Shown here: positions 1 to 64,000 of the stretch, piece after piece
Layout of the letters: each line of letters starts with the position of its first letter
Position numbering within the stretch: position 1 is the stretch's first letter
Assembly: GCA_964035575.1 (NCBI GenBank)
Contig: OZ037833.1
Coordinates: forward strand, 1 to 64,000
Reading direction: 5' to 3'
DNA from: Rhynchopus sp. YZ270_cl-10
Taxonomy: Eukaryota
DNA length: 64,000 nucleotides
Position numbers and translations under genes: made by a program
Notes under the pieces: generated by a model
What the model saw: the letters and a program-made list of their open reading frames with translations, nothing else
Database searches by the model: none
What the model was told of the DNA's origin: nothing

Positions 1-3000
1 ATCCGGCTCTATAAGGAACCGGAAAATTGAACAGTGAATTTTGTCATTTTTTGCAAAATTTTGGAGAATTGTGCATGAAAATTGTACGTAATTGTGCAAA
101 ATTTTGCACAATTATGCAAAAAAAATATCCGGGTCTAAAAAAAACCGGAAAAATGCTAAATCAGCATTTTTTGAAATTTTGCAGAAGAAGTGCAAAAATC
201 TGGCAAAATCTGCATGCAGATCCAACAAATTTTGCAGAATTTGACAAAATTTCCAAAATTCCAAAAATTCCAAAAATTCCAAAAAAATGCAAAAATGCTA
301 AATTTACACAAAAATGCTAAATTTTCAAAAAAATGCTAAAAGTGCAAAATCTTCCATTTTCTCAAAAATACAAGCCACAGTTTCCGGCTATCTAAAAAGT
401 CGAAAATTGAAATTTTGCAGAATTTGCAAAAATATGCAAAATTTACAAAATAGGCAAAAATTGACAAAAAGTGAAAAATTTACAAATTTTGCAAAAATTG
501 ACAAAAAATCACAAAATCTGCATGAAAATGGACCTAAATTATGCACATTTTGACAAAAAATTGCGGGTTTGCGGGTTGCGGGTTTGCGGGTTTGCGGGTT
601 TGCGGGTTTGCGGGTTTGCGGGTTTGCGGGTTTGCGGTTTGCGGGTTTGCGGGTTTGCGGGTTTACGGGTTTGCGGGTTTGCGGGTTTGCGGGTTTGCGG
701 GTTTGCGGGTTTGCGGGTTTGCGGGTTTGCGGGTTTGCGGGTTTGCGGGTTTGCGGGTTGCGGGGTTTGCGGGTTTGCGGGTTTGCGGGTTTGCGGGTTT
801 GCGGGTTTGCGGGAATGCGGGAATGCGGGACCGCGGAGCGGGCGCGAAGCGCCCGCGACGCATCCTGGGCTGCTAAATGGCAATGCGGGACCGCGAGCGG
901 GCGCGAAGCGCCCGCGACGCATCCTGGGCTGCTAAATGGCCTCTGTTGTGCTTCATTACCACACCAACTAAAGTTCCACTTTTGCAAAATTTGCAAAAAA
1001 AAAATTTTGCAGAATTATGCAAAAAAAAATCCGGCTCTATAAGGAACCGGAAAATTGAACAGTGAATTTTGTCATTTTTTGCAAAATTTTGGAGAATTGT
1101 GCATGAAAATTGTACGTAATTGTGCAAAATTTTGCACAATTATGCAAAAAAATATCCGGGTCTAAAAAAAACCGGAAAAATGCTAAATCAGCATTTTTGA
1201 AATTTTGCAGAAAAGTGCAAAAATCTGGCAAAATCTGCATGCAGATCCAACAAATTTTGCAGAATTTGACAAAATTTCCAAAATTCCAAAAATTCCAAAA
1301 ATTCCAAAAAAATGCAAAAAATGCTAAATTTACACAAAAATGCTAAATTTACAAAAAAATGCTAAAAGTGCAAAATCTTCCATTTTCTCAAAATACAAGC
1401 CACAGTTTCCGGCTATCTAAAAAGTCGAAAATTGAAATTTTGCAGAATTTGCAAAAATATGCAAAATTTACAAAAATAGGCAAAAATTGACAAAAAGTGA
1501 AAAATTTACAAATTTTGCAAAAATTGACAAAAAATCACAAAATCTGCATGAAAATGGACCTAAATTATGCACATTTTGACAAAAAATTGCGGGTTTGCGG
1601 GTTTGCGGGTTTGCGGGTTTGCGGGTTTGCGGGTTTGCGGGTTTGCGGTTTGCGGGTTTGCGGGTTTGCGGGTTTGCGGGTTTACGGGTTTGCGGGTTTG
1701 CGGGTTGCGGGTTTGCGGGTTTGCGGGTTTGCGGGTTTGCGGGTTTGCGGGTTTGCGGGTTTGCGGGTTTGCGGGTTTGCGGGTTTGCGGGTTTGCGGGT
1801 TTGCGGGTTTGCGGGTTTGCGGGTTTGCGGGTTTGCGGGAATGCGGGAATGCGGGACCGCGGAGCGGGCGCGAAGCGCCCGCGACGCATCCTGGGCTGCT
1901 AAATGGCATGCGGGACCGCGGAGCGGGCGCGAAGCGCCCGCGACGCAATCCTGGGCTGCTAAATGGCCTCTGTTGTGCTTCATTACCACACCAACTAAAG
2001 TTCCACTTTTGCAAAATTTGCAAAAAAAAAATTTTGCAGAATTATGCAAAAAAAAATCCGGCTCTATAAGGAACCGGAAAATTGAACAGTGAATTTTGTC
2101 ATTTTTGCAAAATTTTGGAGAATTGTGCATGAAAATTGTACGTAATTGTGCAAAATTTTGCACAATTATGCAAAAAAATATCCGGGTCTAAAAAAACCGG
2201 AAAAATGCTAAATCAGCATTTTTGAAATTTTGCAGAAAAGTGCAAAATCTGGCAAAATCTGCATGCAGATCCAACAAATTTTGCAGAATTTGACAAAATT
2301 TCCAAAATTCCAAAAATTCCAAAAATTCCAAAAAAATGCAAAAAATGCTAAATTTACACAAAAATGCTAAATTTACAAAAAAAATGCTAAAAGTGCAAAA
2401 TCTTCCATTTTCTCAAAAATACAAGCCACAGTTTCCGGCTATCTAAAAAGTCGAAAATTGAAATTTGCAGAATTTGCAAAAATATGCAAAATTTACAAAA
2501 ATAGGCAAAAATTGACAAAAGTGAAAAATTTACAAATTTTGCAAAAATTGACAAAAAATCACAAAATCTGCATGAAAATGGACCTAAATTATGCACATTT
2601 TGACAAAAAATTGCGGGTTTGCGGTTTGCGGGTTTGCGGGTTTTGCGGGTTTGCGGTTTGCGGGTTTGCGGGTTTGCGGGTTTGCGGGTTTGCGGGTTTG
2701 CGGGTTTACGGGTTTGCGGGTTTGCGGGTTTGCGGGTTTGCGGGTTTGCGGGTTTGCGGGTTTGCGGGTTTGCGGGTTTGCGGGTTTGCGGGTTTGCGGG
2801 TTTGCGGGGTTTGCGGGTTTGCGGGTTTGCGGGTTTGCGGGTTTGCGGGTTTGCGGGTTTGCGGGAATGCGGGAATGCGGGACCGCGGAGCGGGCGCGAA
2901 GCGCCCGCGACGCATCCTGGGCTGCTAAATGGCATGCGGGACCGCGGAGCGGGCGCGAAGCGCCCGCGACGCATCCTGGGCTGCTAAATGGCCTCTGTTG

Positions 3001-5496
3001 TGCTTCATTACCACACCAACTAAAGTTCCACTTTTGCAAAATTTGCAAAAAAAAAATTTTGCAGAATTATGCAAAAAAAAAATCCGGCTCTATAAGGAAC
3101 CGGAAAATTGAACAGTGAATTTTGTCATTTTTTGCAAAATTTTGGAGAATTGTGCATGAAAATTGTACGTAATTGTGCAAAATTTTGCACAATTATGCAA
3201 AAAAATATCCGGGTCTAAAAAAAACCGGAAAAATGCTAAATCAGCATTTTTGAAATTTTGCAGAAAAGTGCAAAATCTGGCAAAATCTGCATGCAGATCC
3301 AACAAATTTTGCAGAATTTGACAAAATTTCCAAAATTCCAAAATTCCAAAAATTCCAAAAAAATGCAAAAAATGCTAAATTTACACAAAAATGCTAAATT
3401 TACAAAAAAATGCTAAAAGTGCAAAATCTTCCATTTTCTCAAAAATACAAGCCACAGTTTCCGGCTATCTAAAAAGTCGAAAATTGAAATTTTGCAGAAT
3501 TTGCAAAAATATGCAAAATTTACAAAAATAGGCAAAAAATTGACAAAAAGTGAAAAATTTACAAATTTTGCAAAAATTGACAAAAAATCACAAAATCTGC
3601 ATGAAAATGGACCTAAATTATGCACATTTTGACAAAAAATTGCGGGTTTGCGGGTTTGCGGGTTTGCGGGTTTGCGGGTTTGCGGGTTTGCGGGTTTGCG
3701 GGTTTGCGGGAATGCGGGAATGCGGGACCGCGGAGCGGGCGCGAAGCGCCCGCGACGCATCCTGGGCTGCTAAATGGCATGCGGGACCGCGGAGCGGGCG
3801 CGAAGCGCCCCGCGACGCATCCTGGGCTGCTAAATGGCCTCTGTTGTGCTTCATTACCACACCAACTAAAGTTCCACTTTTGCAAAATTTGCAAAAAAAA
3901 AATTTTGCAGAATTATGCAAAAAAAAATCCGGCTCTATAAGGAACCGGAAAATTGAACAGTGAATTTTGTCATTTTTTGCAAAATTTTGGAGAATTGTGC
4001 ATGAAAATTGTACGTAATTGTGCAAAATTTTGCACAATTATGCAAAAAAATATCCGGGTCTAAAAAAAACCGGAAAAATGCTAAATCAGCATTTTGAAAT
4101 TTTGCAGAAAAGTGCAAAATCTGGCAAAATCTGCATGCAGATCCAACAAATTTTGCAGAATTTGACAAAATTTCCAAAATTCCAAAAATTCCAAAAATTC
4201 CAAAAATTCCAAAAAAATGCAAAAAATGTAAAATTTACACAAAAATGCTAAATTTACACAAAAATGCTAAATTTACAAAAAAATGCTAAAAGTGCAAAAT
4301 CTTCCATTTTCTCAAAAATACAAGCCACAGTTTCCGGCTATCTAAAAAGTCGAAAATTGAAATTTTGCAGAATTTGCAAAAATATGCAAAATTTACAAAA
4401 ATAGGCAAAAATTGACAAAAAGTGAAAAATTTACAAATTTTGCAAAAATTGACAAAAAATCACAAAATCTGCATGAAAATGGACCTAAATTATGCACATT
4501 TTGACAAAAATTGCGGGTTTGCGGGTTTGCGGGTTTGCGGGTTTGCGGGTTTGCGGGTTTGCGGGTTTACGGGTTTGCGGGTTTGCGGGTTTGCGGGTTT
4601 GCGGGTTTGCGGGTTTGCGGGTTTGCGGGTTTGCGGGTTTGCGGGTTTGCGGGTTTGCGGGTTTGCGGGTTTGCGGGTTTGCGGGTTTGCGGGAATGCGG
4701 GAATGCGGGGACCGCGGAGCGGGCGCGAAGCGCCCGCGACGCATCCTGGCTGCTAAATGGCATGCGGGACCGCGGAGCGGGCGCGAAGCGCCCGCGACGC
4801 ATCCTGGGCTGCTAAATGGCCTCTGTTGTGCTTCATTACCACACCAACTAAAGTTCCACTTTTGCAAAATTTGCAAAAAAAAAATTTTGCAGAATTATGC
4901 AAAAAAAAAATCCGGCTCTATAAGGAACCGGAAAATTGAACAGTGAATTTTGTCATTTTTTGCAAAATTTTGGAGAATTGTGCATGAAAATTGTACGTAA
5001 TTGTGCAAAATTTTGCACAATTATGCAAAAAAATATCCGGGTCTAAAAAAAACCGGAAAAATGCTAAATCAGCATTTTTGAAATTTTGCAGAAAAGTGCA
5101 AAATCTGGCAAAATCTGCATGCAGATCCAACAAATTTTGCAGAATTTGACAAAATTTCCAAAATTCCAAAAATTCCAAAAATTCCAAAAATTCCAAAAAA
5201 ATGCAAAAAATGTAAAATTTACACAAAAATGCTAAATTTACACAAAAATGCTAAATTTACAAAAAAATGCTAAAAGTGCAAAATCTTCCATTTTCTCAAA
5301 AATACAAGCCACAGTTTCCGGCTATCTAAAAAGTCGAAAATTGAAATTTTGCAGAATTTGCAAAAATATGCAAAATTTACAAAAATAGGCAAAAATTGAC
5401 AAAAAGTGAAAAATTTACAAATTTTGCAAAAATTGACAAAAAAATCACAAAATCTGCATGAAAATGGACCTAAATTATGCACATTTTGACAAAAAA

Positions 5497-8400
5497 TTGC
5501 GGGTTTGCGGGTTTGCGGGTTTGCGGGTTTGCGGGTTTGCGGGTTTGCGGGTTACGGGTTTGCGGGTTTGCGGGTTTACGGGTTTGCGGGTTTGCGGGTT
5601 TGCGGGTTTGCGGGTTTGCGGGTTACGGTTTGCGGGTTTGCGGGTTTGCGGGTTTGCGGGTTTGCGGTTTGCGGGTTTGCGGGTTTGCGGTTTGCGGTTT
5701 GCGGGTTTGCGGGTTTGCGGGTTTGCGGTTTGCGGGTTTGCGGGTTTGCGGGTTTGCGGGTTTGCGGGTTTGCGGGTTTGCGGGTTTGCGGGTTTGCGGG
5801 TTTGCGGGTTTGCGGGTTTGCGGGTTTGCGGGTTTTGCGGGTTTGCGGGTTTGCGGGTTTGCGGGTTGCGGGTTTGCGGGTTTGCGGGTTTGCGGGTTTG
5901 CGGGTTTGCGGGTTTGCGGGTTTGCGGGTTTGCGGGTTTGCGGTTTGCGGGTTTGCGGGTTTGCGGGTTTGCGGGTTTGCGGGTTTGCGGGTTTGCGGGT
6001 TTGCGGGTTTGCGGGTTTGCGGGTTTGCGGGTTTGCGGGTTTGCGGGTTTGCGGGTTTGCGGGTTTGCGGGTTTGCGGGTTTGCGGGTTTGCGGCGTTTG
6101 CGGGTTTGCGGGTTTGCGGGTTTGCGGGTTTGCGGGTTTGCGGGTTTGCGGGTTTGCGGGTTTGCGGGTTTGCGGGTTTGCGGGTTTGCGGGTTTGCGGG
6201 TTTGCGGGTTTGCGGGTTTGCGGGTTTGCGGGTTTGCGCGGTTTGCGGGTTTGCGGGTTTGCGGGTTTGCGGGTTTGCGGGGTTTGCGGGTTTGCGGGTT
6301 TGCGGGTTTGCGGTTTGCGGGTTTGCGGGTTTGCGGGTTTGCGGGTTTGCGGGTTTGCGGGTTTGCGGGTTTGCGGTTTGCGGGTTTGCGGGTTTGCGGG
6401 TTTGCGGGTTTGCGGGTTTGCGGGTTTGCGGGTTTGCGGGTTTGCGGGTTTGCGGGTTTGCGGGTTTGCGGGTTTGCGGGTTTGCGAGGTTTGCGGGTTT
6501 GCGGGTTTGCGGGTTTGCGGGTTTGCGGGTTTGCGGGTTTGCGGGTTTGCGGGTTTGCGGGTTTGCCGGTTTGCGGGTTTGCGGGTTTGCGGGTTTGCGG
6601 GTTTGCGGGTTTGCGGGTTTGCGGGTTTGCGGGTTTGCGGGTTTGCGGGTTTGCGGGTTTGCGGGTTGCGGGTTTGCGGGTTTGCGGGTTTGCGGGTTTG
6701 CGGGTTTGCGGGTTTGCGGGTTTTGCGGGTTTGCGGGTTTGCGGGTTTGCGGGTTTGCGGGTTTGCGGGTTTGCGGGTTTGCGGGTTTACGGTTTGCGGG
6801 TTTGCGGGTTTGCGGGTTTAGCGGGTTTGCGGGTTTGCGGTTTGCGGGTTTGCGGGTTTGCGGGTTTGCGGGTTTGCGGGTTTGCGGGTTTGCGGGTTTG
6901 CGGGTTTGCGGGTTTGCGGGTTGCGGGTTTGCGGGTTTGCGGGTTTGCGGGTTTGCGGGGTTTGCGGGTTTGCGGGTTTGCAGGGTTTGCGGGTTTGCGT
7001 TTGCGGGTTGCGGGTTTGCGGGTTTGCGCGGGTTTGCGGGTTTGCGGTTTGCGGGTTTGCGGGTTTGCGGGTTTGCGGGTTTGCGGGTTTGCGGGTTTGC
7101 GGGTTTGCGGGTTTGCGGGTTTGCGGGGTTTGCGGGTTTGCGGGGTTTGCGGGTTTGCGGGTTTGCGGGTTTGCGGGTTTGCGGGTTTGCGGGTTTGCGG
7201 GTTTGCGGGTTTGCGGGTTTGCGGGTTTGCGGGTTTGCGGGTTTGCGGTTTGCGGGTTTGCGGGTTTGCGGGTTTGCGGGTTTGCGGGTTTGCGGGTTTG
7301 CGGGTTTGCGGGTTTTGCGGGTTTGCGGGTTTGCGGGTTTGCGGGTTTGCGGTTTGCGGGTTTGCGGGTTTGCGGTTTGCGGGTTTGCGGGTTTGCGGGT
7401 TGCGGGTTTGCGGGTTTGCGGGTTTGCGGGTTTAGCGGGTTTGCGGGTTTGCGGGTTTGCGGGTTTGCGGGTTTGCGGGTTTGCGGGTTTGCGGTTTGCG
7501 GGTTTGCGGGTTTGCGGGTTTGCGGGTTTGCGGGTTTGCGGTAGGGTTTGCGGGTTTGCGGGTTTGCGGGTTTGCGGGTTTGCGGGTTTGCGGGTTTGCG
7601 GGTTTGCGGGTTTGCGGGTTTGCGGGTTTGCGGTTTGCGGGTTTGCGGGTTTGCGGGTTTGCGGGTTTGCGGGTTTGCGGGGTTTGCGGGTTTGCGGGTT
7701 TGCGGGTTTGCGGGTTTGCGGGTTTGCGGGTTTGCGGGTTTGCGGGTTTGCGGGTTTGCGGGTTTGCGGGTTTGCGGTTTGCGGGTTTGCGGGTTTGCGG
7801 TTTGCGGGTTTGCGGGTTTGCGGGTTTGCGGGTTTGCGGGTTTGCGGGTTTGCGGGTTTGCGGGTTTGCGGGTTTGCGGGTTTGCGGGTTTGCGGTTTGC
7901 GGGTTTGCGGGTTTGCGGGTTTGCGGGTTTGCGGGTTTGCGGGTTTGCGGGTTTGCGGTTTGCGGGTTTGCGGGTTTGCGGGTTTGGCGGTTTGCGGGTT
8001 TGCGGGTTTGCGGGTTTTGCGGGTTTGCGCGGTTTGCGGGTTTGCGGTTTGCGGGTTTGCGGGTTTGCGGGTTTGCGGGTTTGCGGTTTGCGGGTTTGCG
8101 GGTTTGCGGGTTTGCGGGTTTGCGGGTTGCGGGTTTGCGGGTTTGCGGGTTTGCGGGTTTGCGGGTTTGCGGGTTTGCGGGTTTGCGGGTTTGCGGGTTT
8201 GCGGGTTTGCGGGTTTGCGGGTTTGCGCGGTTGCGGGTTTGCGGGTTTGCGGGTTTGCGGGTTTGCGGGTTTGCGGGTTTGGCGGTTTGCGGGTTTGCGG
8301 GTTTGCGGGTTTGCGGGTTTGCGGGTTTGCGGGTTTGCGGGTTTGCGGGTTTGCGGTTTGCGGGTTTGCGGGTTTGCGGGTTTGCGGGTTTGCGGGTTTG

Positions 8401-10816
8401 CGGGTTTGCGGGTTTGCGGGTTTGCGGGTTTGCGGGTTTGCGGTTTGCGGGTTTGCGGGTTTGCGGGTTTGCGGGTTTGCGGGTTTGCGGGTTTGCGGGT
8501 TTGCGGGTTTGCGGGTTTTGCGGGTTTGCGGGTTTGCGGGTTTGCGGGTTTGCGGGTTTGCGGGTTTGCGGGTTTGCGGGTTTGCGGGTTTGCGGGTTTG
8601 CGGTTTGCGGGTTTGCGGGTTTGCGGGTTTGCGGGTTTGCGGGTTTGCGGGTTTGCGGGTTTGCGGGTTTGCGGGTTTGCGGGTTTGCGGGTTTGCGGGT
8701 TTGCGGGTTTGCGGGTTTGCGGGTTTGCGGGTTTGCGGGTTTGCGGGTTTGCGGGTTTGCGGGTTTGCGGGTTTGCGGGTTTCGGGTTTGCGGGTTTGCG
8801 GGTTTGCGGGTTTGCGGGTTTGCGGGTTTGCGGGTTTGCGGGTTTGCGGGTTTGCGGGTTTGCGGGTTTTGCGGGTTTGCGGGTTTGCGGGTTTGCGGGT
8901 TTGCGGGTTTGCGGGTTTGCGGGTTTGCGGGTTTGCGGGTTTGCGGGTTTGCGGGTTTGCGGGTTTGCGGGTTTGCGGGTTTGCGGGTTTGCGGGTTTGC
9001 GGGGTTTGCGGGTTTGCGGGTTTGCGGGTTTGCGGGTTTGCGGGTTTGCGGGTTTGCGGGTTTGCGGGTTTGCGGGTTTGCGGGTTGCGGGTTTGCGGGT
9101 TTGCGGGTTTGCGGGTTTGCGGGTTTGCGGGTTTGCGGGTTTGCGGGTTTGCGGGTTTGCGGGTTTGCGGGTTTGCGGGTTTGCGGGTTTGCGGGTTGCG
9201 GTTTGCGGGTTTGCGGGTTTGCGGTTTGCGGGTTTGCGGGTTTGCGGGTTTGCGGGTTTGCGGGTTTGCGGGTTTGCGGGTTTGCGGGTTTGCGGGTTTG
9301 CGGGTTTCGGGTTTGCGGGTTTGCGGGTTTGCGGGTTTGCGGGTTTGCGGTTTGCGGGTTTGCGGGTTTGCGGTTTGCGGGTTTGCGGGTTTGACGGGTT
9401 TGCGGGTTGCGGGTTGCGGGTTTGCGGGTTTGCGGGTTTGCGGGTTTGCGGGTTTGCGGGTTTGGCGGGTTTGCGGGTTTGCGGGTTTGCGGGTTTTGCG
9501 GGTTTGCGGGTTTGCGGTTTGCGGGTTTGCGGGTTTGCGGGTTTGCGGGTTTGCGGGTTTGCGGGTTTGCGGGTTTGCGGGTTTGCGGGTTTGCGGGTTT
9601 GCGGTGGTTTGCGGGTTTGCGGGTTTGCGGGTTTGCGGGTTTGCGGGTTTGCGGGTTTGCGGGGTTTGCGGGTTTGCGGGTTTGCGGGTTTGCGGGTTTG
9701 CGGGTTTGCGGGTTTGCGGGTTTGCGGGTTTGCGGGTTTGCGGGTTTGCGGGTTTGCGGGTTTGCGGTTTGCGGGTTTGCGGGTTTGCGGGTTTGCGGGT
9801 TTGCGGGTTTGCGGGTTTGCGGGTTTGCGGGTTTGCGGGTTTGCGGGTTTGCGGGTTTGCGGGTTTGCGGGTTTGCGGGTTTGCGGGTTTGCGGGTTTGC
9901 GGGTTTGCGGGTTTGCGGGTTTGCGGGTTTGCGGGTTTGCGGGTTTGCGGGTTTGCGGGTTTGCGGGTTTTGCGGTTTGCGGGTTTGCGGGTTTGCGGGT
10001 TTGCGGGTTTGCGGGTTTGCGGGTTTGCGGGTTTGCGGGTTTGCGGGTTTGCGGGTTTGCGGGTTTGCGGGTTTGCGGGTTTGCGGGTTTGCGGGTTTGC
10101 GGTTTGCGGGTTTGCGGGTTTGCGGGTTTGCGGGTTTGCGGGTTTGCGGGTTTGCGGGTTTGCGGGTTTGCGGGTTTGCGGGTTTGCGGGTTTGCGGGTT
10201 TGCGGGTTTGCGGGTTTGCGGGTTTGCGGGTTTGGAGCGGGTTTGCGGGTTTACGGGTTTGCGGGTTTGCGGGTTTGCGGGTTTGCGGTTTGCGGGTTTG
10301 CGGGTTTGCGGGTTTGCGGGTTTGCGGGTTTGCGGGGTTTGCGGGTTTGCGGGTTTGCGGGTTTGCGGGTTTGCGGGTTTGCGGGCTTTGCGGGTTTGCG
10401 GTGTTTGCGGGTTTGCGGGTTTGCGGGTTTGCGGGTTTGCGGGTTTGCGGGTTTGCGGGTTTGCGGGGTTTGCGGGTTTGCGGGTTTGCGGTTTGCGGGT
10501 TTGGTTTGCGGGTTTGCGGGTTTGCGGGTTTGCGGGTTTGCGGGTTTGCGGGTTTGCGGGTTTGCGGGTTTGCGGGTTTGCGGGTTTGCGGGTTTGCGGG
10601 TTTGCGGGTTTGCGGGTTTGCGGGTTTGCGGGTTTACGGGTTTGCGGGTTTGCGGGTTTGCGGGTTTACGGGTTTGCGGGTTTGCGGGTTTGCGGGTTTG
10701 CGGGTTTGCGGGTTTGCGGGTTTGCGGGTTTGCGGGTTTGCGGGTTTGCGGGTTTGCGGGTTTGCGGGTTTGCGGGTTTGCGGGTTTGCGGGTTTGCGGG
10801 TTTGCGGGTTTGCGGG
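5497..10816 (+). repeat. ~5.3-kb (GGGTTTGC)n octamer tract with many single-base indels
   Basis: Read directly. Frequent GG/GGGG and TT/TTTT variants look like homopolymer sequencing errors. Confidence 0.97.
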
Positions 10817-13800
10817 AATGCGGGAATGCGGGACCGCGGAGCGGGCGCGAAGCGCCCGCGACGCATCCTGGGCTGCTAAATGGCATGCGGGACCGCGGAG
10901 CGGGCGCGAAGCGCCCGCGACGCATCCTGGGCTGCTAAATGGCCTCTGTTGTGCTTCATTACCACACCAACTAAAGTTCCACTTTTGCAAAATTTGCAAA
11001 AAAAAAATTTTGCAGAATTATGCAAAAAAAAATCCGGCTCTATAAGGAACCGGAAAATTGAACAGTGAATTTTGTCATTTTTTGCAAAATTTTGGAGAAT
11101 TGTGCATGAAAATTGTACGTAATTGTGCAAAATTTTGCACAATTATGCAAAAAAATATCCGGGTCTAAAAAAAACCGGAAAAATGCTAAATCAGCATTTT
11201 TGAAATTTTGCAGAAAAGTGCAAAATCTGGCAAAATCTGCATGCAGATCCAACAAATTTTGCAGAATTTGACAAAATTTCCAAAATTCCAAAAATTCCAA
11301 AAATTCCAAAAAAATGCAAAAAATGCTAAATTTACACAAAAATGCTAAATTTTCAAAAAAATGCTAAAAGTGCAAAATCTTCCATTTTCTCAAAAATACA
11401 AGCCACAGTTTCCGGCTATCTAAAAAGTCGAAAATTGAAATTTTGCATTGACAAAAAGTGAAAAATTTACAAATTTTGCAAAAATTGACAAAAAATCACA
11501 AAATCTGCATGAAATTTGCAAAAATATGCAAAATTTACAAAAATAGGCAAAAATTGACAAAAAGTGAAAAATTTACAAATTTTGCAAAAATTGACAAAAA
11601 ATCACAAAATCTGCATGAAAATGGACCTAAATTATGCACATTTTGACAAAAAATTGCGGGTTTGCGGGTTTGCGGGTTTGCGGGTTTGCGGGTTTGCGGG
11701 TTTGCGGGTTTGCGGGTTTGCGGGTTTGCGGGTTTGCGGGTTTGCGGGTTTACGGGTTTGCGGGTTTGCGGGTTTGCGGGTTTGCGGGTTTGCGGGTTTG
11801 CGGGTTTGCGGGTTTGCGGGTTTGCGGGTTTGCGGGTTTGCGGGTTTGCGGGTTTGCGGGTTTGCGGGTTTGCGGGTTTGCGGGTTTGCGGGTTTGCGGG
11901 AATGCGGGAATGCGGGACCGCGGAGCGGGCGCGAAGCGCCCGCGACGCATCCTGGGCTGCTAAATGGCATGCGGGACCGCGGAGCGGGCGCGAAGCGCCC
12001 GCGACGCATCCTGGGCTGCTAAATGGCCTCTGTTGTGCTTCATTACCACACCAACTAAAGTTCCACTTTTGCAAAATTTGCAAAAAAAAAATTTTGCAGA
12101 ATTATGCAAAAAAAAATCCGGCTCTATAAGGAACCGGAAAATTGAACAGTGAATTTTGTCATTTTTTGCAAAATTTTGGAAAATATCCGGGTCTAAAAAA
12201 AACCGGAAAAATGCTAAATCAGCATTTTTGAAATTTTGCAGAAAAGTGCAAAATCTGGCAAAATCTGCATGCAGATCCAACAAATTTTGCAGAATTTGAC
12301 AAAATTTCCAAAATTCCAAAAATTCCAAAAATTCCAAAAAAATGCAAAAAATGCTAAATTTACACAAAAATGCTAAATTTACAAAAAAATGCTAAAAGTG
12401 CAAAATCTTCCATTTTCTCAAAAATACAAGCCACAGTTTCCGGCTATCTAAAAAGTCGAAAATTGAAATTTTGCAGAATTTGCAAAAATATGCAAAATTT
12501 ACAAAAATAGGCAAAAATTGACAAAAAGTGAAAAATTTACAAATTTTGCAAAAATTGACAAAAAATCACAAAATCTGCATGAAAATGGACCTAAATTATG
12601 CACATTTTGACAAAAAATTGCGGGTTTGCGGGTTTGCGGGTTTGCGGGTTTGCGGGTTTGCGGGTTTGCGGGTTTGCGGGTTTGCGGGTTTGCGGGTTTG
12701 CGGGTTTGCGGGTTTACGGGTTTGCGGGTTTGCGGGTTTGCGGGTTTGCGGGTTTGCGGGTTTGCGGGTTTGCGGGTTTGCGGGTTTGCGGGTTTGCGGG
12801 TTTGCGGGTTTGCGGGTTTGCGGGTTTGCGGGTTTGCGGGTTTGCGGGTTTGCGGGTTTGCGGGTTTGCGGGAATGCGGGAATGCGGGACCGCGGAGCGG
12901 GCGCGAAGCGCCCGCGACGCATCCTGGGCTGCTAAATGGCATGCGGGACCGCGGAGCGGGCGCGAAGCGCCCGCGACGCATCCTGGGCTGCTAAATGGCC
13001 TCTGTTGTGCTTCATTACCACACCAACTAAAGTTCCACTTTTGCAAAATTTGCAAAAAAAAAATTTTGCAGAATTATGCAAAAAAAAATCCGGCTCTATA
13101 AGGAACCGGAAAATTGAACAGTGAATTTTGTCATTTTTTGCAAAATTTTGGAGAATTGTGCATGAAAATTGTACGTAATTGTGCAAAATTTTGCACAATT
13201 ATGCAAAAAAATATCCGGGTCTAAAAAAAACCGGAAAAATGCTAAATCAGCATTTTTGAAATTTTGCAGAAAAGTGCAAAATCTGGCAAAATCTGCATGC
13301 AGATCCAACAAATTTTGCAGAATTTGACAAAATTTCCAAAATTCCAAAAATTCCAAAAATTCCAAAAAAATGCAAAAAATGCTAAATTTACACAAAAATG
13401 CTAAATTTACAAAAAAATGCTAAAAGTGCAAAATCTTCCATTTTCTCAAAAATACAAGCCACAGTTTCCGGCTATCTAAAAAGTCGAAAATTGAAATTTT
13501 GCAGAATTTGCAAAAATATGCAAAATTTACAAAAATAGGCAAAAATTGACAAAAAGTGAAAAATTTACAAATTTTGCAAAAATTGACAAAAAATCACAAA
13601 ATCTGCATGAAAATGGACCTAAATTATGCACATTTTGACAAAAAATTGCGGGTTTGCGGGTTTGCGGGTTTGCGGGTTTGCGGGTTTGCGGGTTTGCGGG
13701 TTTGCGGGTTTGCGGGTTTGCGGGTTTGCGGGTTTGCGGGTTTACGGGTTTGCGGGTTTGCGGGTTTGCGGGTTTGCGGGTTTGCGGGTTTGCGGGTTTG

Positions 13801-16529
13801 CGGGTTTGCGGGTTTGCGGGTTTGCGGGTTTGCGGGTTTGCGGGTTTGCGGGTTTGCGGGTTTGCGGGTTTGCGGGTTTGCGGGTTTGCGGGTTTGCGGG
13901 AATGCGGGAATGCGGGACCGCGGAGCGGGCGCGAAGCGCCCGCGACGCATCCTGGGCTGCTAAATGGCATGCGGGACCGCGGAGCGGGCGCGAAGCGCCC
14001 GCGACGCATCCTGGGCTGCTAAATGGCCTCTGTTGTGCTTCATTACCACACCAACTAAAGTTCCACTTTTGCAAAATTTGCAAAAAAAAAATTTTGCAGA
14101 ATTATGCAAAAAAAAATCCGGCTCTATAAGGAACCGGAAAATTGAACAGTGAATTTTGTCATTTTTTGCAAAATTTTGGAGAATTGTGCATGAAAATTGT
14201 ACGTAATTGTGCAAAATTTTGCACAATTATGCAAAAAAATATCCGGGTCTAAAAAAAACCGGAAAAATGCTAAATCAGCATTTTTGAAATTTTGCAGAAA
14301 AGTGCAAAATCTGGCAAAATCTGCATGCAGATCCAACAAATTTTGCAGAATTTGACAAAATTTCCAAAATTCCAAAAATTCCAAAAATTCCAAAAAAATG
14401 CAAAAAATGCTAAATTTACACAAAAATGCTAAATTTACAAAAAAATGCTAAAAGTGCAAAATCTTCCATTTTCTCAAAAATACAAGCCACAGTTTCCGGC
14501 TATCTAAAAAGTCGAAAATTGAAATTTTGCAGAATTTGCAAAAATATGCAAAATTTACAAAAATAGGCAAAAATTGACAAAAAGTGAAAAATTTACAAAT
14601 TTTGCAAAAATTGACAAAAAATCACAAAATCTGCATGAAAATGGACCTAAATTATGCACATTTTGACAAAAAATTGCGGGTTTGCGGGTTTGCGGGTTTG
14701 CGGGTTTGCGGGTTTGCGGGTTTGCGGGTTTGCGGGTTTGCGGGAATGCGGGAATGCGGGACCGCGGAGCGGGCGCGAAGCGCCCGCGACGCATCCTGGG
14801 CTGCTAAATGGCATGCGGGACCGCGGAGCGGGCGCGAAGCGCCCGCGACGCATCCTGGGCTGCTAAATGGCCTCTGTTGTGCTTCATTACCACACCAACT
14901 AAAGTTCCACTTTTGCAAAATTTGCAAAAAAAAAATTTTGCAGAATTATGCAAAAAAAAATCCGGCTCTATAAGGAACCGGAAAATTGAACAGTGAATTT
15001 TGTCATTTTTTGCAAAATTTTGGAGAATTGTGCATGAAAATTGTACGTAATTGTGCAAAATTTTGCACAATTATGCAAAAAAATATCCGGGTCTAAAAAA
15101 AACCGGAAAAATGCTAAATCAGCATTTTTGAAATTTTGCAGAAAAGTGCAAAATCTGGCAAAATCTGCATGCAGATCCAACAAATTTTGCAGAATTTGAC
15201 AAAATTTCCAAAATTCCAAAAATTCCAAAAATTCCAAAAATTCCAAAAAAATGCAAAAAATGTAAAATTTACACAAAAATGCTAAATTTACACAAAAATG
15301 CTAAATTTACAAAAAAATGCTAAAAGTGCAAAATCTTCCATTTTCTCAAAAATACAAGCCACAGTTTCCGGCTATCTAAAAAGTCGAAAATTGAAATTTT
15401 GCAGAATTTGCAAAAATATGCAAAATTTACAAAAATAGGCAAAAATTGACAAAAAGTGAAAAATTTACAAATTTTGCAAAAATTGACAAAAAATCACAAA
15501 ATCTGCATGAAAATGGACCTAAATTATGCACATTTTGACAAAAAATTGCGGGTTTGCGGGTTTGCGGGTTTGCGGGTTTGCGGGTTTGCGGGTTTGCGGG
15601 TTTACGGGTTTGCGGGTTTGCGGGTTTGCGGGTTTGCGGGTTTGCGGGTTTGCGGGTTTGCGGGTTTGCGGGTTTGCGGGTTTGCGGGTTTGCGGGTTTG
15701 CGGGTTTGCGGGTTTGCGGGTTTGCGGGAATGCGGGAATGCGGGACCGCGGAGCGGGCGCGAAGCGCCCGCGACGCATCCTGGGCTGCTAAATGGCATGC
15801 GGGACCGCGGAGCGGGCGCGAAGCGCCCGCGACGCATCCTGGGCTGCTAAATGGCCTCTGTTGTGCTTCATTACCACACCAACTAAAGTTCCACTTTTGC
15901 AAAATTTGCAAAAAAAAAATTTTGCAGAATTATGCAAAAAAAAATCCGGCTCTATAAGGAACCGGAAAATTGAACAGTGAATTTTGTCATTTTTTGCAAA
16001 ATTTTGGAGAATTGTGCATGAAAATTGTACGTAATTGTGCAAAATTTTGCACAATTATGCAAAAAAATATCCGGGTCTAAAAAAAACCGGAAAAATGCTA
16101 AATCAGCATTTTTGAAATTTTGCAGAAAAGTGCAAAATCTGGCAAAATCTGCATGCAGATCCAACAAATTTTGCAGAATTTGACAAAATTTCCAAAATTC
16201 CAAAAATTCCAAAAATTCCAAAAATTCCAAAAAAATGCAAAAAATGTAAAATTTACACAAAAATGCTAAATTTACACAAAAATGCTAAATTTACAAAAAA
16301 ATGCTAAAAGTGCAAAATCTTCCATTTTCTCAAAAATACAAGCCACAGTTTCCGGCTATCTAAAAAGTCGAAAATTGAAATTTTGCAGAATTTGCAAAAA
16401 TATGCAAAATTTACAAAAATAGGCAAAAATTGACAAAAAGTGAAAAATTTACAAATTTTGCAAAAATTGACAAAAAATCACAAAATCTGCATGAAAATGG
16501 ACCTAAATTATGCACATTTTGACAAAAAA

Positions 16530-19500
16530 TTGCGGGTTTGCGGGTTTGCGGGTTTGCGGGTTTGCGGGTTTGCGGGTTTGCGGGTTTACGGGTTTGCGGG
16601 TTTGCGGGTTTACGGGTTTGCGGGTTTGCGGGTTTGCGGGTTTGCGGGTTTGCGGGTTTACGGGTTTGCGGGTTTGCGGGTTTGCGGGTTTGCGGGTTTG
16701 CGGGTTTGCGGGTTTGCGGGTTTGCGGGTTTGCGGGTTTGCGGGTTTGCGGGTTTGCGGGTTTGCGGGTTTGCGGGTTTGCGGGTTTGCGGGTTTGCGGG
16801 TTTGCGGGTTTGCGGGTTTGCGGGTTTGCGGGTTTGCGGGTTTGCGGGTTTGCGGGTTTGCGGGTTTGCGGGTTTGCGGGTTTGCGGGTTTGCGGGTTTG
16901 CGGGTTTGCGGGTTTGCGGGTTTGCGGGTTTGCGGGTTTGCGGGTTTGCGGGTTTGCGGGTTTGCGGGTTTGCGGGTTTGCGGGTTTGCGGGTTTGCGGG
17001 TTTGCGGGTTTGCGGGTTTGCGGGTTTGCGGGTTTGCGGGTTTGCGGGTTTGCGGGTTTGCGGGTTTGCGGGTTTGCGGGTTTGCGGGTTTGCGGGTTTG
17101 CGGGTTTGCGGGTTTGCGGGTTTGCGGGTTTGCGGGTTTGCGGGTTTGCGGGTTTGCGGGTTTGCGGGTTTGCGGGTTTGCGGGTTTGCGGGTTTGCGGG
17201 TTTGCGGGTTTGCGGGTTTGCGGGTTTGCGGGTTTGCGGGTTTGCGGGTTTGCGGGTTTGCGGGTTTGCGGGTTTGCGGGTTTGCGGGTTTGCGGGTTTG
17301 CGGGTTTGCGGGTTTGCGGGTTTGCGGGTTTGCGGGTTTGCGGGTTTGCGGGTTTGCGGGTTTGCGGGTTTGCGGGTTTGCGGGTTTGCGGGTTTGCGGG
17401 TTTGCGGGTTTGCGGGTTTGCGGGTTTGCGGGTTTGCGGGTTTGCGGGTTTGCGGGTTTGCGGGTTTGCGGGTTTGCGGGTTTGCGGGTTTGCGGGTTTG
17501 CGGGTTTGCGGGTTTGCGGGTTTGCGGGTTTGCGGGTTTGCGGGTTTGCGGGTTTGCGGGTTTGCGGGTTTGCGGGTTTGCGGGTTTGCGGGTTTGCGGG
17601 TTTGCGGGTTTGCGGGTTTGCGGGTTTGCGGGTTTGCGGGTTTGCGGGTTTGCGGGTTTGCGGGTTTGCGGGTTTGCGGGTTTGCGGGTTTGCGGGTTTG
17701 CGGGTTTGCGGGTTTGCGGGTTTGCGGGTTTGCGGGTTTGCGGGTTTGCGGGTTTGCGGGTTTGCGGGTTTGCGGGTTTGCGGGTTTGCGGGTTTGCGGG
17801 TTTGCGGGTTTGCGGGTTTGCGGGTTTGCGGGTTTGCGGGTTTGCGGGTTTGCGGGTTTGCGGGTTTGCGGGTTTGCGGGTTTGCGGGTTTGCGGGTTTG
17901 CGGGTTTGCGGGTTTGCGGGTTTGCGGGTTTGCGGGTTTGCGGGTTTGCGGGTTTGCGGGTTTGCGGGTTTGCGGGTTTGCGGGTTTGCGGGTTTGCGGG
18001 TTTGCGGGTTTGCGGGTTTGCGGGTTTGCGGGTTTGCGGGTTTGCGGGTTTGCGGGTTTGCGGGTTTGCGGGTTTGCGGGTTTGCGGGTTTGCGGGTTTG
18101 CGGGTTTGCGGGTTTGCGGGTTTGCGGGTTTGCGGGTTTGCGGGTTTGCGGGTTTGCGGGTTTGCGGGTTTGCGGGTTTGCGGGTTTGCGGGTTTGCGGG
18201 TTTGCGGGTTTGCGGGTTTGCGGGTTTGCGGGTTTGCGGGTTTGCGGGTTTGCGGGTTTGCGGGTTTGCGGGTTTGCGGGTTTGCGGGTTTGCGGGTTTG
18301 CGGGTTTGCGGGTTTGCGGGTTTGCGGGTTTGCGGGTTTGCGGGTTTGCGGGTTTGCGGGTTTGCGGGTTTGCGGGTTTGCGGGTTTGCGGGTTTGCGGG
18401 TTTGCGGGTTTGCGGGTTTGCGGGTTTGCGGGTTTGCGGGTTTGCGGGTTTGCGGGTTTGCGGGTTTGCGGGTTTGCGGGTTTGCGGGTTTGCGGGTTTG
18501 CGGGTTTGCGGGTTTGCGGGTTTGCGGGTTTGCGGGTTTGCGGGTTTGCGGGTTTGCGGGTTTGCGGGTTTGCGGGTTTGCGGGTTTGCGGGTTTGCGGG
18601 TTTGCGGGTTTGCGGGTTTGCGGGTTTGCGGGTTTGCGGGTTTGCGGGTTTGCGGGTTTGCGGGTTTGCGGGTTTGCGGGTTTGCGGGTTTGCGGGTTTG
18701 CGGGTTTGCGGGTTTGCGGGTTTGCGGGTTTGCGGGTTTGCGGGTTTGCGGGTTTGCGGGTTTGCGGGTTTGCGGGTTTGCGGGTTTGCGGGTTTGCGGG
18801 TTTGCGGGTTTGCGGGTTTGCGGGTTTGCGGGTTTGCGGGTTTGCGGGTTTGCGGGTTTGCGGGTTTGCGGGTTTGCGGGTTTGCGGGTTTGCGGGTTTG
18901 CGGGTTTGCGGGTTTGCGGGTTTGCGGGTTTGCGGGTTTGCGGGTTTGCGGGTTTGCGGGTTTGCGGGTTTGCGGGTTTGCGGGTTTGCGGGTTTGCGGG
19001 TTTGCGGGTTTGCGGGTTTGCGGGTTTGCGGGTTTGCGGGTTTGCGGGTTTGCGGGTTTGCGGGTTTGCGGGTTTGCGGGTTTGCGGGTTTGCGGGTTTG
19101 CGGGTTTGCGGGTTTGCGGGTTTGCGGGTTTGCGGGTTTGCGGGTTTGCGGGTTTGCGGGTTTGCGGGTTTGCGGGTTTGCGGGTTTGCGGGTTTGCGGG
19201 TTTGCGGGTTTGCGGGTTTGCGGGTTTGCGGGTTTGCGGGTTTGCGGGTTTGCGGGTTTGCGGGTTTGCGGGTTTGCGGGTTTGCGGGTTTGCGGGTTTG
19301 CGGGTTTGCGGGTTTGCGGGTTTGCGGGTTTGCGGGTTTGCGGGTTTGCGGGTTTGCGGGTTTGCGGGTTTGCGGGTTTGCGGGTTTGCGGGTTTGCGGG
19401 TTTGCGGGTTTGCGGGTTTGCGGGTTTGCGGGTTTGCGGGTTTGCGGGTTTGCGGGTTTGCGGGTTTGCGGGTTTGCGGGTTTGCGGGTTTGCGGGTTTG

Positions 19501-19713
19501 CGGGTTTGCGGGTTTGCGGGTTTGCGGGTTTGCGGGTTTGCGGGTTTGCGGGTTTGCGGGTTTGCGGGTTTGCGGGTTTGCGGGTTTGCGGGTTTGCGGG
19601 TTTGCGGGTTTACGGGTTTGCGGGTTTGCGGGTTTGCGGGTTTGCGGGTTTGCGGGTTTGCGGGTTTGCGGGTTTGCGGGTTTGCGGGTTTGTGGGTTTG
19701 TGGGTTTGTGGGT
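16530..19713 (+). repeat. ~3.2-kb almost perfect (GGGTTTGC)n octamer tract ending in GGGTTTGT variants
   Basis: Read directly. Only a few GGGTTTAC variants near the ends, then an abrupt junction to unique sequence at about 19714. Confidence 0.98.
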
Positions 19714-20094
19714 GAGTAACACCACGGGAGTGCCTAGAACCTTTCCCTAGAAGCCTAGAAACCGAGAGAGGTGTGTGAATGTGTACTGCCCTTGTACACA
19801 TGAAGTTGTGGTTCTCTGGAGCTGTGGTTTGATGTGTTGTTGTTTCTTGGCTGGGGGAAGGTAAAAACTATGTATAAGCAGAGGGAGTGGGGGATATATC
19901 ACTTTTTTTCTTTTTTCCTTCATTTTTGTGAAACAGTGCAAGCTCTTTATTTCTTTTTTTCTCTCTTTGCATCCTTATTAAATAATATTTATTTGCTTTC
20001 TTTCTTTTTTTTTCTTCTTTTTTTTTATGTGAGGGTAGGTAGAGGGGTTCACATATGGGTGACTGGTCATCTTTGGAACTGGCGTAGTTACATA

Positions 20095-21321
20095 TTATTG
20101 GGAATAGTAGAATGGCACGGTGCTGTATGGATCATGTCGGTACACTGGCTGCTGTTGAGAAGTTGGCTTTATGTTGAACCCTATGTGATTGAGAAAACGA
20201 GGTAGGCTGTGCTTCTGAGCTGTGCTACTTGTGCTAGGTTTTATGTGCTGACTGTCGTGGCAGAGAATTCTATCAGAAGAAGCCAGGCCAATACGCGTAG
20301 GCTGGCCGGGCCCTGCTGTCCACACAAATGTTTTATCGTGTCTGGAGAGAAACCGCATGAGAAGAGAGTGGCTTGGGAATAGAGAGTTTGTGAACACTTC
20401 AAATCCATTCAACTTCTGCAACAGCTCCTTCTGGGACATGGGGCCTTTAGAGAGCATTCCTAGCAGGGCCTTTTTAAGATTTTCCTCATCTTCACGTTGG
20501 ACCTTGCTTCTCGACTTGTCTATTTTGCGCACTGAAGAGAGCGGTGTTCCAAAGAGGCAGACACGTGCATCAGACTTTTTTATCTGTGGAGCAAGACAAT
20601 TTTCAACAATATCCTCATCAGAATAGTGGAACAGAGAGAAGTCCTCAGGATGGGCCCTGAGAAATTCCTGCCAGGCACCACCGTAGCATTTCCCCACAAC
20701 GTTGTCGTAGAGTGGACTCTCCTTCGCTTTGTTGCTCAGCACAATAGACCCCAGAGAACCTCTGCACACATTCAGCCGTGGGTTTTCCAAAATAGCTCTG
20801 ACCTCTTTAACAAGTAGCCTCTCTGCGGACCCTTGCTTCACATTGTCAATTGGCATGTGTTGAACCTTCACTGTGAATGTAGTTGGGTGGTATGCAATGT
20901 AGTGGCCAGAGTGTGATGCATCCTGAGATTGCACGAGGTTCCCAAGATCAACTTCAAAGTCCTCACGGCCTTCACAGGTACATTCCAGGGTTGCATTCCA
21001 TGCACTCCTAGGAAGCGGATCATGAGCTGTGATAAAGAGAGCGTCAAGGCCAAGCCCGCCCTTTTCCCCAGTGATGTTTATGTCTTTATTAGCTGACACT
21101 GTGAGTGTTTCTTCTTTCCCTGGGAGCGGGAGGTTGCAACGTATAAGTTGTAAGCCATTCAGCAGAACTGATGCGTATCCTCGCTCCACTGGATTGGTGG
21201 GTCCTGCAATGTCAGTGATGTTGAAGCAACTGCTGGGTTCAAAGTCTGAGTCTGTGTTTCCTATGCTGCCTCCTGCTGTTGATATGACAGAATACTGCCG
21301 AACAGAATGTACTGAGCTCAT
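20095..21321 (-). CDS. Hypothetical 408-aa protein, possibly RNA-binding (OST-HTH/LOTUS- or winged-helix-like segments) with a C-terminal YRHDPY motif
   Basis: Long non-repetitive ATG-initiated ORF after an AC-rich leader. Segments YGGAWQEFLRAHPEDF and LLGMLSKGPMSQKELLQKL are suggestive, and the protein ends PVYRHDPYSTVPFYYSQ. The domain assignment is tentative. Confidence 0.75.
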   Translation of the reverse strand: MSSVHSVRQYSVISTAGGSIGNTDSDFEPSSCFNITDIAGPTNPVERGYASVLLNGLQLIRCNLPLPGKEETLTVSANKDINITGEKGGLGLDALFITAHDPLPRSAWNATLECTCEGREDFEVDLGNLVQSQDASHSGHYIAYHPTTFTVKVQHMPIDNVKQGSAERLLVKEVRAILENPRLNVCRGSLGSIVLSNKAKESPLYDNVVGKCYGGAWQEFLRAHPEDFSLFHYSDEDIVENCLAPQIKKSDARVCLFGTPLSSVRKIDKSRSKVQREDEENLKKALLGMLSKGPMSQKELLQKLNGFEVFTNSLFPSHSLLMRFLSRHDKTFVWTAGPGQPTRIGLASSDRILCHDSQHIKPSTSSTAQKHSLPRFLNHIGFNIKPTSQQQPVYRHDPYSTVPFYYSQ

Positions 21322-21871
21322 TGTGTTCTTGTTGTGTTACAGTATATTTGTAGTAGTAGCCTGTGATTTGTTATTAGTCCGTTGAGTAAGACAACAAAAA
21401 CTTAAAGAATCCCCCCCAGCAGTCAGGCCAGGGAGCCACGTAACAAGGCTCGACTGCCACATAGTGGGGGGGGATCTGTGCAGCCTGTATGTTCCCCCCG
21501 ATTTTCGTGGTAAATGGGGAGGCGCTTCCGTTTAACGGCAACCCACAAGAGTAGAACAACAACCAAACTTTTGAGAAACAGACGCCAATGAGACCTAGAG
21601 TCTCTCTTCTTACTTGTGTGCTGCAGACAAACATGACAACGCTAACCACGACTGCCACGGCAGAGCGGGGTCCCAAACGGTTCACTGGGGGGGATCCACA
21701 TAGATAAAGAAAACAAAAAATACGAAAGCAAGGAAGAAAACCAGTAAAAAAAAAAAAAAAAGAATACAAGAAAAACAGAGGGAGGGATAAGTAATAATTG
21801 GGATGGGTTGCAATATTATTTCATTTGGAGTGTTATTTATTTTTGTTTTCTTTTGTCTTGGTTTTTATTTA

Positions 21872-22543
21872 TTACACCCAGTGTGCAGCAAATCTGTTTA
21901 GTGCCATGAAGGTTATTTCAGATGCTGAAGAGGGGGATAGGGTATCAACACTAGATTTGCTGCTCGATGTGCTGCCTTCCTGCCAGGTGTCTGCATAGGA
22001 TTCACTGCTGGAGCAAGTACTGGAAGGGCAGAATGATGCAAGGTTCTCCAGATCAAGTTCTCGGCATATATGGATGTTGATACAACGCTCCCCCCATTTG
22101 CATCTCTTCAATTTGTTCAGCCCACAAATCCTGTTCTTTTGTACAATAATTTTGTCCCCCCGGTGCAAAAGCTCCTCCAAACCTCTTGTACTGCTGAAAT
22201 TGCTCACAGAGAGCAATGCTATGTTGTCCTTGCCCTTCAACATAACACATTTTTTGCTGGCCCATTTTCCGGAATGAAGCGCGCAGCACTGGCCCGCCAT
22301 TTCATCACGAAGTCTGTCCACAGCATCTGGACTCACATGTAGTTGACGGCATGTCTTCTGTGACTTACATTTCCCTCTGTGAAATAGTATGCACACATTC
22401 AGTGGTCTATTTCCAAGGGTTCCTTGAAGATATGCTGTTCGTCCTTTCGTTTCACATGTTTCTGAAAAATGGAATACAACAAGCTGGGCACGGTTTCCAG
22501 GGTCTTTTGCTTCTATCACTTTGCCTTCTAACAGTGTGTTCAT
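21872..22543 (-). CDS. CCCH zinc-finger protein (223 aa), kinetoplastid ZC3H-like
   Basis: Two C-x7-C-x5-C-x3-H motifs (CILFHRGKCKSQKTCRQLH and CGLNKLKRCKWGERCINIH) and a Ser-rich tail. Confidence 0.8.
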   Translation of the reverse strand: MNTLLEGKVIEAKDPGNRAQLVVFHFSETCETKGRTAYLQGTLGNRPLNVCILFHRGKCKSQKTCRQLHVSPDAVDRLRDEMAGQCCALHSGKWASKKCVMLKGKDNIALLSVSNFSSTRGLEELLHRGDKIIVQKNRICGLNKLKRCKWGERCINIHICRELDLENLASFCPSSTCSSSESYADTWQEGSTSSSKSSVDTLSPSSASEITFMALNRFAAHWV

Positions 22544-22827
22544 GTTGTGTTCAACAAAAATGTGTGTTAGGCTGTGTGGTGTTTGGGTATGGAAGATGAG
22601 GGGTGCCTGGGTGGTTTACAAAACCAAGAGGGGAGTGTGAGGTAAAGGGAGATGCACTTTGCCAGTCTGTTCTGTGAGTGTGCTGTTTACCCCTGGACAC
22701 ACCCAATAATATTTCCACGCAATAGCAAACCCGTAATAGTAAATATAATATTGTTAATATATGTTCCAATTACTATTCCTAGATGCACTCCTACTCACTG
22801 ACGAACCAAAAAGGCATGAATTTGAGG

Positions 22828-23117
22828 TATACACAATATACACAGTATACACAGTATACACAGTATACACAGTATACACAGTATACACAGTATACACAGT
22901 ATACACAGTATACACAGTATACACAGTATACACAGTATACACAGTATACACAGTATACACAGTATACACAGTATACACAGTATACACAGTATACACAGTA
23001 TACACAGTATACACAGTATACACAGTATACACAGTATACACAGTATACACAGTATACACAGTATACACAGTATACACAGTATACACAGTATACACAGTAT
23101 ACACAATATACACAATA
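22828..23117 (+). repeat. (CACAGTATA)n 9-bp minisatellite, about 32 copies
   Basis: Read directly. It accounts for the YTV/YTQ/CIL pseudo-ORFs. Confidence 0.96.
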
Positions 23118-23452
23118 TTGCTAATATATGTTCAGATTACTATTCCTATGGTGACGGCACTCCTACAAACTCACTGACCAATAGAAAACACCGTAAAAAC
23201 AGCAAAATTGACTACACAGGTTTACGAGTTGACTGGTTAGTTGTATGTATTGGTGTTTCCCTGCGGTGCGGGATGTGTGTAGGAGGGAATGCCACCTTAC
23301 CCAAATTTAATTTTAGGCATGAGATGGATGAAGATGAATTAGATTTTTGGTCTGTAGCCCAGGAGATACCATTTTTGTGGTCCTACTTAATATATTTCTC
23401 TTATTCACTCCCTTCCCCCAGAAAATCCTACGACACAAACAAAAACAACAAC

Positions 23453-24343
23453 ATGAAGCCTACACCGTGGAGTGCTGCTCTTCAGTCCACCAATCTCCTT
23501 GCGGAAGCCCCGATGCTCCTTCCAACTCCGAAGCCTGAAGAAGAGTCTAATTCACCACCGGATGATGAGCTCCCGGATGACGTTGTCAGAAACAATGTGC
23601 TTAATGAGCCGGTTGATGATAGTCTTGCAGGTCTGATTGCGGATCTACACATCCAGATGGAGAAAACTAAAGAAATGTGCAGGCAACTCACAGAAGCTCA
23701 CAACATAATCCGTTCCGCCCACAGCTTCTACACATCACTGGTATGTAATATTACAGCTTACAGTTATTACTTTCAAATTCTTCTTAACACAGCATGAACG
23801 TGCGATTGAACACATAGTGGAACACCAGAACAAGAGGAGAAGGGTTAGTACACCAAAGGTATAATGACTATTTGGTTTTATTCAATTAGCATTATTTGCA
23901 AATACAATTATTAATTACAGAACAATGCGAGGCCACAGGATGCCAGAACGCTTGAGACCCCCACACCAGAGGCCCCAGCCGCCCCCCCAGCCGTCCCCCC
24001 AGCCGTCCCCCCAGCCGCCCCTCCAGCCGTCCCCCCAGCCGCCCCCCCAGGCACCCCACCAGGCACCCCCCAGGTCACCACCCCTCTCTCTCCTTGGGAG
24101 TGCGAAACATGCTGTCGGACCTTCAAAAAGTCCTCAGCATTAATTAGCCACATGCAAGTACATGAGGAGAAGAAAACCAAAAGGGCTTACAAAAAAAGAT
24201 CACAAGTGACCACCCCCACAACGGTTGAGACCGCCACACCAGAGGCCCCAGCCACCCCCGTAGACACCCCCCAGGTCACTGCCATCCCACTCCCAGAAAT
24301 CACCATCCCTTACGAGGATGATGATGATGAGGAATATTTTTAA
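23453..24343 (+). CDS. Three-exon gene (23453-23740, 23793-23858, 23921-24343), 258-aa Pro-rich protein with one C2H2 zinc finger and an acidic tail
   Basis: Two AT-rich phase-0 GT-AG introns (23741-23792, 23859-23920). The spliced frame stays open and yields WECETCCRTFKKSSALISHMQVH, a KRRR basic patch, and the end YEDDDDEEYF*. Confidence 0.8.
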
Positions 24344-24842
24344 GAAATTGTCAATATTTTTTCCAGTAAAATTGCTTTTTTTGTTTTTCGTTTATTCCGT
24401 TCAGTAGTCGTAGTATTTGAGTCCCGGGCTTGTTTTCCCTCACTTCCTTTTTCCTCTGTGTCTACGACACGTTCTGTACTTCAAAAAAACACATCCATCC
24501 GTAAGTCGAAAAAAAAGGAAACAAAAATATAAATAAAAAGTCCACACCTACAAGGCGAGCGTTTTGGCAGGCGTTTGTAAGGACAGCCAATAGACTTTCA
24601 TCTGAAACAGAAGTGGTGTGGAAACAAACAACTTTTATTTTTTCCCCTCCCATTTTTTGTCTTTTGAACCACGAAAAAAGAGAAACTGTGGCGATTAACT
24701 TTTTTTTGTTTTCCGTTTTATTTGTATATTTTTCCAGACACAGAATATCAGATACAATAAAAAATGGAAAATTTCTTTTTTTTCTGTAATAACAAAGTAT
24801 ATTTTTATTTATCAGCAGAAGGAAATAACACACACATAAACT

Positions 24843-25328
24843 ATGACGTTCAACCCAATGTGGCATGAGATACAGTCTAATCTGCTAGAAGGAGAGACAG
24901 CTATTGACCGTCCGGATCTGGTGCACCGCATCTTTTACCTGAAGGTGAAGGAGCTTGTTAATTTTTTAAGAGAAAAAAATGTTCCTGGGGATCACATTGC
25001 AATGGTGGTGGTGGCTGAGTACCAAAAGAGGGGTCTGCCTCATGCTCACGCAATTCTTTGGAACAACAACAAAACTTCACTGAAGAACCCTTTAAATGTG
25101 TATCACATCGTACAACTCCCTGGACCAGCACACCCAAATATCTACAAAGCTTTCAATCAGTATCTGATGAACAACAGGTGGATGGTTCATTACAATCTTC
25201 TCCTGAAATATCGGCGCCACACACACAGAAACAATGAGGAAGTGCGCGGGATCCTTGTTGTTAAGTATTTGTTTAAATACTTGTTCAAGGAGGAGAAGGA
25301 GCCTATGACAGGTCTATTTATTCAATGA
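24843..25328 (+). CDS. Stand-alone compact Helitron-type HUH Rep domain (161 aa)
   Basis: TFNPMWHEI (motif 1), DRPDLVHRIF, VAEYQKRGLPHAHAILW (HUH motif 2) and KYLFKYLFK (tyrosine motif 3). Confidence 0.8.
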   Translation: MTFNPMWHEIQSNLLEGETAIDRPDLVHRIFYLKVKELVNFLREKNVPGDHIAMVVVAEYQKRGLPHAHAILWNNNKTSLKNPLNVYHIVQLPGPAHPNIYKAFNQYLMNNRWMVHYNLLLKYRRHTHRNNEEVRGILVVKYLFKYLFKEEKEPMTGLFIQ

Positions 25329-25634
25329 TTTGTGTGGTAGAGTTGTGACATTGGATAAAAAAAGAAAACGAAATACAAAATAGCGATAAGTGGGGATATG
25401 TCTTTGTGGGCTTACGGGTTTTCGGGTTTTGTTGTCAGTTATTTTTTGTTTGTTATTTGTTTTCCTAATTTTTCCTACTCCCCCCATTCTATTTGAATAT
25501 TTTGTCAGACACAGAATATCAAATCACATGATACAACAACAAAAAAGGAATAACCTATTTTTTAAATAATTCTGAGAACATTTTTATTCATCACCAGTCA
25601 TTACATAACAGAAAAACATAACACACCGTAAACT

Positions 25635-28415
25635 ATGTTTGAAGGGGACGACTGCGCCAGAGAGCCCCCATTGAAGAGCTGGTCTAGCTACCTGTCGGAC
25701 ATGCGTGAATCTTTGCGGCTCTCGGCTGAAACATCGCGAATGCAGTTAGAAGAGATACATTTTTCTTGCAGCCAGTACGAAAGCTTTACACCACACACTC
25801 AATATGACGTCTGTGAGTGGTGTTTAAAAAGATATCAAAGGACAGAAAAACATTATCCACATTGCCTCTTCAGGTACATGCACATTACGCACATTGCAAA
25901 ATGCCGTCTTGCGTACGTTATTGCTTCTATTAGAACAATAACTAATAAAGCTTCGTTCAGAGATCTCTTTGCTGTACATCCTGAGTTAGAGTCTCGCTGG
26001 AACTGTAGTCTTGCTTCTCTCAAAAATACTGACAAGAGGTACATCAGGATTCTTGAGGACGAAAAACGTGATGCCATGCAAGGACTTTCTCCGCACATTT
26101 TTGGATTAGTAGAGAACTGTGCAAATGCCATCTGCGAAAGATGGCTTGAGAAGAGGTCCGATACGCTAAGAAAAAACGGGACCAGCTGTCAAGCATTAGT
26201 TGCAGAATTCGAAAATAGAGTTTCTACTTCGGAAATGTGTGGGAGAAGTCTTGACCCAAGCCTCCACTCAGCTGCAATGAAGCTTGAAGACTACACAAAT
26301 GGATGCGTGTCTTATGCTGACATTGGGGGGATGAATTCTGTCTGTAGAAAATGTGGTGCAAAGCTCTTCTCTGGTGAGGTCCGAGGAGAAGGGAGATATG
26401 GAATTTGCTGCAACAGAATTAAGGAGAGAGACATCCCTGAACCAATTGAATTTGAGAACGACGACCACAAAAGATTGTTCTCGGATCAAACGTTTCTTAA
26501 GAATTCATACCGCCTGAATTCTTATCACCAGATGGCCAAGGCATTGCATACCCCCCACAAGTTGTTTTCCAACACACGCGGAATACACAACATAGTTGTC
26601 AAAGGAAAAGGGGTGAAGAAAATTATGGGCCTGTCTGACGATGCGGAAACAAGAAACCAAACCTGGTTTGTTGGTGGATACAACGAGCAGGACCGCGCCT
26701 TGAAAGGCTTGCAAGAGATGGAGAGGATCCCAGAACTGGAACGCGACACAACCCTCTACCAGGACATCATGACCATGCTGAAAGACAATTGCTATGTCAG
26801 GATGTTCAGGAGAGCCTCAGTTCTGATGGACAGTGCCGAAGAGAATACACATGTGGCCATCAACTTTGACGATCTGCGAGGACCTGAGAAGACGGGACGG
26901 GAGTACGCAAACGCCGCTGCAGAAGATGAATTGCGGGCTGTATATACTGTCAGTACTGGAACAGAGGATCACAAATACGCAGAAGGTTGGGGCCGGCAGC
27001 AGTACAGCGTTATTATGCAGGGAGAAGCTGAAGGTCAAGGTGAAGGAAGCGATAAATACAGCAGAAAGATATCAGATTTTGATGCCAGGTTCGAGCCACT
27101 GTGTTTTCCCCTGATACATGTGTGTCCAAAAGACAGTACAGGTTGGAGACACAGTCGAAAAGATGAAGCAACGCCAAACCCCTACAGTGGTGTGTCAGCA
27201 CAGGAGTATGGCTGCTTCCACCTGTTTTCACGGGCGACCGAGAAGAACCCAGATGGGGAACCAGGGCCTGCACTGATAGGGCGCAAGCTGACCGAATACT
27301 TCTTCCTTCAGCTTGGCATCCGTGCCATTACGCAACGCATATCTTACCACAGCCAGCAGATAGTAAAGAAATATGCAACAAAAGAATTCCTCGAAGAGTC
27401 CCATGTTACGACAGTAGTGGAAAACCGTCGCGTCACCACACACGATGCGACCAATGACACTACAACAGCCACCACCACCCTCTATGCCAGCTACCCGCGT
27501 GGGAAGAGAGCAAGAATTCAAGATCTCAACGATTCACTTGCGTTGAAGGCCCGTCTTGGCTGCCCCGATTATTTCCTGACCATGACAGCCAACCCACATT
27601 GGCCAGAGATTCTCAGGGAGCTGCGTCCAGGAGAAAGACCCTGTGACAGGTCTGATCTTGTGCACCGAGTGTTTAACCTCAAGATGGATCAACTTGAGAG
27701 AAAGTTGAAAGAGAATGCACTCGGGACGTACCAGGCAATGGTTCATGTGGTGGAGTACCAGAAAGGACTCCCCCACCTGCATCTTCTTCTGTGGGTTTCC
27801 AAGGAGCATAAGCCGAAGTCTGCAGCCATTTTTGACATGGCGGTGTCGTGCCAGTTGCCTGATCCCGAAACGCAAGAAGAGCTATACAACTTGGTGTCGG
27901 AGCAGATGATGCACACCAAGTGTGATACTGTGCCCAGTGCACGATGCAAGGTGCCCGGCCCAGACGGCAACGCACGGTGCAAACAGCACTACCCAAAAAA
28001 CTTTCGGGACGATACCCTGGCAACTGAGACAGGAATGTACAGCTATGGTATGCGGCCTAATAATGGGAGAACAAGCGCTGTTGCGGAAAAAGACCAAGAG
28101 CGGGCAAGAAAGCTGGCCACAGAAGGGAAGGTACACCCCAGCTGTAGAGACAACCGCTATGTTGTTTCCTACAACATAGTTCTTCTCACCCAGTTCATGA
28201 GCCACTTCAACATAGAGGCTGTTGGATCTCCAGTTGTCATCAGATACCTCTTCAAGTATCTGTTCAAGGACGATGAGTATGCTAATGTGTCAGTTTCAGC
28301 CAACGACGGAGAAAAAAACAAAACGGATGAGTGCATGAGCTATCTGACAGGCATACATATTGGGTCACTTGAGGCTATTGGATACCTTCTCGGAACGAAG
28401 AATGAGATACATTGA
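25635..28415 (+). CDS. Helitron RepHel, N-terminal part (Zn motif + HUH Rep), ending at a frameshift
   Basis: GGMNSVCRKCGAKLF...CC, YFLTMTANPHWPEI, VHVVEYQKGLPHLHLLLW, YVVSYN and YLFKYLFK. Confidence 0.93.
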   Translation: MFEGDDCAREPPLKSWSSYLSDMRESLRLSAETSRMQLEEIHFSCSQYESFTPHTQYDVCEWCLKRYQRTEKHYPHCLFRYMHITHIAKCRLAYVIASIRTITNKASFRDLFAVHPELESRWNCSLASLKNTDKRYIRILEDEKRDAMQGLSPHIFGLVENCANAICERWLEKRSDTLRKNGTSCQALVAEFENRVSTSEMCGRSLDPSLHSAAMKLEDYTNGCVSYADIGGMNSVCRKCGAKLFSGEVRGEGRYGICCNRIKERDIPEPIEFENDDHKRLFSDQTFLKNSYRLNSYHQMAKALHTPHKLFSNTRGIHNIVVKGKGVKKIMGLSDDAETRNQTWFVGGYNEQDRALKGLQEMERIPELERDTTLYQDIMTMLKDNCYVRMFRRASVLMDSAEENTHVAINFDDLRGPEKTGREYANAAAEDELRAVYTVSTGTEDHKYAEGWGRQQYSVIMQGEAEGQGEGSDKYSRKISDFDARFEPLCFPLIHVCPKDSTGWRHSRKDEATPNPYSGVSAQEYGCFHLFSRATEKNPDGEPGPALIGRKLTEYFFLQLGIRAITQRISYHSQQIVKKYATKEFLEESHVTTVVENRRVTTHDATNDTTTATTTLYASYPRGKRARIQDLNDSLALKARLGCPDYFLTMTANPHWPEILRELRPGERPCDRSDLVHRVFNLKMDQLERKLKENALGTYQAMVHVVEYQKGLPHLHLLLWVSKEHKPKSAAIFDMAVSCQLPDPETQEELYNLVSEQMMHTKCDTVPSARCKVPGPDGNARCKQHYPKNFRDDTLATETGMYSYGMRPNNGRTSAVAEKDQERARKLATEGKVHPSCRDNRYVVSYNIVLLTQFMSHFNIEAVGSPVVIRYLFKYLFKDDEYANVSVSANDGEKNKTDECMSYLTGIHIGSLEAIGYLLGTKNEIH

Positions 28416-31400
28416 CCCAAGTGTCACCAGACTTGATGTTCATCTTGCAGGCCAGCAAAGGCTGTACTACTTTCCTGGCAAGGAGGCAGAGGCGCTTGAC
28501 AAGGCCACGGACACAACACTCACAGCCTGGTTTGCTGCAAATAGCGACGCAAAACGTGACCCGTCTTCCAAGTACCAGGGAATACAAACCCTAAACTACA
28601 TCACTGTTCCTGAATACTTTGCCTTCTCCAGAGATAAAGCAGAGTGGACCCTGAGGAAAAGCTACGTGTACTGCCCCAGGACTGAGTCGCTTGTCACAAC
28701 GGACAGATCACGAGCTGCAAAGTCCCATCTTCTGGCTATTGGTCGCCTGTACAGAACCCCTGTTTTGGATAAGGAGCTCCAGGCTCTGCGCACGATCCTC
28801 ATGGTGAGAAAAGGACCCACTAGCTTTGATGACCTGATGACTGTAGAAGGGAAAAAGTGCGAGTCCTTTACGGATGCAGCAAATGAAATGGGGCTCCTTC
28901 AGGGTGGTAAACTTGTGAAGCTTACACTTGTGGATGCAGTCAAAACCACTGTGTCAGGAAGATGCCTCAGGTTTACCCTTGCTGTTCTACTCAACTCCTT
29001 TGCTATTCCTCCTAATGACATGAAAGAACTCTGGAAGACATACAAGGTGGAGCTGTGCAAGCGTCCTCTGAAGCAGGGAGAGACTGCACCGGATGAGGAG
29101 GCTACGGTATCTGAGCAGGAGGAAAATGAAGCACTGTTGGATATTCAGAATGTGTTGAGAAACATTTGTGGGTCGGATGTAAAGCTAGAAGTCTTTGGAC
29201 TTCCAACACCAACTGCTGCTGTGAGGAGTGCGAACGATGGAGTATCTTGGGTTATGAAAGATGAAATCTACAACATGGAAAAGCAGTGGCAGGAGTGGGA
29301 GAAGATTGAACCTAAGCTCAATACAAAACAGAGGGATGCAGTTCAGCGTGTTCAACTCTCTGTGACTCAGGGCAAAGGCGAGATGTTTCTGCTTCAGGGT
29401 GCTGCAGGGACTGGAAAAACGTTTACCTACCAAGCCATGCTCAGTTGGTGCAGAAGCCACAGAGGGGTTCCGGCGCAAGGTGACACGCATCGTCCAAACA
29501 TTGCCCTTGCAGTTGCGAGCTCTGGCATTGCAGCAATGCTCCTGCCTGGAGGAAGAACATCACACAACAGATTCAAGTTTCCTCTTGATCTGTACCCAGA
29601 TGACCACCACTCTGTCTGCAAACTGACAAAAGAAATTGAGGATCTCATCCGCGCAACGGATCTCATTGTCTTTGACGAGGTGGTTATGGCAAACAGGGGC
29701 CATATAGAACTTCTCGACAGAACCTGCAGAAAGGTTACCGGAAAGGCCATGTGGTTTGGTGGAATCACTGTGGTTCTTGGTGGAGATTTTAAGCAAATTC
29801 TTCCTGTCACTGAGGGAGACAAGAGTGCCACGCTTAAAAACTGTCTGCATACTTCTCCTCTCTTCCAAAACATGACTATGCTGTCCCTTATCGAGATAAT
29901 GAGGCAGAAGGATGACAAAGAATGGGCTACCTACCTGGGAACCATTGGTGATGGGTCGCGCAACGATAGAGACAGTTCCATATCTCTCCCAATAAACCTC
30001 TACCGAAAGAATTGTGGGAATTATGTTGTACCTGATGATTTAATCACCCACGTCTTCCCTCTGATTGGGGAAGGTGTAGTTGGAAATGGCATGATCCTTG
30101 CACCTACTAACAAAGCTCAGAAGGCAATGAACAACATTTGCCTCAAGAGGCTGTGTGGGAAACAAAAAGAAGTACTCCATGAGTTCCAGCTGACAGGGAA
30201 GGACACATGCACAGAGGAGTCTGTTGAGGGGGAATCTGCCATTGACTCAGACGTAATGAATGCGTACCAGCAGACAGGCATACCTGACCACTGCATCACT
30301 GTCAAGGTTGGTGCTCCTCTAATGTTGCTCAAAAACCTCAACCCACCAAAGGGTCTCTGCAACGGAACGAGGTTTATTGTGACTGGCGTGACACAGCTCA
30401 ACATTCAGGGTATCATTGTGGGAGACCCTCAAAGAGTTGGAATGGCAGTGAACATCCCCAGAGTTAAGAACACTCCTGACGAGAAGAAGGCTGGCTTCAG
30501 CATGCAGCGCGTCCAGTTTCCCGTCGCACTGTCATTTGCCTCTACAATTAACAAGTCTCAGGGACAGACCCTCGATAGGGTTGGACTCGACCTCACAGAG
30601 TCACAGTGCTTTGCACATGGGCAGTTGTACGTTGCTCTGAGCAGATGCCCAAAGGCAAAGCATGTCAAGGTTGCAGTGCCTCTGAAGACAAGGACCGCAG
30701 GAAACAGAAGGATAGTTGTGGAGCCGTACAGAGTGTCAAACCCTGTATACAAGGACATGCTAAAATCTGTTTCTGACCGTGGACTCGAGGGCATCTTTAT
30801 GCAGCTGACTGAAGCAGAAGAGGCCATGCTACAGAGTTACCACGTCATGACTGACAAAGAGTACTCTGAACAGACCCACAGACAAGCAAAGATGCCTCCA
30901 CCATCTGATGACCAAAAATTCTGGGACCCCATGCCAATGCAGTGCGAGAGCATTCAGTTTGAAGATGCTGAAGATCTTGTCTATGTAGCCAAAAAGAGGA
31001 AGAGAGATCCAGAAGAGAAGTCTCGTAAGAAGCGGAAGAAAAATAACCCTACATCAGCAGAAACAACAACAGCACAAAAGCCGAAGCTCTCTATTACCAG
31101 GGTTTTGGGGGATGGTACTTGCTTTTACCATGCAGTAGACCAGTCTATTACAAAGAGGATAGGACAAGGGAATCAACTCAGAAGAGAATTGGAATTGTTT
31201 GTTATGCAGAACAGCACTACAATAAAACATCATCCTCTTATTGTACCTGAAAACGCTAACACCGTATCCTCGATTGTAGGCACCTACAACGCCCTTATGA
31301 ACAGGATAACTGGCAGGATTGATGGGACGTACGCAACATCAGACTATGCAGAACAGATTGAGTTTGCCTTGGTGAGTCTCTTAAAACGTGTTCTAATAAC

Positions 31401-31653
31401 TATTGTCAAAATGAACCAAGATAACAAGCCCTCATCTTTTCACTTTTTGGGGAACAACTTGTCTACTGACCAGGTTCTTGCTAATATTCCTGCAAAAGAC
31501 AGGATTATTTTAATACATACTGCAAACCCTGATCATTTTAATATTGGTACAGGGTCTCCTGAACATGAATTGGAAACACACAAAAATGGTTTGGAACAAT
31601 TGCATAGGGGATTTCCTAATGAGATTTTATATCAAGTTGATTGGGAGCTGTGA
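28402..31653 (+). CDS. Helitron RepHel, C-terminal part (Pif1/SF1B helicase + OTU-like cysteine protease)
   Basis: VTRLDVHLAGQQ linker, Walker A GAAGTGKT, VASSGIAAMLLPGGRTSH, IVFDEV, LGGDFKQILPV, LCNGTR, QFPVALSFASTINKSQGQTL and HGQLYVALSR. OTU motifs are GDGTCFYHAV...DHFN. Confidence 0.95.
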   Translation: MRYIDPSVTRLDVHLAGQQRLYYFPGKEAEALDKATDTTLTAWFAANSDAKRDPSSKYQGIQTLNYITVPEYFAFSRDKAEWTLRKSYVYCPRTESLVTTDRSRAAKSHLLAIGRLYRTPVLDKELQALRTILMVRKGPTSFDDLMTVEGKKCESFTDAANEMGLLQGGKLVKLTLVDAVKTTVSGRCLRFTLAVLLNSFAIPPNDMKELWKTYKVELCKRPLKQGETAPDEEATVSEQEENEALLDIQNVLRNICGSDVKLEVFGLPTPTAAVRSANDGVSWVMKDEIYNMEKQWQEWEKIEPKLNTKQRDAVQRVQLSVTQGKGEMFLLQGAAGTGKTFTYQAMLSWCRSHRGVPAQGDTHRPNIALAVASSGIAAMLLPGGRTSHNRFKFPLDLYPDDHHSVCKLTKEIEDLIRATDLIVFDEVVMANRGHIELLDRTCRKVTGKAMWFGGITVVLGGDFKQILPVTEGDKSATLKNCLHTSPLFQNMTMLSLIEIMRQKDDKEWATYLGTIGDGSRNDRDSSISLPINLYRKNCGNYVVPDDLITHVFPLIGEGVVGNGMILAPTNKAQKAMNNICLKRLCGKQKEVLHEFQLTGKDTCTEESVEGESAIDSDVMNAYQQTGIPDHCITVKVGAPLMLLKNLNPPKGLCNGTRFIVTGVTQLNIQGIIVGDPQRVGMAVNIPRVKNTPDEKKAGFSMQRVQFPVALSFASTINKSQGQTLDRVGLDLTESQCFAHGQLYVALSRCPKAKHVKVAVPLKTRTAGNRRIVVEPYRVSNPVYKDMLKSVSDRGLEGIFMQLTEAEEAMLQSYHVMTDKEYSEQTHRQAKMPPPSDDQKFWDPMPMQCESIQFEDAEDLVYVAKKRKRDPEEKSRKKRKKNNPTSAETTTAQKPKLSITRVLGDGTCFYHAVDQSITKRIGQGNQLRRELELFVMQNSTTIKHHPLIVPENANTVSSIVGTYNALMNRITGRIDGTYATSDYAEQIEFALVSLLKRVLITIVKMNQDNKPSSFHFLGNNLSTDQVLANIPAKDRIILIHTANPDHFNIGTGSPEHELETHKNGLEQLHRGFPNEILYQVDWEL

Positions 31654-31923
31654 CCATACAAAAAAAGTAATAAAAAGAGAAAAATGAAAGAAGTGGTAAC
31701 AATCGGGGGTATGAAAACGGGTTGGGTTTGGTGGGTATTTTTTGGGATTGTGGGTTTGGGGGTACTATTAGTTTTGAACAAAATACAAATGAAGCATGAA
31801 ATAGGAGAGAACAAAAACAAAGGAACATTATTTATTTATTTCAATTTTTCTTCACACCCCCCACAAACATACACACACCCACAGAGTATCCACAATATGT
31901 CCCTCAATAGAGTGTCCCGACCA

Positions 31924-31980
31924 AAAATCCCAACCAAAAATCCCTGTATTTTCAATACAGGGATTTTTGGTTGGGATTTT
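31924..31980. other. Perfect 27-bp-stem, 3-nt-loop hairpin downstream of RepHel
   Basis: AAAATCCCAACCAAAAATCCCTGTATT-TTC-AATACAGGGATTTTTGGTTGGGATTTT. Confidence 0.93.
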
Positions 31981-32286
31981 GGCTCTCTCTTATGGACAGA
32001 ACGTAATTTATGGACACATTTGTCAACATTTCTGTCCATAAATCCCAAAATGGAAAAAAATATTTTTTCAAATGGCTTACTGTAGTGGCTTCAGCGGAGC
32101 AATTGCGTCGAAGTATGGTGGTCGTGGGCCCAAAAGTACGTAGTAGACATTTAGTTACTTGACATACTGAGGTCTGTGGGTATCCTTATAGGGTCATACA
32201 CAGGGAATTGTACAGTGCATATAAACTCACAAACCACAGGTTACCTGCAAACATCAATACACATACTGCAATAGGTTAACATAACA

Positions 32287-32528
32287 GTGCAAGGATGCTG
32301 TGCAAGGATGCTGTGCAAGGATGCTGTGCAAGGATGCTGTGCAAGGATGCTGTGCAAGGATGCTGTGCAAGGATGCTGTGCAAGGATGCTGTGCAAGGAT
32401 GCTGTGCAAGGATGCTGTGCAAGGATGCTGTGCAAGGATGCTGTGCAAGGATGCTGTGCAAGGATGCTGTGCAAGGATGCTGTGCAAGGATGCTGTGCAA
32501 GGATGCTGTGCAAGGATGCTGTGCAAGG
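32287..32528 (+). repeat. (GTGCAAGGATGCT)n 13-bp minisatellite, about 18 copies
   Basis: Read directly. Confidence 0.97.
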
Positions 32529-32533
32529 CCACT

Positions 32534-32860
32534 CGGGTGCACAGGGTGCCGATCGGGTGCACAGGGTGCCCCCAAAAAATCGGGTGCACAGGGTGCCAAA
32601 AAATCGGGTGCACAGGGTGCTTTTTAGCCGGGGCTTATAACGTGGGGGGCACCCTGTGCACCCGATTGCAAACCCGTATTGGCACCCTGTGCACCATATT
32701 TTTGGGGGCACCCTGTGCACCCGATTTTCAGGGGCACCCTGTGCACCCTTATTTTGGGGGCACCCTGTGCACCCGATTCAGAGCCCAAAAGGCACCCTGT
32801 GCACCATTTGGGGGCACCCTGTGCACCCGATTTGGTACCACTATGTCACCATGTGCACCC
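32534..32860. repeat. Cluster of GCACCCTGTGCACC motifs in fold-back arrangement (4 reverse, then about 6 forward)
   Basis: GGGTGCACAGGGTGC x4 at 32535-32620, followed by GGCACCCTGTGCACC copies at 32648-32829. Confidence 0.9.
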
Positions 32861-32967
32861 AATCCAGTCTGGCAATATTGGTGACCGATCTTGAGAGACA
32901 CTGGACCTAGTTTGTGTCATTATCTACAGGTTCGTGTGGCCATTCAGGTGCTATTCAGGCACTTCAC

Positions 32968-33640
32968 TGGTTCTACGTTGCGTTATCTGGCTGGTGGTTG
33001 GTGCGGGTTTGCGGGTTCGCGGGTGCGCGGGTTTGCGGGTTCTAGGTTGCGTTATCCGGCTGGTGTGGTGGTGCGGGTGCGCGGGGTTCGGGCAGTGTTA
33101 TCTGGTTGGTGTGGTTGATAGGGTTCTCGGGGTTCGGGCACGTTATCTGGTTCTAGGTTGCGTTATCTGGCTGGTGGTTGGTGCGGGTTTGCGGGTTAGC
33201 GGGTGCGCGGGTTTGCGGGTTCTAGGTTGCGTTATCTGGCTGGTGTGGTGGTGCGGGTGCGCGGGGTTCGGGCAGCGTTATCCGGCTGGTGTGGTGGTGC
33301 GGGTGCGCGGGGTTCGGGCAGCGTTATCCGGCTGGTGTGGTGGTGCGGGTGCGCGGGGGTCGGGCAACGTTATCTGGCTGGTGTGGTTGATAGGGTTCTT
33401 GGGGTTCGGGCACGTTATCTGGTTCTAGGTTGCGTTATCTGGCTGGTGGTTGGTGCGGGTTTGCGGGTTCGCGGGTGCGCGGGTTTGCGGGTTCTAGGTT
33501 GCGTTATCCGGCTGGTGTGGTTGTGCGGGTGCGCGGGGTTCAGGCAACGTTATCTGGTTGGTGTGGTTGATAAGCTGGCTGGTGGGTGCAGGTGTGCGGG
33601 AATCTGCAGGTTCTAGGTTGCGTTATCTGGTTGGTGTGGT
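32968..33640 (+). repeat. Degenerate GT-rich repeat (about 180-270-bp units built from ~45-bp subunits) containing GCGGGTTTGCGGG
   Basis: Recurrent GGTTCTAGGTTGCGTTATC(T/C)GGCTGGTG and GGTGCGGGTTTGCGGGTT. Confidence 0.88.
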
Positions 33641-33795
33641 TTTTCGTTGCACCTGCCGCCTCCGTTGGTGCTTTGTGGGTGGGCATAAGTGGCCATGTGT
33701 TGTTGACCATGCTTCCCTGCTGAGAGATATTGTATTTTTTCTTGGTATGCTGTTTATACTGTTTATACTGTTTTCTATACTTTACTTTTCTGTAC

Positions 33796-34152
33796 TGTGT
33801 GCTGTGTGTTCTGTGAAAACTGTGTGTGGGACCCAAAATACCTGTAAAAGTCTGTATATGAGGTTCTTGGGGTTTGGGCTAAAGTGGTTTGTGTTGTGTA
33901 CTATACTTCCCTGCTGACAGAGGGTGTACTGTGTACTGTGTACTGTGTACTGTGTACTGTGTACTGTGTACTGTGTACTGTGTACTGTGTACTGTGTACT
34001 GTGTACTGTGTACTGTGTACTGTGTACTGTGTACTGTGTACTGTGTACTGTGTACTGTGTACTGTGTACTGTGTACTGTGTACTGTGTACTGTGTACTGT
34101 GTAGGACTGCCCTCAGAATATGTTTTCCTTGGTCAGAGGCTCCATACAGGTG

Positions 34153-34157
<5 letters not shown>
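33796..34157 (+). repeat. Left copy (362 bp) of the long direct duplication flanking the retrotransposon; contains (TGTGTAC)n
   Basis: Matches 46057-46411 except for one extra heptamer unit, and abuts the poly(T) at 34158. Confidence 0.95.
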
Positions 34158-34206
<49 letters not shown>

Positions 34207-35241
34207 GGTGTTGTTCAACTTAGCCCTAGGCTCGCTTTTTTTTTATCTACATCCAGTGACAGAGGGGGTACTTACTAGTCAAGCGAGTATGTAAACAGCT
34301 AGATGTCCAGACAAGGGCACTTTACTATTGTACTGGCAAGACAGTGCCTGAAAACACAGTTAGTGGCACTAAAATAGAAAGCATCTGGGACAACTACAAC
34401 CAACACTTCCCTGCAAATAAGCAAAAGGGTCGTATGTGAGTGCAATTTTTCCCAAAAGGAAAAGGGGAGGGGATGGGACGGGAGGGTTGCTCTGTCTACC
34501 GGTGTAGTTTTATTTTGCTTTGTCTTGGGGAGGGGAGGGGAGGAGAAGGAGGGGATTGAGTGAGCCGTTTCCTCTGTAACACACAAACAAATAAATAGTG
34601 GAGCACACTCTAGGGTGGCTACACTAATACAACCAAGTTTTCAAATAAAAAGGAAGTTCCATAATCTTTTTAGTAGTTTTCTTTTTGGTGAAAATTTTTG
34701 AGAACTTCTGTAAGTGTGACCTGACCCGACTGACTGACACCAAAGGGGAAAACAACAATAACGCACAACAAAATCAACAACAACAATGGTGGGTCTCGTG
34801 CTTACCTGTGGTGGTTTTGAAAAATGAAAAATTTAAATTGACCTTCACAAGGTAAAAATGAAAAACTAAAAGAGTGAAAAAAGAAACTCAAAGGACAAGA
34901 GTTCTGTACAAACTCTACTCTACTGCACAATCTATAAAAGTGGCCCAATGGCTCCTGATGCCACTGGCCTGGCTCTTAGACAGGTCTTACTCCGAGACTG
35001 CCCTCTACCCTCGTCCAAGGGCTAAGGGCCGTCGCTGGGGTAGACCCGTCCTAGCCAGCAGCCAACCAAAAATATTAACAAAAAGGAAGGGGGGCGGAAA
35101 GGGGGGAAAGGGGGGGCAAACCCCAAAGGATGAAAAGAACAAAAAACACAAAATAAAAAGGGTTAAAAATAAACATGGGGCAAACTGTCATTCTCTACAC
35201 GCTTCTACACACACACTCTCACCCTCTAACTCTCTAACTCT

Positions 35242-38152
35242 CTAATTCTTTTTATTCCCCTTTTTCCCCTTCCTTCCTCCGCTCTGTCTCCCCTTCTGTC
35301 CACCACCGCGACCATTGCGCCCTCTCTGCACCTCCTGGGGCGAGAGCACATGCTGCGTCGCTTGTGCCACTGCGTCGGTGAACACGTTCGACGTGTTGGA
35401 CCTACCCTGAGCTGCATGGCGCTGGGGTCCTTTGGGAGCTGGGGAAGGAGCAGGTTGGGCGGAGGAGGTTGCATTGCCACGGCCTGCCGATGAGGAGGAG
35501 GAAGAAGTGGAGACTGCAGGTTGGGCGATGGAGGTTGTAGTGCCACGGCCTGCAGAGGTGGAGGAAGAAGAAGAAGAAGAAGAAGAGGAGGCTTGAGGTT
35601 GTCGGCCTATTCCCTCTCGAGCCGCTCGTGCCTCATTCTCCCTCCTTGTACTCTCCGCTGCAAAGGCCTGCCCCCTACTGCTCCGGTTGTCCGTCAGGGC
35701 ATGCAACGTCGACTTTGCCTTGCACTTTTCCTGAACCGACCACTCATGCAAACCCACCACCTTCATCACCTCATACCACTGAGTGAAAGTAGCGGTAGAG
35801 AGGGGGAGTGACAACAAGGGTCTGCCATCCTGTTTCTCTCCCTGACGGTAGTGGAACAGGGAGATCCACTTCGTCACAGAAGAAGGCACCGGCGACCCCA
35901 TGGTGAGGCACGGGAAAAGACCCCCCCTCTCCGTCCGCTCCTCCTCCGTCCACATCCAAGCCTCGCTCTGCGCCCTCAGCAATTCCCTCACCCTCGCTTG
36001 CTTCTTCTGGTCAGGGATGCCTTCCACTGACAGAGAATGCGAGCGATCCGCCCCCTCCATCGCGGTGTCGAGGTCCTCCTCCTGCTCCTGCTCATCATCA
36101 TCCATCTCCTCCACCTTCACACGCACCTCGGTGTCTGCCGCCTCGGCCTGTCGCCCCACCTCCTCCTCCAGCTGATCCCGAGAAGGGGTTCCCCAGCTGA
36201 CCCTGCCTTCCCGAACGACGATGACCGCGCTGGTCTTGCCCCAGGTGTCGCAGTATCCGGCCTCCCCTGCTATCTTCCTAACCGCCTGACGGGCGACCAC
36301 CGACTCCGGGCAATCACCGTCCCCCTCCCCGTTCCCACTCCACGGCTGCTGTGTCGCCCAGCAGTACAGGAACTCGCCCGGGCACGGAGAAGCACCTTGA
36401 GGACCAAAGAGAGCCATCCAGTCGCCGACACAGTCAGGTTCGAGTCCTTCAGGGTCGTCGCCCACCGCTCTCCGCACCGCATGGCAGGGGAGGAATAGCC
36501 GCCCTTCGCACACCACCCCAAAGCACCGCCCGTATGCCACCATGCGTTCTGCCTCCAGCTGTCGGGAGAGGTTCACCGCCGTCAACAACAGAGTGGTCGC
36601 CTTCTGCTCCGACTCATGCTTAGCTGCGATGGCGTAATGCCTCTCGCAGCGTTGCCTGTCATACTCCGCCCGGAGCGACTCTCCTGCTTCGGGGTGCCGA
36701 TCGCAGTCTTCCAAGTACTGCGCATGCATCTTCTTCGCGTCCTCTGCGAGTTCCCGCTTGTGCCTGGCGGTCAGCTCCTCCACACGATGCCTGTCCGCCG
36801 CCTTCGCCTGGTCCAGACGCACATTCTGTTCCTCCAGGAAACGACTCAACTCCTGCTGGCGGTCGCCAAAAGTGCCCCGAAGCGCGGCCAAATCCGGTCC
36901 CCACGACCGACGATGCTCCCGCCGTACCTCCAGGGCTTGCTGCCACGCGTCCGACGCACGCTGCAACGCTTCCTTCTTCTCCTGGTCCGCCTTTTGTTGT
37001 TGCTGCTTCTGCTGTTTCCGTTGCTTCTCGTGCTTCTGCTGCTTCTGTTCTGCCTGCTGCCCCTCTTCGCCCATTAAACATTGAACATTCGAGTGCAAAA
37101 AAGACAGGGCACTGAAATATTCCGCCCTGCCAATTTGCGACAGAGGGCAGTGCTTGGACCCCTGAGCGCAGTGCAGACATGCCAAGCCACCACACGTGTG
37201 ACAGCAGAAGTGTGCGTCCGACGCATCGAAGAGCTTGCTGCATTGTTCGCACTGCAGGAAAGTGTTCGACGCCTCCGCCTCCCTCGCTCCCACAAAAGCC
37301 ATGGGGCGCTCTGACTGGCACTCCCCCTTACCACCTGTGGCCTCAAAAGACAGGATGTGCTGCTGCAGAGCCGGGTCCATGGTGAGGGGCTCGTAGTGTC
37401 CCGGGATACTGCCGGATCCATCTGCCGCATCCTGATCACCCGAGTGGAGGAGAAGGACCACTGCCTTAGGCCGTTTTCTTGGCACCATCAGAGAAGGGCG
37501 GGCGAACTCGTTGAGGATGACCACAGATACCTCAAGAGCCTCCCCTGCCCCCGCCACTGCAATGGCATCCGCCCACGTACGCTGGTCTCCTCTGTCCCCA
37601 CTCGTCATCAGCCGCTGCCAGACCCCAAAATTAGGGACAGCCGCACTCGACAGATCAGCGCGGCCCTGGACCTTCTTCACTGCCGCCTGGCGCAGACCCT
37701 CCACCGTCAAATCCGTGCGCCCGGTGGCGAAGAGCAAAGCCTCAAAAGCACAGTCCCCCGCCACAAACGACCAAGTCACCTTCGAGGCTCCCAGCTTGGC
37801 CGCCTGCTCCGTCGCCCGAGGCCTCTGCGCTGCCGGGCACTCACGCAAAAACTCCCACTCACGCACCACATCGAGACCAGGCCCTTCCGGAATCACGGTG
37901 GCCGAATCGAACCTCCCGGTCCGCTTCCTCGGTGGCTCCACGTGGTCCGGCTTCACGTCCCTCTTGCGCTTCCCCTGCTGCTCCTCCGTTCGGTCTGCAG
38001 GACGACTCATATCGTCGTCAGGGTTCGCATCGTCACAGAGAGGTTCCACGGCCCCTGCACTGCGGCGTCCAAACCGGTCCATGTCCTCTGCAGACGGTGC
38101 CACATCTACCTCCACACACGGCTCCCGCTTCAGGGTGGCAATCCCTACACAC

Positions 38153-38154
<2 letters not shown>
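35242..38154 (-). CDS. Retrotransposon polyprotein, part 2 (in-frame continuation after the nested insert): second OTU-like domain, Cys-rich Zn finger, Gln/Glu coiled coil, Gly/Arg/Lys tail
   Basis: 970-aa open frame with AGDCAFEAL...WADAIAV...GHYEPL and CEQC...CCHTCGGLACLHC. It begins MCVG, the same residues that end the RLE part (ERGAMCVG). Confidence 0.85.
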
Positions 38155-38155
<1 letters not shown>

Positions 38156-38199
<44 letters not shown>

Positions 38200-38777
38200 G
38201 TGTTGTTCAACTTAGCCCTAGGCTCGCTTTTTTTATCTACATCCAGTGACAGAGGGGGTACTTACTAGTCAAGCGAGTATGTAAACAGCTAGATGTCCAG
38301 ACAAGGGCACTTTACTATTGTACTGGCAAGACAGTGCCTGAAAACACAGTTAGTGGCACTAAAATAGAAAGCATCTGGGACAACTACAACCAACACTTCC
38401 CTGCAAATAAGCAAAAGGGTCGTATGTGAGTGCAATTTTTCCCAAAAGGAAAAGGGGAGGGGATGGGACGGGAGGGTTGCTCTGTCTACCGGTGTAGTTT
38501 TATTTTGCTTTGTCTTGGAGAGGGGAGGGGAGGAGAAGGAGGGGATTGAGTGAGCCGTTTCCTCTGTAACACACAAACAAATAAAAAGGAAGTTCCATAA
38601 TCTTTTTAGTAGTTTTCTTTTTGGTGAAAATTTTTGAGAACTTCAGTAAGTGTGACCTGACCCGACTGACTGACACCCAAAGGGGAAAACAACAATAACG
38701 CACAACAAAATCAACAACAACAATGGTGGGTCTCGTGCTTACCTGTGGTGGTTTTGAAAAATGAAAAATGAAATTGA
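38156..38777 (-). mobile_element. 5'-truncated copy (3' UTR end + poly(A)) of the same retrotransposon family nested in the host element
   Basis: 38199-38780 is near-identical to 34206-34844 apart from a 54-bp deletion and a few substitutions. It has a 43-nt poly(T) at 38156-38198 and is flanked by CCTACACACATA at 38144-38155 and 38778-38789. Confidence 0.92.
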
Positions 38778-41700
38778 CCTACACACATAGCACCCCGCTC
38801 CAGAAAGGAAGATGCGACCTTTTTCTGGTACGCCACCGCAATGCTCTCCCGGATGCGCAACTCTGCCGACCCTGTTAGGTGCGACGTCTGTCCCGTCGTC
38901 AGGCCTCCAAGCTGCGCAATCAAGAGGTTCGCCTCGTCGCCTGCACCCCCGAAGGCTTCAAACACAATAGGGGAGAACTTGGTGTTGATCTTGTTCAAAT
39001 CCCGCTCGTGCTTCTCCCGTTTGACCTGGCCCTGGTTCTTCGCCGACCAGCCCACAAACTTCGAGGCCCCTGTTCTGTAGGAAGGCAAGGTGGGGCACAC
39101 GTGGGTGATGTCCAAACAACGAGGTCCATTTTCCGCCACTCCTACTGGGAGGTAGACATCGCCTGGCCGCTTCTTAGACTCCAACTCCACTCGCACGGTC
39201 TCCTCCAAAGCAGGGTCCAAGCCCGCCCCTTGAGCCGCTCTGTACACCGAATCCCGCAAGGCGTTGTGGCGGGCGACGCGGTGTTTGGAGTAGGGGCAGC
39301 CAAAGGTGTGGTCGCCAAAGGAGTCCATGACAACCCTTTTCTGCCCCCCCTGACATGCCGAGCAAGTCGTTCCCTCCGCATGGATGGCCACCCCTAGTCG
39401 GAAACGGGTCACAACCGCAAAATCCGCTGAAGACATCTGGTTCCTTGCTGAGGGTGTCGCCGTGAGGTACGTCCCGGAAAGCGGCAGGAGAAGGGACTTC
39501 ATCCGTGCTCGGTCTCGCATGCAGAGCTGTTGCATCAACTTGTCTGCCTGGGCGTCAATCACCGCAGATGACAGACTCTGCTGCTCCAGGATCTTCTTCG
39601 GCTGGGCCCTGTCCACGTGAAACGCCACCGGTACCCTGGAGTTGTACTCCTCAGCTGCGCTGTTCCATCTCTCCTCATCCCAGGTGAAGGCAGGGTCCAA
39701 GGCCTGCGACAGTTGCAGGTTCCCTGACTGAGAGGCGAGGGACGCAGCCGTCCGATGGTCCACTGTGCGACGGATACCCAGCCCCCCAAGCGCCACAGGA
39801 AGCGCCGCCTGCGCCCTTGCCAACTCCGGCAGCGCCCCATCCGGGTCATGCAGAAGCGCAGCCAGGCACCTGTCGATCAGGTCGTCAAAAGCCGTCAGGT
39901 ACTCCGCGCACTGTGGGATCCCCCGCATGTAGAACACCATGCGGCAGTAGCCTTCGCAGTATCTCAGTACGTAGAAGGCTGCCTGGGAGTCCCCGAGGTC
40001 CACAAGGGCTTCCAGGTTGCGGCGGGAATCGTCCACCTTCCGGGCCATGTACTCCTCGCAGAATGCCGCAGACCCAATGGGGATGCCCAAGAAATCGAAC
40101 CCATCCACATCCAACAGCCGGAACCCGCCTTCACCCATGGCGTCCTGTCCACCCTCGGTCAACGTGAACCCCACCGCCTTGAGCTCCTCCGTGGAGACGC
40201 CACCAGTGGAGATGAGCTCACACTTGTTCGCGTTCACCTCCAACCCCAGTTCGGAGCTACGAGTGCGCAGAACCTGGTACGCCTCAAAAACCGCCTTAGG
40301 GGACCCCCGCAGAGAGCCGTCATCGAGGTACCACAAAGTCCCATCCAGGCCTGGGTGCCCCTTCAGCTCTAGCGCCATCTGGTGGATGGTCAGGGAGAAG
40401 AGAAGCGGGCCCAAGGGATCTCCTTGTTGAGCTCCGCGCTGTGACCTTATGGTATCTCCACCATAAAACAGGCTGGAGGGCTCCAGGTAACACCATCGCA
40501 CCCATGGGGCCAGCTCGGGGAGGTTCGCGTCGACCGCTCTTAGCATCGACAGGCGGTCTACGCAGTTGAACGCGTTACGGTAGTCAATTTTCAAAATGAC
40601 TTTACCTTTTCCGCGGTTGCGCACGGCGTACTGCGAGATAACATCAGTCGCCACTGCCGCCCCCCTTGCCGTTGCCGCCCCCACCTGGTTCCCTCGAAGA
40701 AGAAGCGTCCTAGCAGGCACCCGCACTCGCGCCGACAGAATCTTTCCCACCAGTCTGCGGAGAGTGTCCCCAACCGCAATCGGTCGCACGTCCTCCTCCA
40801 GGCCCGGCCCCTTTGCAGGCTTCCGGAGAGCCACCAAGTTAGCGCCGGCGAAGAACTCAGCCACCTCCACTGGAGCATTTCCTCGTGCCAAAGACGTCAA
40901 CACTGCGGCCAGCGCTGCCAAAGTGCCCTTAGCCCGCCTCTGTAGGCAAAGTGTACGAAGGTGCGCGCCCGTCACGTTCGAGGGACCCGCCGCCGATGAC
41001 TTCGGCATGCTCCGCAGGGCCTTCATCACCTCCACCACTGTCACCGGTGGGACCTCCTGAGGCTGGGGCCAATCCGCCTGCTCCAGGGCCTTGGAGTCGG
41101 CAGCGGCTGGGTGCTTCGTCTGAAGCTTTTCCATCGTCGCCGGTGTCTGTGGGGCGAGGCCGTCGCTGGTAGCGCAAGACATGGCCTGGCTCGGGAGTCC
41201 TGCTCTCGCTTTGGCGATGGTGCGCTTCCGTTTCCCTTCGTCAGTGTCTTCATCCGACCACCCAGAGGGCCTTGGCTTCCGCTCCTCTACCGTTTGCTCC
41301 CACAGGGCGACATACTGGCCAGCCTTCCAAGCCTCCAAGTCCTTCCCCCAGGTGCTCGTCAAACGTCGCTCCTGGTCCTTGCCCCCTCGTTCTGTCCGTG
41401 TCCGGTGCAACACTGTGAAGAACAGTGCAAGGCGCTTCCAGGCCACCTCGTCCTGGTACTCCAGGATGTCCATGAGGACCCTCAGGAAGAGCTCGCTGTA
41501 CAGCTGTAGGTGTTTGTCTGGGCACCCGCCCTTCAGCTGGATCCTGGTGGTCCCCATGACTTCAAAGGAGGGGAGGTCATCCTGATCTGTCAGCATTCCT
41601 CGACTGGAGGGAGACGGAGCGGTGAAGCCTTCTTCGCCAAAGTGCACCGTACAGGTGTTGCAGACCTCCTTGCTCTGCGGCAATAGCATGTCGCACTGAT

Positions 41701-44700
41701 CGTTCGCACAGCGCGACATGCCCAAGTGGCCCAACAGCTCGTCGGGGATGTACGCCCCATCGGCCTGGTGGCGACGCATGTGCTGCAGCAAGCCCTTACG
41801 AGACAGGCCCCCGACCGCATCACTCGAAGACAAAATTCCCGCTCTGCATCCATCAAAGGGGCAGAACACCCGATCCGCATTGATGTGTCCCAGCTTGGTA
41901 GCCAGGGGGGCGGTGGTGGTGGTGTTGGTGGGGATGATGCCATCCAAATGCGCTGTGTCCAGCACTGCCTGCCGAGCCTCCTTCCTCATCTTCTCTGCCA
42001 TCCCCTCCTTGGTCTTCCCCACCTCCGGGACAAGCTCCACTGCCTCAAAGTGAGAGTCACAGAGAGCGATGACGACCGTGGGAAGTTTCGCTTGGAAGCT
42101 CTCCGCGTACGACTTGGCGACTCTTTTGCTACCAGGGGTGATGCGCACGAGGGGGTTCTCTTCCGATGCCTGCACCACCACGATGTTGATGCGGGATGCT
42201 GTCGCGGTGAGCTGAAGCCCCAAGTGGTTGAGGTGGGCCTCGCCGGTCACACCATTGGCAAACTCCGTCATGGCCTCCTGCGACCCCAGCACCTGCACCA
42301 GGCGGTTCGACACCTCCACTGCTGTGTCATATAGCTGCTTGCGCATTGCCCTCACGTCCGGCTGCGTGTCGTGGTCCCAGAGGTGTAGTGCCACATAACC
42401 ACAATCATTAGTAGACACGTTGGGGATGCGTTTAGCTCCAAACTTCGCCAGAGTCGCGTCCACAGACACCGCCTGCTCTGTATACGCAGGAGCGTTCACG
42501 TTTGCGCACCCACCGGTCAACGCAAACGGGGACAAGCTTACCGGGTGCTCCGGATCAGCAGGGGCAGGGCGCAGGTCCCAGGGCGTCACCGCTCGCCACA
42601 ACAACGACAGCAAGACCAGTAGGGACACCGCCAGCATGCCAAATGCCATCCCGATCCTACGAGTCCACCTGCGTGCTGCCACACGGCGCACCTCCAAGAG
42701 AAGAACCCAGCCAAGTGGGCGCGCGACGCCGACCAGTGCCACAAAACCCGCCAAACAACCACCTGCGGACCATGCAACCCACACCCACTCGGCTGCACGC
42801 ACCGACAACTGACCCACCCCCATCACACTGGCTCTCACCAAGCTGGCAGCCACTCGGATCCCTCCGGTCCATCGGTGCACTCGCTCGCTCGCCCCTTCCA
42901 GCCACCGCCACCCCCTGCGTGCGCGGCACAGTCCCCGCAGCAGACCCACCCCCAGCACCTCCGCGTCCCGAAACAGCGCACAACCCAAAGCATGTGGCGC
43001 TGACCTCCCAAGCTCAGACCCCACAAAAACCAGAACCCAGATGGCCACACACTGCAAAGCACCTCTCAACGCATCGGCGACCCTGATCCTGCGGAAAACT
43101 GGGTGCGCTGTCGGGGAGGGCGGACGATTGCAGGGCGCCTTGCGCCGACGGAGCCTGCCCGCCTGTGACTTGGTCCAGTTCAAGGACCGGTGTCCTCGTC
43201 GCGTCCTCCTGGTCCTCCTGCCCACCAGCCACAAAATGAGATGACTGAGGGTAGGGGCGCGTCTGTCCTTCCACAGATCCAGGACCGCGAACGACACAAA
43301 CACTCCCCACTCAGGTGCCTCGGCTACCCAGCAGGGGTCAGGCTGACGCAAGGAGGTGAAGACCTCCCAGAGGTTGCACCACCAGTCGAACCAAAACTCT
43401 ATCTGTGCACACCCCTTTTGCCACACCCGCATCATCACACAGCCACTCTGTCCTTCTCGCCCCGCAAGGCTGACCCCGAACACCAGCATACCTCGCTCAC
43501 CACCCCCTAGGTTGTTGTCGCTGATGTTGTTGCTGCGTCTGCTGTTGATGTTGGTGCTGCTGTTGGACCTGCTGTTGGAACTGCTGCTGCAGAAGTCTTT
43601 GGAACTGCAGTTGAAACTGCTGTTGTGCCTGCTGTTGGAACTGCTGCTGGAACTGCTTTTGGAGACGCTGTTGGAACCGCTGCTGCAGAAGTCTGTGGAA
43701 CTGCTGTTGAAACTGCTGTTAAGCCTACTGTTGGAACTGCTGTTGGACCTGCCGTTAGAGCTGCTGCCGCAGAAGTCCTTGCTGATGAAACTGCTGTTGT
43801 GCCTGTTGCTGGAACTGCTTTTGGAAACGCTGTTGGAACTGCTGCTGCAGAAGCCATTGGAACTGCTGTTGAAACTGCTGTTGTTGAGCCTGCTGTTGGA
43901 ACTGCTGATGGACCTGCCGTTGGAGCTGCTGCCGCAGAAGTCCTTGCTGATGAAACTGCTGTTGTGCCTGCTGTTGTGCCTGTTGCTGGAACTGCTTTTG
44001 GAAACGCTGTTGGAACTGCTGCTGCAGAAGCCATTGGAACTGCTGTTGAAACTGCTGTTGTTGTGCCTGCTGTTGGAACTGCTGCTGGACCTGCTGTTGG
44101 AACCGCTGCTGCAGAAGTCTGTGGAACTGCTGTTGAAACTGCTGTTAAGCCTACTGTTGGAACTGCTGTTGGACCTGCCGTTAGAGCTGCTGCCGCAGAA
44201 GTCCTTGCTGTTGAAACTGCTGTTGTTGAGCCTGCTGTTGGAACTGCTGATGGACCTGCCGTTGGAGCTGCTGCTGCAGAAGTCTTTGGAACTGCAGTTG
44301 AAACTGCTGTTGTGCCTGCTGTTGGAACTGCTGCTGGAACTGCTTTTGGAAACGCTCGTGGAACTGCTGCTGCAGAAGCCGTTGGAACTGCTGTTTAAAC
44401 TGCTGTTGTGCCTGCTGTTGGAACTGCTGTTGGACCTGCTGTTGGAACCGCTGCTGCAGAAGCCTTTGGAACTGCTGGTGAAAAAGCTGTAGAGCCTGCT
44501 GTTGGAACTGCTGCTGTAAAGGCCTTTGGAACTGCTGCTGCTGCACACCAGGGGTGATACTGGGACCCCACCCAGGACTCCGAAGATTTCGTTTTTGCTG
44601 CTATCACAGTTGCAGCCACTGATGTGGTTGGGCATACATTGCCTCTTTTTGGGGATATCATGGGGGGAAGGGGGGTGTGGGTTGTTATGACAACAGTTCT

Positions 44701-44853
44701 TTGCTTTGTTGCCTCCACACACGTTTTTGTTGCTGCTATCAAAGCTGCAGCTGCTTGGGTTGTTGGGCTCAAGAGGCCTCTTTTTGGGGTAAAAAAGGGG
44801 GGGAAGGGGGCTCCTGCTACTGCTGTTGATGCAGCTTAAGTTGTTGCTCCTGT

Positions 44854-44894
<41 letters not shown>

Positions 44895-45811
44895 TTGTTG
44901 CTGCTGTTGTTGCTGCTGCTCTTGTTGCTGCTGTTGCTGCTGCTGCAGTTGCAGCTGGTGTAGCATATGTTGTTGCTGCTGTTGCTGCTGCTGCTGCTGT
45001 TGCTGCTTTTGTTGCTGCTGTTGCTGCTGCTGCTGTTGCTGCTGTTGCTGCTGTTGCTGCTGTTGCTGCTGTTGCTGCTGTTGCTGCTGTTGCTGCTGTT
45101 GCTGCTGTTGCTGCTGTTGCTGCTGTTGCTGCTGTTGCTGCTGTTGCTGCTGTTGCTGCTGTTGCTGCTGTTGCTGCTGTTGCTGCTGTTGCTGCTGTTG
45201 CTGCTGTTGCTGCTGTTGCTGCCGTTGTTGCTGCTGCTGCAGTTGCAGCTGGTGTAGTATATGCTGCTGTTGCTGCTGTTGCTGCTGTTGCTGGTGTTGC
45301 TGCTGTTGCTGCTGTTGCTGCTGTTGCTGCTGTTGCTGCTGTTGCTGCTGTTGCTGCTGTTGCTGCTGTTGCTGCTGTTGCTGCTGTTGCTGCTGTTGCT
45401 GCTGTTGCTGCTGTTGCTGCTGTTGCTGCTGTTGCTGCCGTTGTTGCTGCTGCTGCAGTTGCAGCTGGTGTAGTATATGCTGCTGTTGCTGCTGTTGCTG
45501 CTGTTGCTGGTGTTGCTGCTGTTGCTGCTGTTGCTGCTGTTGCTGCTGTTGCTGCTGTTGCTGCTGTTGCTGCTGTTGCTGCTGTTGCTGCTGTTGCTGC
45601 TGTTGCTGCTGTTGCTGCTGTTGCTGCTGTTGCTGCTGTTGCTGCTGTTGCTGCTGTTGCTGCTGTTGCTGCTGTTGCTGCTGTTGCTGCTGTTGCTGCT
45701 GTTGCTGCTGTTGCTGCTCTTGTTGTTGCTGCTGGTGTAGCTCCTGCTGCTGCTGCTGATGCAGACATGCAGCACCACCCACAACGCCCCCAAAAGGGCC
45801 TTCCTCCTCAT
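38778..45811 (-). CDS. Retrotransposon polyprotein, part 1: Ser/Asn repeats, hydrophobic segments, OTU-like domain, Zn fingers, reverse transcriptase, CCHC knuckle, restriction-like endonuclease
   Basis: RT motifs VRPIAVGDTLRRLVGK, KIDYRNAFN, QRGAQQGDPLGPLLF, WYLDDG and FLGIPIG (CRE-type). Knuckle CSAC...GDHTFGC, then RHNALRD and RPGDVY...LDIT (RLE). OTU motifs NDCGYVAL...SHFEAV. The first ATG is at 45811; the ORF track starts at a TTG at 45931. The last 21 aa of the track ORF come from the nested insert. Confidence 0.93.
44845..45757 (+). repeat. (GTTGCTGCT)n / CTG-type coding microsatellite with a 216-bp higher-order duplication
   Basis: Read directly. The landmark GGTGTAGTATATG recurs 216 bp apart. 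It encodes SNS repeats in the retrotransposon frame. Confidence 0.93.
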
Positions 45812-46000
45812 TTTTAAAAAAGCAAAAACCAAAAAACGAAAACAAAGAAGGACAAGACACACTACGCCTTGCGCTTCGCCGGCCTGCACTCCTCTACCGT
45901 TGCCCAGGGACCGCCCCGTGGAGGCGTACAAGGCTCACAATAAAACAAAGGAAAGGGGGAGGGAGGGAGGGTAAAAAGAAAGGACAAGTGTGTTGTAATG

Positions 46001-46055
46001 TGTAAAAAATGGTCCCCTTGTAAAAAATGGTCCCCTTTGTAAAAAATGGTCCCCT
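46001..46055 (-). repeat. Three tandem 18-19-bp repeats at the retrotransposon 5' terminus
   Basis: TGTAAAAAATGGTCCCCT(T) x3, immediately inside the right direct repeat. Confidence 0.9.
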
Positions 46056-46056
46056 G

Positions 46057-46411
46057 TGTGTGCTGTGTGTTCTGTGAAAACTGTGTGTGGGACCCAAAAT
46101 ACCTGTAAAAGTCTGTATATGAGGTTCTTGGGGTTTGGGCTAAAGTGGTTTGTGTTGTGTACTATACTTCCCTGCTGACAGAGGGTGTACTGTGTACTGT
46201 GTACTGTGTACTGTGTACTGTGTACTGTGTACTGTGTACTGTGTACTGTGTACTGTGTACTGTGTACTGTGTACTGTGTACTGTGTACTGTGTACTGTGT
46301 ACTGTGTACTGTGTACTGTGTACTGTGTACTGTGTACTGTGTACTGTGTACTGTGTAGGACTGCCCTCAGAATATGTTTTCCTTGGTCAGAGGCTCCATA
46401 CAGGTGAAAGG
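46057..46411 (+). repeat. Right copy (355 bp) of the long direct duplication
   Basis: Matches 33796-34157 with one fewer TGTGTAC unit (offset 12261 before the array, 12254 after). Confidence 0.95.
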
Positions 46412-46634
46412 TGAAAAGTTTTCAAGCAAAAAAAAAAGTTTTGCCTGTGAAAGTCATAGGGTGCCAATCTCAAGGGCACCCTGTGCACCCTTTTTCCGGA
46501 CCCAAAAAGGCACCCTGTGCACCCTTTCTCGGGGATCAAAAGCACCCTGTGCACCTTTTCAAAATCCAGTTCCGGGGGGTTTCGGGAGGGTTTCGTGCAG
46601 TGGGTTTTGAAGCACCCTGTGCACCCTAGATACC

Positions 46635-47415
46635 CTGTGCAAGGATGCTGTGCAAGGATGCTGTGCAAGGATGCTGTGCAAGGATGCTGTGCAAGGATGC
46701 TGTGCAAGGATGCTGTGCAAGGATGCTGTGCAAGGATGCTGTGCAAGGATGCTGTGCAAGGATGCTGTGCAAGGATGCTGTGCAAGGATGCTGTGCAAGG
46801 ATGCTGTGCAAGGATGCTGTGCAAGGATGCTGTGCAAGGATGCTGTGCAAGGATGCTGTGCAAGGATGCTGTGCAAGGATGCTGTGCAAGGATGCTGTGC
46901 AAGGATGCTGTGCAAGGATGCTGTGCAAGGATGCTGTGCAAGGATGCTGTGCAAGGATGCTGTGCAAGGATGCTGTGCAAGGATGCTGTGCAAGGATGCT
47001 GTGCAAGGATGCTGTGCAAGGATGCTGTGCAAGGATGCTGTGCAAGGATGCTGTGCAAGGATGCTGTGCAAGGATGCTGTGCAAGGATGCTGTGCAAGGA
47101 TGCTGTGCAAGGATGCTGTGCAAGGATGCTGTGCAAGGATGCTGTGCAAGGATGCTGTGCAAGGATGCTGTGCAAGGATGCTGTGCAAGGATGCTGTGCA
47201 AGGATGCTGTGCAAGGATGCTGTGCAAGGATGCTGTGCAAGGATGCTGTGCAAGGATGCTGTGCAAGGATGCTGTGCAAGGATGCTGTGCAAGGATGCTG
47301 TGCAAGGATGCTGTGCAAGGATGCTGTGCAAGGATGCTGTGCAAGGATGCTGTGCAAGGATGCTGTGCAAGGATGCTGTGCAAGGATGCTGTGCAAGGAT
47401 GCTGTGCAAGGATGC
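46635..47415 (+). repeat. (GTGCAAGGATGCT)n 13-bp minisatellite, about 60 copies, preceded by four GCACCCTGTGCACC motifs (46475-46626)
   Basis: Read directly. Same unit and orientation as 32287-32528. Confidence 0.97.
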
Positions 47416-47764
47416 CTCCCCCACGAGCGCACAAGTGGCAGCAGTGTGTGCTGTGTCTGCGTGTCACTGCATAGGAACATCCTTCAGCACAGCACACCTC
47501 TGCATTCTTCCTCCGGTACACACGGCACTGTGGACCATGCTTCACACCCCATGCTTCACACTATCCAACACACTCCGACGGCAGCACGGTCACTTCCTTC
47601 ACAGACTCAGACCCAGATTCAACCTCGTCACCTGCCTGCTTCTGTTCTTGACCCTGTGTCTGTCGTGTGCCTGCCACTCAGCAACAGATGGCGAATCCCA
47701 GGCAGCAAAGCGCTGTGACGACCATTTGGGTGACGGGCTAAAAAACCCTCCCAGCAGGTTAGCG

Positions 47765-48470
47765 AGCTGGTGTGGTAATGAGGCAGAAAAGACGCTCTTT
47801 AACACATCTTATCATGTACCTGGGAGGGAGACTCAAATGACAGTCATTGGGATAAAAATGGAGCACTTGAAAGCTTCACCTTCCGCCCCTAATGTGTACC
47901 AAGTAATGGAACACTGGCATCTGCATGAACTCACTTTTTTTAGCAGGGTGGTGTGTGGTAATGAGGAAGAACAGAGGCCTTTTCACACAGCTCACGCCTG
48001 GTTCGCGTGCGCGCTTCGCGCGCCCGCTCACTGTAGCAAGTGGGTGAACCACTGGTACAGTTGTTCAACATGACAGGCGCTGAAAAAAAATGACAGGGGC
48101 ATGCCCAAGTGCGCTAGCGCCCAGCTAGGTGTGATCGGTACTTCGTCTGCGGCTTTTGTTAATACTCTCAGCATTTAAAAGCCTCAGGGAAATGAGGCAG
48201 AACAGAGGCCTTATAACAGCCCACGCCTGGTTCGCGTGCGCGCTTCGCGCGCCCGCTCACTGTATCAAGGGGGTAAACCACTGGTGCAGTTTTTCAATGC
48301 ACCTTTCTGTGCAAAAATGGCACTTAATACTTTATAATATGCCACGAAGATCAATAGAGGCAGCGCTGACAGCCGTCTGCCCAAGTGCGCAAGCGCCCAT
48401 CGAGGTGTATTTGACACTTCGTCTTAGGCTTTAGTTAACATTCTAAAAATTGTATAGCCTCAGAGAAGTA
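47765..48470 (-). repeat. Diverged tandem repeat (about 240-280-bp units) related to the satellite GC block, in the opposite orientation
   Basis: CACGCCTGGTTCGCGTGCGCGCTTCGCGCGCCCGCTCACTGTA x2, GCCCAAGTGCGCxAGCGCCCA x2 and GTGTGGTAATGAGG x2. Confidence 0.75.
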
Positions 48471-49639
48471 CTCCTTCTGCTGATAAATAAACGTTTTAAA
48501 AATAGGATGGAACACCCCGTTTTAAGGAGGAAGCAATCACCCTGTAAAATGGGTGTGTCGCCAGTCTGCGGTGAGAAACTCCTTCCCTGAGTCAAATCTG
48601 CCGCTGGTTAGCTGGCAAAGGTCCCTTTTCACCCGGTCACAATCGAGTCTTGCTCCGTCGGCGTTGACTGCACTGAAAAGCCCCTTGATCCACCGTCACA
48701 ATATAACCACAAAAACGTAGGTAAGTGGGGGGACCGGCAGGTTACAGACAGAAGCAGTACAGGATTCCTGCCCCCAGTAAAAGACTCAGGGAATCCTTCT
48801 GCTGTATTCGTACTTCCCCGACGCCAACTAGACGAGTACTGGTCCGGAACCTCTGTGTTGAATCATTACATCGTAAATCCTGTGGGTTTGCGGTATACCT
48901 ACAGTATGTGGACCTTCGGTACCTTCACCCCTCTATGCACTTTTTCCCCACAGACCAAAGCCCTTCACACTATTTCTAGATTAATTGCCTTGAGATTCTT
49001 CAACACATTACCAGTGCGCTCATAGTCTTGGGACAATTTGTTTTCAAAATTAAAACGTGAAATTCTAGAAATTTTCTGAAATTTCACTCCTACCCTCGCC
49101 AGTATTTCCAGCACTTCGACAGTGTTACTCTCAGCATATTTTTTGGTTCTCTGTACCATGTGTTCGTTATCTTTCCATTGCGACCACTCTCGGTAGGATT
49201 CATACCTCACATATTTATTCATTCACACCCGAGCGTAAAAAGTCGAAAATTTTTGGTTTTTGTGGCAAACGCCAGCTGGTCTGAAGAGTGATCTGACCAT
49301 ATTCCCCAGGTATAACTGGTACTCAAAAAATGAATTGGCGAAGGAATCTTGCACTTTTGACCACCACACATTACATGTGTTTTTAAGGCATAAATGACCG
49401 AAAAAGCTGATTTTTGGCCGAATGCCAAGTGTCACTAACATTCGGATTTTTTGAATAGGCCTGGAAAAAAGTAAAAATTCTGCCCTCAATATCTCCAAAC
49501 TGGCAGATTTTCACAAAAATAATTTATTCTGATGTGCCATTTCATTTATTTTTTTTCGTGTTTTCCGGTCTATGGTGAGGGTGGGTGTGGGTGGCGCACA
49601 CCTCTAAAGTAAAAACTAAAAAACTAAGGTTTTTTAGAA

Positions 49640-50460
49640 TTATTGGTGCCTGTACCCATCTCTCTGTGCGTCACGGTGCTGGCGCAAGCGGTCCCAGAAG
49701 GCCTGGCGCGGATGTTGGCCCATCCTGCAGACCCATCCTGCGCACCTATCGTCACCACCAGACGCATTGTTGTGGTGGAAGTTCTCGTGCAGCACCCACG
49801 ACCGGCGGTACCCATCCGTCAGCAGCATCTGGCGTGGCTTTGCGTACTCGGCACACAGCGCCCCATGCACGTACATCCCTGTCTCCATCACGTTGTGCTC
49901 CCAGGTCATGTCGTGTCCCGAGAGCTGGTACTCGAACCTCCTGCGTTGTGTACGTCACCCCCTCAGGCCAGTAGATGCACTCGTACGCACCGCACAGGAA
50001 GTTCGGCATCGTTGCGTCGGGCACCACCAGCGACGACGTCCCAACAGCCCCGCACCTGTTCCCCAGCGTCTCCACCTCCGCCGCACCCAGGGCACGCGAG
50101 TACACACGCACGTCCTACGAAGACCTGTCTGCACACGCCCACGCAGTGTCGGCGGAGCTGTTCCCGATGGACAGGTGCGAGCAGGAGTTCCCGTACGAAA
50201 GTGTGACGGACATGACGTCGCGCACGGTGAGTGGACTTTGGTGCGCTGTCTGCTGGGCCGGGCCTTGTGACGCTGTCGCTGAAAGTGGGGCAGGCGGGTG
50301 TGCTGCTGCAGTCTGAGGCGGTGACGGTTGCCGAGGACGCAGGGCGTGTGTCGGTGGCAGTGCTGCAGTAGGAAAACTCGAGCGGCACGTACGCGAACAG
50401 GCTTGCCCCTCCTGTCCGATGTCTGCCAGCGCACAGCGTGCCTCGCAGCGGTTGAACGAA
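49640..50460 (-). pseudogene. Degraded GC-rich coding fragment, possibly LamG/concanavalin-like
   Basis: GC-rich island with broken frames. [14 protein letters not shown] resembles the LamG C-terminal motif, and an in-frame stop lies directly before it. Confidence 0.4.
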
Positions 50461-50497
50461 CACACAATACCCCGACAGTTAGTGTTTGTTTTTTGTC

Positions 50498-51243
50498 CTT
50501 GGAAAGACGGTCTGAATGTGAAAGACGGTCTGCAAGCCCCTCGTACATCGTAGTTCCTCCTGAGAGAACAATGTTGGCGTACAAGTCCTTACGCACATCG
50601 ATGTCACACTTCATGATGGAGTTGTACACCGTCTCATGGATTCCGTTTGCCTCAAGCCCAATGAACTGTGGCTTGAAGAGTGCCTCAGGGCAACGGAATC
50701 TCTCCGAGCCCACTGTGATCACCTGTCCATCGGGAAGCTCGTAGTCTTTTTCCAACGACGACGACGACGAGGCCAGGGACATCTCCTCGTCAACGTCCTG
50801 TAAAATGGTGGTGGGTTTTTGGGGTTTTCTTTTTCCTGTACAAAATATGCATACCAAGGCAACGTAGGCGAGCTTTTCTTTCACATCACGCACAATCTCG
50901 CGCTCTGCAGAGGTGACAAAGCTGTTACCACGTTCTGTCAGAAGCCTGATCATCCAGTCTGTCATGTCTCCTCCAGCCATGTCAATACGAAGCACGGCGC
51001 GCGGCAGAGAGTACACCTCGTAGATGGGAACTGTGTGGGTCACACCATCTCCTGAGTCAAGAACAATTCCTGTTGTGCGCCCTGATGAGTACAGGGACAG
51101 CACCGCCTGGATCCCAACGTACATTGCAGGGCTGCTGAACGTCTCAAACATGATCTGTGTCATCTTTTCACGGTTGGCCTTTGGGTTCATGGGCGCTTCT
51201 GTGAGAAGCACGGGGTGATCCTCAGGTGCAACACGGAGCTTCA
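50498..51243 (-). pseudogene. ACT: Actin fragment (roughly the middle 60% of the protein), truncated at both ends, with one 57-bp GT-AG intron (50798-50854)
   Basis: [34 protein letters not shown]...[19 protein letters not shown]...[18 protein letters not shown]. Normally conserved sites are changed (YEVY, LPRA, AGGD), and the actin N- and C-termini are absent. Confidence 0.92.
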
Positions 51244-51323
51244 TTTGTTGAAATTTTCTGGCTTTTTCTGAACTTTTCCCAGCTACTTTTCTGGTCGAGT
51301 AGCCATTTTCAGTAAAATAGCTA

Positions 51324-51453
51324 CCGTAATCGTAAGAATGCTGGGGCGTAAAATTTTTGGGACGTAAATATTCTGGGGCGTAACAAAACTGGGACATTTT
51401 GGGCTTTTTTAAACTTGGGACATTTTTACGTCCCAGAATTCTTACGATTACGG
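51324..51453. mobile_element. 130-bp MITE, 30-bp TIRs (28/30 match), TA on both sides; Tc1/mariner-pogo-like
   Basis: TA|CCGTAATCGTAAGAATGCTGGGGCGTAAAA ... TTTTACGTCCCAGAATTCTTACGATTACGG|TA. Confidence 0.82.
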
Positions 51454-53969
51454 TATTTGTGTATTTTTCTGTTGTGTTATTTCTGTTGTAGGAGTAAAGG
51501 GCAGCAGGAGGACCTTGTTAAAGAGTTTAACAAAAATTGCTATTTTTATTTAGTTTTTAGTCGGTTTGTAGCTTGGCTCAAATATTATTTTGAGCGTCGC
51601 CTTTCCTTTTTTATTAACACAAATGGAGGTCGTGGAGTCGAGTGGGTGGGATTTGGAGACCGTGCCAAACGTTACAAATAAAAATGTTGGTAAGATGAAG
51701 CTAAGCATCGGGCTTAGTCACCTTGAAAATGCTGAACCCTGACATGTGAATACCGTCCGTCGAGCAAGCTAAGAGCAAGCTAAGAGCAAGCCCTCTGAAT
51801 AGGCGGTTCCACATGACCGAATCGTGGGTGGAGAGTTGAGGTACAGACACACTTCGCCTTCGGAGTGTACAGAGTGGCAATAACTCTGGTCTGATAAGAC
51901 GCAAATAACAAAAGAGAAACAAAAGAGAATAAAACGAAAACAGGATTCCAACAAAATGGAAACCTGCAAACCCTTGCACCTCATCGGTGGTTTGTCAGGC
52001 GCAAGAAATAAAAAGTAATGGAGGGTCACGCTCTCGTGATCCTCTTATCTCATGGTACATATGTGGTTCTTTCTTCCCTTTTTCCTTTTGGGAATGCAGT
52101 ATGCACTCGTTGTTTCTAATGAAAAACTTTGATTGTGCGGTGGCACACTGTCTTTGTTTGAAAACCTGGTTGTATTAATGTAGACAAGCTCCACAATACA
52201 ACACGCGTCTATGTTATGCCTTTTTTTGGCCGAATGCCACGTTTTATTTTGTTTTTTTTTTTTTTTTTTCTTTTTTTTTTTCTTCTTTTTTTCTTGTTCC
52301 ATTGGTACCCAGCTGGTTCTGGGGTGTGGAGGGGAGGGATGCATGTATTAGTGTAGACTGATTGTAGACACCCGAGGATGAGCACCACCATACTACACTT
52401 GTTGTATTTATTTTTTTGTTTTTTTGGGGGACTGGTTGGGAGGCTGTCCGCGATAAGGAAGTACGATGTACAACATCCAATAGGATTTGTTTTCGGAAAT
52501 CAAAAAGAAGGAGGGACAGAATTTTTAGATCGTCTTTCCTTCCTCAAGATAAGAACGCCACGAGGCAATCACTGCAAGCGTATGGCTGAACGCTCAACGG
52601 TGACGGCCATGTGTGCCGTGCTCCGAGCACATCAGTACATTCCTTTACTTCGTAAACTGCAAAGAGAAAAAAAATGGAGCTCGCAAAAAAGGTGAATTTA
52701 AGTATTGCTGATGGAATTGCGCTCTGCTCTGTGGGACTTTCCCTGCGCCAGTATTGCGTAGAAGAACACAAGAAAGCTTGGGGGAACAAGAAAAAAAGAC
52801 CACAAACAGAACAATAATCAAAAACAAACGGCGTACGCTTTTTTTACGTAAAAAAGAAAGAGTCTTTCTGTCATCCTCATGAATGTGCCATGTGGATTGA
52901 TAATACATTGCACAAATCTATTGTGCTGGTGTCGGTGTAATGGGGTTCTGGAGGGAAACGGAAGGGAAAGGTGGGCAATCTTTGTCTAAAAAAACAACAG
53001 CAAAGATTGTGATAAACAAATGATAAAGTAGCTGCACGTAGGAAGTTTTCGTAATTTCCTGCAGCCAAAAAGGGGGGGATGGATTAACGTCTTTGGGTGA
53101 ACTTCAAATAGTGATTGGAAGCAAAGGGATTTTTCCAATAGTTCATGAGTTCTCTCGAAATATGTGTTTTTGGAAGAATGTTGCCGCTGATGAGCGACAA
53201 CGCACATTCCACTCTTGAATGAAAAATGAGGGGACACCAAAAAAAAATTGGTTTTTTAAAAAACTAATTGTTGGATTGATTCAGTTGTGTGTAAAGCAAA
53301 AACATCCTCAGTACAGCCGCGAATTCTCCACAAGAAAAATCAGGCTTGCCAGAAAATATTATCAACACGAAAAGAAAAAAAAAAATTACAAAAACAGAAG
53401 TTTATGAAGGGTGTGTACAAACTTCGTTTTGCTCAGAGGAGACGCGTGGTTCCTAAAAAATAGGGCTTCTGGTTCCTCAAAATGCACTTATTAACAACAT
53501 TGAACCGCTCAATATAAGAAGCACTCGTAAAATACAAAAAAGAAAATGAAACCGATAACGTGCAGACTCCTCGTTGATATGGGAACATACACACAAAACT
53601 GAACGGAACACCAGCATTCATCTTTTCACAATCGTTTAAGTAAAATTGTAAGCAGACAGTCCTAAAAGGATTCAAAACAAATGCAAATAAAAACATCAGT
53701 AAATTGAGTCCCTCCTCTCTTATTTGAAAATTGCCAAAGTGTTGAGGGAAAAGACTGCAATTAACATTTGCGCATTGAACGGATCACGATACCTTCCTCA
53801 TGGAGAAGGATCGCACAGCGGTGCGTATAGTGACACTTCAACATTGCTCGGAAAAAGAATGGACAAAGGTGATGGTGGAAAAGGGGAAAGGAGAAGAGGG
53901 GAAGAGAGGAAAGTGGGAAGAGGGGAAAGGGGAAGAGGGGAAAAGGGGAAAGGCACGGGGAGGGGGTTA

Positions 53970-54106
53970 GGGGGTCCGACTCCCATAGGAATTTTTGTCC
54001 ATTTAACTATTTTTCCCTAACACTCCATGTTTGGCCAGGGCCTCTCCAGCGTGTCAGTTGCAAAAATAATTAAATGGACAAAAATTCCTATGGGAGTCGG
54101 ACCCTC
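53970..54106. mobile_element. 137-bp MITE, ~45-bp TIRs, TA on both sides
   Basis: TA|GGGGGTCCGACTCCCATAGGAATTTTTGTCCATTTAA ... TTAAATGGACAAAAATTCCTATGGGAGTCGGACCCTC|TA. Confidence 0.82.
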
Positions 54107-54289
54107 TACGGGGAGGGGGTCCGGGGAGGTAGGATAACGACGTCAAACCGTATTCTGCTCGTTGACTACTCAAATTCAACTCAAGTGAACAGCGCATACA
54201 GCTGGAACAATCGTACAATGGTTTTAAATTAAGTAAAAATACTGGTGGTTCGGGGATGAACCTATTTCTGCAAGCTTGTAAGCTGTCCA

Positions 54290-57200
54290 CTACACCACAG
54301 GACAAATCGTGTTTGCAGCAAACACACTCCAATTGAAGGTGCAGTCCTTAAATTTACTCTCCTTGCTGTCCGTGATGACCTGTCCAGTCACGGTTGTCTC
54401 ACGGATGTCCACCTTGTGGGTGTAGTCCGCAACAAGCAGCGACCCAACCAGCTCACCCTCGCGCACCCTCACAATCCTGCTCCCAGACGTCGAGGCCTCG
54501 TTGTTCTTTACGTTGTACATGAGGAACTGCTTTCCGGCAGGGTACGCCTGGTCAAACACAGCCTTGCGCACAGCGGTGAAGTGCGAGTGGTCCTTGTGCA
54601 TGGTGGGATCGTCGTGGCTGTGAGTGTGACTGCCGGTGTGCGGGCTGTCAAAGATCAGGTTCAAAATCACAAATCCACCAGCGCGCACAACAAGCTCAGA
54701 GTCGTGGATGTGGCCCTCGTGGTTCGCGTTGCTGTGTCCCATGCTGTGGCTCTTGCTGTGGCTGTGCGACTTGGTGCCGTGTCCCACCGGGTATGGGTCG
54801 TACAGCCAGTTGTTCACATCCACATCTTGGAACACGTTGTACACAAGCTCGTCACCCTCAAGAATCATGTCATTGCTGTTGGCACTGTCGTATGTAATCT
54901 GTGAAACAGACGGCTCCGTCACAGCTGTCACAACACAGCTATCCTGTTCGTGCCCAGTGCAAAGCACCGCCTTTGTTCCCTCCCTCCAGTTCGCAGGGGT
55001 CACACGAAGCGTGTCTGAGAAAGTCGTCATCGAATGAGATTCGCTGGGCATGCTATGCTGCATCGTGCCTGTTACAGTCGTATGCTTCACATCAAGATTT
55101 TTGTAGCTTGTCCCCACGTTGCCAGCAATGCTTCCCACGGTGTCATCAATCTTCACCTTCCCGCTACCAAACACAGCGTACTCGCTCACAGCACCCAAGG
55201 TTCCGTCGCCATCGACACTGGGGTTCAACACACGCACCGTCTGGTCCCACGTGGCTGTGGTCCCGCACCTGTCTACAGCAGTCCACCTGCGTGTCACCAC
55301 AGCAACACCGTCCGTGCAGCCTGCCGGCCCACTGTTGAAGACTACGTGCACGTCACTGTGCTCAAGCGTGATGTTGTACGACACAAGGTCGAGTGCGGCC
55401 ATGTCTGCGTGCACGGCCACGTCCTCCACCTGTGGCACACCCGTCACCGCCGTCCCGTAGGCAGTGTAGAACGGTACAGACACAACGTCTGCAGGCTTTG
55501 ACACAAACGTCGGCGGGTACACGTCACGCACAGTGATCACCTGTACCTGACGTGTTGTCAGTGACGCGTGGTACACAGCAAGGTCGCCTCCACAGTCGAG
55601 GTAGTGTGGCTGGATCTTCCACGTGCGCTCAATCGTCCACACACCACACTCCTGCAACTCCGGCTCGGCGTCATCATAACGGATCGTGAATGGCGTCCCA
55701 CAGAAGGCTTCCCCAACAGGGAAGCCCAGCCCCGGTACGCCTGCAACGTCGTACGGGTTCAGTGTGCTCGTCGTAGTCACATCCACGGCTGCTGGGAACG
55801 ACGCAAACACGGGTGCAATCGAGTGCAGGTTCCTGTCCGTCACAACCGCCACGTCTGGAACCTGTCGCCTGCACCCATCTGCATCCCACACGTTAACTGC
55901 ACACACGTCCTTCGCAGTTGCCGACGAGTCAATCGGAGCAAATGCTTTCGTTCCCGTCACCACATGCTTCCCTGCGTGGCAGGCATCTGCGAGTTGCTCC
56001 ACACCCGGGGCATATGAAAACTCCCGCTTCGACTCTACCCAATCCTGCGTGGCTGTCAGTGCTGCCGGCGGGTGCTGCACCATGATGTCCTGCACAAACA
56101 CTCTGCTGTTCCCACATCTGTCTGTTGCCGTCCACGTACGTGTGAACGATGCAAGTCCATGTGTGCGGCACGTCGCCTCGTCTCCCGCACCTGCCGGCGC
56201 CTCCACAAACGGCCCATCCACAGACACCGTTGTTGTTGGGTAAGACACAAGACCAAGTGCCAACATGTCATCGTGAGCAACCTCATCCGTGAGTGGCATC
56301 GAGTTTGCGGCACGCCAGTTCCCAAAGAATGGGATCTCGACAGATGCGTCAGGGGTGCTGGTGTAGTCGGGCGCACGCACGTCACGCACAGTAATCACCT
56401 GCACCTGACGTGTTGTCAGTGACGCGTGATACACAGCAAGGTCGCCTCCACAGTCGAGGTAGTGCGGCTGGATCTTCCACGTGCGCTCAATCGTCCACAC
56501 ACCACACTCACCCATCACAGGAGCGGCGTCGTCAAAGCGGATCGTGAAGGGTGTCCCACAGAAGGCGTGTCCGACCGGCACACCCAACTCGTCCTCGGGG
56601 TTGAGTGAGTGATCTGTGTCAATCGTGATGTCGGCAGGGAAGGTCGCAAACGTTGGTGCCACGGAGTGCAGCAACAGCGTATGCATCACCGGCGCACGCC
56701 TGCATGCGTTCTCTTCCCACTCAGGTGCCACACAGGCGCTCGGGTTAGTTGGTGATGTGTCGATCGGGTTGAAGTGCTGTGTGTCACCCACAATGGACTT
56801 CCCTGCGTGGCAGTCATCTGCAAGTTGCTCCACACCCGGGGCATATGAAAACTCACCAAGTGCCGCCGTCCAGAGCTGCGTGGCCGTCAGTGCTGTCGGC
56901 GGGTGCTGCACCATGATGTCCTGCACAAACACTCTGCTGTTCCCACATCTGTCTGTTGCCGTCCACGTACGTGTAAACGATGCAAGTCCATGTGTGCGGC
57001 ACGTCGCCTCGTCTCCCGCACCAGTTGGGGCTGCCACCAGCGGTCCGTCCACAGACACCGTTGTTGTTGGGTAAGACACAAGACCAAGTGCCAACATGTC
57101 ATCGTGAGCAACCTCATCCGTGAGTGGCATCGAGTTTGCGGCACGCCAGCTTCCAAAGAATGGGATCTCGACAGATGCGTCAGGGGTGCTGGTGTAGTCG

Positions 57201-60200
57201 GGCGCACGCACGTCACGCACAGTAATCACCTGCACCTGACGTGTTGTCAGTGACGCGTGATACACAGCAAGGTCGCCTCCACAGTCGAGGTAGTGCGGCT
57301 GGATCTTCCACGTACGCTCAATCGTCCACACACCACACTCACCCATCACAGGAGCGGCGTCGTCAAAGCGGATCGTGAAGGGTGTCCCACAGAAGGCGTG
57401 TCCGACCGGCACACCCAACTCGTCCTCAGGGTTGAGTGAGTGGTCTGTGTCAATCGTGATGTCGGCAGGGAAGGTCGCGAACGTCGGCGGGACGGAGGGG
57501 ACGTGTGTCACATAGTCAACAGCAAGGTCCTCAAGGCGGCGGCACCCGACCGCATCCCAGTCCGACCCGTCCCCGCATGCGTGACCCAGCTGGCCTGCAG
57601 CCCCGAAGAGCGAGAGCACCTCGTAGTTCTTCACACCTCCAGTCACAGTCTTCCCCGGGTGACACACGTCCGCTTCCTGTGTCACACCCGGCGCAAAGGA
57701 GAACAGGCGGTTCCCAGAAACCCACGGCTGCACACTGCTCAGCTCTGCAGGTGGGTGCTGAATAGTCACTTTCTGCTCAAAGCTCCGTGCGTTCCCGCAC
57801 GCATCCTTTGCAGTCCAAGTGCGTGTGAAGTGCGCAATACCGTCCGCACGGCACGTCGCCTCGCTTGCTGCGTCTGTGCTCGAAAACACAAGCGCACCAT
57901 CTGCAGACGTCAACGTTGTCGGGTGAGCCAGCCCCATCCCGAGCGCCACCATGTCAGCGTGGGCACGCTCCTCCGTCAGCGGCACAGAGTTCACTGCCCG
58001 GTAGTTTCCGAAGAACGGCACTTCCACGTCCGCTTCCGGAGTGTACGTCCACTCTGGCGCACGCACGTCTTCGATCGTGATGACCTGAACCCTACGAGTC
58101 ACCAGATGCTCCTCGTACACAGCAGCGTCGCCTCCACAGTCGAGGTAGTGCGGCTGGATCTTCCACGTACGCTGGATCGTCCACTTCCCGCAACCTTGCG
58201 CCACAGGCGCCTCGTCGTCGTGGCGCATTGTGTACGGCGTCCCACAGAACGAGTGCACCACAGGCACACCCACGCCCAGCTCGGGAGCAAGCGGGTGGTC
58301 AGTGTCGATCGTGATGTCTACAGGGAAAGTCTCGAATGACGGCGGCACAGACACCACGTTCTCAATTGTGTGCACCGTCTCTAGCAGCTTCCGGCACCCA
58401 TTCTCCAGCCACGGGTCCGCACCGCACATATCCGTCATCACCGGAAGTGTGTCTGTCGGGATGAACCCGCGGCTCCCTGCCTTGATCACCTTCCCGGCAG
58501 TGCACGGTGCATCCGCCTCACAAGTGCTGAACTGCTCTACTGCATGTGCGTAGAAGAACTGGCGCTGGTCACGCACCCACTTCTCGGCCTCCGTCAGCTC
58601 GATCGGCGGGTGCTGCACAACCACCGTCTGCTCCCATACGCGTGCGTTCCCACACCTGTCCGTCACCGTCCACGTGCGCGCCATCCGTACAATTCCACTC
58701 TCCCTGCACGTCGGCTCGTCTGCCACATCCGTGCTCGAGTACACCAACTGCCCGTCCACAGCGCCAAACGTTGTTGGGTACGATACAAGACCAAGTGCCA
58801 ACATGTCGGGGTGCGCTGTTTCCCGCGTCGTCGGAATAGAGCTTTCGTCCTTGTTGTTCTCGAAGAACGGGATCATCAGCACCTCCGTCGGTCGGTACAT
58901 CCAGTCAGGCGCACGCACGTCACGCACAGTAATCACCTGCACCTGACGTGTTGTCAGTGACGCGTGATACACAGCAAGGTCGCCTCCACAGTCGAGGTAG
59001 TGCGGCTGGATCTTCCACGTGCGCTCAATCGTCCACACACCACACTCACCCATCACAGGAGCGGCGTCGTCAAAGCGGATCGTGAAGGGTGTCCCACAGA
59101 AGGCGTGTCCGACCGGCACACCCAACTCGTCCTCGGGGTTGAGTGAGTGATCTGTGTCAATCGTGATGTCGGCAGGGAAGGTCGCAAACGTTGGTGCCAC
59201 GGAGTGCAGCAACAGCGTATGCATCACCGGCGCACGCCTGCATGCGTTCTCTTCCCACTCAGGTGCCACACAGGCGCTCGGGTTAGTTGGTGATGTGTCG
59301 ATCGGGTTGAAGTGCTGTGTGTCACCCACAATGGACTTCCCTGCGTGGCAGTCATCTGCAAGTTGCTCCACACCCGGGGCATATGAAAACTCACCAAGTG
59401 CCGCCGTCCAGTGCTGCGTGGCCGTCAGTGCTGTCGGCGGGTGCTGCACCATGATGTCCTGCACAAACACTCTGCTGTTCCCGCACAGGTCTGTTGCCGT
59501 CCACGTACGTGTAAACGATGCAAGTCCATGTGTGCGGCATGTCGCCTCGTCTCCCGCACCAGTTGGGGCTGCCACCAACGGTCCGTCCACAGACACCGTT
59601 GTTGTTGGGTAAGACACAAGACCAAGTGCCAACATGTCATCGTGAGCAACCTCATCCGTGAGTGGCATCGAGTTTGCGGCACGCCAGTTCCCAAAGAATG
59701 GGATCTCGACAGATGCGTCAGGGGTGCTGGTGTAGTCCGGCGCGCGTTCGTCACGCACAGTGATCACCTGCACCCGACTCGTTGTCAGTGACGCATGGTA
59801 CGAAGCAAACTCGTCCCCACAGTCGGAGAAGTAAGGCTGCAACTTCCACGTGCGCGCAATCGTCCACACCCCACATTCCTGCTGCTCTGGCGCAGCGTCG
59901 CTGTGCACCATCGTGTACGGCGTCCCACAGAAAGCGACAACGGCAGGCCACCCAGTCACATTAGGCTGCACAGACGAGTCTGTGTTGATGGTGACGTCGT
60001 CAGGGAAGGTCTCGTACCGTGGCGGGACCGGGAGCACATGAGTCACGTAGTCGACAGCCACGTCTGACAGCCTACGGCAGCCAGCCTCGTCCCATGGCCC
60101 AGTGCCACACACATCATCCGTTGTGGGGTCGCCGTGGTGGATCGGGATAAAATTCTTCTGTCCCCCAGTCACGACCTTGCCCGGGTGGCATGCGTCCGCC

Positions 60201-63200
60201 GCCTGCGCCACACCCGTCGAGTGCACAAACAGCATGTCCGCGGGGTTCCACACCTCCGTCGTCGTCAGGTCCGACGTCGGGTGCTGCAGGATCACGACCT
60301 GGTCCACCGAACGCGCGTTCCCGCATGCATCCTCAACCGTCCACGTGCGCGTGTAGCGTGCAATCCCGTCAAGGCGGCACTGCTCCTCGTCAGCCAGATC
60401 CGTGCTCGAGTACGACAGTGCGGTGTCCACAGACGTCGTCGTCGTCGGGTATGAGTGAAGCCCAAGCGCCTCCATCGCCGTGTCCATCACCTCAACAGAC
60501 ATCGGGATCGAGCTCTCGGCACCCCAGTTCTCGAAGAATGGCACGTACACCACCGGCGGCGGCTCGCGTGTAAAAATAGGTGCTGTCACATCCGACACAG
60601 TGATCGTCTGCACACGTGTCTGCCCCGGGAGGCGTGTACCGGTGCAGCTCGCGAAGTAAGGCTTCACTGACCACGTCCGCGCCACAGTCCACTCCCCGCA
60701 CTTACCCGTCTTCAGCACCGGTGCCGCGTCGGTGTACGTGATATCAACCTCCTGGTTGCACACCGACTGGAACGCTGTCGGCACCCCCGTGTCCTCGGGC
60801 GCCATGCTGTCCTGCGTAGTCACACTCACGTCCGCCGGGAAAGTGTCAAACCTCGGGTCAAACGGCAGCACCGTGATCACGTGCGACTTCGCCAGCGTCT
60901 CCCCGTTGCAGATCCCTGCGTCGTAACCCTTCCACGTCACCTGCATGTACGACGACCCGCAGACACGGTTCGGGTACGCTGTCGGGCTCACTGGCGTTGC
61001 CGTCACCATCTTCACCACCTTCCCGCTGTGGCACGCACCGTCCACAGATGCAAATAACGGCTTCCCCGCCGTCAGGTCTACCGACTGCGTGCACGAAATC
61101 GAGAAGTCTACTGGGTCCTCAAGGGTCGGTGTCGCGTACGTCACCTTCCCGGCCTCACCCAGAATCGTTGCGCCCAGCCCGCACTGCTTCGACAGCAGCG
61201 TTCCCTCAATGCTGGCCGCAAGCGAGCTCTGTGCTGCCAGAAGCGACGCCTTGTACTCCTCCAGTGTCCCCATGTTGAAGTTCACTCCACCCACCGTCGA
61301 ACGCTGCATCCCACCTGCACCTCCACACGGGCCTGACAGCACCTCCACGTCCGACTCAAGGTCCCCCGACGAACTTGTCCCTCCAATTGGCACTATCAGG
61401 GACAGGGGCTGCACCGATGGCGTCGGCACCGTGGTTCCATCTGCCAGTCCCGCATACCCAGGGTTATCCAAGTGAGAGTCCGCGATCGCGTCCTCCTTAC
61501 GCTTCATCACGCCAAGCTTCCCTTCCACCTCGGTCGCAGCAGCCGCAATCTCCTCCATGCAGGCTTTGTCGGCAAACCGGTTCCCGTACTTGGTGGTGCA
61601 GGTCTTGAACTCAGGAATACACGACCGCGGTGTGCACACGCGCGGCACACACACACGCGGCACGCAGATACGCGGTGCGCAGATACGTGGCGCACAGATG
61701 CGCACCCCGCAGCACCCCGTGCAGCCTCCGCCCACGCATCCTCCCCCGGTGCACTGGCCTCCGGTGCACCCACCGCCGACACACACCTCCGGGATGCACA
61801 CCTCCGGTGTGATGAAGCACTCACTGAACCGGATCTTCTTCCACCTGCACCCGTACTCATTTTCTCCCTCTCCGGCGTCGATCTCCGTGTGCCCCTCTGT
61901 GCCCGTCAGCCCGAACACCCCCGCAAGGTCGAACACAGCGTCACCCAGCGCGCTGAAGTCACCGTTCGCAAAGTCCCTCCCAAGCGAGATGATGTCGCTC
62001 AGTCCTGCGTCCAGCAGAGCCTGCCCGATGTTTGCAATCGCTGCCCCTGCGTCACTCAGGAAATTCCCAATCGCGCCTGCAATGTTGCTCAACGGCGCGT
62101 GGTCGAACGCACCCCTCACAAAGTTCCATGCGTCTGTCACCCCACCCGTCACAGTGTCCCACACGGCCACAGCAGCCTTTCCGACCTCCTTCGCCGCACC
62201 GACAACCGCTTCTGCAATTGCCGCCGGGTTCAGGTCCGACGACACACTGACCGAGAACTCTGAGTTCAGGAAGTTCGACGTGTCCAACGTTGCTGTCCCC
62301 GAGATTGTGTTACCTACACCGAGCACAGTGATCCCCAGGGAGAAGGAGAGCGTTTCGCCCTGTACCTTCAGCTGAGCCGCAATGCTTACGGCAAAGAGCA
62401 CGTCGATGTGCGCGTCGAAGATCGCGTACGGGTGCGGCGCTGCCGTGTCGTACTCAAACAGCACGCGCTTCACCTTCACAATCCCGTACAGGAAGCTCAT
62501 GTCCGACAGGCTCATGTGGAACGCCGTGAAGTCCCACGGGAAGTACACGTCTGCAGTCGACGCAAGCGCACCGTCGAAGAGGTTGATCTCCGCGTGGAAC
62601 GCCAGCTTCTGCGAGTCAAGCACCAGTGAAATCTCCCCGTACGACTTCAGCAGCGGGATGTCAAACGCACCCTGGATGTTGATCTCCGCACGTGGCGGGA
62701 GGATGTTGAGGTCCACCAGGAACCGTGCTCCGCCCGCCGCCTGCTTGTTCCCGTCCAGGTGCGACCCGATGCGCAGGAAGTCGACACTCCCAAACCGGAT
62801 GAACACAGGGTCCATCGTTGCGTTGATGTAGAACTGCGACGTGCTGATCGCCACCTCTGCCGCCATCTCCCACCCGATGAAGTTCAGGCGGCCTGCGAAC
62901 GCAATCCCCTTTGGCACACTCAACGTCGATGTCCCGAGCACAATCTCCTGCGTCTTCAGTGGACTGAACGACAGGTACGCAAAGCAGTCCATGTTGATCT
63001 CCGTCTGTTCGGCATCTGCAGCAGGCGCAACGCAGTTTGTTGCAAAGTTCTTGTCGTACGGGTACAGCCCAGACTCCTTGAAGGCTGGCGGCAGCGCGTT
63101 CTGGATCCCCTCAATTGTCGATGTCACCTCCGACACGTCCACCCCAATCGCCTCGAACGCTGCCTCGGCCACACTCAACGCCGCGGCAGACCCTTCCCCA

Positions 63201-64000
63201 ACAAGCAGCACAAGCCACGGAACCTCCTGCGCCACAAGCTCCGCAATGCCGCCAATCGTCAGGTTCGTCACCATCACCACAAAGAAGTTGTCCTCAGGCA
63301 GCGACGCACTCACCCCGATGTAGGCACGCCCCTCAATGTACGGCTGCACCTTGTTCTGGCAATTGTCCGACGACCCGAGGCACACCGCACCACCCAGCAT
63401 GAACCCCGTCGGCAGCGGCGACTTGATGTCCCACTCCATCCCCAGGAACATGTCCCCAATGTGCGCAAACGGGATCTTGAAGGCCTCGTAGTACCACCCT
63501 GCCGCCGTCAGCTTCCCACGCACCGTCTGCGCCGCAGGCGTCACAATCATCGACAGGTCCCCATCGAAGTACAGGTCCTTGCGTGTCGCAGTCCCGCAGT
63601 CGTCGACACAGATGATCAGCGGCAGCGTCGTCCCAAGCTCCTGCCGCGGCACCCCCCCGTTGATCAGGTACACGAACCGCAGGTACGTCGAAGCACCGAA
63701 CGTACCGAGCGCGTTCGACACACGGAAGTTCTTCGTCTCGTCCGTGTCTGCATCCGTACCCACACGCAGCTCCAGCTGCAGCTCCCCCTCCCACGTCAGC
63801 CCCGCAGACGCCCCAAGACGGATGTCCTCTGCCATGTCCTTCAGCACAGTCACAAACCCGCTGTCCGTGTTCGGCAGCAGCACCGACCCAATCGCAGACA
63901 GCTTGATCCCCGTCGTCGTCACACTGAAGCTCAGCTCCGTGTTCTGGATCCCCATCTCCAGAACAGGCGTCATGATGTCCTTCAAGGCTCCGCTCACGCC
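54290..64000 (-). CDS. Giant (>3,235 aa, 5' end outside the window) probable surface or secreted protein with HYR-like repeats, a Cys-rich pentapeptide tract and a C-terminal choice-of-anchor-A/ice-binding-like domain
   Basis: The frame is open to the window edge with strong coding bias. Repeated ITVRDxRAP and RTWT(A/V)TDxCGN motifs, a CxPxx/CxGGx tract, and a C-terminal LGAVSEYAVFG...GNVG...GSLLVA...VTGQVIT segment. Confidence 0.9.
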   Translation of the reverse strand, partial: GVSGALKDIMTPVLEMGIQNTELSFSVTTTGIKLSAIGSVLLPNTDSGFVTVLKDMAEDIRLGASAGLTWEGELQLELRVGTDADTDETKNFRVSNALGTFGASTYLRFVYLINGGVPRQELGTTLPLIICVDDCGTATRKDLYFDGDLSMIVTPAAQTVRGKLTAAGWYYEAFKIPFAHIGDMFLGMEWDIKSPLPTGFMLGGAVCLGSSDNCQNKVQPYIEGRAYIGVSASLPEDNFFVVMVTNLTIGGIAELVAQEVPWLVLLVGEGSAAALSVAEAAFEAIGVDVSEVTSTIEGIQNALPPAFKESGLYPYDKNFATNCVAPAADAEQTEINMDCFAYLSFSPLKTQEIVLGTSTLSVPKGIAFAGRLNFIGWEMAAEVAISTSQFYINATMDPVFIRFGSVDFLRIGSHLDGNKQAAGGARFLVDLNILPPRAEINIQGAFDIPLLKSYGEISLVLDSQKLAFHAEINLFDGALASTADVYFPWDFTAFHMSLSDMSFLYGIVKVKRVLFEYDTAAPHPYAIFDAHIDVLFAVSIAAQLKVQGETLSFSLGITVLGVGNTISGTATLDTSNFLNSEFSVSVSSDLNPAAIAEAVVGAAKEVGKAAVAVWDTVTGGVTDAWNFVRGAFDHAPLSNIAGAIGNFLSDAGAAIANIGQALLDAGLSDIISLGRDFANGDFSALGDAVFDLAGVFGLTGTEGHTEIDAGEGENEYGCRWKKIRFSECFITPEVCIPEVCVGGGCTGGQCTGGGCVGGGCTGCCGVRICAPRICAPRICVPRVCVPRVCTPRSCIPEFKTCTTKYGNRFADKACMEEIAAAATEVEGKLGVMKRKEDAIADSHLDNPGYAGLADGTTVPTPSVQPLSLIVPIGGTSSSGDLESDVEVLSGPCGGAGGMQRSTVGGVNFNMGTLEEYKASLLAAQSSLAASIEGTLLSKQCGLGATILGEAGKVTYATPTLEDPVDFSISCTQSVDLTAGKPLFASVDGACHSGKVVKMVTATPVSPTAYPNRVCGSSYMQVTWKGYDAGICNGETLAKSHVITVLPFDPRFDTFPADVSVTTQDSMAPEDTGVPTAFQSVCNQEVDITYTDAAPVLKTGKCGEWTVARTWSVKPYFASCTGTRLPGQTRVQTITVSDVTAPIFTREPPPVVYVPFFENWGAESSIPMSVEVMDTAMEALGLHSYPTTTTSVDTALSYSSTDLADEEQCRLDGIARYTRTWTVEDACGNARSVDQVVILQHPTSDLTTTEVWNPADMLFVHSTGVAQAADACHPGKVVTGGQKNFIPIHHGDPTTDDVCGTGPWDEAGCRRLSDVAVDYVTHVLPVPPRYETFPDDVTINTDSSVQPNVTGWPAVVAFCGTPYTMVHSDAAPEQQECGVWTIARTWKLQPYFSDCGDEFASYHASLTTSRVQVITVRDERAPDYTSTPDASVEIPFFGNWRAANSMPLTDEVAHDDMLALGLVSYPTTTVSVDGPLVAAPTGAGDEATCRTHGLASFTRTWTATDLCGNSRVFVQDIMVQHPPTALTATQHWTAALGEFSYAPGVEQLADDCHAGKSIVGDTQHFNPIDTSPTNPSACVAPEWEENACRRAPVMHTLLLHSVAPTFATFPADITIDTDHSLNPEDELGVPVGHAFCGTPFTIRFDDAAPVMGECGVWTIERTWKIQPHYLDCGGDLAVYHASLTTRQVQVITVRDVRAPDWMYRPTEVLMIPFFENNKDESSIPTTRETAHPDMLALGLVSYPTTFGAVDGQLVYSSTDVADEPTCRESGIVRMARTWTVTDRCGNARVWEQTVVVQHPPIELTEAEKWVRDQRQFFYAHAVEQFSTCEADAPCTAGKVIKAGSRGFIPTDTLPVMTDMCGADPWLENGCRKLLETVHTIENVVSVPPSFETFPVDITIDTDHPLAPELGVGVPVVHSFCGTPYTMRHDDEAPVAQGCGKWTIQRTWKIQPHYLDCGGDAAVYEEHLVTRRVQVITIEDVRAPEWTYTPEADVEVPFFGNYRAVNSVPLTEERAHADMVALGMGLAHPTTLTSADGALVFSSTDAASEATCRADGIAHFTRTWTAKDACGNARSFEQKVTIQHPPAELSSVQPWVSGNRLFSFAPGVTQEADVCHPGKTVTGGVKNYEVLSLFGAAGQLGHACGDGSDWDAVGCRRLEDLAVDYVTHVPSVPPTFATFPADITIDTDHSLNPEDELGVPVGHAFCGTPFTIRFDDAAPVMGECGVWTIERTWKIQPHYLDCGGDLAVYHASLTTRQVQVITVRDVRAPDYTSTPDASVEIPFFGSWRAANSMPLTDEVAHDDMLALGLVSYPTTTVSVDGPLVAAPTGAGDEATCRTHGLASFTRTWTATDRCGNSRVFVQDIMVQHPPTALTATQLWTAALGEFSYAPGVEQLADDCHAGKSIVGDTQHFNPIDTSPTNPSACVAPEWEENACRRAPVMHTLLLHSVAPTFATFPADITIDTDHSLNPEDELGVPVGHAFCGTPFTIRFDDAAPVMGECGVWTIERTWKIQPHYLDCGGDLAVYHASLTTRQVQVITVRDVRAPDYTSTPDASVEIPFFGNWRAANSMPLTDEVAHDDMLALGLVSYPTTTVSVDGPFVEAPAGAGDEATCRTHGLASFTRTWTATDRCGNSRVFVQDIMVQHPPAALTATQDWVESKREFSYAPGVEQLADACHAGKHVVTGTKAFAPIDSSATAKDVCAVNVWDADGCRRQVPDVAVVTDRNLHSIAPVFASFPAAVDVTTTSTLNPYDVAGVPGLGFPVGEAFCGTPFTIRYDDAEPELQECGVWTIERTWKIQPHYLDCGGDLAVYHASLTTRQVQVITVRDVYPPTFVSKPADVVSVPFYTAYGTAVTGVPQVEDVAVHADMAALDLVSYNITLEHSDVHVVFNSGPAGCTDGVAVVTRRWTAVDRCGTTATWDQTVRVLNPSVDGDGTLGAVSEYAVFGSGKVKIDDTVGSIAGNVGTSYKNLDVKHTTVTGTMQHSMPSESHSMTTFSDTLRVTPANWREGTKAVLCTGHEQDSCVVTAVTEPSVSQITYDSANSNDMILEGDELVYNVFQDVDVNNWLYDPYPVGHGTKSHSHSKSHSMGHSNANHEGHIHDSELVVRAGGFVILNLIFDSPHTGSHTHSHDDPTMHKDHSHFTAVRKAVFDQAYPAGKQFLMYNVKNNEASTSGSRIVRVREGELVGSLLVADYTHKVDIRETTVTGQVITDSKESKFKDCTFNWSVFAANTICPVV

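Follow-up and report, generated by a model that had tools for sequence, protein, structure and literature searches.

A shortened and rearranged Helitron Rep reading frame beside the RepHel gene of Rhynchopus sp. YZ270_cl-10, possibly a translated non-catalytic fragment

An open frame of 161 aa (P0001), which we refer to as the mini-Rep, lies at 24843..25328 on the forward strand of the window (the whole 64,000-nt stretch of DNA analysed here), immediately upstream of a Helitron RepHel gene; judged by its sequence, it is a cut-down, rearranged copy of the Helitron Rep (HUH nuclease) domain. The reading that we prefer, and hold tentatively, is that the mini-Rep is a translated, non-catalytic Rep fragment. 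The first-pass annotation had described a 161-aa ORF beside RepHel that carries a complete EYQKRGLPHAH, diverges from the adjacent Rep and lacks most of the stretch between motifs 2 and 3. We found each of these features: EYQKRGLPHAH is complete and KYLFKYLFK is also there, two aligned segments share 41% (47/115) and 44% (19/43) of their residues with the adjacent Rep, and residues 763-838 of the RepHel ORF have no counterpart in the mini-Rep. Its proposal of a second nickase in a two-Rep system, on the other hand, is not supported, since the nuclease domain is partial, the N-terminal DNA-binding domain is missing and the Tyr helix could not be placed.

The mini-Rep matches the Pfam profile PF14214 (Helitron_like_N) with E=2.7e-18 and 67.3 bits (cut-off, 28.9 bits), although the match spans only profile positions 118-191 of 191; an L-type relative, P0160, covers positions 111-190. 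Within the window, the mini-Rep and RepHel were the sole tblastn matches, and the other five frames over the same 486 nt hold 5-11 stops each. The earlier statement that all three Rep motifs are retained holds for two of them, namely the HUH block EYQKRGLPHAH (residues 59-69; 25017..25049, +) and the two-tyrosine motif KYLFKYLFK (residues 141-149; 25263..25289, +), both located by sequence and by alignment to Helraiser, but not for motif 1, which is halved because the ORF begins at a Met within it. M1 of the mini-Rep aligns with M650 of the RepHel ORF (LTMTANP), which leaves only half of the motif-1 strand, MTFNP (24843..24857, +), whose start codon is the motif Met. The window copy therefore lacks the full motif 1 strand (xLFxTxTxNP); L-type relatives read DLFFTIKFNP. 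A Cys-rich stretch of 66-76 residues is missing between the HUH block and the two tyrosines, and as the ORF also has no zinc-finger N-terminal domain and no Pif1 helicase, it does not qualify as a RepHel. Near its end, 25291..25315 (+) is a copy of Rep DNA (RepHel 27629-27653; repeat D11, 22/25 match) in another reading frame that makes up part of the last 12 codons up to the stop, and this 25-nt piece scored 35 compared to 16.0 +/- 2.1 for shuffled sequence (maximum 23 in 100 shuffles). The closest relatives outside the family reach at most 48% identity (best of 3704 matches, only 2 of them below E=1e-30), and in these sequence comparisons no full-length parent of the mini-Rep appeared among the 3704 matches. 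A metagenome scan for the DNA of relatives returned 151 pattern matches, 0 of which were confirmed. In order, the mini-Rep unit consists of a leader and ATG fused to the motif-1 Met, the helix, the HUH hairpin, the Tyr motif with no Cys-rich stretch before it, and the out-of-frame Rep scrap with its stop.

The leader elements that the first-pass annotation saw shared between the two genes are indeed duplicated. The first copy (24713..24842, +; repeat family D9, 85% over 41 nt) consists of a T-rich tract, AG and CAGACACAGAATATCA (24735-24750) and continues through TAAACT directly before the ATG, and the second, found by repeat search and alignment, lies ahead of RepHel (25484..25634, +) with its 16-mer at 25506-25521. 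The 16-mer CAGACACAGAATATCA is exact at both 24735 and 25506, and these are its only 2 matches in the whole window even when up to 3 mismatches are allowed (0.26 expected). An alignment of the two leaders (approximately 24713-24845 and 25484-25637) runs through TAAACTATG, and 130 of its 267 columns are identical; leader identity between the genes is about 74%, compared to 41% of residues for the coding parts. A third leader-like copy 3' of RepHel (31832-31900) reached a score of 30, where the best shuffle reached 28; its 16-mer departs at 4 positions, and we regard the copy as unproven. Short cis introns of 53-57 nt with the form GTATG..YAG (judged by eye) lie nearby, and since the genome has such ordinary GT-AG introns, a T-rich stretch followed by AG, as at the AGs near 24736 and 25507, is no particular sign of a trans-spliced leader. 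An Rfam search of the window gave 0 matches and hence no SL RNA family. A trypanosomatid source, which a spliced leader would suggest, is not supported, given the short cis introns and a report that DNA transposons are absent from trypanosomatids (PMC12278014).

The RepHel gene (25635..31653, +) encodes a Rep, a Pif1 helicase (PIF1 match, E=8.7e-49) and a weak OTU-like C-terminus (E=0.005; 17.7 bits, under the 23.3-bit cut-off). In the window it is broken, a +1 frameshift near 28401 splitting it into ORFs 25635..28415 and 28360..31653, and its EYQKRGLPH motif lacks the Arg; an intact relative, P0178, is 2009 aa long. Canonical Helitrons have a 5' TC end, a 3' CTRR end and a hairpin approximately 10-20 nt before the 3' end. 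Upstream of the mini-Rep, contigs of other runs revealed a dispersed repeat (24539..24632, +) that starts abruptly on its 5' side and is tentatively the likely 5' terminal sequence of a Helitron-type element holding the mini-Rep. In those contigs, the match begins at 24536-24538 after unrelated sequence (loose ends, X3 and X5), one X6 contig follows the flank to 24538 and then departs, and contigs X3-8 and X6-23 run from the flank into the repeat (24314/24320 to 24565/24582). The boundary falls near 24536-24541, at ..AAAAAGTCCACACC. Depth at 24574 was 25,130 (X1), 24,846 (X3) and 50.6 (X6), about 8-20 times that of neighbouring single contigs (approximately 1,300-3,000, 1,261 and 3.3, respectively). 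Folding of 24480-24660 as ssDNA gave z=-1.2 and no notable hairpin. At the other side, 266 nt past the RepHel stop, an inverted repeat (I2; 31919..31985, no strand assigned) forms a candidate 3'-end hairpin with 32-nt arms, 94% complementarity and a 3-nt loop, and a second hairpin lies at 31990-32042; no CTRR end was assigned in this single copy.

Relatives of the mini-Rep, sought only among called ORFs of 88-282 aa with survivorship bias possible, comprise 18 protein variants in three structural forms (S, L and X) on 41 contigs. Every one of the 18 variants has the same stop codon and an invariant KYLFKYLFK. The S form is without half of the motif-1 strand, the L form lacks a HINVE-like strand in 5/6 variants, and the X form is without motif 1 and the helix, with 4 of its 6 variants reading HAN (catalytic His lost). 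X-type ORFs account for 18/41 contig occurrences and S/L ORFs for 23 contigs, the latter being similar to the two host neighbours, one on at least 21 contigs and the other on at least 19 among the members listed. Contig sizes also coincide: 9 of the 13 distinct sizes of listed RepHel-variant contigs equal mini-variant contig sizes, and 10/17 distinct mini contig sizes, including that of a 41,984-nt contig, equal those of host-neighbour contigs. From these size-matched contigs, the mini-Rep, RepHel and the host neighbours likely share one inherited locus on about two dozen contigs. A protein-atlas search with the 408-aa neighbour gave scores below 0.8 throughout and was uninformative.

Sibling S and L copies (12 variants) contained 0 premature stops and no frameshifts, and all 10 of their indels were in frame (3, 3, 3, 6, 6, 6, 15, 18, 21 and 30 nt; counted by eye), which has a chance of at most 1.5e-5 if one third of indels are assumed to be in frame. 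Since P0232 and P0236 read through introns, the proteins of the collection are plain ORFs, and the S and L indels are therefore genomic. The best-supported coding indels in contigs of other runs were -6 and -6 in the mini-Rep and -6 in RepHel, while 8/9 indels in flanking non-coding sequence were not multiples of 3 (Fisher p=0.018 versus coding). At least 64 missense changes fall on the S and L tree, where 3.2-3.8 stop-creating changes would be expected and 0 were seen (P=0.02-0.04). Together, the indel and stop statistics suggest that selection keeps the frame open, and with the stop retained in all 12 S/L variants it is unlikely that the frame stayed open by chance, as the first-pass annotation had allowed. 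Because related genomes keep the frame open, the mini-Rep is likely translated. Across the 12 variants, the catalytic motifs vary in 2/20 columns (EYQKRGLPHAH, 2/11; KYLFKYLFK, 0/9) compared to 52/141 elsewhere (p=0.02), and the most conserved stretches are those in common with other Helitron Reps. Helitron-conserved residues outside both motifs are unprotected, with 12/35 varying compared to 40/106 of the rest (p=0.84). Compared with the contig-1518833 set, the mini-Rep is 75.5-89% identical, as against 96.0-97.2% for full-length RepHel and 96.3-98.3% for two host neighbours. Within one form, 8-13% of mini-Rep columns vary, compared to 2-4% in host proteins, 3.5% in RepHel and 1.4-2% in RepHel's own Rep domain, and the within-form rate of the mini-Rep is roughly that of neutral change. 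The evidence on selection versus neutrality conflicts.

The mini-Rep aligns to Helraiser (7lcc_A) with E=2.6e-20 over residues 527-625 and 692-734; the Helraiser nuclease domain spans 490-745, so that 142/256 of its residues are represented and the domain is incomplete. In this alignment, part of the first strand aside, the S form retains almost every core element, and KYLFKYLFK falls on Helraiser 726-734 with its tyrosines spaced like Y727/Y731. AlphaFold was confident solely for the half from motif 1 to HUH and gave pLDDT below 50 for 63/161 residues of the S form and 94/189 of the L form, the Tyr helix included. The modelling that had been suggested earlier thus did not form a full HUH active site, with the C-terminal half below 50 in both forms, although a weak AlphaFold model does not prove misfolding. 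Foldseek with the mini-Rep model gave 0 matches at E<=0.001, and its top matches, the parvovirus and AAV Rep nuclease domains, were not significant (E=0.18-2). By analogy with Helraiser and on these models, the mini-Rep by itself would probably not nick DNA. If the mini-Rep proves to be a neutral relic, it would be a caution that a short ORF with intact catalytic motifs need not be an enzyme.

A doubtful but still quite credible alternative takes the mini-Rep for a neutral relic, the leader and Rep scraps of an older Helitron copy that underwent internal deletion and rearrangement and lies in or beside the present element; it would have no function, and its frame would not yet have been hit in most lineages. 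This would account for the three rearrangement junctions, one of which is the out-of-frame Rep scrap providing the stop, and for protein change 2-8 times faster than in RepHel and the host neighbours, with no protection of Helitron-conserved residues beyond the motifs. It also fits the turnover of structural forms, seen between genomes with RepHel proteins of 96-99% identity, the weak AlphaFold models, the broken state of the adjacent RepHel and the frequency of X-type copies, which lack motif 1 and mostly the catalytic His. In the X3 run, the 3' half of the ORF is covered 5-15 times as deeply as the 5' half, as for amplified debris, and 9/13 of the best-supported CDS substitutions are non-synonymous, near the neutral 76%, although these counts, taken from contig mismatches, are small and not independent. 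A relic, however, would not be expected to have only in-frame indels in its S and L forms when the non-coding flanks have mostly 1-2-nt indels, to be free of stops, or to conserve its motif columns. Nor does it explain a stop codon fixed in 18/18 variants, whereas the control ORF P0232, which runs into an intron, measures 174, 194, 113 and 114 aa across genomes, or S/L ORFs about as widespread as the host neighbours.

We consider it improbable that the mini-Rep is a true second nickase, that is, a separately expressed minimal HUH-Y2 protein of 160-190 aa that nicks, joins or caps ssDNA at the element ends, alone or with RepHel. The conserved frame, the HUH and YxxxY motifs as the least variable parts of the family, the nearly complete core of the S form and the non-significant parvovirus/AAV resemblance are in its favour; the partial nuclease domain without its N-terminal DNA-binding domain, the unplaced Tyr helix of S and L, and the absence of a different core element from each of S, L and X, with HAN in most X variants, argue against it. 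In addition, Helraiser fragments 490-745 and 490-1486 are reported to show no binding of ssDNA and no cleavage of it (PMC4778049), and RepHel already has a two-Tyr Rep domain that is far better conserved than the mini-Rep, with 2/174 columns varying. It is more improbable still that the DNA or RNA matters and the ORF is incidental, through the duplicated leader or promoter or through the transcript (for example, small RNAs against the Helitron Rep). The leader is more alike between the two units than the coding parts are, record X6-24 differs from the window at 16/280 nt in the upstream leader compared to 33/287 in the CDS, and the conserved stretches coincide with those of other Helitron Reps, but such a role leaves the in-frame-only indels, the zero stops and the fixed stop codon unexplained. 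If the mini-Rep is instead a translated, non-catalytic Rep fragment, as we prefer, any role would likely be that of a non-catalytic modulator of RepHel, and regulation of RepHel is possible. Speculatively, and by analogy with truncated transposases elsewhere, it might compete with RepHel or titrate something from it.

Helitrons are regarded as rolling-circle transposons with a single protein, RepHel, and how they restrain themselves is, to our knowledge, not known. Literature searches on truncated Rep, domestication and repressors in Helitrons yielded no report of a second, shortened Rep kept open beside RepHel across related genomes. Were the mini-Rep a selected gene, it would be a candidate built-in Helitron regulator or a minimal Rep, and a true two-Rep system would mean that the Helitron Rep core works without its own N-terminal and helicase domains. 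Truncated regulators derived from transposases or initiators include KP of the P element, the Tn5 inhibitor and A* of phiX174. If the mini-Rep tunes RepHel, it would resemble these in that the element encodes a shorter form of its own enzyme, although they are products of the same gene while the mini-Rep is a separate, diverged gene (41% identity). It shares sequence family, HUH motif and two-Tyr spacing with the Rep domain of Helraiser RepHel (PDB 7LCC), but is a separate 161-aa product and not a domain within a protein of about 2000 aa. With internally deleted or non-autonomous, tandem or truncated Helitrons, it has in common that it is built by deletions and junctions, carries the element leader and is arranged head-to-tail with a full RepHel; one report mentions truncated Helitrons in tandem (PMC5148889). 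Ordinary Helitron deletion derivatives decay, whereas the mini-Rep frame is open, has in-frame indels and is apparently inherited with RepHel at one locus. Replitrons are described, in an excerpt, as eukaryotic transposons with a Rep HUH endonuclease and no helicase (PMC10288648). Compared by that description only, they likewise have a eukaryotic mobile-element Rep unfused to a helicase, but the mini-Rep is Helitron-type by sequence and adjoins RepHel. Even if the mini-Rep is a neutral relic, the locus still illustrates the internal rearrangement of Helitron copies.

The mini-Rep ORF (24843..25328, + strand) encodes 161 aa, and the Helitron RepHel gene starts 306 nt downstream. Aligned to the RepHel ORF, the mini-Rep falls into two blocks, with residues 1-112 matching 650-762 (47/115 identical, 41%) and residues 110-152 matching 839-881 (19/43, 44%), which places its first codon at a Met inside motif 1 (LTMTANP in RepHel). 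The first-pass annotation had described an ORF with all three Rep motifs, and this holds overall except that motif 1 is truncated. Pfam Helitron_like_N matches residues 1-72 only (E=2.7e-18; profile positions 118-191 of 191), and the mini-Rep lacks the 76 residues of Cys-rich sequence that separate the HUH motif from the Tyr motif in RepHel. The sole match to a solved structure was the Helraiser transposase (7lcc_A, E=2.6e-20; residues 527-625 and 692-734). Part of the last 12 codons is a 25-nt scrap (25291-25315, + strand) that matches RepHel 27629-27653 at 22/25 positions in a different frame, with an alignment score of 35 against 16.0 +/- 2.1 for shuffles (n=100; maximum 23). The ORF thus has three junctions, namely leader to motif 1, the site of the lost Cys-rich sequence, and the scrap at its tail. 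Each of the remaining five frames of its 486 nt carries 5-11 stops.

A leader duplicated before both genes had also been proposed, and we confirm it. The window has two exact copies of CAGACACAGAATATCA, at 24735 and 25506, and gains no others when up to three mismatches are allowed (0.26 expected), and the regions upstream of the mini-Rep and RepHel align from about 24713 and 25484, respectively, through TAAACTATG, with 130 of 267 columns identical. Since the two genes share this leader far better than their coding sequence, the mini-Rep looks, judging by the alignment, like a leader plus ATG fused to the middle of motif 1. A short dispersed repeat lies at 24539-24632; its 5' boundary is sharp (about 24536-24541), and it has a depth of ~8-20x that of its flanks in three sequencing runs; other copies join 24632 straight to about 24700-24709, without the 67-76 nt found in the window.

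To place the mini-Rep among its relatives, we searched two collections. In 5.8 billion proteins searched by word index, 33 candidates of 88-282 aa yielded seven matches, of which six, counting the window copy, are members of the mini-Rep family. HMMER, run exhaustively on 1.84 billion representatives, gave 3704 matches at E<=1e-3, of which the only two below 1e-30 were mini-Reps and the rest were ordinary Helitron Reps at identities of at most 48%; no full-length parent is on record there. The family comprises six clusters, 18 distinct proteins and 41 contig occurrences, and the identical stop ends all 18 variants. Three structural forms were found: S (6 variants, 10 occurrences), which starts with MTFNP as the window copy does; L (6 variants, 13 occurrences), which has ~40 more N-terminal residues with a complete motif 1 (DLFFTIKFNP) and in 5/6 variants lacks the HRNNEEV segment, aligned to the conserved HINVE strand; and X (6 variants, 18 occurrences), in which the first third is absent or swapped for unrelated sequence and HAN replaces HAH in four of six variants. 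One other run, X3, shows depths of 7,000-45,000 over the 3' half of the mini-Rep and what follows it (25104-25440), compared to ~2,300-3,700 for the 5' half, and mini-Rep fragments are therefore amplified elsewhere in that genome.

We assessed linkage from the size of the longest contig given for each protein, where equal size does not prove the same contig. Among the 15 of 29 RepHel cluster members listed, 9 of 13 distinct contig sizes match those of mini-Rep variants, and 10 of 17 distinct mini-Rep contig sizes match relatives of the host neighbours (ORFs 20095-21321 and 21872-22543), one of these common sizes being just 41,984 nt. Contigs of two other runs also cross the upstream flank into the repeat start (24314/24320 to 24565/24582) with ~3% mismatches. 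Together, these findings suggest co-inheritance of the mini-Rep, RepHel and the host genes within one set of closely related genomes.

The collection lists proteins as plain ORFs, as is seen from P0232 and P0236, which run through introns; length differences among mini-Reps therefore reflect genomic indels. Counted by eye, the 12 S and L variants show 10 indel events, all in frame (3, 3, 3, 6, 6, 6, 15, 18, 21 and 30 nt; P<=1.5e-5 if one third of indels were in frame). In contigs of other runs (best 12 of 71 rows), the indels with the best support are two of -6 in the mini-Rep and one of -6 in RepHel, whereas 8/9 in non-coding flanks are not multiples of 3 (Fisher p=0.018). Among the S and L variants there are at least 64 missense changes and no stop-creating change, against 3.2-3.8 expected if neutral (P=0.02-0.04). 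Their ORFs occur on 23 contigs, a number close to that for the host neighbours (among members listed, at least 21 and at least 19), and the two catalytic blocks vary in 2/20 columns compared to 52/141 elsewhere (p=0.02). With all S and L indels in frame and no stops gained, the earlier suggestion of a duplicate that stayed open by chance is unlikely.

A neutral relic is nonetheless a serious rival, somewhat less likely than the reading preferred below, and several observations are of the kind expected from decay. Measured against the contig-1518833 set, identity is only 75.5-89% for the mini-Rep, compared to 96.0-97.2% for full-length RepHel and 96.3-98.3% for host proteins. Variable columns within a single structural form make up 8-13% of the mini-Rep, compared to 2-4% in host proteins, 3.5% in RepHel and 1.4-2% in RepHel's own Rep domain, where the Pfam-defined segment varies at 2 of 174 columns across seven long variants. 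Helitron-conserved positions outside the motifs are unspared (12/35 vary, the rest 40/106; p=0.84), the best-supported coding substitutions are non-synonymous in 9 of 13 cases against a neutral expectation of 76%, and the core element that is missing differs between the three structural forms. AlphaFold, proposed earlier as a check on the HUH fold, gave a confident model (71-sequence alignment) just for the part that runs from motif 1 to the HUH hairpin, leaving the Tyr helix in the unplaced part of both the S form (mean pLDDT 61.8; 63/161 residues <50) and the L form (57.8; 94/189). Foldseek returned no match to the model at E<=0.001, its weak top rows being parvovirus and AAV Rep nuclease domains.

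The Helraiser study (PMC4778049) set the nuclease domain at 490-745 by limited proteolysis and reports neither binding nor cleavage of ssDNA by fragments 490-745 and 490-1486, the N-terminal 489 residues being required. Since the mini-Rep keeps 142 of the 256 residues of this nuclease domain, without the N-terminal domain, autonomous nicking is unlikely, and a stand-alone nickase is not credible. A real second nickase is accordingly improbable despite the low variability of the catalytic blocks, although the mini-Rep may act alongside RepHel; action of the locus at the DNA or RNA level seems more improbable still. Our preferred reading, held tentatively and at somewhat less than an even chance, is that the mini-Rep would be a translated, fast-evolving, non-catalytic Rep fragment that likely modulates RepHel. 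Searches of open-access text on Helitrons turned up no description of a second, truncated Rep gene.

In the window, RepHel itself (25635-31653) is split in two, its ORFs measuring 926 and 1097 aa. Its relative P0178 is a single 2009-aa ORF, 99% identical across the entire 926-aa ORF and at 1067/1098 positions to the second. Relative to P0178, the copy in the window carries a +1 frameshift near 28401, and its EYQKRGLPH motif is missing the Arg. Among the 15 of 29 cluster members listed, seven are 2003-2017 aa and eight are shorter. RepHel (with relatives P0178 and P0187-P0200) is conserved like the host neighbours (96-97% and 96-98%), apparently at the same locus in many assemblies, and its variable columns differ by domain (N-terminal 14.6%, Rep Pfam segment 1.1%, helicase 4.0%). 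Because of this apparent shared locus, host-like conservation and domain-specific constraint, the comparison suggests a Helitron transposase still selected or possibly domesticated. The C-terminus (30901-31650) weakly matches an OTU-like cysteine protease (E=0.005; 17.7 bits against a cut-off of 23.3 bits). Two hairpins downstream (31919-32042), one with 32-nt arms at 94% complementarity and one, read by eye, with perfect 12-nt arms (TTATGGACAGAA / TTCTGTCCATAA), are candidates for the 3' signal of the element.

Long, perfect microsatellite-like arrays flank the Helitron region on both sides: a 9-mer, ATACACAGT, at 22754-23145; a 13-mer with a nest of GGGCACCCTGTGCACCCGAT inverted repeats behind it at 32235-32860; and another short-period array at 33880-34220. 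Just upstream of the mini-Rep, 23273-24343 (+) is likely a three-exon gene with GT-AG introns of ~53 and ~75 nt (read by eye), whose first-exon ORF has relatives on the same contigs as the mini-Rep and whose last exon is proline-rich with one C2H2 zinc finger (zf-met, E=3e-4). A 2406-aa ORF at 38711-45931 (-) with a reverse-transcriptase domain (RVT_1, E=4e-16) is likely a non-LTR retrotransposon. The actin fragment at 49955-51397 (-; PDB actins, E ~1e-112) spans just actin residues ~93-315, the N- and C-terminal parts being absent; it contains a GT-AG intron of 57 nt as well as several odd substitutions, and is a pseudogene or captured gene piece. Finally, a 3235-aa ORF at 54290-63997 (-), which reaches the window edge, has an HYR-like 4-Cys domain (whole-protein E=1e-13) and is possibly a large surface or adhesin-like protein.

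Follow-up and report, generated by a model that had tools for sequence, protein, structure and literature searches.

In the stretch of DNA analysed here (64,000 nt, hereafter the window), an 11,899-bp non-LTR retrotransposon (element E) is enclosed by two copies of a block of about 360 bp (block B), and we consider it probable, at roughly 0.7, that this block is a target-site duplication created when the second strand broke ~360 bp away from the nick used for priming. The case consists of one insertion in one assembly. Very long flanking duplications have already been reported for Dualen elements; here the duplication surrounds an element in which a restriction-like endonuclease (RLE) was the only endonuclease found. 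The coordinates of all features are collected in Table 1.

Table 1. Features of element E, its flanking blocks and the upstream context (window coordinates)
Feature	Position	Strand	Remark
Helitron Rep/helicase ORFs, upstream context	25632..31653	+	Helitron_like_N 1.2e-28, PIF1 8.7e-49
Block B, left copy, 362 bp	33796..34157	.	ends at poly(A) of E
(GTGTACT)25.7 array in left block B	33924..34103	.	TRF
Full-length non-LTR retrotransposon E, 11,899 bp	34158..46056	-	includes nested copy
Poly(A) tail of E (T48 on + strand)	34158..34205	-
3' UTR of E	34206..35241	-	34207-34849 repeated in nested copy
Single ORF of E, 3' part (P0002)	35242..38155	-	stop codon 35242-35244
C-terminal OTU-fold cysteine-protease domain, then Cys-rich zinc-finger-like motifs	37102..37914	-	predicted fold
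Left copy of nested insertion's duplication (CCTACACACATA)	38144..38155	.
Nested 5'-truncated copy of E family	38156..38777	-	interrupts ORF of E
Right copy of nested insertion's duplication (CCTACACACATA)	38778..38789	.
ORF of E, 5' part	38790..43489	-	start from paralog's gene model, uncertain
CCHC zinc knuckle and RLE	38795..39487	-	alignment and predicted fold
Reverse transcriptase (RT) domain	40160..40798	-	Pfam RVT_1, E 4.4e-16
N-terminal zinc-finger-like motifs (CPFDGC...HMRRH; C..C...C..C)	41645..41869	-	read from sequence, conserved in alignment A1
N-terminal OTU-like segment (NDCG...DH...H[FY]E)	41945..42517	-	alignment
CAG/CAA-type tandem repeats filling 5' region of E	43549..45755	-
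Three 18/19-bp repeats at 5' terminus of E	46001..46056	-
Block B, right copy, 355 bp	46057..46411	.	starts at 5' end of E
(GTGTACT)24.7 array in right block B	46185..46357	.	TRF

The duplicated block

The two copies of block B (33796-34157 and 46057-46411) were paired by both a repeat search and blastn over 362 columns with 98.07% identity, where the sole difference was a 7-nt gap corresponding to one TGTGTAC unit. On either side of the heptamer array identity was 100%, over 128 nt to its left (33796-33923 and 46057-46184) and over 54 nt to its right (34104-34157 and 46358-46411), and TRF resolved the array itself into 25.7 and 24.7 perfect GTGTACT units in the left and right copies, respectively. 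The left copy is directly followed by T48 (34158-34205), the minus-strand poly(A) of the element, and the 5' end of the element at 46056 directly precedes the right copy; a single T (34158/46412) is assignable to block B or to the poly(T). A preliminary description of this DNA had reported direct repeats of ~360 bp next to the poly(A) and the 5' end, differing by one TGTGTAC, and this was borne out by the repeat search, blastn and TRF. Only these two copies of block B were found in the window by blastn, and the flanks outside them, L on the left (33650-33795) and R on the right (46413 onward), are unrelated and partnerless. The 182 identical non-array bases cannot have arisen by chance.

Element architecture and classification

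Without the nested copy and one copy of its duplication, E is 11,265 bp long, and its single giant ORF is broken only by this nested 5'-truncated copy of the same family. We regarded E as a whole copy because its 2570-aa paralog P0003, which is 99% identical, runs uninterrupted across the nested-insertion site to the same C-terminus. The nested copy consists of poly(A)43 at 38156-38198 (poly(T)43 on the + strand) and 3' UTR, which is 97.6-99.2% identical to 34207-34849 of E besides a 46-bp indel. It is the only other insertion of the E family in the window, as blastn detected no further copies in the rest of the 64 kb. Its flanking duplication, given as 12 bp in the preliminary description, is real and short, but its length is better stated as 9-12 bp, the first 3 nt of CCTACACACATA being possibly element sequence.

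The RT domain places E among non-LTR (LINE) retrotransposons, given its RVT_1 match and its best profile matches in the PDB, R2 (1e-13) and L1 ORF2p (7e-11). Traits of LINEs that integrate by target-primed reverse transcription were also observed, namely 3' poly(A) tails (T48/T43), a 5'-truncated copy, flanking direct repeats and no LTRs; the copies of block B lie outside the poly(A) of E. C-terminal to the RT, a CCHC knuckle and a predicted PD-(D/E)XK RLE point to the RLE-bearing LINEs (the R2 group in the wide sense), which comprise R2, R4, NeSL, CRE, Hero and Utopia. In this region, C42, C45, H60, C64, R73, H74, E95, P108, D110, D126 and K156 were invariant in the eight sequences aligned, and the AF2 model of the RLE (pLDDT 80.3) retrieved R2 proteins at all of Foldseek ranks 1-7 (E 1e-4 to 5e-3, TMq 0.47-0.59). 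The RT+RLE superfamily is large, as 14,946 cluster representatives matched at E<=1e-3.

The C-terminal OTU domain (AF2 pLDDT 72.8), for which Otu2 and CCHFV OTU were the best Foldseek matches (E 6e-5 to 1e-3), is kept in P0004, P0005, P0006 and P0008. The N-terminal OTU-like segment showed no similarity to it by BLASTP; on homologs this segment gave weak Pfam OTU matches (P0006, E 0.005; P0019, 3e-4), and the relative P0122 matched Pfam OTU above the cut-off (4.5e-16). The N-terminal zinc-finger-like motifs had no Pfam match.

No APE (Exo_endo_phos) was detected in either ORF part of E, in four sub-segments (E<=5) or in eight other-frame/5' segments, nor among 43 relatives, that is, eight homologs and 35 of the 150 listed relatives, the latter picked for their N-terminal extensions. 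In the alignment, no conserved unassigned stretch big enough for an APE precedes the RT. RNase H likewise had no Pfam match in the ORF parts, sub-segments and other-frame/5' segments, and an out-of-frame ORF produced matches at chance level only. An RNase H domain in Dualen is said to have been described by Kojima and Fujiwara in 2005, and the absence of detected APE and RNase H rules against E being a canonical Dualen/RandI element. A cysteine protease, another mark of Dualen/RandI, is predicted in E in the form of the C-terminal OTU fold, which does not imply kinship with the Dualen protease. Assignment to the R9/R2-clade rDNA elements was also rejected, as no Rfam family reached its gathering score in the 64 kb and the flanks are Helitron-like. 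Searches further afield returned unnamed RVT_1 clusters only (ESM Atlas), no match to an exact 26-nt pattern of the 3' end of E in metagenome contigs, and no relative for protein queries from E against metagenome, genome and viral contigs.

Genomic setting and public sequencing runs

The upstream Helitron seems to extend over E and block B, which would occupy its 3' part. Block B and R are part of a multi-copy Helitron-like repeat, other copies of which also carry poly(A) elements, as seen at contig loose ends. Public sequencing runs, six of which share about half the words of 27001-37000, were compared as assembled contigs, the mapping covering two short stretches that adjoin the heptamer array. 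Contigs of other E copies leave the 5' end of the element into unrelated sequence (at 46044 in run X1 and at 46018 in run X2), and thus block B is not part of E.

In run X4, one 285-nt contig leads from the right part of block B into R (46360-46634) with nine differences, and another contig, 199 nt long, contains 146 nt of non-element sequence linked to the left part of block B (46064-46113). These contigs, which do not cross the 173-180-nt heptamer array, are what an element-free L-B-R site would give. They also bear on the notion that block B already stood as a tandem pair, with E inserted precisely between the two and adding hardly any duplication itself, or none. Around the site, tandem repeats with a wide variety of periods abound, but E would have had to strike the single phosphodiester bond between the copies, and the X4 contigs run into B on the left and out of it on the right without a B|B branch among the pieces listed, which is a weak argument against a tandem; we regard such an origin as extremely improbable.

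In the four runs mapped, 46116-46184 was without cover in any. Among the contig pieces listed for four runs, none bridged the 5' end of E and block B (46056|46057), and among the listed loose ends none passed from block B into poly(T) or into a second B. These absences come from contig tables cut short and decide nothing in either direction; that of E-B junctions is at most a weak argument for an assembly artefact, in which the second B, or the placement of E between the copies, would have come from misassembly in a region crowded with arrays and multi-copy repeats. A misjoin, however, would not set one copy right against the poly(A) and the other, 11.9 kb away, right against the 5' terminus. 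The difference of one heptamer between them is also what two genuine loci would show, and an artefact is very unlikely.

Since E apparently sits in the 3' part of a multi-copy Helitron-like repeat, explanations of the recombination type are possible at low odds. Two same-orientation insertions about 360 bp apart, at L|B and B|R of alleles or near-identical Helitron-like paralogs, could yield L-B-E-B-R by a crossover inside the elements, each original short duplication being lost in the recombinant. The host sequence is multi-copy and repeatedly struck by poly(A) elements: the element 5' end adjoins the Helitron motif GGGTGCACAGGGT in run X2, a poly(A) run adjoins position 46593 in run X5, and the nested insertion lies within the same 12 kb. 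Nevertheless, two strikes at this spacing and orientation plus a crossover are demanded, and no hint of a chimera was noticed in E. Moreover, 79 of the 155 contigs of run X1 covering the right part of B and R were less than 99% identical, showing that the paralogs differ, and the identity of the block B copies therefore points to duplication in place; with paralogs varying by several percent, only allelic partners would fit, and we consider two insertions very unlikely.

The same divergence weighs against a 5' transduction, in which a progenitor at L|B of another Helitron copy would have been transcribed from upstream into an RNA whose 5' end included B and part of R, and the cDNA, whose synthesis began at B|R in a second Helitron copy, would have annealed at its far end to the homologous R, leaving a seamless B-E-B. 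Homologous targets exist because B and R both lie in repeated Helitron-like sequence, but a block from another copy would be expected to differ, variants being common, and yet the two are identical. The new nick would also have to fall within the short transduced homology, and the progenitor is not known, making this route highly improbable.

Proposed origin of the duplication

A target-site duplication in which the second strand broke ~360 bp away from the first nick, as the preliminary description proposed, remains the most economical reading, since the two blocks are identical and their boundaries coincide with the poly(A) and the 5' end; the role given there to the heptamers did not hold up. 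Against this reading stand the short duplication of the single other family insertion in the window and the multi-copy nature of B and R. At an empty L-B-R site, a nick in the + strand at the B|R border, behind ...GTGAAAGG(T), would have provided the 3' OH that primed cDNA synthesis on the poly(A) by target-primed reverse transcription, with the cDNA extending to the 5' end of the RNA. A break in the minus strand 355-362 bp away, at the border of L and B, would have followed, made by the endonuclease of E itself or a host process, and fill-in of both single-stranded B stretches would have left B on each side. Slippage may later have gained or lost one heptamer unit, and the truncated copy would have inserted into the ORF of E with its 9-12-bp duplication.

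The suggested displacement of the cut by the heptamer array, or a looping-out of that array, found no support: block B as single-stranded DNA folds no better than its shuffles (-28.1 versus -26.7 kcal/mol, z -0.51), and 182 bp are duplicated even without the array.

Comparison with known LINEs

Our literature search on LINEs with long duplications or OTU/Josephin domains returned only a 2023 study of Chlamydomonas, its preprint and citations of R9. According to that study, 13 of 25 de novo insertions of Dualen-4b_cRei in Chlamydomonas reinhardtii had flanking duplications with a median of 915 bp (95% interval 299-1497), the other 12 had no duplication of more than 50 bp, and truncation had no bearing on duplication length (Lopez-Cortegano et al. 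2023, Genome Res 33:45, PMC9977147). The 126-bp duplication of R9, called exceptional in the preliminary description, is no longer the extreme on record. The authors explicitly compare the Dualen-4b duplications with R9, suggest that the APE and RLE carried together by Dualen cause the long duplications, and mention a Josephin-related protease in Dualen in a figure legend (PMC9977147). Dualen/RandI is listed among the RNase H-bearing clades (PMC4640811).

Dualen resembles E in being a giant LINE (about 13 kb, against 11.3 kb for E) with an RLE and a cysteine protease, in having sequence of hundreds of bp duplicated on both sides with a length that varies between insertions, and in including full-length as well as 5'-truncated insertions. 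The E family, with a long duplication in one case and a short one in the other, would match the Dualen-4b pattern, which we counted, by analogy, as a precedent for a long target-site duplication; the 355-362 bp of E lie at the low end of the interval given for Dualen-4b (299-1497). On the other hand, Dualen has an APE alongside its RLE whereas neither APE nor RNase H was detected in E, the Dualen protease is Josephin-related and that of E has a predicted OTU fold, and the Dualen-4b duplications were seen de novo while that of E is deduced from one fixed structure.

Second-strand cutting and its positioning form the least understood step of LINE integration, and to our knowledge no explanation other than the two-endonuclease architecture of Dualen has been put forward for duplications that reach hundreds of bp. 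As no APE was found, a distant break at E would not need the RLE and APE pair proposed for Dualen. The long duplication, probably genuine, is one structure in one assembly and is presented as a lead and not as a result; if confirmed in more copies, a long duplication without an APE would argue against the two-endonuclease explanation, and the E family would offer a second, independent system for studying distant second-strand breaks. It is possible, though on the doubtful side, that giant OTU-bearing, RLE-only, non-Dualen LINEs of the E type routinely make target-site duplications of hundreds of bp. If they do, very distant second-strand breaks need no RLE and APE pair, and the cause would be shared by giant elements or their hosts, such as the remote action of a second protein copy or a break introduced by the host. 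Since each such insertion duplicates host sequence, these events also give rise to segmental duplications.

R2, a small 28S-specific element, alters its target only slightly. The R2 proteins (PDB 9nl2, 9dou, 9nl3, 8gh6 and 8ibw-z) were the best sequence-profile and fold matches of E, and they share with it the order of RT, CCHC knuckle and PD-(D/E)XK RLE. E differs from R2 in its size of about 11 kb, its long poly(A), its two OTU-like domains and an RLE of about 15% identity, and it showed no site specificity across its two insertions.

R9 reportedly has no APE. In bdelloid rotifers it is credited with a 126-bp target-site duplication (Gladyshev & Arkhipova 2009, Gene 448:145, as cited in PMC9977147), and like E it is an RLE-type LINE of the R2 group with an unusually long duplication. 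R9 is described as rDNA-specific whereas E lies in a Helitron-like repeat in a window without rRNA or any other Rfam family, and the duplication around E is about three times longer than the 126 bp quoted for R9 whereas that of the second E-family copy is only 9-12 bp.

Structure of the element and of the flanking block

The minus-strand non-LTR retrotransposon E is enclosed by two direct copies of a block, B (355/362 bp). The preliminary description had read these repeats as a ~360-bp target-site duplication around a full-length element, with copies that differ only by one TGTGTAC unit and abut the poly(A) and the 5' end of E; the repeats, their single difference and both junctions were borne out by repeat search and blastn. 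Positions 33796-34095 and 46057-46356 were 100% identical in a repeat search of the window, and the sole difference in the 362 blastn alignment columns of the complete copies was a 7-nt gap. Between copies, no difference occurred in the 128 nt preceding the heptamer array or in the 54 nt following it, and the arrays themselves were perfect, with 25.7 and 24.7 GTGTACT units. One T is ambiguous between block and tail. Blastn detected no third copy of B within the 64-kb window, and the sequences external to the two copies (L on the left, R on the right) were unrelated to each other. B does not belong to the element itself: in public sequencing runs, contigs of other E copies continue past the 5' end into unrelated DNA.

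Features of the element and its surroundings
Feature	Position	Strand	Remarks
Block B, left and right copies	33796-34157 and 46057-46411		direct repeats
Poly(A) non-LTR retrotransposon E	46056 to 34158	-	11,899 bp
T48	34158-34205		directly after left B copy
E 5' end	end at 46056		directly before right B copy; three 18/19-bp repeats
Long open frame P0001	38711..45934	-
Long open frame P0002	35242..38211	-
12-mer CCTACACACATA	38144-38155 and 38778-38789		flanking insert
CAG/CAA-type repeats	43549-45755	-
3' UTR stretch of outer element, absent from nested copy	34596-34641		46 bp
Helitron Rep/helicase	25632-31653	+	two long ORFs; Helitron_like_N 1.2e-28, PIF1 8.7e-49
GC-rich hairpins	~48004-48036 and ~48228-48266		type found near Helitron 3' ends; read by eye
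13-mer array GTGCAAGGATGCT	32287-32528 and 46635-47415		18.6 and 60.1 copies
GGCACCCTGTGCACC-type motifs	32533-32859 and 46475-46560
Satellite	1-20000
Nearly A-free arrays	~5500-10700 and ~16800-19700		GC 0.62, AT skew -0.98
Actin gene	49958-51517	-	Pfam Actin, E 2.4e-69
Long repetitive frame	54290-64000	-	internal repeats ~56000-60000

P0001 and P0002 are separated by a second poly(T) run, poly(T)43, and the 580-odd bp after it, which match E's own 3' UTR with 97.6-99.2% identity (blastn). As this insert is flanked by CCTACACACATA, it represents a nested member of E's family with heavy 5' truncation. The 12-bp duplication previously assigned to it holds as a short duplication of 9-12 bp, as 3 nt are common to the repeat and the element sequence. 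The protein database contains a 99%-identical paralog, P0003 (2570 aa), in which ...ERGAMCVGIATLKREP... runs uninterrupted across the nested-insertion site; it extends to the same C-terminus, and from this alignment P0001 and P0002 are predicted to be the halves of a single ORF. The 46-bp stretch of the outer 3' UTR is absent from the nested copy (blastn), so that the two are slightly different subfamily variants. The 5' 2.2 kb of E is full of 9-, 12- and 84/177-bp repeats of the CAG/CAA type, one frame of which would read as poly-Q and the frame of the reverse transcriptase (RT) as S/N-rich.

Genomic surroundings

E and block B appear to occupy the 3' region of a Helitron, since Rep/helicase ORFs lie upstream and hairpins of the Helitron-3'-end type downstream. 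The two hairpin segments downstream of the LINE are near-identical, lie ~225 bp apart and resemble duplicated Helitron 3' ends. Arrays of a 13-mer and GGCACCCTGTGCACC motifs were found on both sides of the insertion; the arrays are perfect, and the left set of motifs also forms 19-20-nt perfect inverted repeats. No Rfam family was detected across the 64-kb window, and the target is therefore not rDNA or snRNA.

Farther out, the window begins with ~20 kb of satellite, which contains ~1029-bp tandem units (98% identity) with an 11-kb higher-order repeat as well as long nearly A-free arrays with an 8-bp shift. The actin gene matches most of the Pfam profile in a single open frame; the host is thus eukaryotic, and its actin gene has few introns. 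A frame of ≥3236 aa with HYR-like (HYR_4C) matches remains open up to the window edge and probably encodes a giant, repetitive protein of the surface or adhesion type.

Domains of E and its relatives

Pfam identified RVT_1 in E (E 4.4e-16). Downstream of the RT, CCHC, RH, E, PxD, D and K residues were invariant in eight family members, and a 231-aa stretch gave an AlphaFold model (pLDDT 80.3) whose seven best PDB matches were R2 retrotransposon proteins (E 1e-4 to 5e-3, TMq 0.47-0.59); the stretch is a restriction-like endonuclease (RLE). For a conserved domain of the C-terminal extension, the model (pLDDT 72.8) adopts a fold of the OTU deubiquitinase type, with matches to Otu2 and viral OTUs (E from 6e-5), and a second, N-terminal OTU-like segment is visible in the alignment, with weak Pfam matches on homologs. 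Neither an apurinic-like endonuclease (APE; Exo_endo_phos) nor RNase H was matched in E's frames, sub-segments, or other-frame and 5' pieces, and APE was likewise unmatched in 8 homologs and in 35 of 150 listed relatives, picked for their N-terminal extensions.

The RT+RLE core had 14,946 matching cluster representatives (E<=1e-3), so that E's family is one branch within a very large assemblage of RLE-bearing LINEs. N-terminal accessory domains across this assemblage are very diverse. The RT+RLE LINE proteins P0020 and P0024 carry an N-terminal Prim-Pol hit (PF09250; 27.3 and 24.1 bits against a Pfam cut-off of 22.8), and further relatives bear OTU, PHD plus RFX, MLLE or C2H2 domains.

Origin of the duplication

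We regard the B-E-B arrangement as a probable target-site duplication, with a probability of roughly 0.7 for this one insertion in one unverified assembly. In the simplest account, target-primed reverse transcription would start from a nick at the B/R border, the second strand would break at the L/B border, 355-362 bp away, and be filled in, and one heptamer unit would later have slipped. Whereas paralogs of this sequence diverge by several percent, the copies of B are perfectly identical, which argues that one B arose in place as a copy of the other. The earlier proposal that the heptamer array displaced the cut or was looped out found no support: B folds like its shuffles (z -0.51), and 182 bp of it remain duplicated once the array is discounted.

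Six coded public runs contain about half of the sampled words from 27001-37000; they were used as contigs only, which are unable to cross the heptamer array or poly(T). On 46358-46634, contigs numbered 155 in run X1 (79 with <99% identity), 25 in X2 and 54 in X5, many of them variants, and loose ends showed R-like sequence preceded by non-B sequence. The right part of B and R are thus components of a variable repeat with multiple copies, in keeping with the Helitron context. Flanking copies of B could also have come from 5' transduction, with homology-guided joining between Helitron copies, or from two nearby insertions and a subsequent crossover, and both courses require additional coincidences.

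In run X4, a single 285-nt contig leads from B's right part into R, and a 199-nt contig joins 146 nt of non-element sequence to B's left part; together they would be expected of an element-free L-B-R site, where B may or may not be single. A tandem duplication present before the insertion, like a misassembly, again calls for further coincidences, and we consider these four alternatives unlikely even when taken jointly. Neither element-B junctions nor a B-B joint occurred among the contigs listed, and 46116-46184 was without contig cover; these absences carry no weight in either direction.

Comparison with known long duplications

The target-site duplication reading of E has precedents longer than the 126 bp of R9, which the preliminary description took as the extreme. 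That view is outdated: Lopez-Cortegano et al. 2023 (PMC9977147) studied Chlamydomonas reinhardtii lines under mutation accumulation, where the LINE Dualen-4b_cRei (~13 kb) made 25 new insertions, 13 of them with flanking duplications long enough for structural-mutation status; their median was 915 bp (95% interval 299-1497), unrelated to insertion length. Other Dualen families were likewise surrounded by large duplications; the authors explicitly liken the phenomenon to R9 and suggest that APE and RLE acting jointly cause them.

Like Dualen, whose domain order we took in part from a figure legend of PMC9977147, E is a giant LINE with an RLE and a cysteine protease, and its family shows one long and one short duplication, with full-length and truncated copies. 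Unlike in Dualen, neither APE, the defining Dualen feature, nor RNase H was found in E. The case is best filed as a variant of the long-duplication phenomenon already known from Dualen. Besides R9, our literature searches returned no report of long duplications in APE-less LINEs, and the apparent lack of APE in E is the one feature of specialist interest because it bears on the origin of distant second-strand breaks. LINE/Dualen annotations are listed in cryptophytes in a 2025 paper, and Dualen-like elements are therefore not restricted to green algae.

Follow-up and report, generated by a model that had tools for sequence, protein, structure and literature searches.

Two long minus-strand open reading frames (ORFs) of 2406 and 970 amino acids (aa) in the window, that is, the whole 64,000-nt stretch of DNA that was analysed, are confirmed to be one gene, separated by a nested retroposon. 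The gene belongs to a non-LTR retrotransposon of the type with a restriction-like endonuclease (RLE), an R2-like LINE. The explanation that we favour, with somewhat more confidence than doubt, is that a single RLE LINE gene was split when the element's own 3' end inserted into it as a 5'-truncated copy, and that the OTU fold in the extension downstream of the endonuclease is that of a predicted deubiquitinase.

One gene split by a nested retroposon

The 12-nt sequence TATGTGTGTAGG (minus strand) is perfectly repeated in direct orientation at 38778-38789 and at 38144-38155, and the 622-bp insert between the two copies (38156-38777) carries a 43-nt poly(A) at its end. Both ORF A (38788) and ORF B (38154) read the ATG within this repeat in codon phase 0, so that subtraction of the insert and one repeat leads to the in-frame junction ERGAMCVG-IATLKREP, just as the first-pass annotation had read it. 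Apart from a 54-nt deletion, the insert matches the 3' tail of the parent element (34164-34849), of which it is a 5'-truncated copy, and its 5' junction shows the microhomology TGTG(A/T)AGG.

The uninterrupted copies that this reading predicts were found. P0003 (2570 aa), the representative of a 187-member cluster, is identical to residues 815-2385 of ORF A at 1551 of 1571 positions and to residues 1-970 of ORF B at 961 of 1005, and its junction is an uninterrupted FLERGAMCVGIATLKREP. None of the nine full-length sister proteins that were examined (listed cluster members of 2567-2571 aa) shows a break in ...ERGAMCVGIATLKREP..., and Logan contigs from runs X1 and X2 join position 38778 of the window straight to 38141-38143. 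Two independent genes or elements that became neighbours by chance would likewise stand apart in the window, as the ORFs do, and the first-pass annotation had itself considered that the 970-aa ORF might occur solely in an independent element. However, what separates the ORFs is a retroposon with a target-site duplication on both sides, and the continuity of P0003, of the nine paralogues and of the bridging contigs led to the rejection of this extremely improbable reading.

It should be noted that the copy in the window is dead, as a result of the self-insertion and of an in-frame 105-bp deletion in the extension: the deletion site has 10 letters in the window versus 115 in contigs of X1, X2 and X4, and P0003 has about 35 additional residues there. 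Intact copies of 2567-2571 aa are present in the source genome(s).

The length of the product had been given as about 3,310 aa from the ATG at 45811. This is the element's first AUG, the rejoined frame has 3,311 codons from there, and two listed members of family 2 (P0180 and P0185) also start upstream of Ser/Asn-type repeats. However, about 770 residues of the putative 3,311-aa product are Ser/Asn tandem repeats (a 9-bp array at 44842-45755 and an 84/177-bp array at 43549-44541), all three frames of the strand are open at ORF A codons 101-300 within these repeats, and the gene models of the intact paralogues (9/9 examined) begin at the Met corresponding to residue 815. The value of 3,311 aa depends on the putative start upstream of the repeats.

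Architecture of the element

The rejoined protein contains, in this order, a putatively coding Ser/Asn-repeat region, a conserved N-terminal region, an OTU-like domain (OTU1), zinc fingers, the reverse transcriptase (RT) and the CCHC-RLE segment. A linker that contains basic KRKR motifs leads to the second OTU domain (OTU2), which is followed by the Cys-rich finger and a predicted coiled coil; two more regions precede the basic tail (Table 1). That the element is an RLE-type LINE follows from the Pfam RVT_1 match, from the RT matches in a PDB sequence search (L1 ORF2p, 1.4e-8; R2, 1.8e-5) and from the consensus C..C...H...C...RH...RP.D...D...K...E..G, which is common to 112 aligned segments, reference included, as well as from the poly(A), the target-site duplication and the 5'-truncated daughter copy. 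The homology of the 112 RLE segments stops near residue 1565 of P0003.

Table 1. Features of the retrotransposon copy (window coordinates)
Feature	Position	Strand	Basis or detail
Repeat X, upstream copy (candidate target-site duplication, ~360 bp)	46057..46412	minus	repeat identity
Retrotransposon copy, ~11.9 kb with nested insert	34159..46056	minus	poly(A) and near-identical flanking repeats
Candidate HDV-like self-cleaving ribozyme, 5' end	45867..46054	minus	Rfam match and P1 partners
ORF A	38711..45931	minus	2406 aa
First ATG, then Ser/Asn-coding tandem repeats	43549..45811	minus	translation, repeat arrays
Conserved N-terminal region (P0001 residues 815-1115)	42587..43489	minus	identity across families
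OTU-like domain 1 (OTU1), N-terminal to zinc fingers	42020..42472	minus	motifs and structure search
N-terminal zinc fingers (CPFDGC...HMRRH, then C-x4-C-x11-C-x2-C)	41645..41869	minus	translation
Reverse transcriptase domain	40160..40798	minus	Pfam RVT_1, E 4.4e-16
CCHC motif and RLE	38930..39364	minus	aligned consensus
Nested insertion (insert and two 12-bp target-site duplications)	38144..38789	minus	repeat, self-match, poly(A)
ORF B, post-endonuclease extension	35242..38154	minus	970 aa, 970 codons in the window copy
OTU domain 2 (OTU2; P0002 residues 96-270; GDCAF and GHYEPL)	37345..37869	minus	model and Foldseek
Cys/His-rich finger (residues 296-340)	37135..37269	minus	conserved in relatives
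Predicted coiled-coil region (residues 346-547)	36514..37119	minus	model
In-frame deletion site (~105 bp, window copy only)	37072..37083	minus	contigs and P0003
Conserved C-terminal domain D4 (residues 716-830)	35665..36009	minus	found in relatives
Gly/Arg/Lys-rich basic tail	35245..35337	minus	sequence
3' UTR and tail with poly(A)	34159..35241	minus	sequence and contigs
Repeat X, downstream copy (adjoins poly(A))	33796..34158	minus	repeat identity

The element ends in a 48-nt poly(A) (34158-34205), and tail-bearing contigs run on into the 3' UTR (loose end at 38769). The flanking copies of repeat X are 98% identical across 363 columns; their unique parts are fully identical (128/128 and 55/55), and the number of 7-bp units is the sole difference. 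The surroundings are satellite-like DNA with no spliced-leader gene at the insertion site, and the two insertions seen, one in this DNA and one in the ORF of another copy, gave no sign of site specificity. The 5' end contains a candidate ribozyme with a core at 45933-45867 and three GGGGACC repeats as candidate P1 strands. The full Rfam model RF02682 scores 24.6 bits, below the gathering score of 44 (E 0.14 in 3.7 kb, 0.01 in 281 nt), and a perfect 7-bp P1 partner occurs three times in the 118 nt upstream, versus 0.07 expected. Such a ribozyme would cut the RNA at the first nucleotides of the element, and R2 has a 5' HDV-like ribozyme (PMC3774820).

The conserved N-terminal region, for which the AlphaFold model is poor, shares 65-70% identity with families P0004 and P0005; residues 51-100 of P0003 reach 90% and 86% identity to the other two families, compared with about 45-60% for the RT. 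The zinc-finger region is also conserved in P0003. The domain located between them is predicted to be OTU-like from its motifs and a low-confidence model (mean pLDDT 38.7). Its Cys (NDCGY) and His (DSHFEAV) motifs are kept in three of three families, and the top three of 48,161 chains in a wide VIA-align search were OTUD1 (Z 9.0), OTUD3 (8.2) and Otu2 (7.7). The best ten Foldseek rows belong to the OTU family throughout, yet with E >= 0.046, and hhalign of OTU1 with OTU2 gave E 0.004 and a probability of only 8%. The first-pass annotation contained neither this domain nor the origin of the nested insert from the element's own 3' end.

The extension downstream of the endonuclease

The endonuclease had been described as normally near the C-terminus in RLE-type elements, and indeed the protein stops no more than 100 aa from the RLE in 66 of 79 stored relatives. 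OTU modules were found in P0003-6, P0024, P0033, P0035, P0037, P0039 and P0042, the module-bearing relatives all being from ENA assemblies, and in a 99-sequence RT-RLE tree the seven proteins with a post-RLE OTU are monophyletic (support 0.995). Judged by these sequences and by its codon-position GC, the extension past the endonuclease is genuine and under selection, and it characterizes a single well-supported clade. Among named sequences, the distant relatives are proteins of Diplonema papillatum, with about 30% identity, and SLACS-like RTs have been reported for the genome of that species (PMC10161547, supplement file 5).

The conserved core of the extension is predicted to be an OTU-fold cysteine protease or deubiquitinase with a Cys-rich finger. 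A structure model recovered the OTU2 fold with a pLDDT of about 90, and the ten Foldseek matches with E <= 0.001 are OTU domains without exception (Otu2 at 6.2e-5, OTUD1, nairovirus OTUs), with target-normalised TM-scores of up to 0.69. The homologous module of P0005 is above the Pfam OTU cut-off (28.9 versus 23.3 bits); the window's own OTU domains have no Pfam OTU match, even at E 10. The finger is kept in P0004, P0005, P0024 and P0037, and its Pfam matches are weak and below the cut-off (FYVE, 0.0023; IBR, 0.038). OTU and finger recur in diverged families; it is these two parts of the module that are conserved, and this suggests a chemistry of the ubiquitin system or of a protease. D4 is present in P0024, P0006 and P0041, with 36-38% identity across three families; its model gave no confident structure, and for residues 548-970, over half of the extension, no confident model was obtained and no fold was assigned.

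The first-pass annotation had anticipated the OTU domain, the finger and the coiled coil of this module; the Gly/Arg/Lys tail that it had included is family-specific, and families 2 and 3 have an acidic C-terminal end instead. It had further proposed an ORF1-like chaperone function, for which little support was obtained. The module would then be an equivalent of ORF1, a multimerizing nucleic-acid-binding chaperone with a secondary OTU, in an element that has no separate ORF1. About 200 residues modelled as three long helices (pLDDT mostly 80-95) and a basic end with an RGG-like context (11 Lys+Arg versus 1 Asp+Glu in the last 40 residues) would fit such a function. However, the searches revealed neither an RRM nor a zinc knuckle nor any other nucleic-acid-binding fold, the tail is missing in the sister families, the coiled coil is detectable by sequence in close relatives only, and many single-ORF RLE elements dispense with ORF1, making this role quite unlikely.

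It is very improbable that the extension is a functionless passenger, picked up on a single occasion when read-through or template switching took in an OTU gene of the host. LINEs have often gained their accessory domains in particular lineages, as exemplified by an MLLE domain in P0009 and an RNase H after the RLE in P0127, and the extension matches only 28 proteins among 1.84 billion representatives. Nevertheless, the module is in frame across families whose cores share 33-52% identity, the whole 1,000-aa extension is open and continuous with the core in P0003 and eight further cluster members (9/9 full-length members examined), and its codon-position GC resembles that of the core (GC3 0.55-0.79). 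In addition, the catalytic Cys, and likewise the His, is kept in eight of 11 C-terminal OTU modules; in the two families with a duplicated module one copy has a Cys-to-Ser exchange and no His, and the other keeps both, so that at least one copy stays intact after duplication.

Known systems and the proposed role of the OTU domains

No description of a post-RLE OTU module was found in the literature. Like R2, R4, NeSL, Utopia, Hero and CRE, the element has a single ORF with zinc fingers, RT, CCHC and a PD-(D/E)xK-type endonuclease, as well as poly(A), target-site duplications and 5'-truncated copies; unlike these relatives, its ORF runs about 1,000 aa past the endonuclease and encodes two OTU-fold domains. 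The first-pass annotation had called the element a CRE retrotransposon, a membership that is putative. The layout of the trypanosomatid CRE clade (CRE1, CRE2, SLACS, CZAR), compared by description only, is shared: usually a single ORF with RT, RLE and one or two zinc-finger motifs, together with poly(A), regions of internal repeats and target-site duplications that vary in size (PMC12278014). In contrast to that clade, the element lies outside the spliced-leader RNA gene and its endonuclease is not C-terminal. RLE-type LINEs with Ulp1 also carry a cysteine protease of clan CA that belongs to the hydrolases of ubiquitin-like modifiers, but this is Ulp1 and not OTU, in one N-terminal copy, with nothing past the endonuclease.

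The OTU domains might be cis-acting proteases that cut a precursor of 2,570-3,300 aa so as to yield an N-terminal part, a C-terminal accessory protein and, between them, the ZF-RT-RLE core. This would fit the protease-fold domains at both borders of that core and the very long ORF of distinct modules; tymovirus and arterivirus OTUs process polyproteins too, the TYMV OTU being both protease and deubiquitinase (PMC5695851), and Ulp1-like proteases are N-terminal in NeSL and Utopia-1_TSP (PMC4640811). However, the three Gly-Gly dipeptides conserved among three family representatives are inside RT, RLE and D4 and none is at a module border, which argues against self-processing at ubiquitin-like sites. 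The protein has no 2A-type NPGP site, and OTU and Ulp1 are found as well on transposases with a single function, for which processing is unnecessary (PMC2836005). Cleavage sites of OTU-type proteases are not necessarily Gly-Gly, so the evidence against cis cleavage is weak, and we regard this reading as unlikely.

A deubiquitinase acting in trans, which we infer from fold and motifs only, has precedents. OTU and Ulp1 domains are described on the transposases of Ginger1, Helitron and Mutator, which are not polyproteins, and a ubiquitin-pathway role in transposition has been proposed for these elements (PMC2836005). Their OTU (pfam02338) is C-terminal on a transposition enzyme, as in the element studied here; however, they are DNA transposons (DDE or RepHel), and the retrotransposon combines its two OTUs with a finger, a coiled coil and other regions. 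Josephin (Haematococcus lacustris) and OTU (Symbiodinium necroappetens) domains, which share the ubiquitin-hydrolase fold, are fused N-terminally to LINE ORF2p, that is, at the position of OTU1; these fusions are associated with 2A-like peptides, whereas the element has no NPGP motif and has a second OTU after the endonuclease, within a much larger module (preprint PMC13405545). The OTU fold also resides inside the giant replicase polyproteins of other selfish replicons, namely the nairovirus L protein, arterivirus PLP2 and tymovirus PRO/DUB. OTU2 has some of its best structural matches in nairovirus OTUs, but the likeness is in fold only (11-18% identity), and the hosts of the fold are RNA viruses. 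Viral OTUs have been shown to blunt ubiquitin-dependent host responses, and an effect of this kind has been proposed for OTU, Ulp1 and Josephin domains carried by other transposons.

The OTU layout of the extension makes it likely, as far as predicted folds can tell, that these elements tamper with the ubiquitin system of the host. The OTU domains would most likely act in trans and take ubiquitin or a ubiquitin-like modifier off the very large protein or the RNP of the element itself, or off host factors at the integration site; the Cys-rich finger may aid substrate binding, and the coiled coil may multimerize the protein. Deubiquitination would thereby stabilize the retrotransposition machinery or blunt a ubiquitin-dependent response of the host.

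A single gene interrupted by a nested copy

The two long ORFs of the element (see table), of which ORF B (protein P0002) encodes the extension beyond the restriction-like endonuclease (RLE), are separated by a 622-bp sequence that terminates in a 43-nt poly(A) and has on either side one copy of a perfect 12-nt direct repeat, TATGTGTGTAGG (38778-38789 and 38144-38155). The ATG within this repeat is in phase with ORF A at 38788 and is the start codon of ORF B at 38154, so that removal of the insert together with one repeat copy yields the in-frame sequence ERGAMCVG-IATLKREP. An intact sister protein of 2570 aa (P0003), which was found by a word-indexed search with the RT-RLE part (the core) as query and represents a cluster of 187 sequences, shares 1551/1571 identities with residues 815-2385 of the ORF A product (P0001) and 961/1005 identities with residues 1-970 of the ORF B product, and reads FLERGAMCVGIATLKREP at the junction. 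Among the 15 cluster members listed, with 40 read, all nine of 2567-2571 aa have the uninterrupted junction, a common start and a Gly/Arg/Lys-rich C-terminus. In addition, position 38778 is directly joined to 38141-38143 in an 8127-nt contig of sequencing run X2 and in a 3930-nt contig of run X1. The first-pass annotation had proposed that the 2406-aa and 970-aa ORFs are one gene, and this holds: the junction is as described there, the search of reads recovered its uninterrupted form in contigs of both runs, and the nine full-length sisters continue through it.

The insert aligns to 34164-34849, between the stop-codon region and the poly(A) of the surrounding element; apart from a 54-nt deletion and a few substitutions, the two sequences agree. 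Given this match to the parent tail, the insert is a daughter of the same family, either a 5'-truncated or a tail-derived non-autonomous copy, lying within the ORF of an older copy. Its 5' junction exhibits the microhomology TGTG(A/T)AGG, and in the X2 contig an insert-like sequence is located about 1.67 kb downstream of the match to window position 36500, which is the place of the parent tail. Compared with P0003 and with contigs of runs X1, X2 and X4, the window copy has also undergone an in-frame loss of about 105 bp at 37072-37083. The window copy is dead, but intact copies exist in its family.

No stop codon interrupts the frame downstream of 45931. The element has its first ATG at 45811, after which come about 770 codons of Ser/Asn repeats derived from tandem arrays with units of 9 bp and 84/177 bp. 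Over codons 101-300 all three frames of the strand are open, so that openness is uninformative on coding there. The gene models of all nine intact paralogues examined begin at the Met that corresponds to residue 815, and in two listed full-length members of family 2 (P0180 and P0185, 3057 aa) the start lies upstream of comparable repeats. Following residue 815, identity between families is 65-70%, and residues 51-100 of P0003 are 90% and 86% identical to the other two families, higher than the RT; this 50-residue stretch (43190-43339, P0001 865-914) compares with about 45-60% in the RT. The 300 open codons at about 65% GC suggest that the region after residue 815 is probably translated, and it may also act as an RNA or DNA signal. 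Given the paralogue start and the conservation beyond it, the protein is at least about 2,540 aa long in the window copy and 2,570 aa in intact copies. As to the length of about 3,310 aa from the ATG at 45811 that had been put forward, the rejoined frame indeed comprises 3,311 codons, but a start at that ATG, although possible, is unproven, the gene models of the paralogues beginning at residue 815.

Features of the element and their positions
Feature	Position	Strand	Remarks
ORF A (P0001), 2406 codons	38711..45931	minus	ORF scan of window
ORF B (P0002), 970 codons	35242..38154	minus	ORF scan of window
Whole element copy	46056 to ~34159	minus	11.9 kb, up to last A
Flanking direct repeats, 356-363 bp	46057-46412 and 33796-34158		both sides of element
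Candidate HDV-like ribozyme	45867-46054	minus	5' end of element; one copy
Probable OTU domain OTU1	P0001 residues ~1145-1302	minus	upstream of zinc fingers; NDCGY ... DSHFEAV

Class, boundaries and surroundings of the element

The RT domain is matched by Pfam RVT_1 (4.4e-16; 59.6 bits versus a cut-off of 29.6), and its closest PDB sequence matches are L1 ORF2p (1.4e-8) and R2 proteins (1.8e-5). Downstream of the RT, a CCHC motif and the string C..C, H...C, RH, RP.D, D, K, E..G are common to 112 aligned segments, which marks the endonuclease at this place as a predicted PD-(D/E)xK-like RLE; two zinc-finger motifs are recognizable in the translation upstream of the RT. The combination of RVT_1, the CCHC/RLE string and the upstream zinc fingers identifies the element as an RLE-type non-LTR retrotransposon, and further traits of this type were found, namely poly(A), a target-site duplication (12 bp) and a 5'-truncated nested copy.

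The repeats that flank the whole element are identical in their unique parts (128/128 and 55/55), outside a (CAGTACA)n tract, and are most simply explained as a target-site duplication of exceptional length, about 360 bp. One family would then exhibit two duplication lengths, about 360 bp around the element versus 12 bp around the nested daughter. The poly(A) tail of the element is 48 nt long, that of the nested copy 43 nt. Perfect 13-bp tandem arrays (100% matches) also flank the insertion region, at 46635-47415 (60 copies) and 32287-32528 (18.6 copies).

The first-pass annotation had placed the element among CRE retrotransposons. The CRE layout in Fig. 1A of PMC12278014, i.e. a single ORF with zinc fingers, RT and RLE, a poly(A) and internal repeats, is present in full in the window element, but it is also common to other RLE clades, and the window element adds about 1,000 aa after the RLE and two OTU domains. 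Kinetoplastid CRE elements (CRE1/2, SLACS, CZAR) are inserted in spliced-leader RNA genes, a hallmark that the window element does not share: (CAGTACA)n-containing repeats flank the element, the nested copy lies within an ORF, and no Rfam family, spliced-leader RNA included, was detected at gathering thresholds in the 64-kb window. The core search retrieved 436 relatives at E <= 0.001 among 7996 candidates scored, with 28-39% identity. Among the best 120, which were listed, few are named (dinoflagellates, a sponge, Diplonema). In none of the searches did a protein named CRE, SLACS or CZAR appear among the matches listed, the labels being 'hypothetical' or those of dinoflagellates or a sponge. 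Of six Diplonema matches, the four whose DIPPA identifiers were compared with the supplement of PMC10161547 are absent from it, and only orthogroup OG0000024, 'SLACS 132 kDa', appears there; a comparison of the core with the Protein Atlas returned RVT_1 clusters only. Two related RT-RLE proteins carry other domains: P0009 has an MLLE (PABP C-terminal) domain on its N-terminal side, and P0127 has an RNase H downstream of the endonuclease.

When the 5' part of the element was scanned against Rfam with permissive settings, its 5' end gave a full-length HDV-type match (RF02682; 45938-45867, on the element's strand) with a score of 24.6 bits, below the gathering score of 44 (E 0.14 in 3.7 kb and 0.01 in 281 nt). 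Inspection of this one sequence by eye revealed the pairings P2 (CCUUG/CAAGG), P3 (GCC/GGC) and P1.1 (CC/GG), with P3/L3, P1.1, GGGCAAC, J4/2 GGCGAAG and P2 in place. The strand that the model picks for P1 contains two mismatches; a perfect 7-bp P1 (GGGGACC/GGUCCCU) can be drawn with GGGGACC, of which three copies lie in the 118 nt upstream versus 0.07 expected, the first of them starting 2 nt past the flanking repeat, inside the element. Ribozymes of the HDV-like class have a nested double pseudoknot (P1, P1.1, P2, P3, P4) with a catalytic C in J4/2, and as a rule they cleave at the first P1 nucleotide (PMC4908430), so that the candidate ribozyme would define the 5' end of the element; known cases of HDV-like ribozymes are R2 and L1Tc (PMC3774820 and PMC3185411). 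The candidate needs a J1/2 linker of 75-112 nt, which folds no better than its shuffles (z-score 0.80). The putative 5' HDV-like ribozyme is a lead, not a finding.

Several other features of the window were observed. An 8-bp unit, TTGCGGGT, which is telomere-like in composition, forms very long arrays at 5497-10832 and 16530-19713 (670 and 398 copies) as well as shorter arrays of 25-34 copies about every 1 kb across 561-16000, beside a duplicated 59-bp unit. The region 25635-31653 (+), in which adjacent ORFs match Helitron_like_N (1.2e-28) and PIF1 helicase (8.5e-49), is a Helitron, split or frameshifted between its Rep and helicase parts. At 54290-64000 (-), an ORF that exceeds 3,236 codons without a break continues past the window end and gave only weak HYR-like and SigLec-like matches. 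A 480-aa ORF at 49955-51397 (-) matches actin over about half of its length; canonical actins from many phyla are all about 73% identical to it, so that it is uninformative on the host taxon, and it has paralogues at 86-94% identity in ENA assemblies. At least a quarter of the sampled window words was found in runs X1-X12, which are labelled with eight organisms and belong to eight studies. No RNA run was among those listed for the stretch. The element's host apparently occurs in samples of several kinds.

The extension after the endonuclease

RLE LINE proteins are thought of as compact machines of zinc fingers, RT and endonuclease that end at the endonuclease. In the alignment of the 112 segments, homology ends near residue 1565 of P0003, a few residues before the site of the nested copy. 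Among 79 relatives that span to the RLE end, a subset of 134 stored proteins with a core match that is biased, some of its members having been gathered by searches with the extension as query, the residues after the RLE number fewer than 100 in 66, 100-199 in three and at least 200 in 10. The earlier statement that the RLE normally lies at or near the C-terminus therefore agrees with the relatives, and the additional C-terminal module described there is genuine: it is open in the nine full-length sisters, its codon-position GC pattern is the same as that of the core, and an OTU module recurs in diverged relatives.

When all 1.84 billion representatives were scanned with HMMER, the extension matched only 28 proteins at E <= 0.001, mostly fragments of the same family, and the diverged matches cover residues ~50-346 only. 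An AlphaFold2 model of P0002, based on an alignment with 26 of these 28 matches (the long P0006 and P0039 were left out), is confident at residues 90-270 (pLDDT ~90) and in the stretch 346-547, which forms three long helices; elsewhere it is poor (mean pLDDT 55.9). In a Foldseek comparison with the PDB, each of the ten matches at E <= 0.001 was an OTU domain (yeast Otu2, OTUD1, nairovirus OTUs), and the next match was OTUD3, with a target-normalised TM-score of 0.69. The model thus assigns a predicted OTU fold to this domain (OTU2), as had been suggested for the 970-aa stretch. Pfam OTU did not match the window's own OTU domains, even at E 10; the homologous second module of P0005, from one of the two sister families, reaches 28.9 bits (gathering cut-off 23.3) and aligns with P0002 at E 1e-12.

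OTU2 contains the catalytic motifs GDCAF (Cys) and GHYEPL (His), and among C-terminal modules the Cys (GDC.F) and the His (GH[YF]) are each present in 8/11. Families 2 and 3 have two tandem OTU modules each after the RLE, the second of which retains Cys and His. In the first (P0004 1766-1950 and P0005 1570-1725), Ser replaces the catalytic Cys and the His is missing, which makes it a likely pseudo-enzyme. A Cys-rich finger of the pattern C-x2-C...CCH-C...C-H-C...HC gave FYVE and IBR matches in Pfam, both sub-threshold; residues 548-835 had no usable match in the Protein Atlas, and a search of PDB sequences with the extension returned chance-level rows only (E >= 0.035).

The domain upstream of the zinc fingers, OTU1, keeps its Cys and His motifs in all three families. 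The AlphaFold model of the N-terminal part that contains it is poor (mean pLDDT 38.7). With this weak model as input, VIA-align, whose ranking is independent of Foldseek, put three OTU proteins at the top of 48,161 chains, namely OTUD1 (Z 9.0 over 135 aligned residues), OTUD3 (Z 8.2) and Otu2 (Z 7.7), and the ten best Foldseek rows were all of the OTU family, none of them significant (best E only 0.046). A profile-profile comparison with the C-terminal modules aligned the Cys motifs at E 0.004 and a probability of only 8%. OTU1 is a probable OTU domain on the strength of these model-based comparisons.

Local searches located the OTU module in P0003-6, P0024, P0033, P0035, P0037, P0039 and P0042, the Cys-rich finger in P0004, P0005, P0024 and P0037, and D4, a conserved domain near the C-terminus (residues 716-830), in P0024, P0006 and P0041. 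A midpoint-rooted FastTree phylogeny (LG+gamma; 762 columns) was calculated for 99 sequences, i.e. the window and 98 cores picked by core coverage from 133 stored proteins. The seven sequences with an OTU module after the RLE form one clade (support 0.995), and the sister of this clade is P0043, a fragment on a 2.5-kb contig. It follows from this single clade that the module was gained once and was retained while the cores diverged to 33-52% identity. A P0002-based search of JGI metagenomes gave 59 pattern matches, none of which was confirmed. No account of an OTU module that follows the endonuclease was found in the literature covered, which was that of open-access PMC and bioRxiv only.

Possible roles of the OTU domains

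The OTU domains are the conserved and catalytically equipped parts of the added protein and, judged by motifs, modelled fold and analogy, would act as a deubiquitinase in trans, a predicted function that we favour over that of a processing protease. Excerpts of PMC2836005 describe OTU and Ulp1 domains on transposases that are not polyproteins, and excerpts of PMC13405545 report that LINE ORF2 proteins with Josephin and OTU domains on their N-terminal side have recently come to light, an observation that the window element extends with a module after the endonuclease; moreover, the closest structural matches of OTU2 are bona fide deubiquitinases, and no Gly-Gly dipeptide is conserved at the module borders. 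All this favours the trans-acting role. Polyprotein processing by the OTU domains is still a live rival because OTU1 and OTU2 flank the RT-RLE core and some viral OTUs both process and deubiquitinate. The 2A peptide motif NPGP was found in 0/10 proteins. Separately, FEAFGG was considered as a cleavage site and rejected because two of its residues, E and G, are consensus positions of the RLE in the 112 aligned segments.

The first-pass annotation had also considered an ORF1-like chaperone role, which we regard as improbable; a predicted coiled coil and a family-specific basic tail are its only grounds. L1-type ORF1p consists of coiled coil, RRM and CTD; the window extension has the predicted long helices at 346-547, and neither an RRM nor another nucleic-acid-binding family was found in it by Pfam, PDB sequence search or the Atlas, with residues 548-970 lacking a confident model. 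A far-reaching scenario, which we regard as improbable, is that a LINE lineage swapped the separate ORF1 for a built-in ubiquitin arm, in which two active OTUs on either side of the RT-endonuclease core would release the core from a self-assembling coiled-coil accessory and strip ubiquitin from the integration complex. If this were true, the element would carry its own counter-defence against ubiquitin-dependent silencing of retrotransposition.

The finding itself is well established and comes as a moderate surprise. A lineage in which many copies are intact devotes 40% of its protein to a module after the endonuclease and has two domains of predicted deubiquitinase fold. RLE-type LINEs such as R2 are under development for gene insertion and serve as models for target-primed reverse transcription. 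The OTU-bearing RLE lineage suggests that ubiquitin control, exerted on the element RNP, on host chromatin or on repair factors, can be part of retrotransposition.
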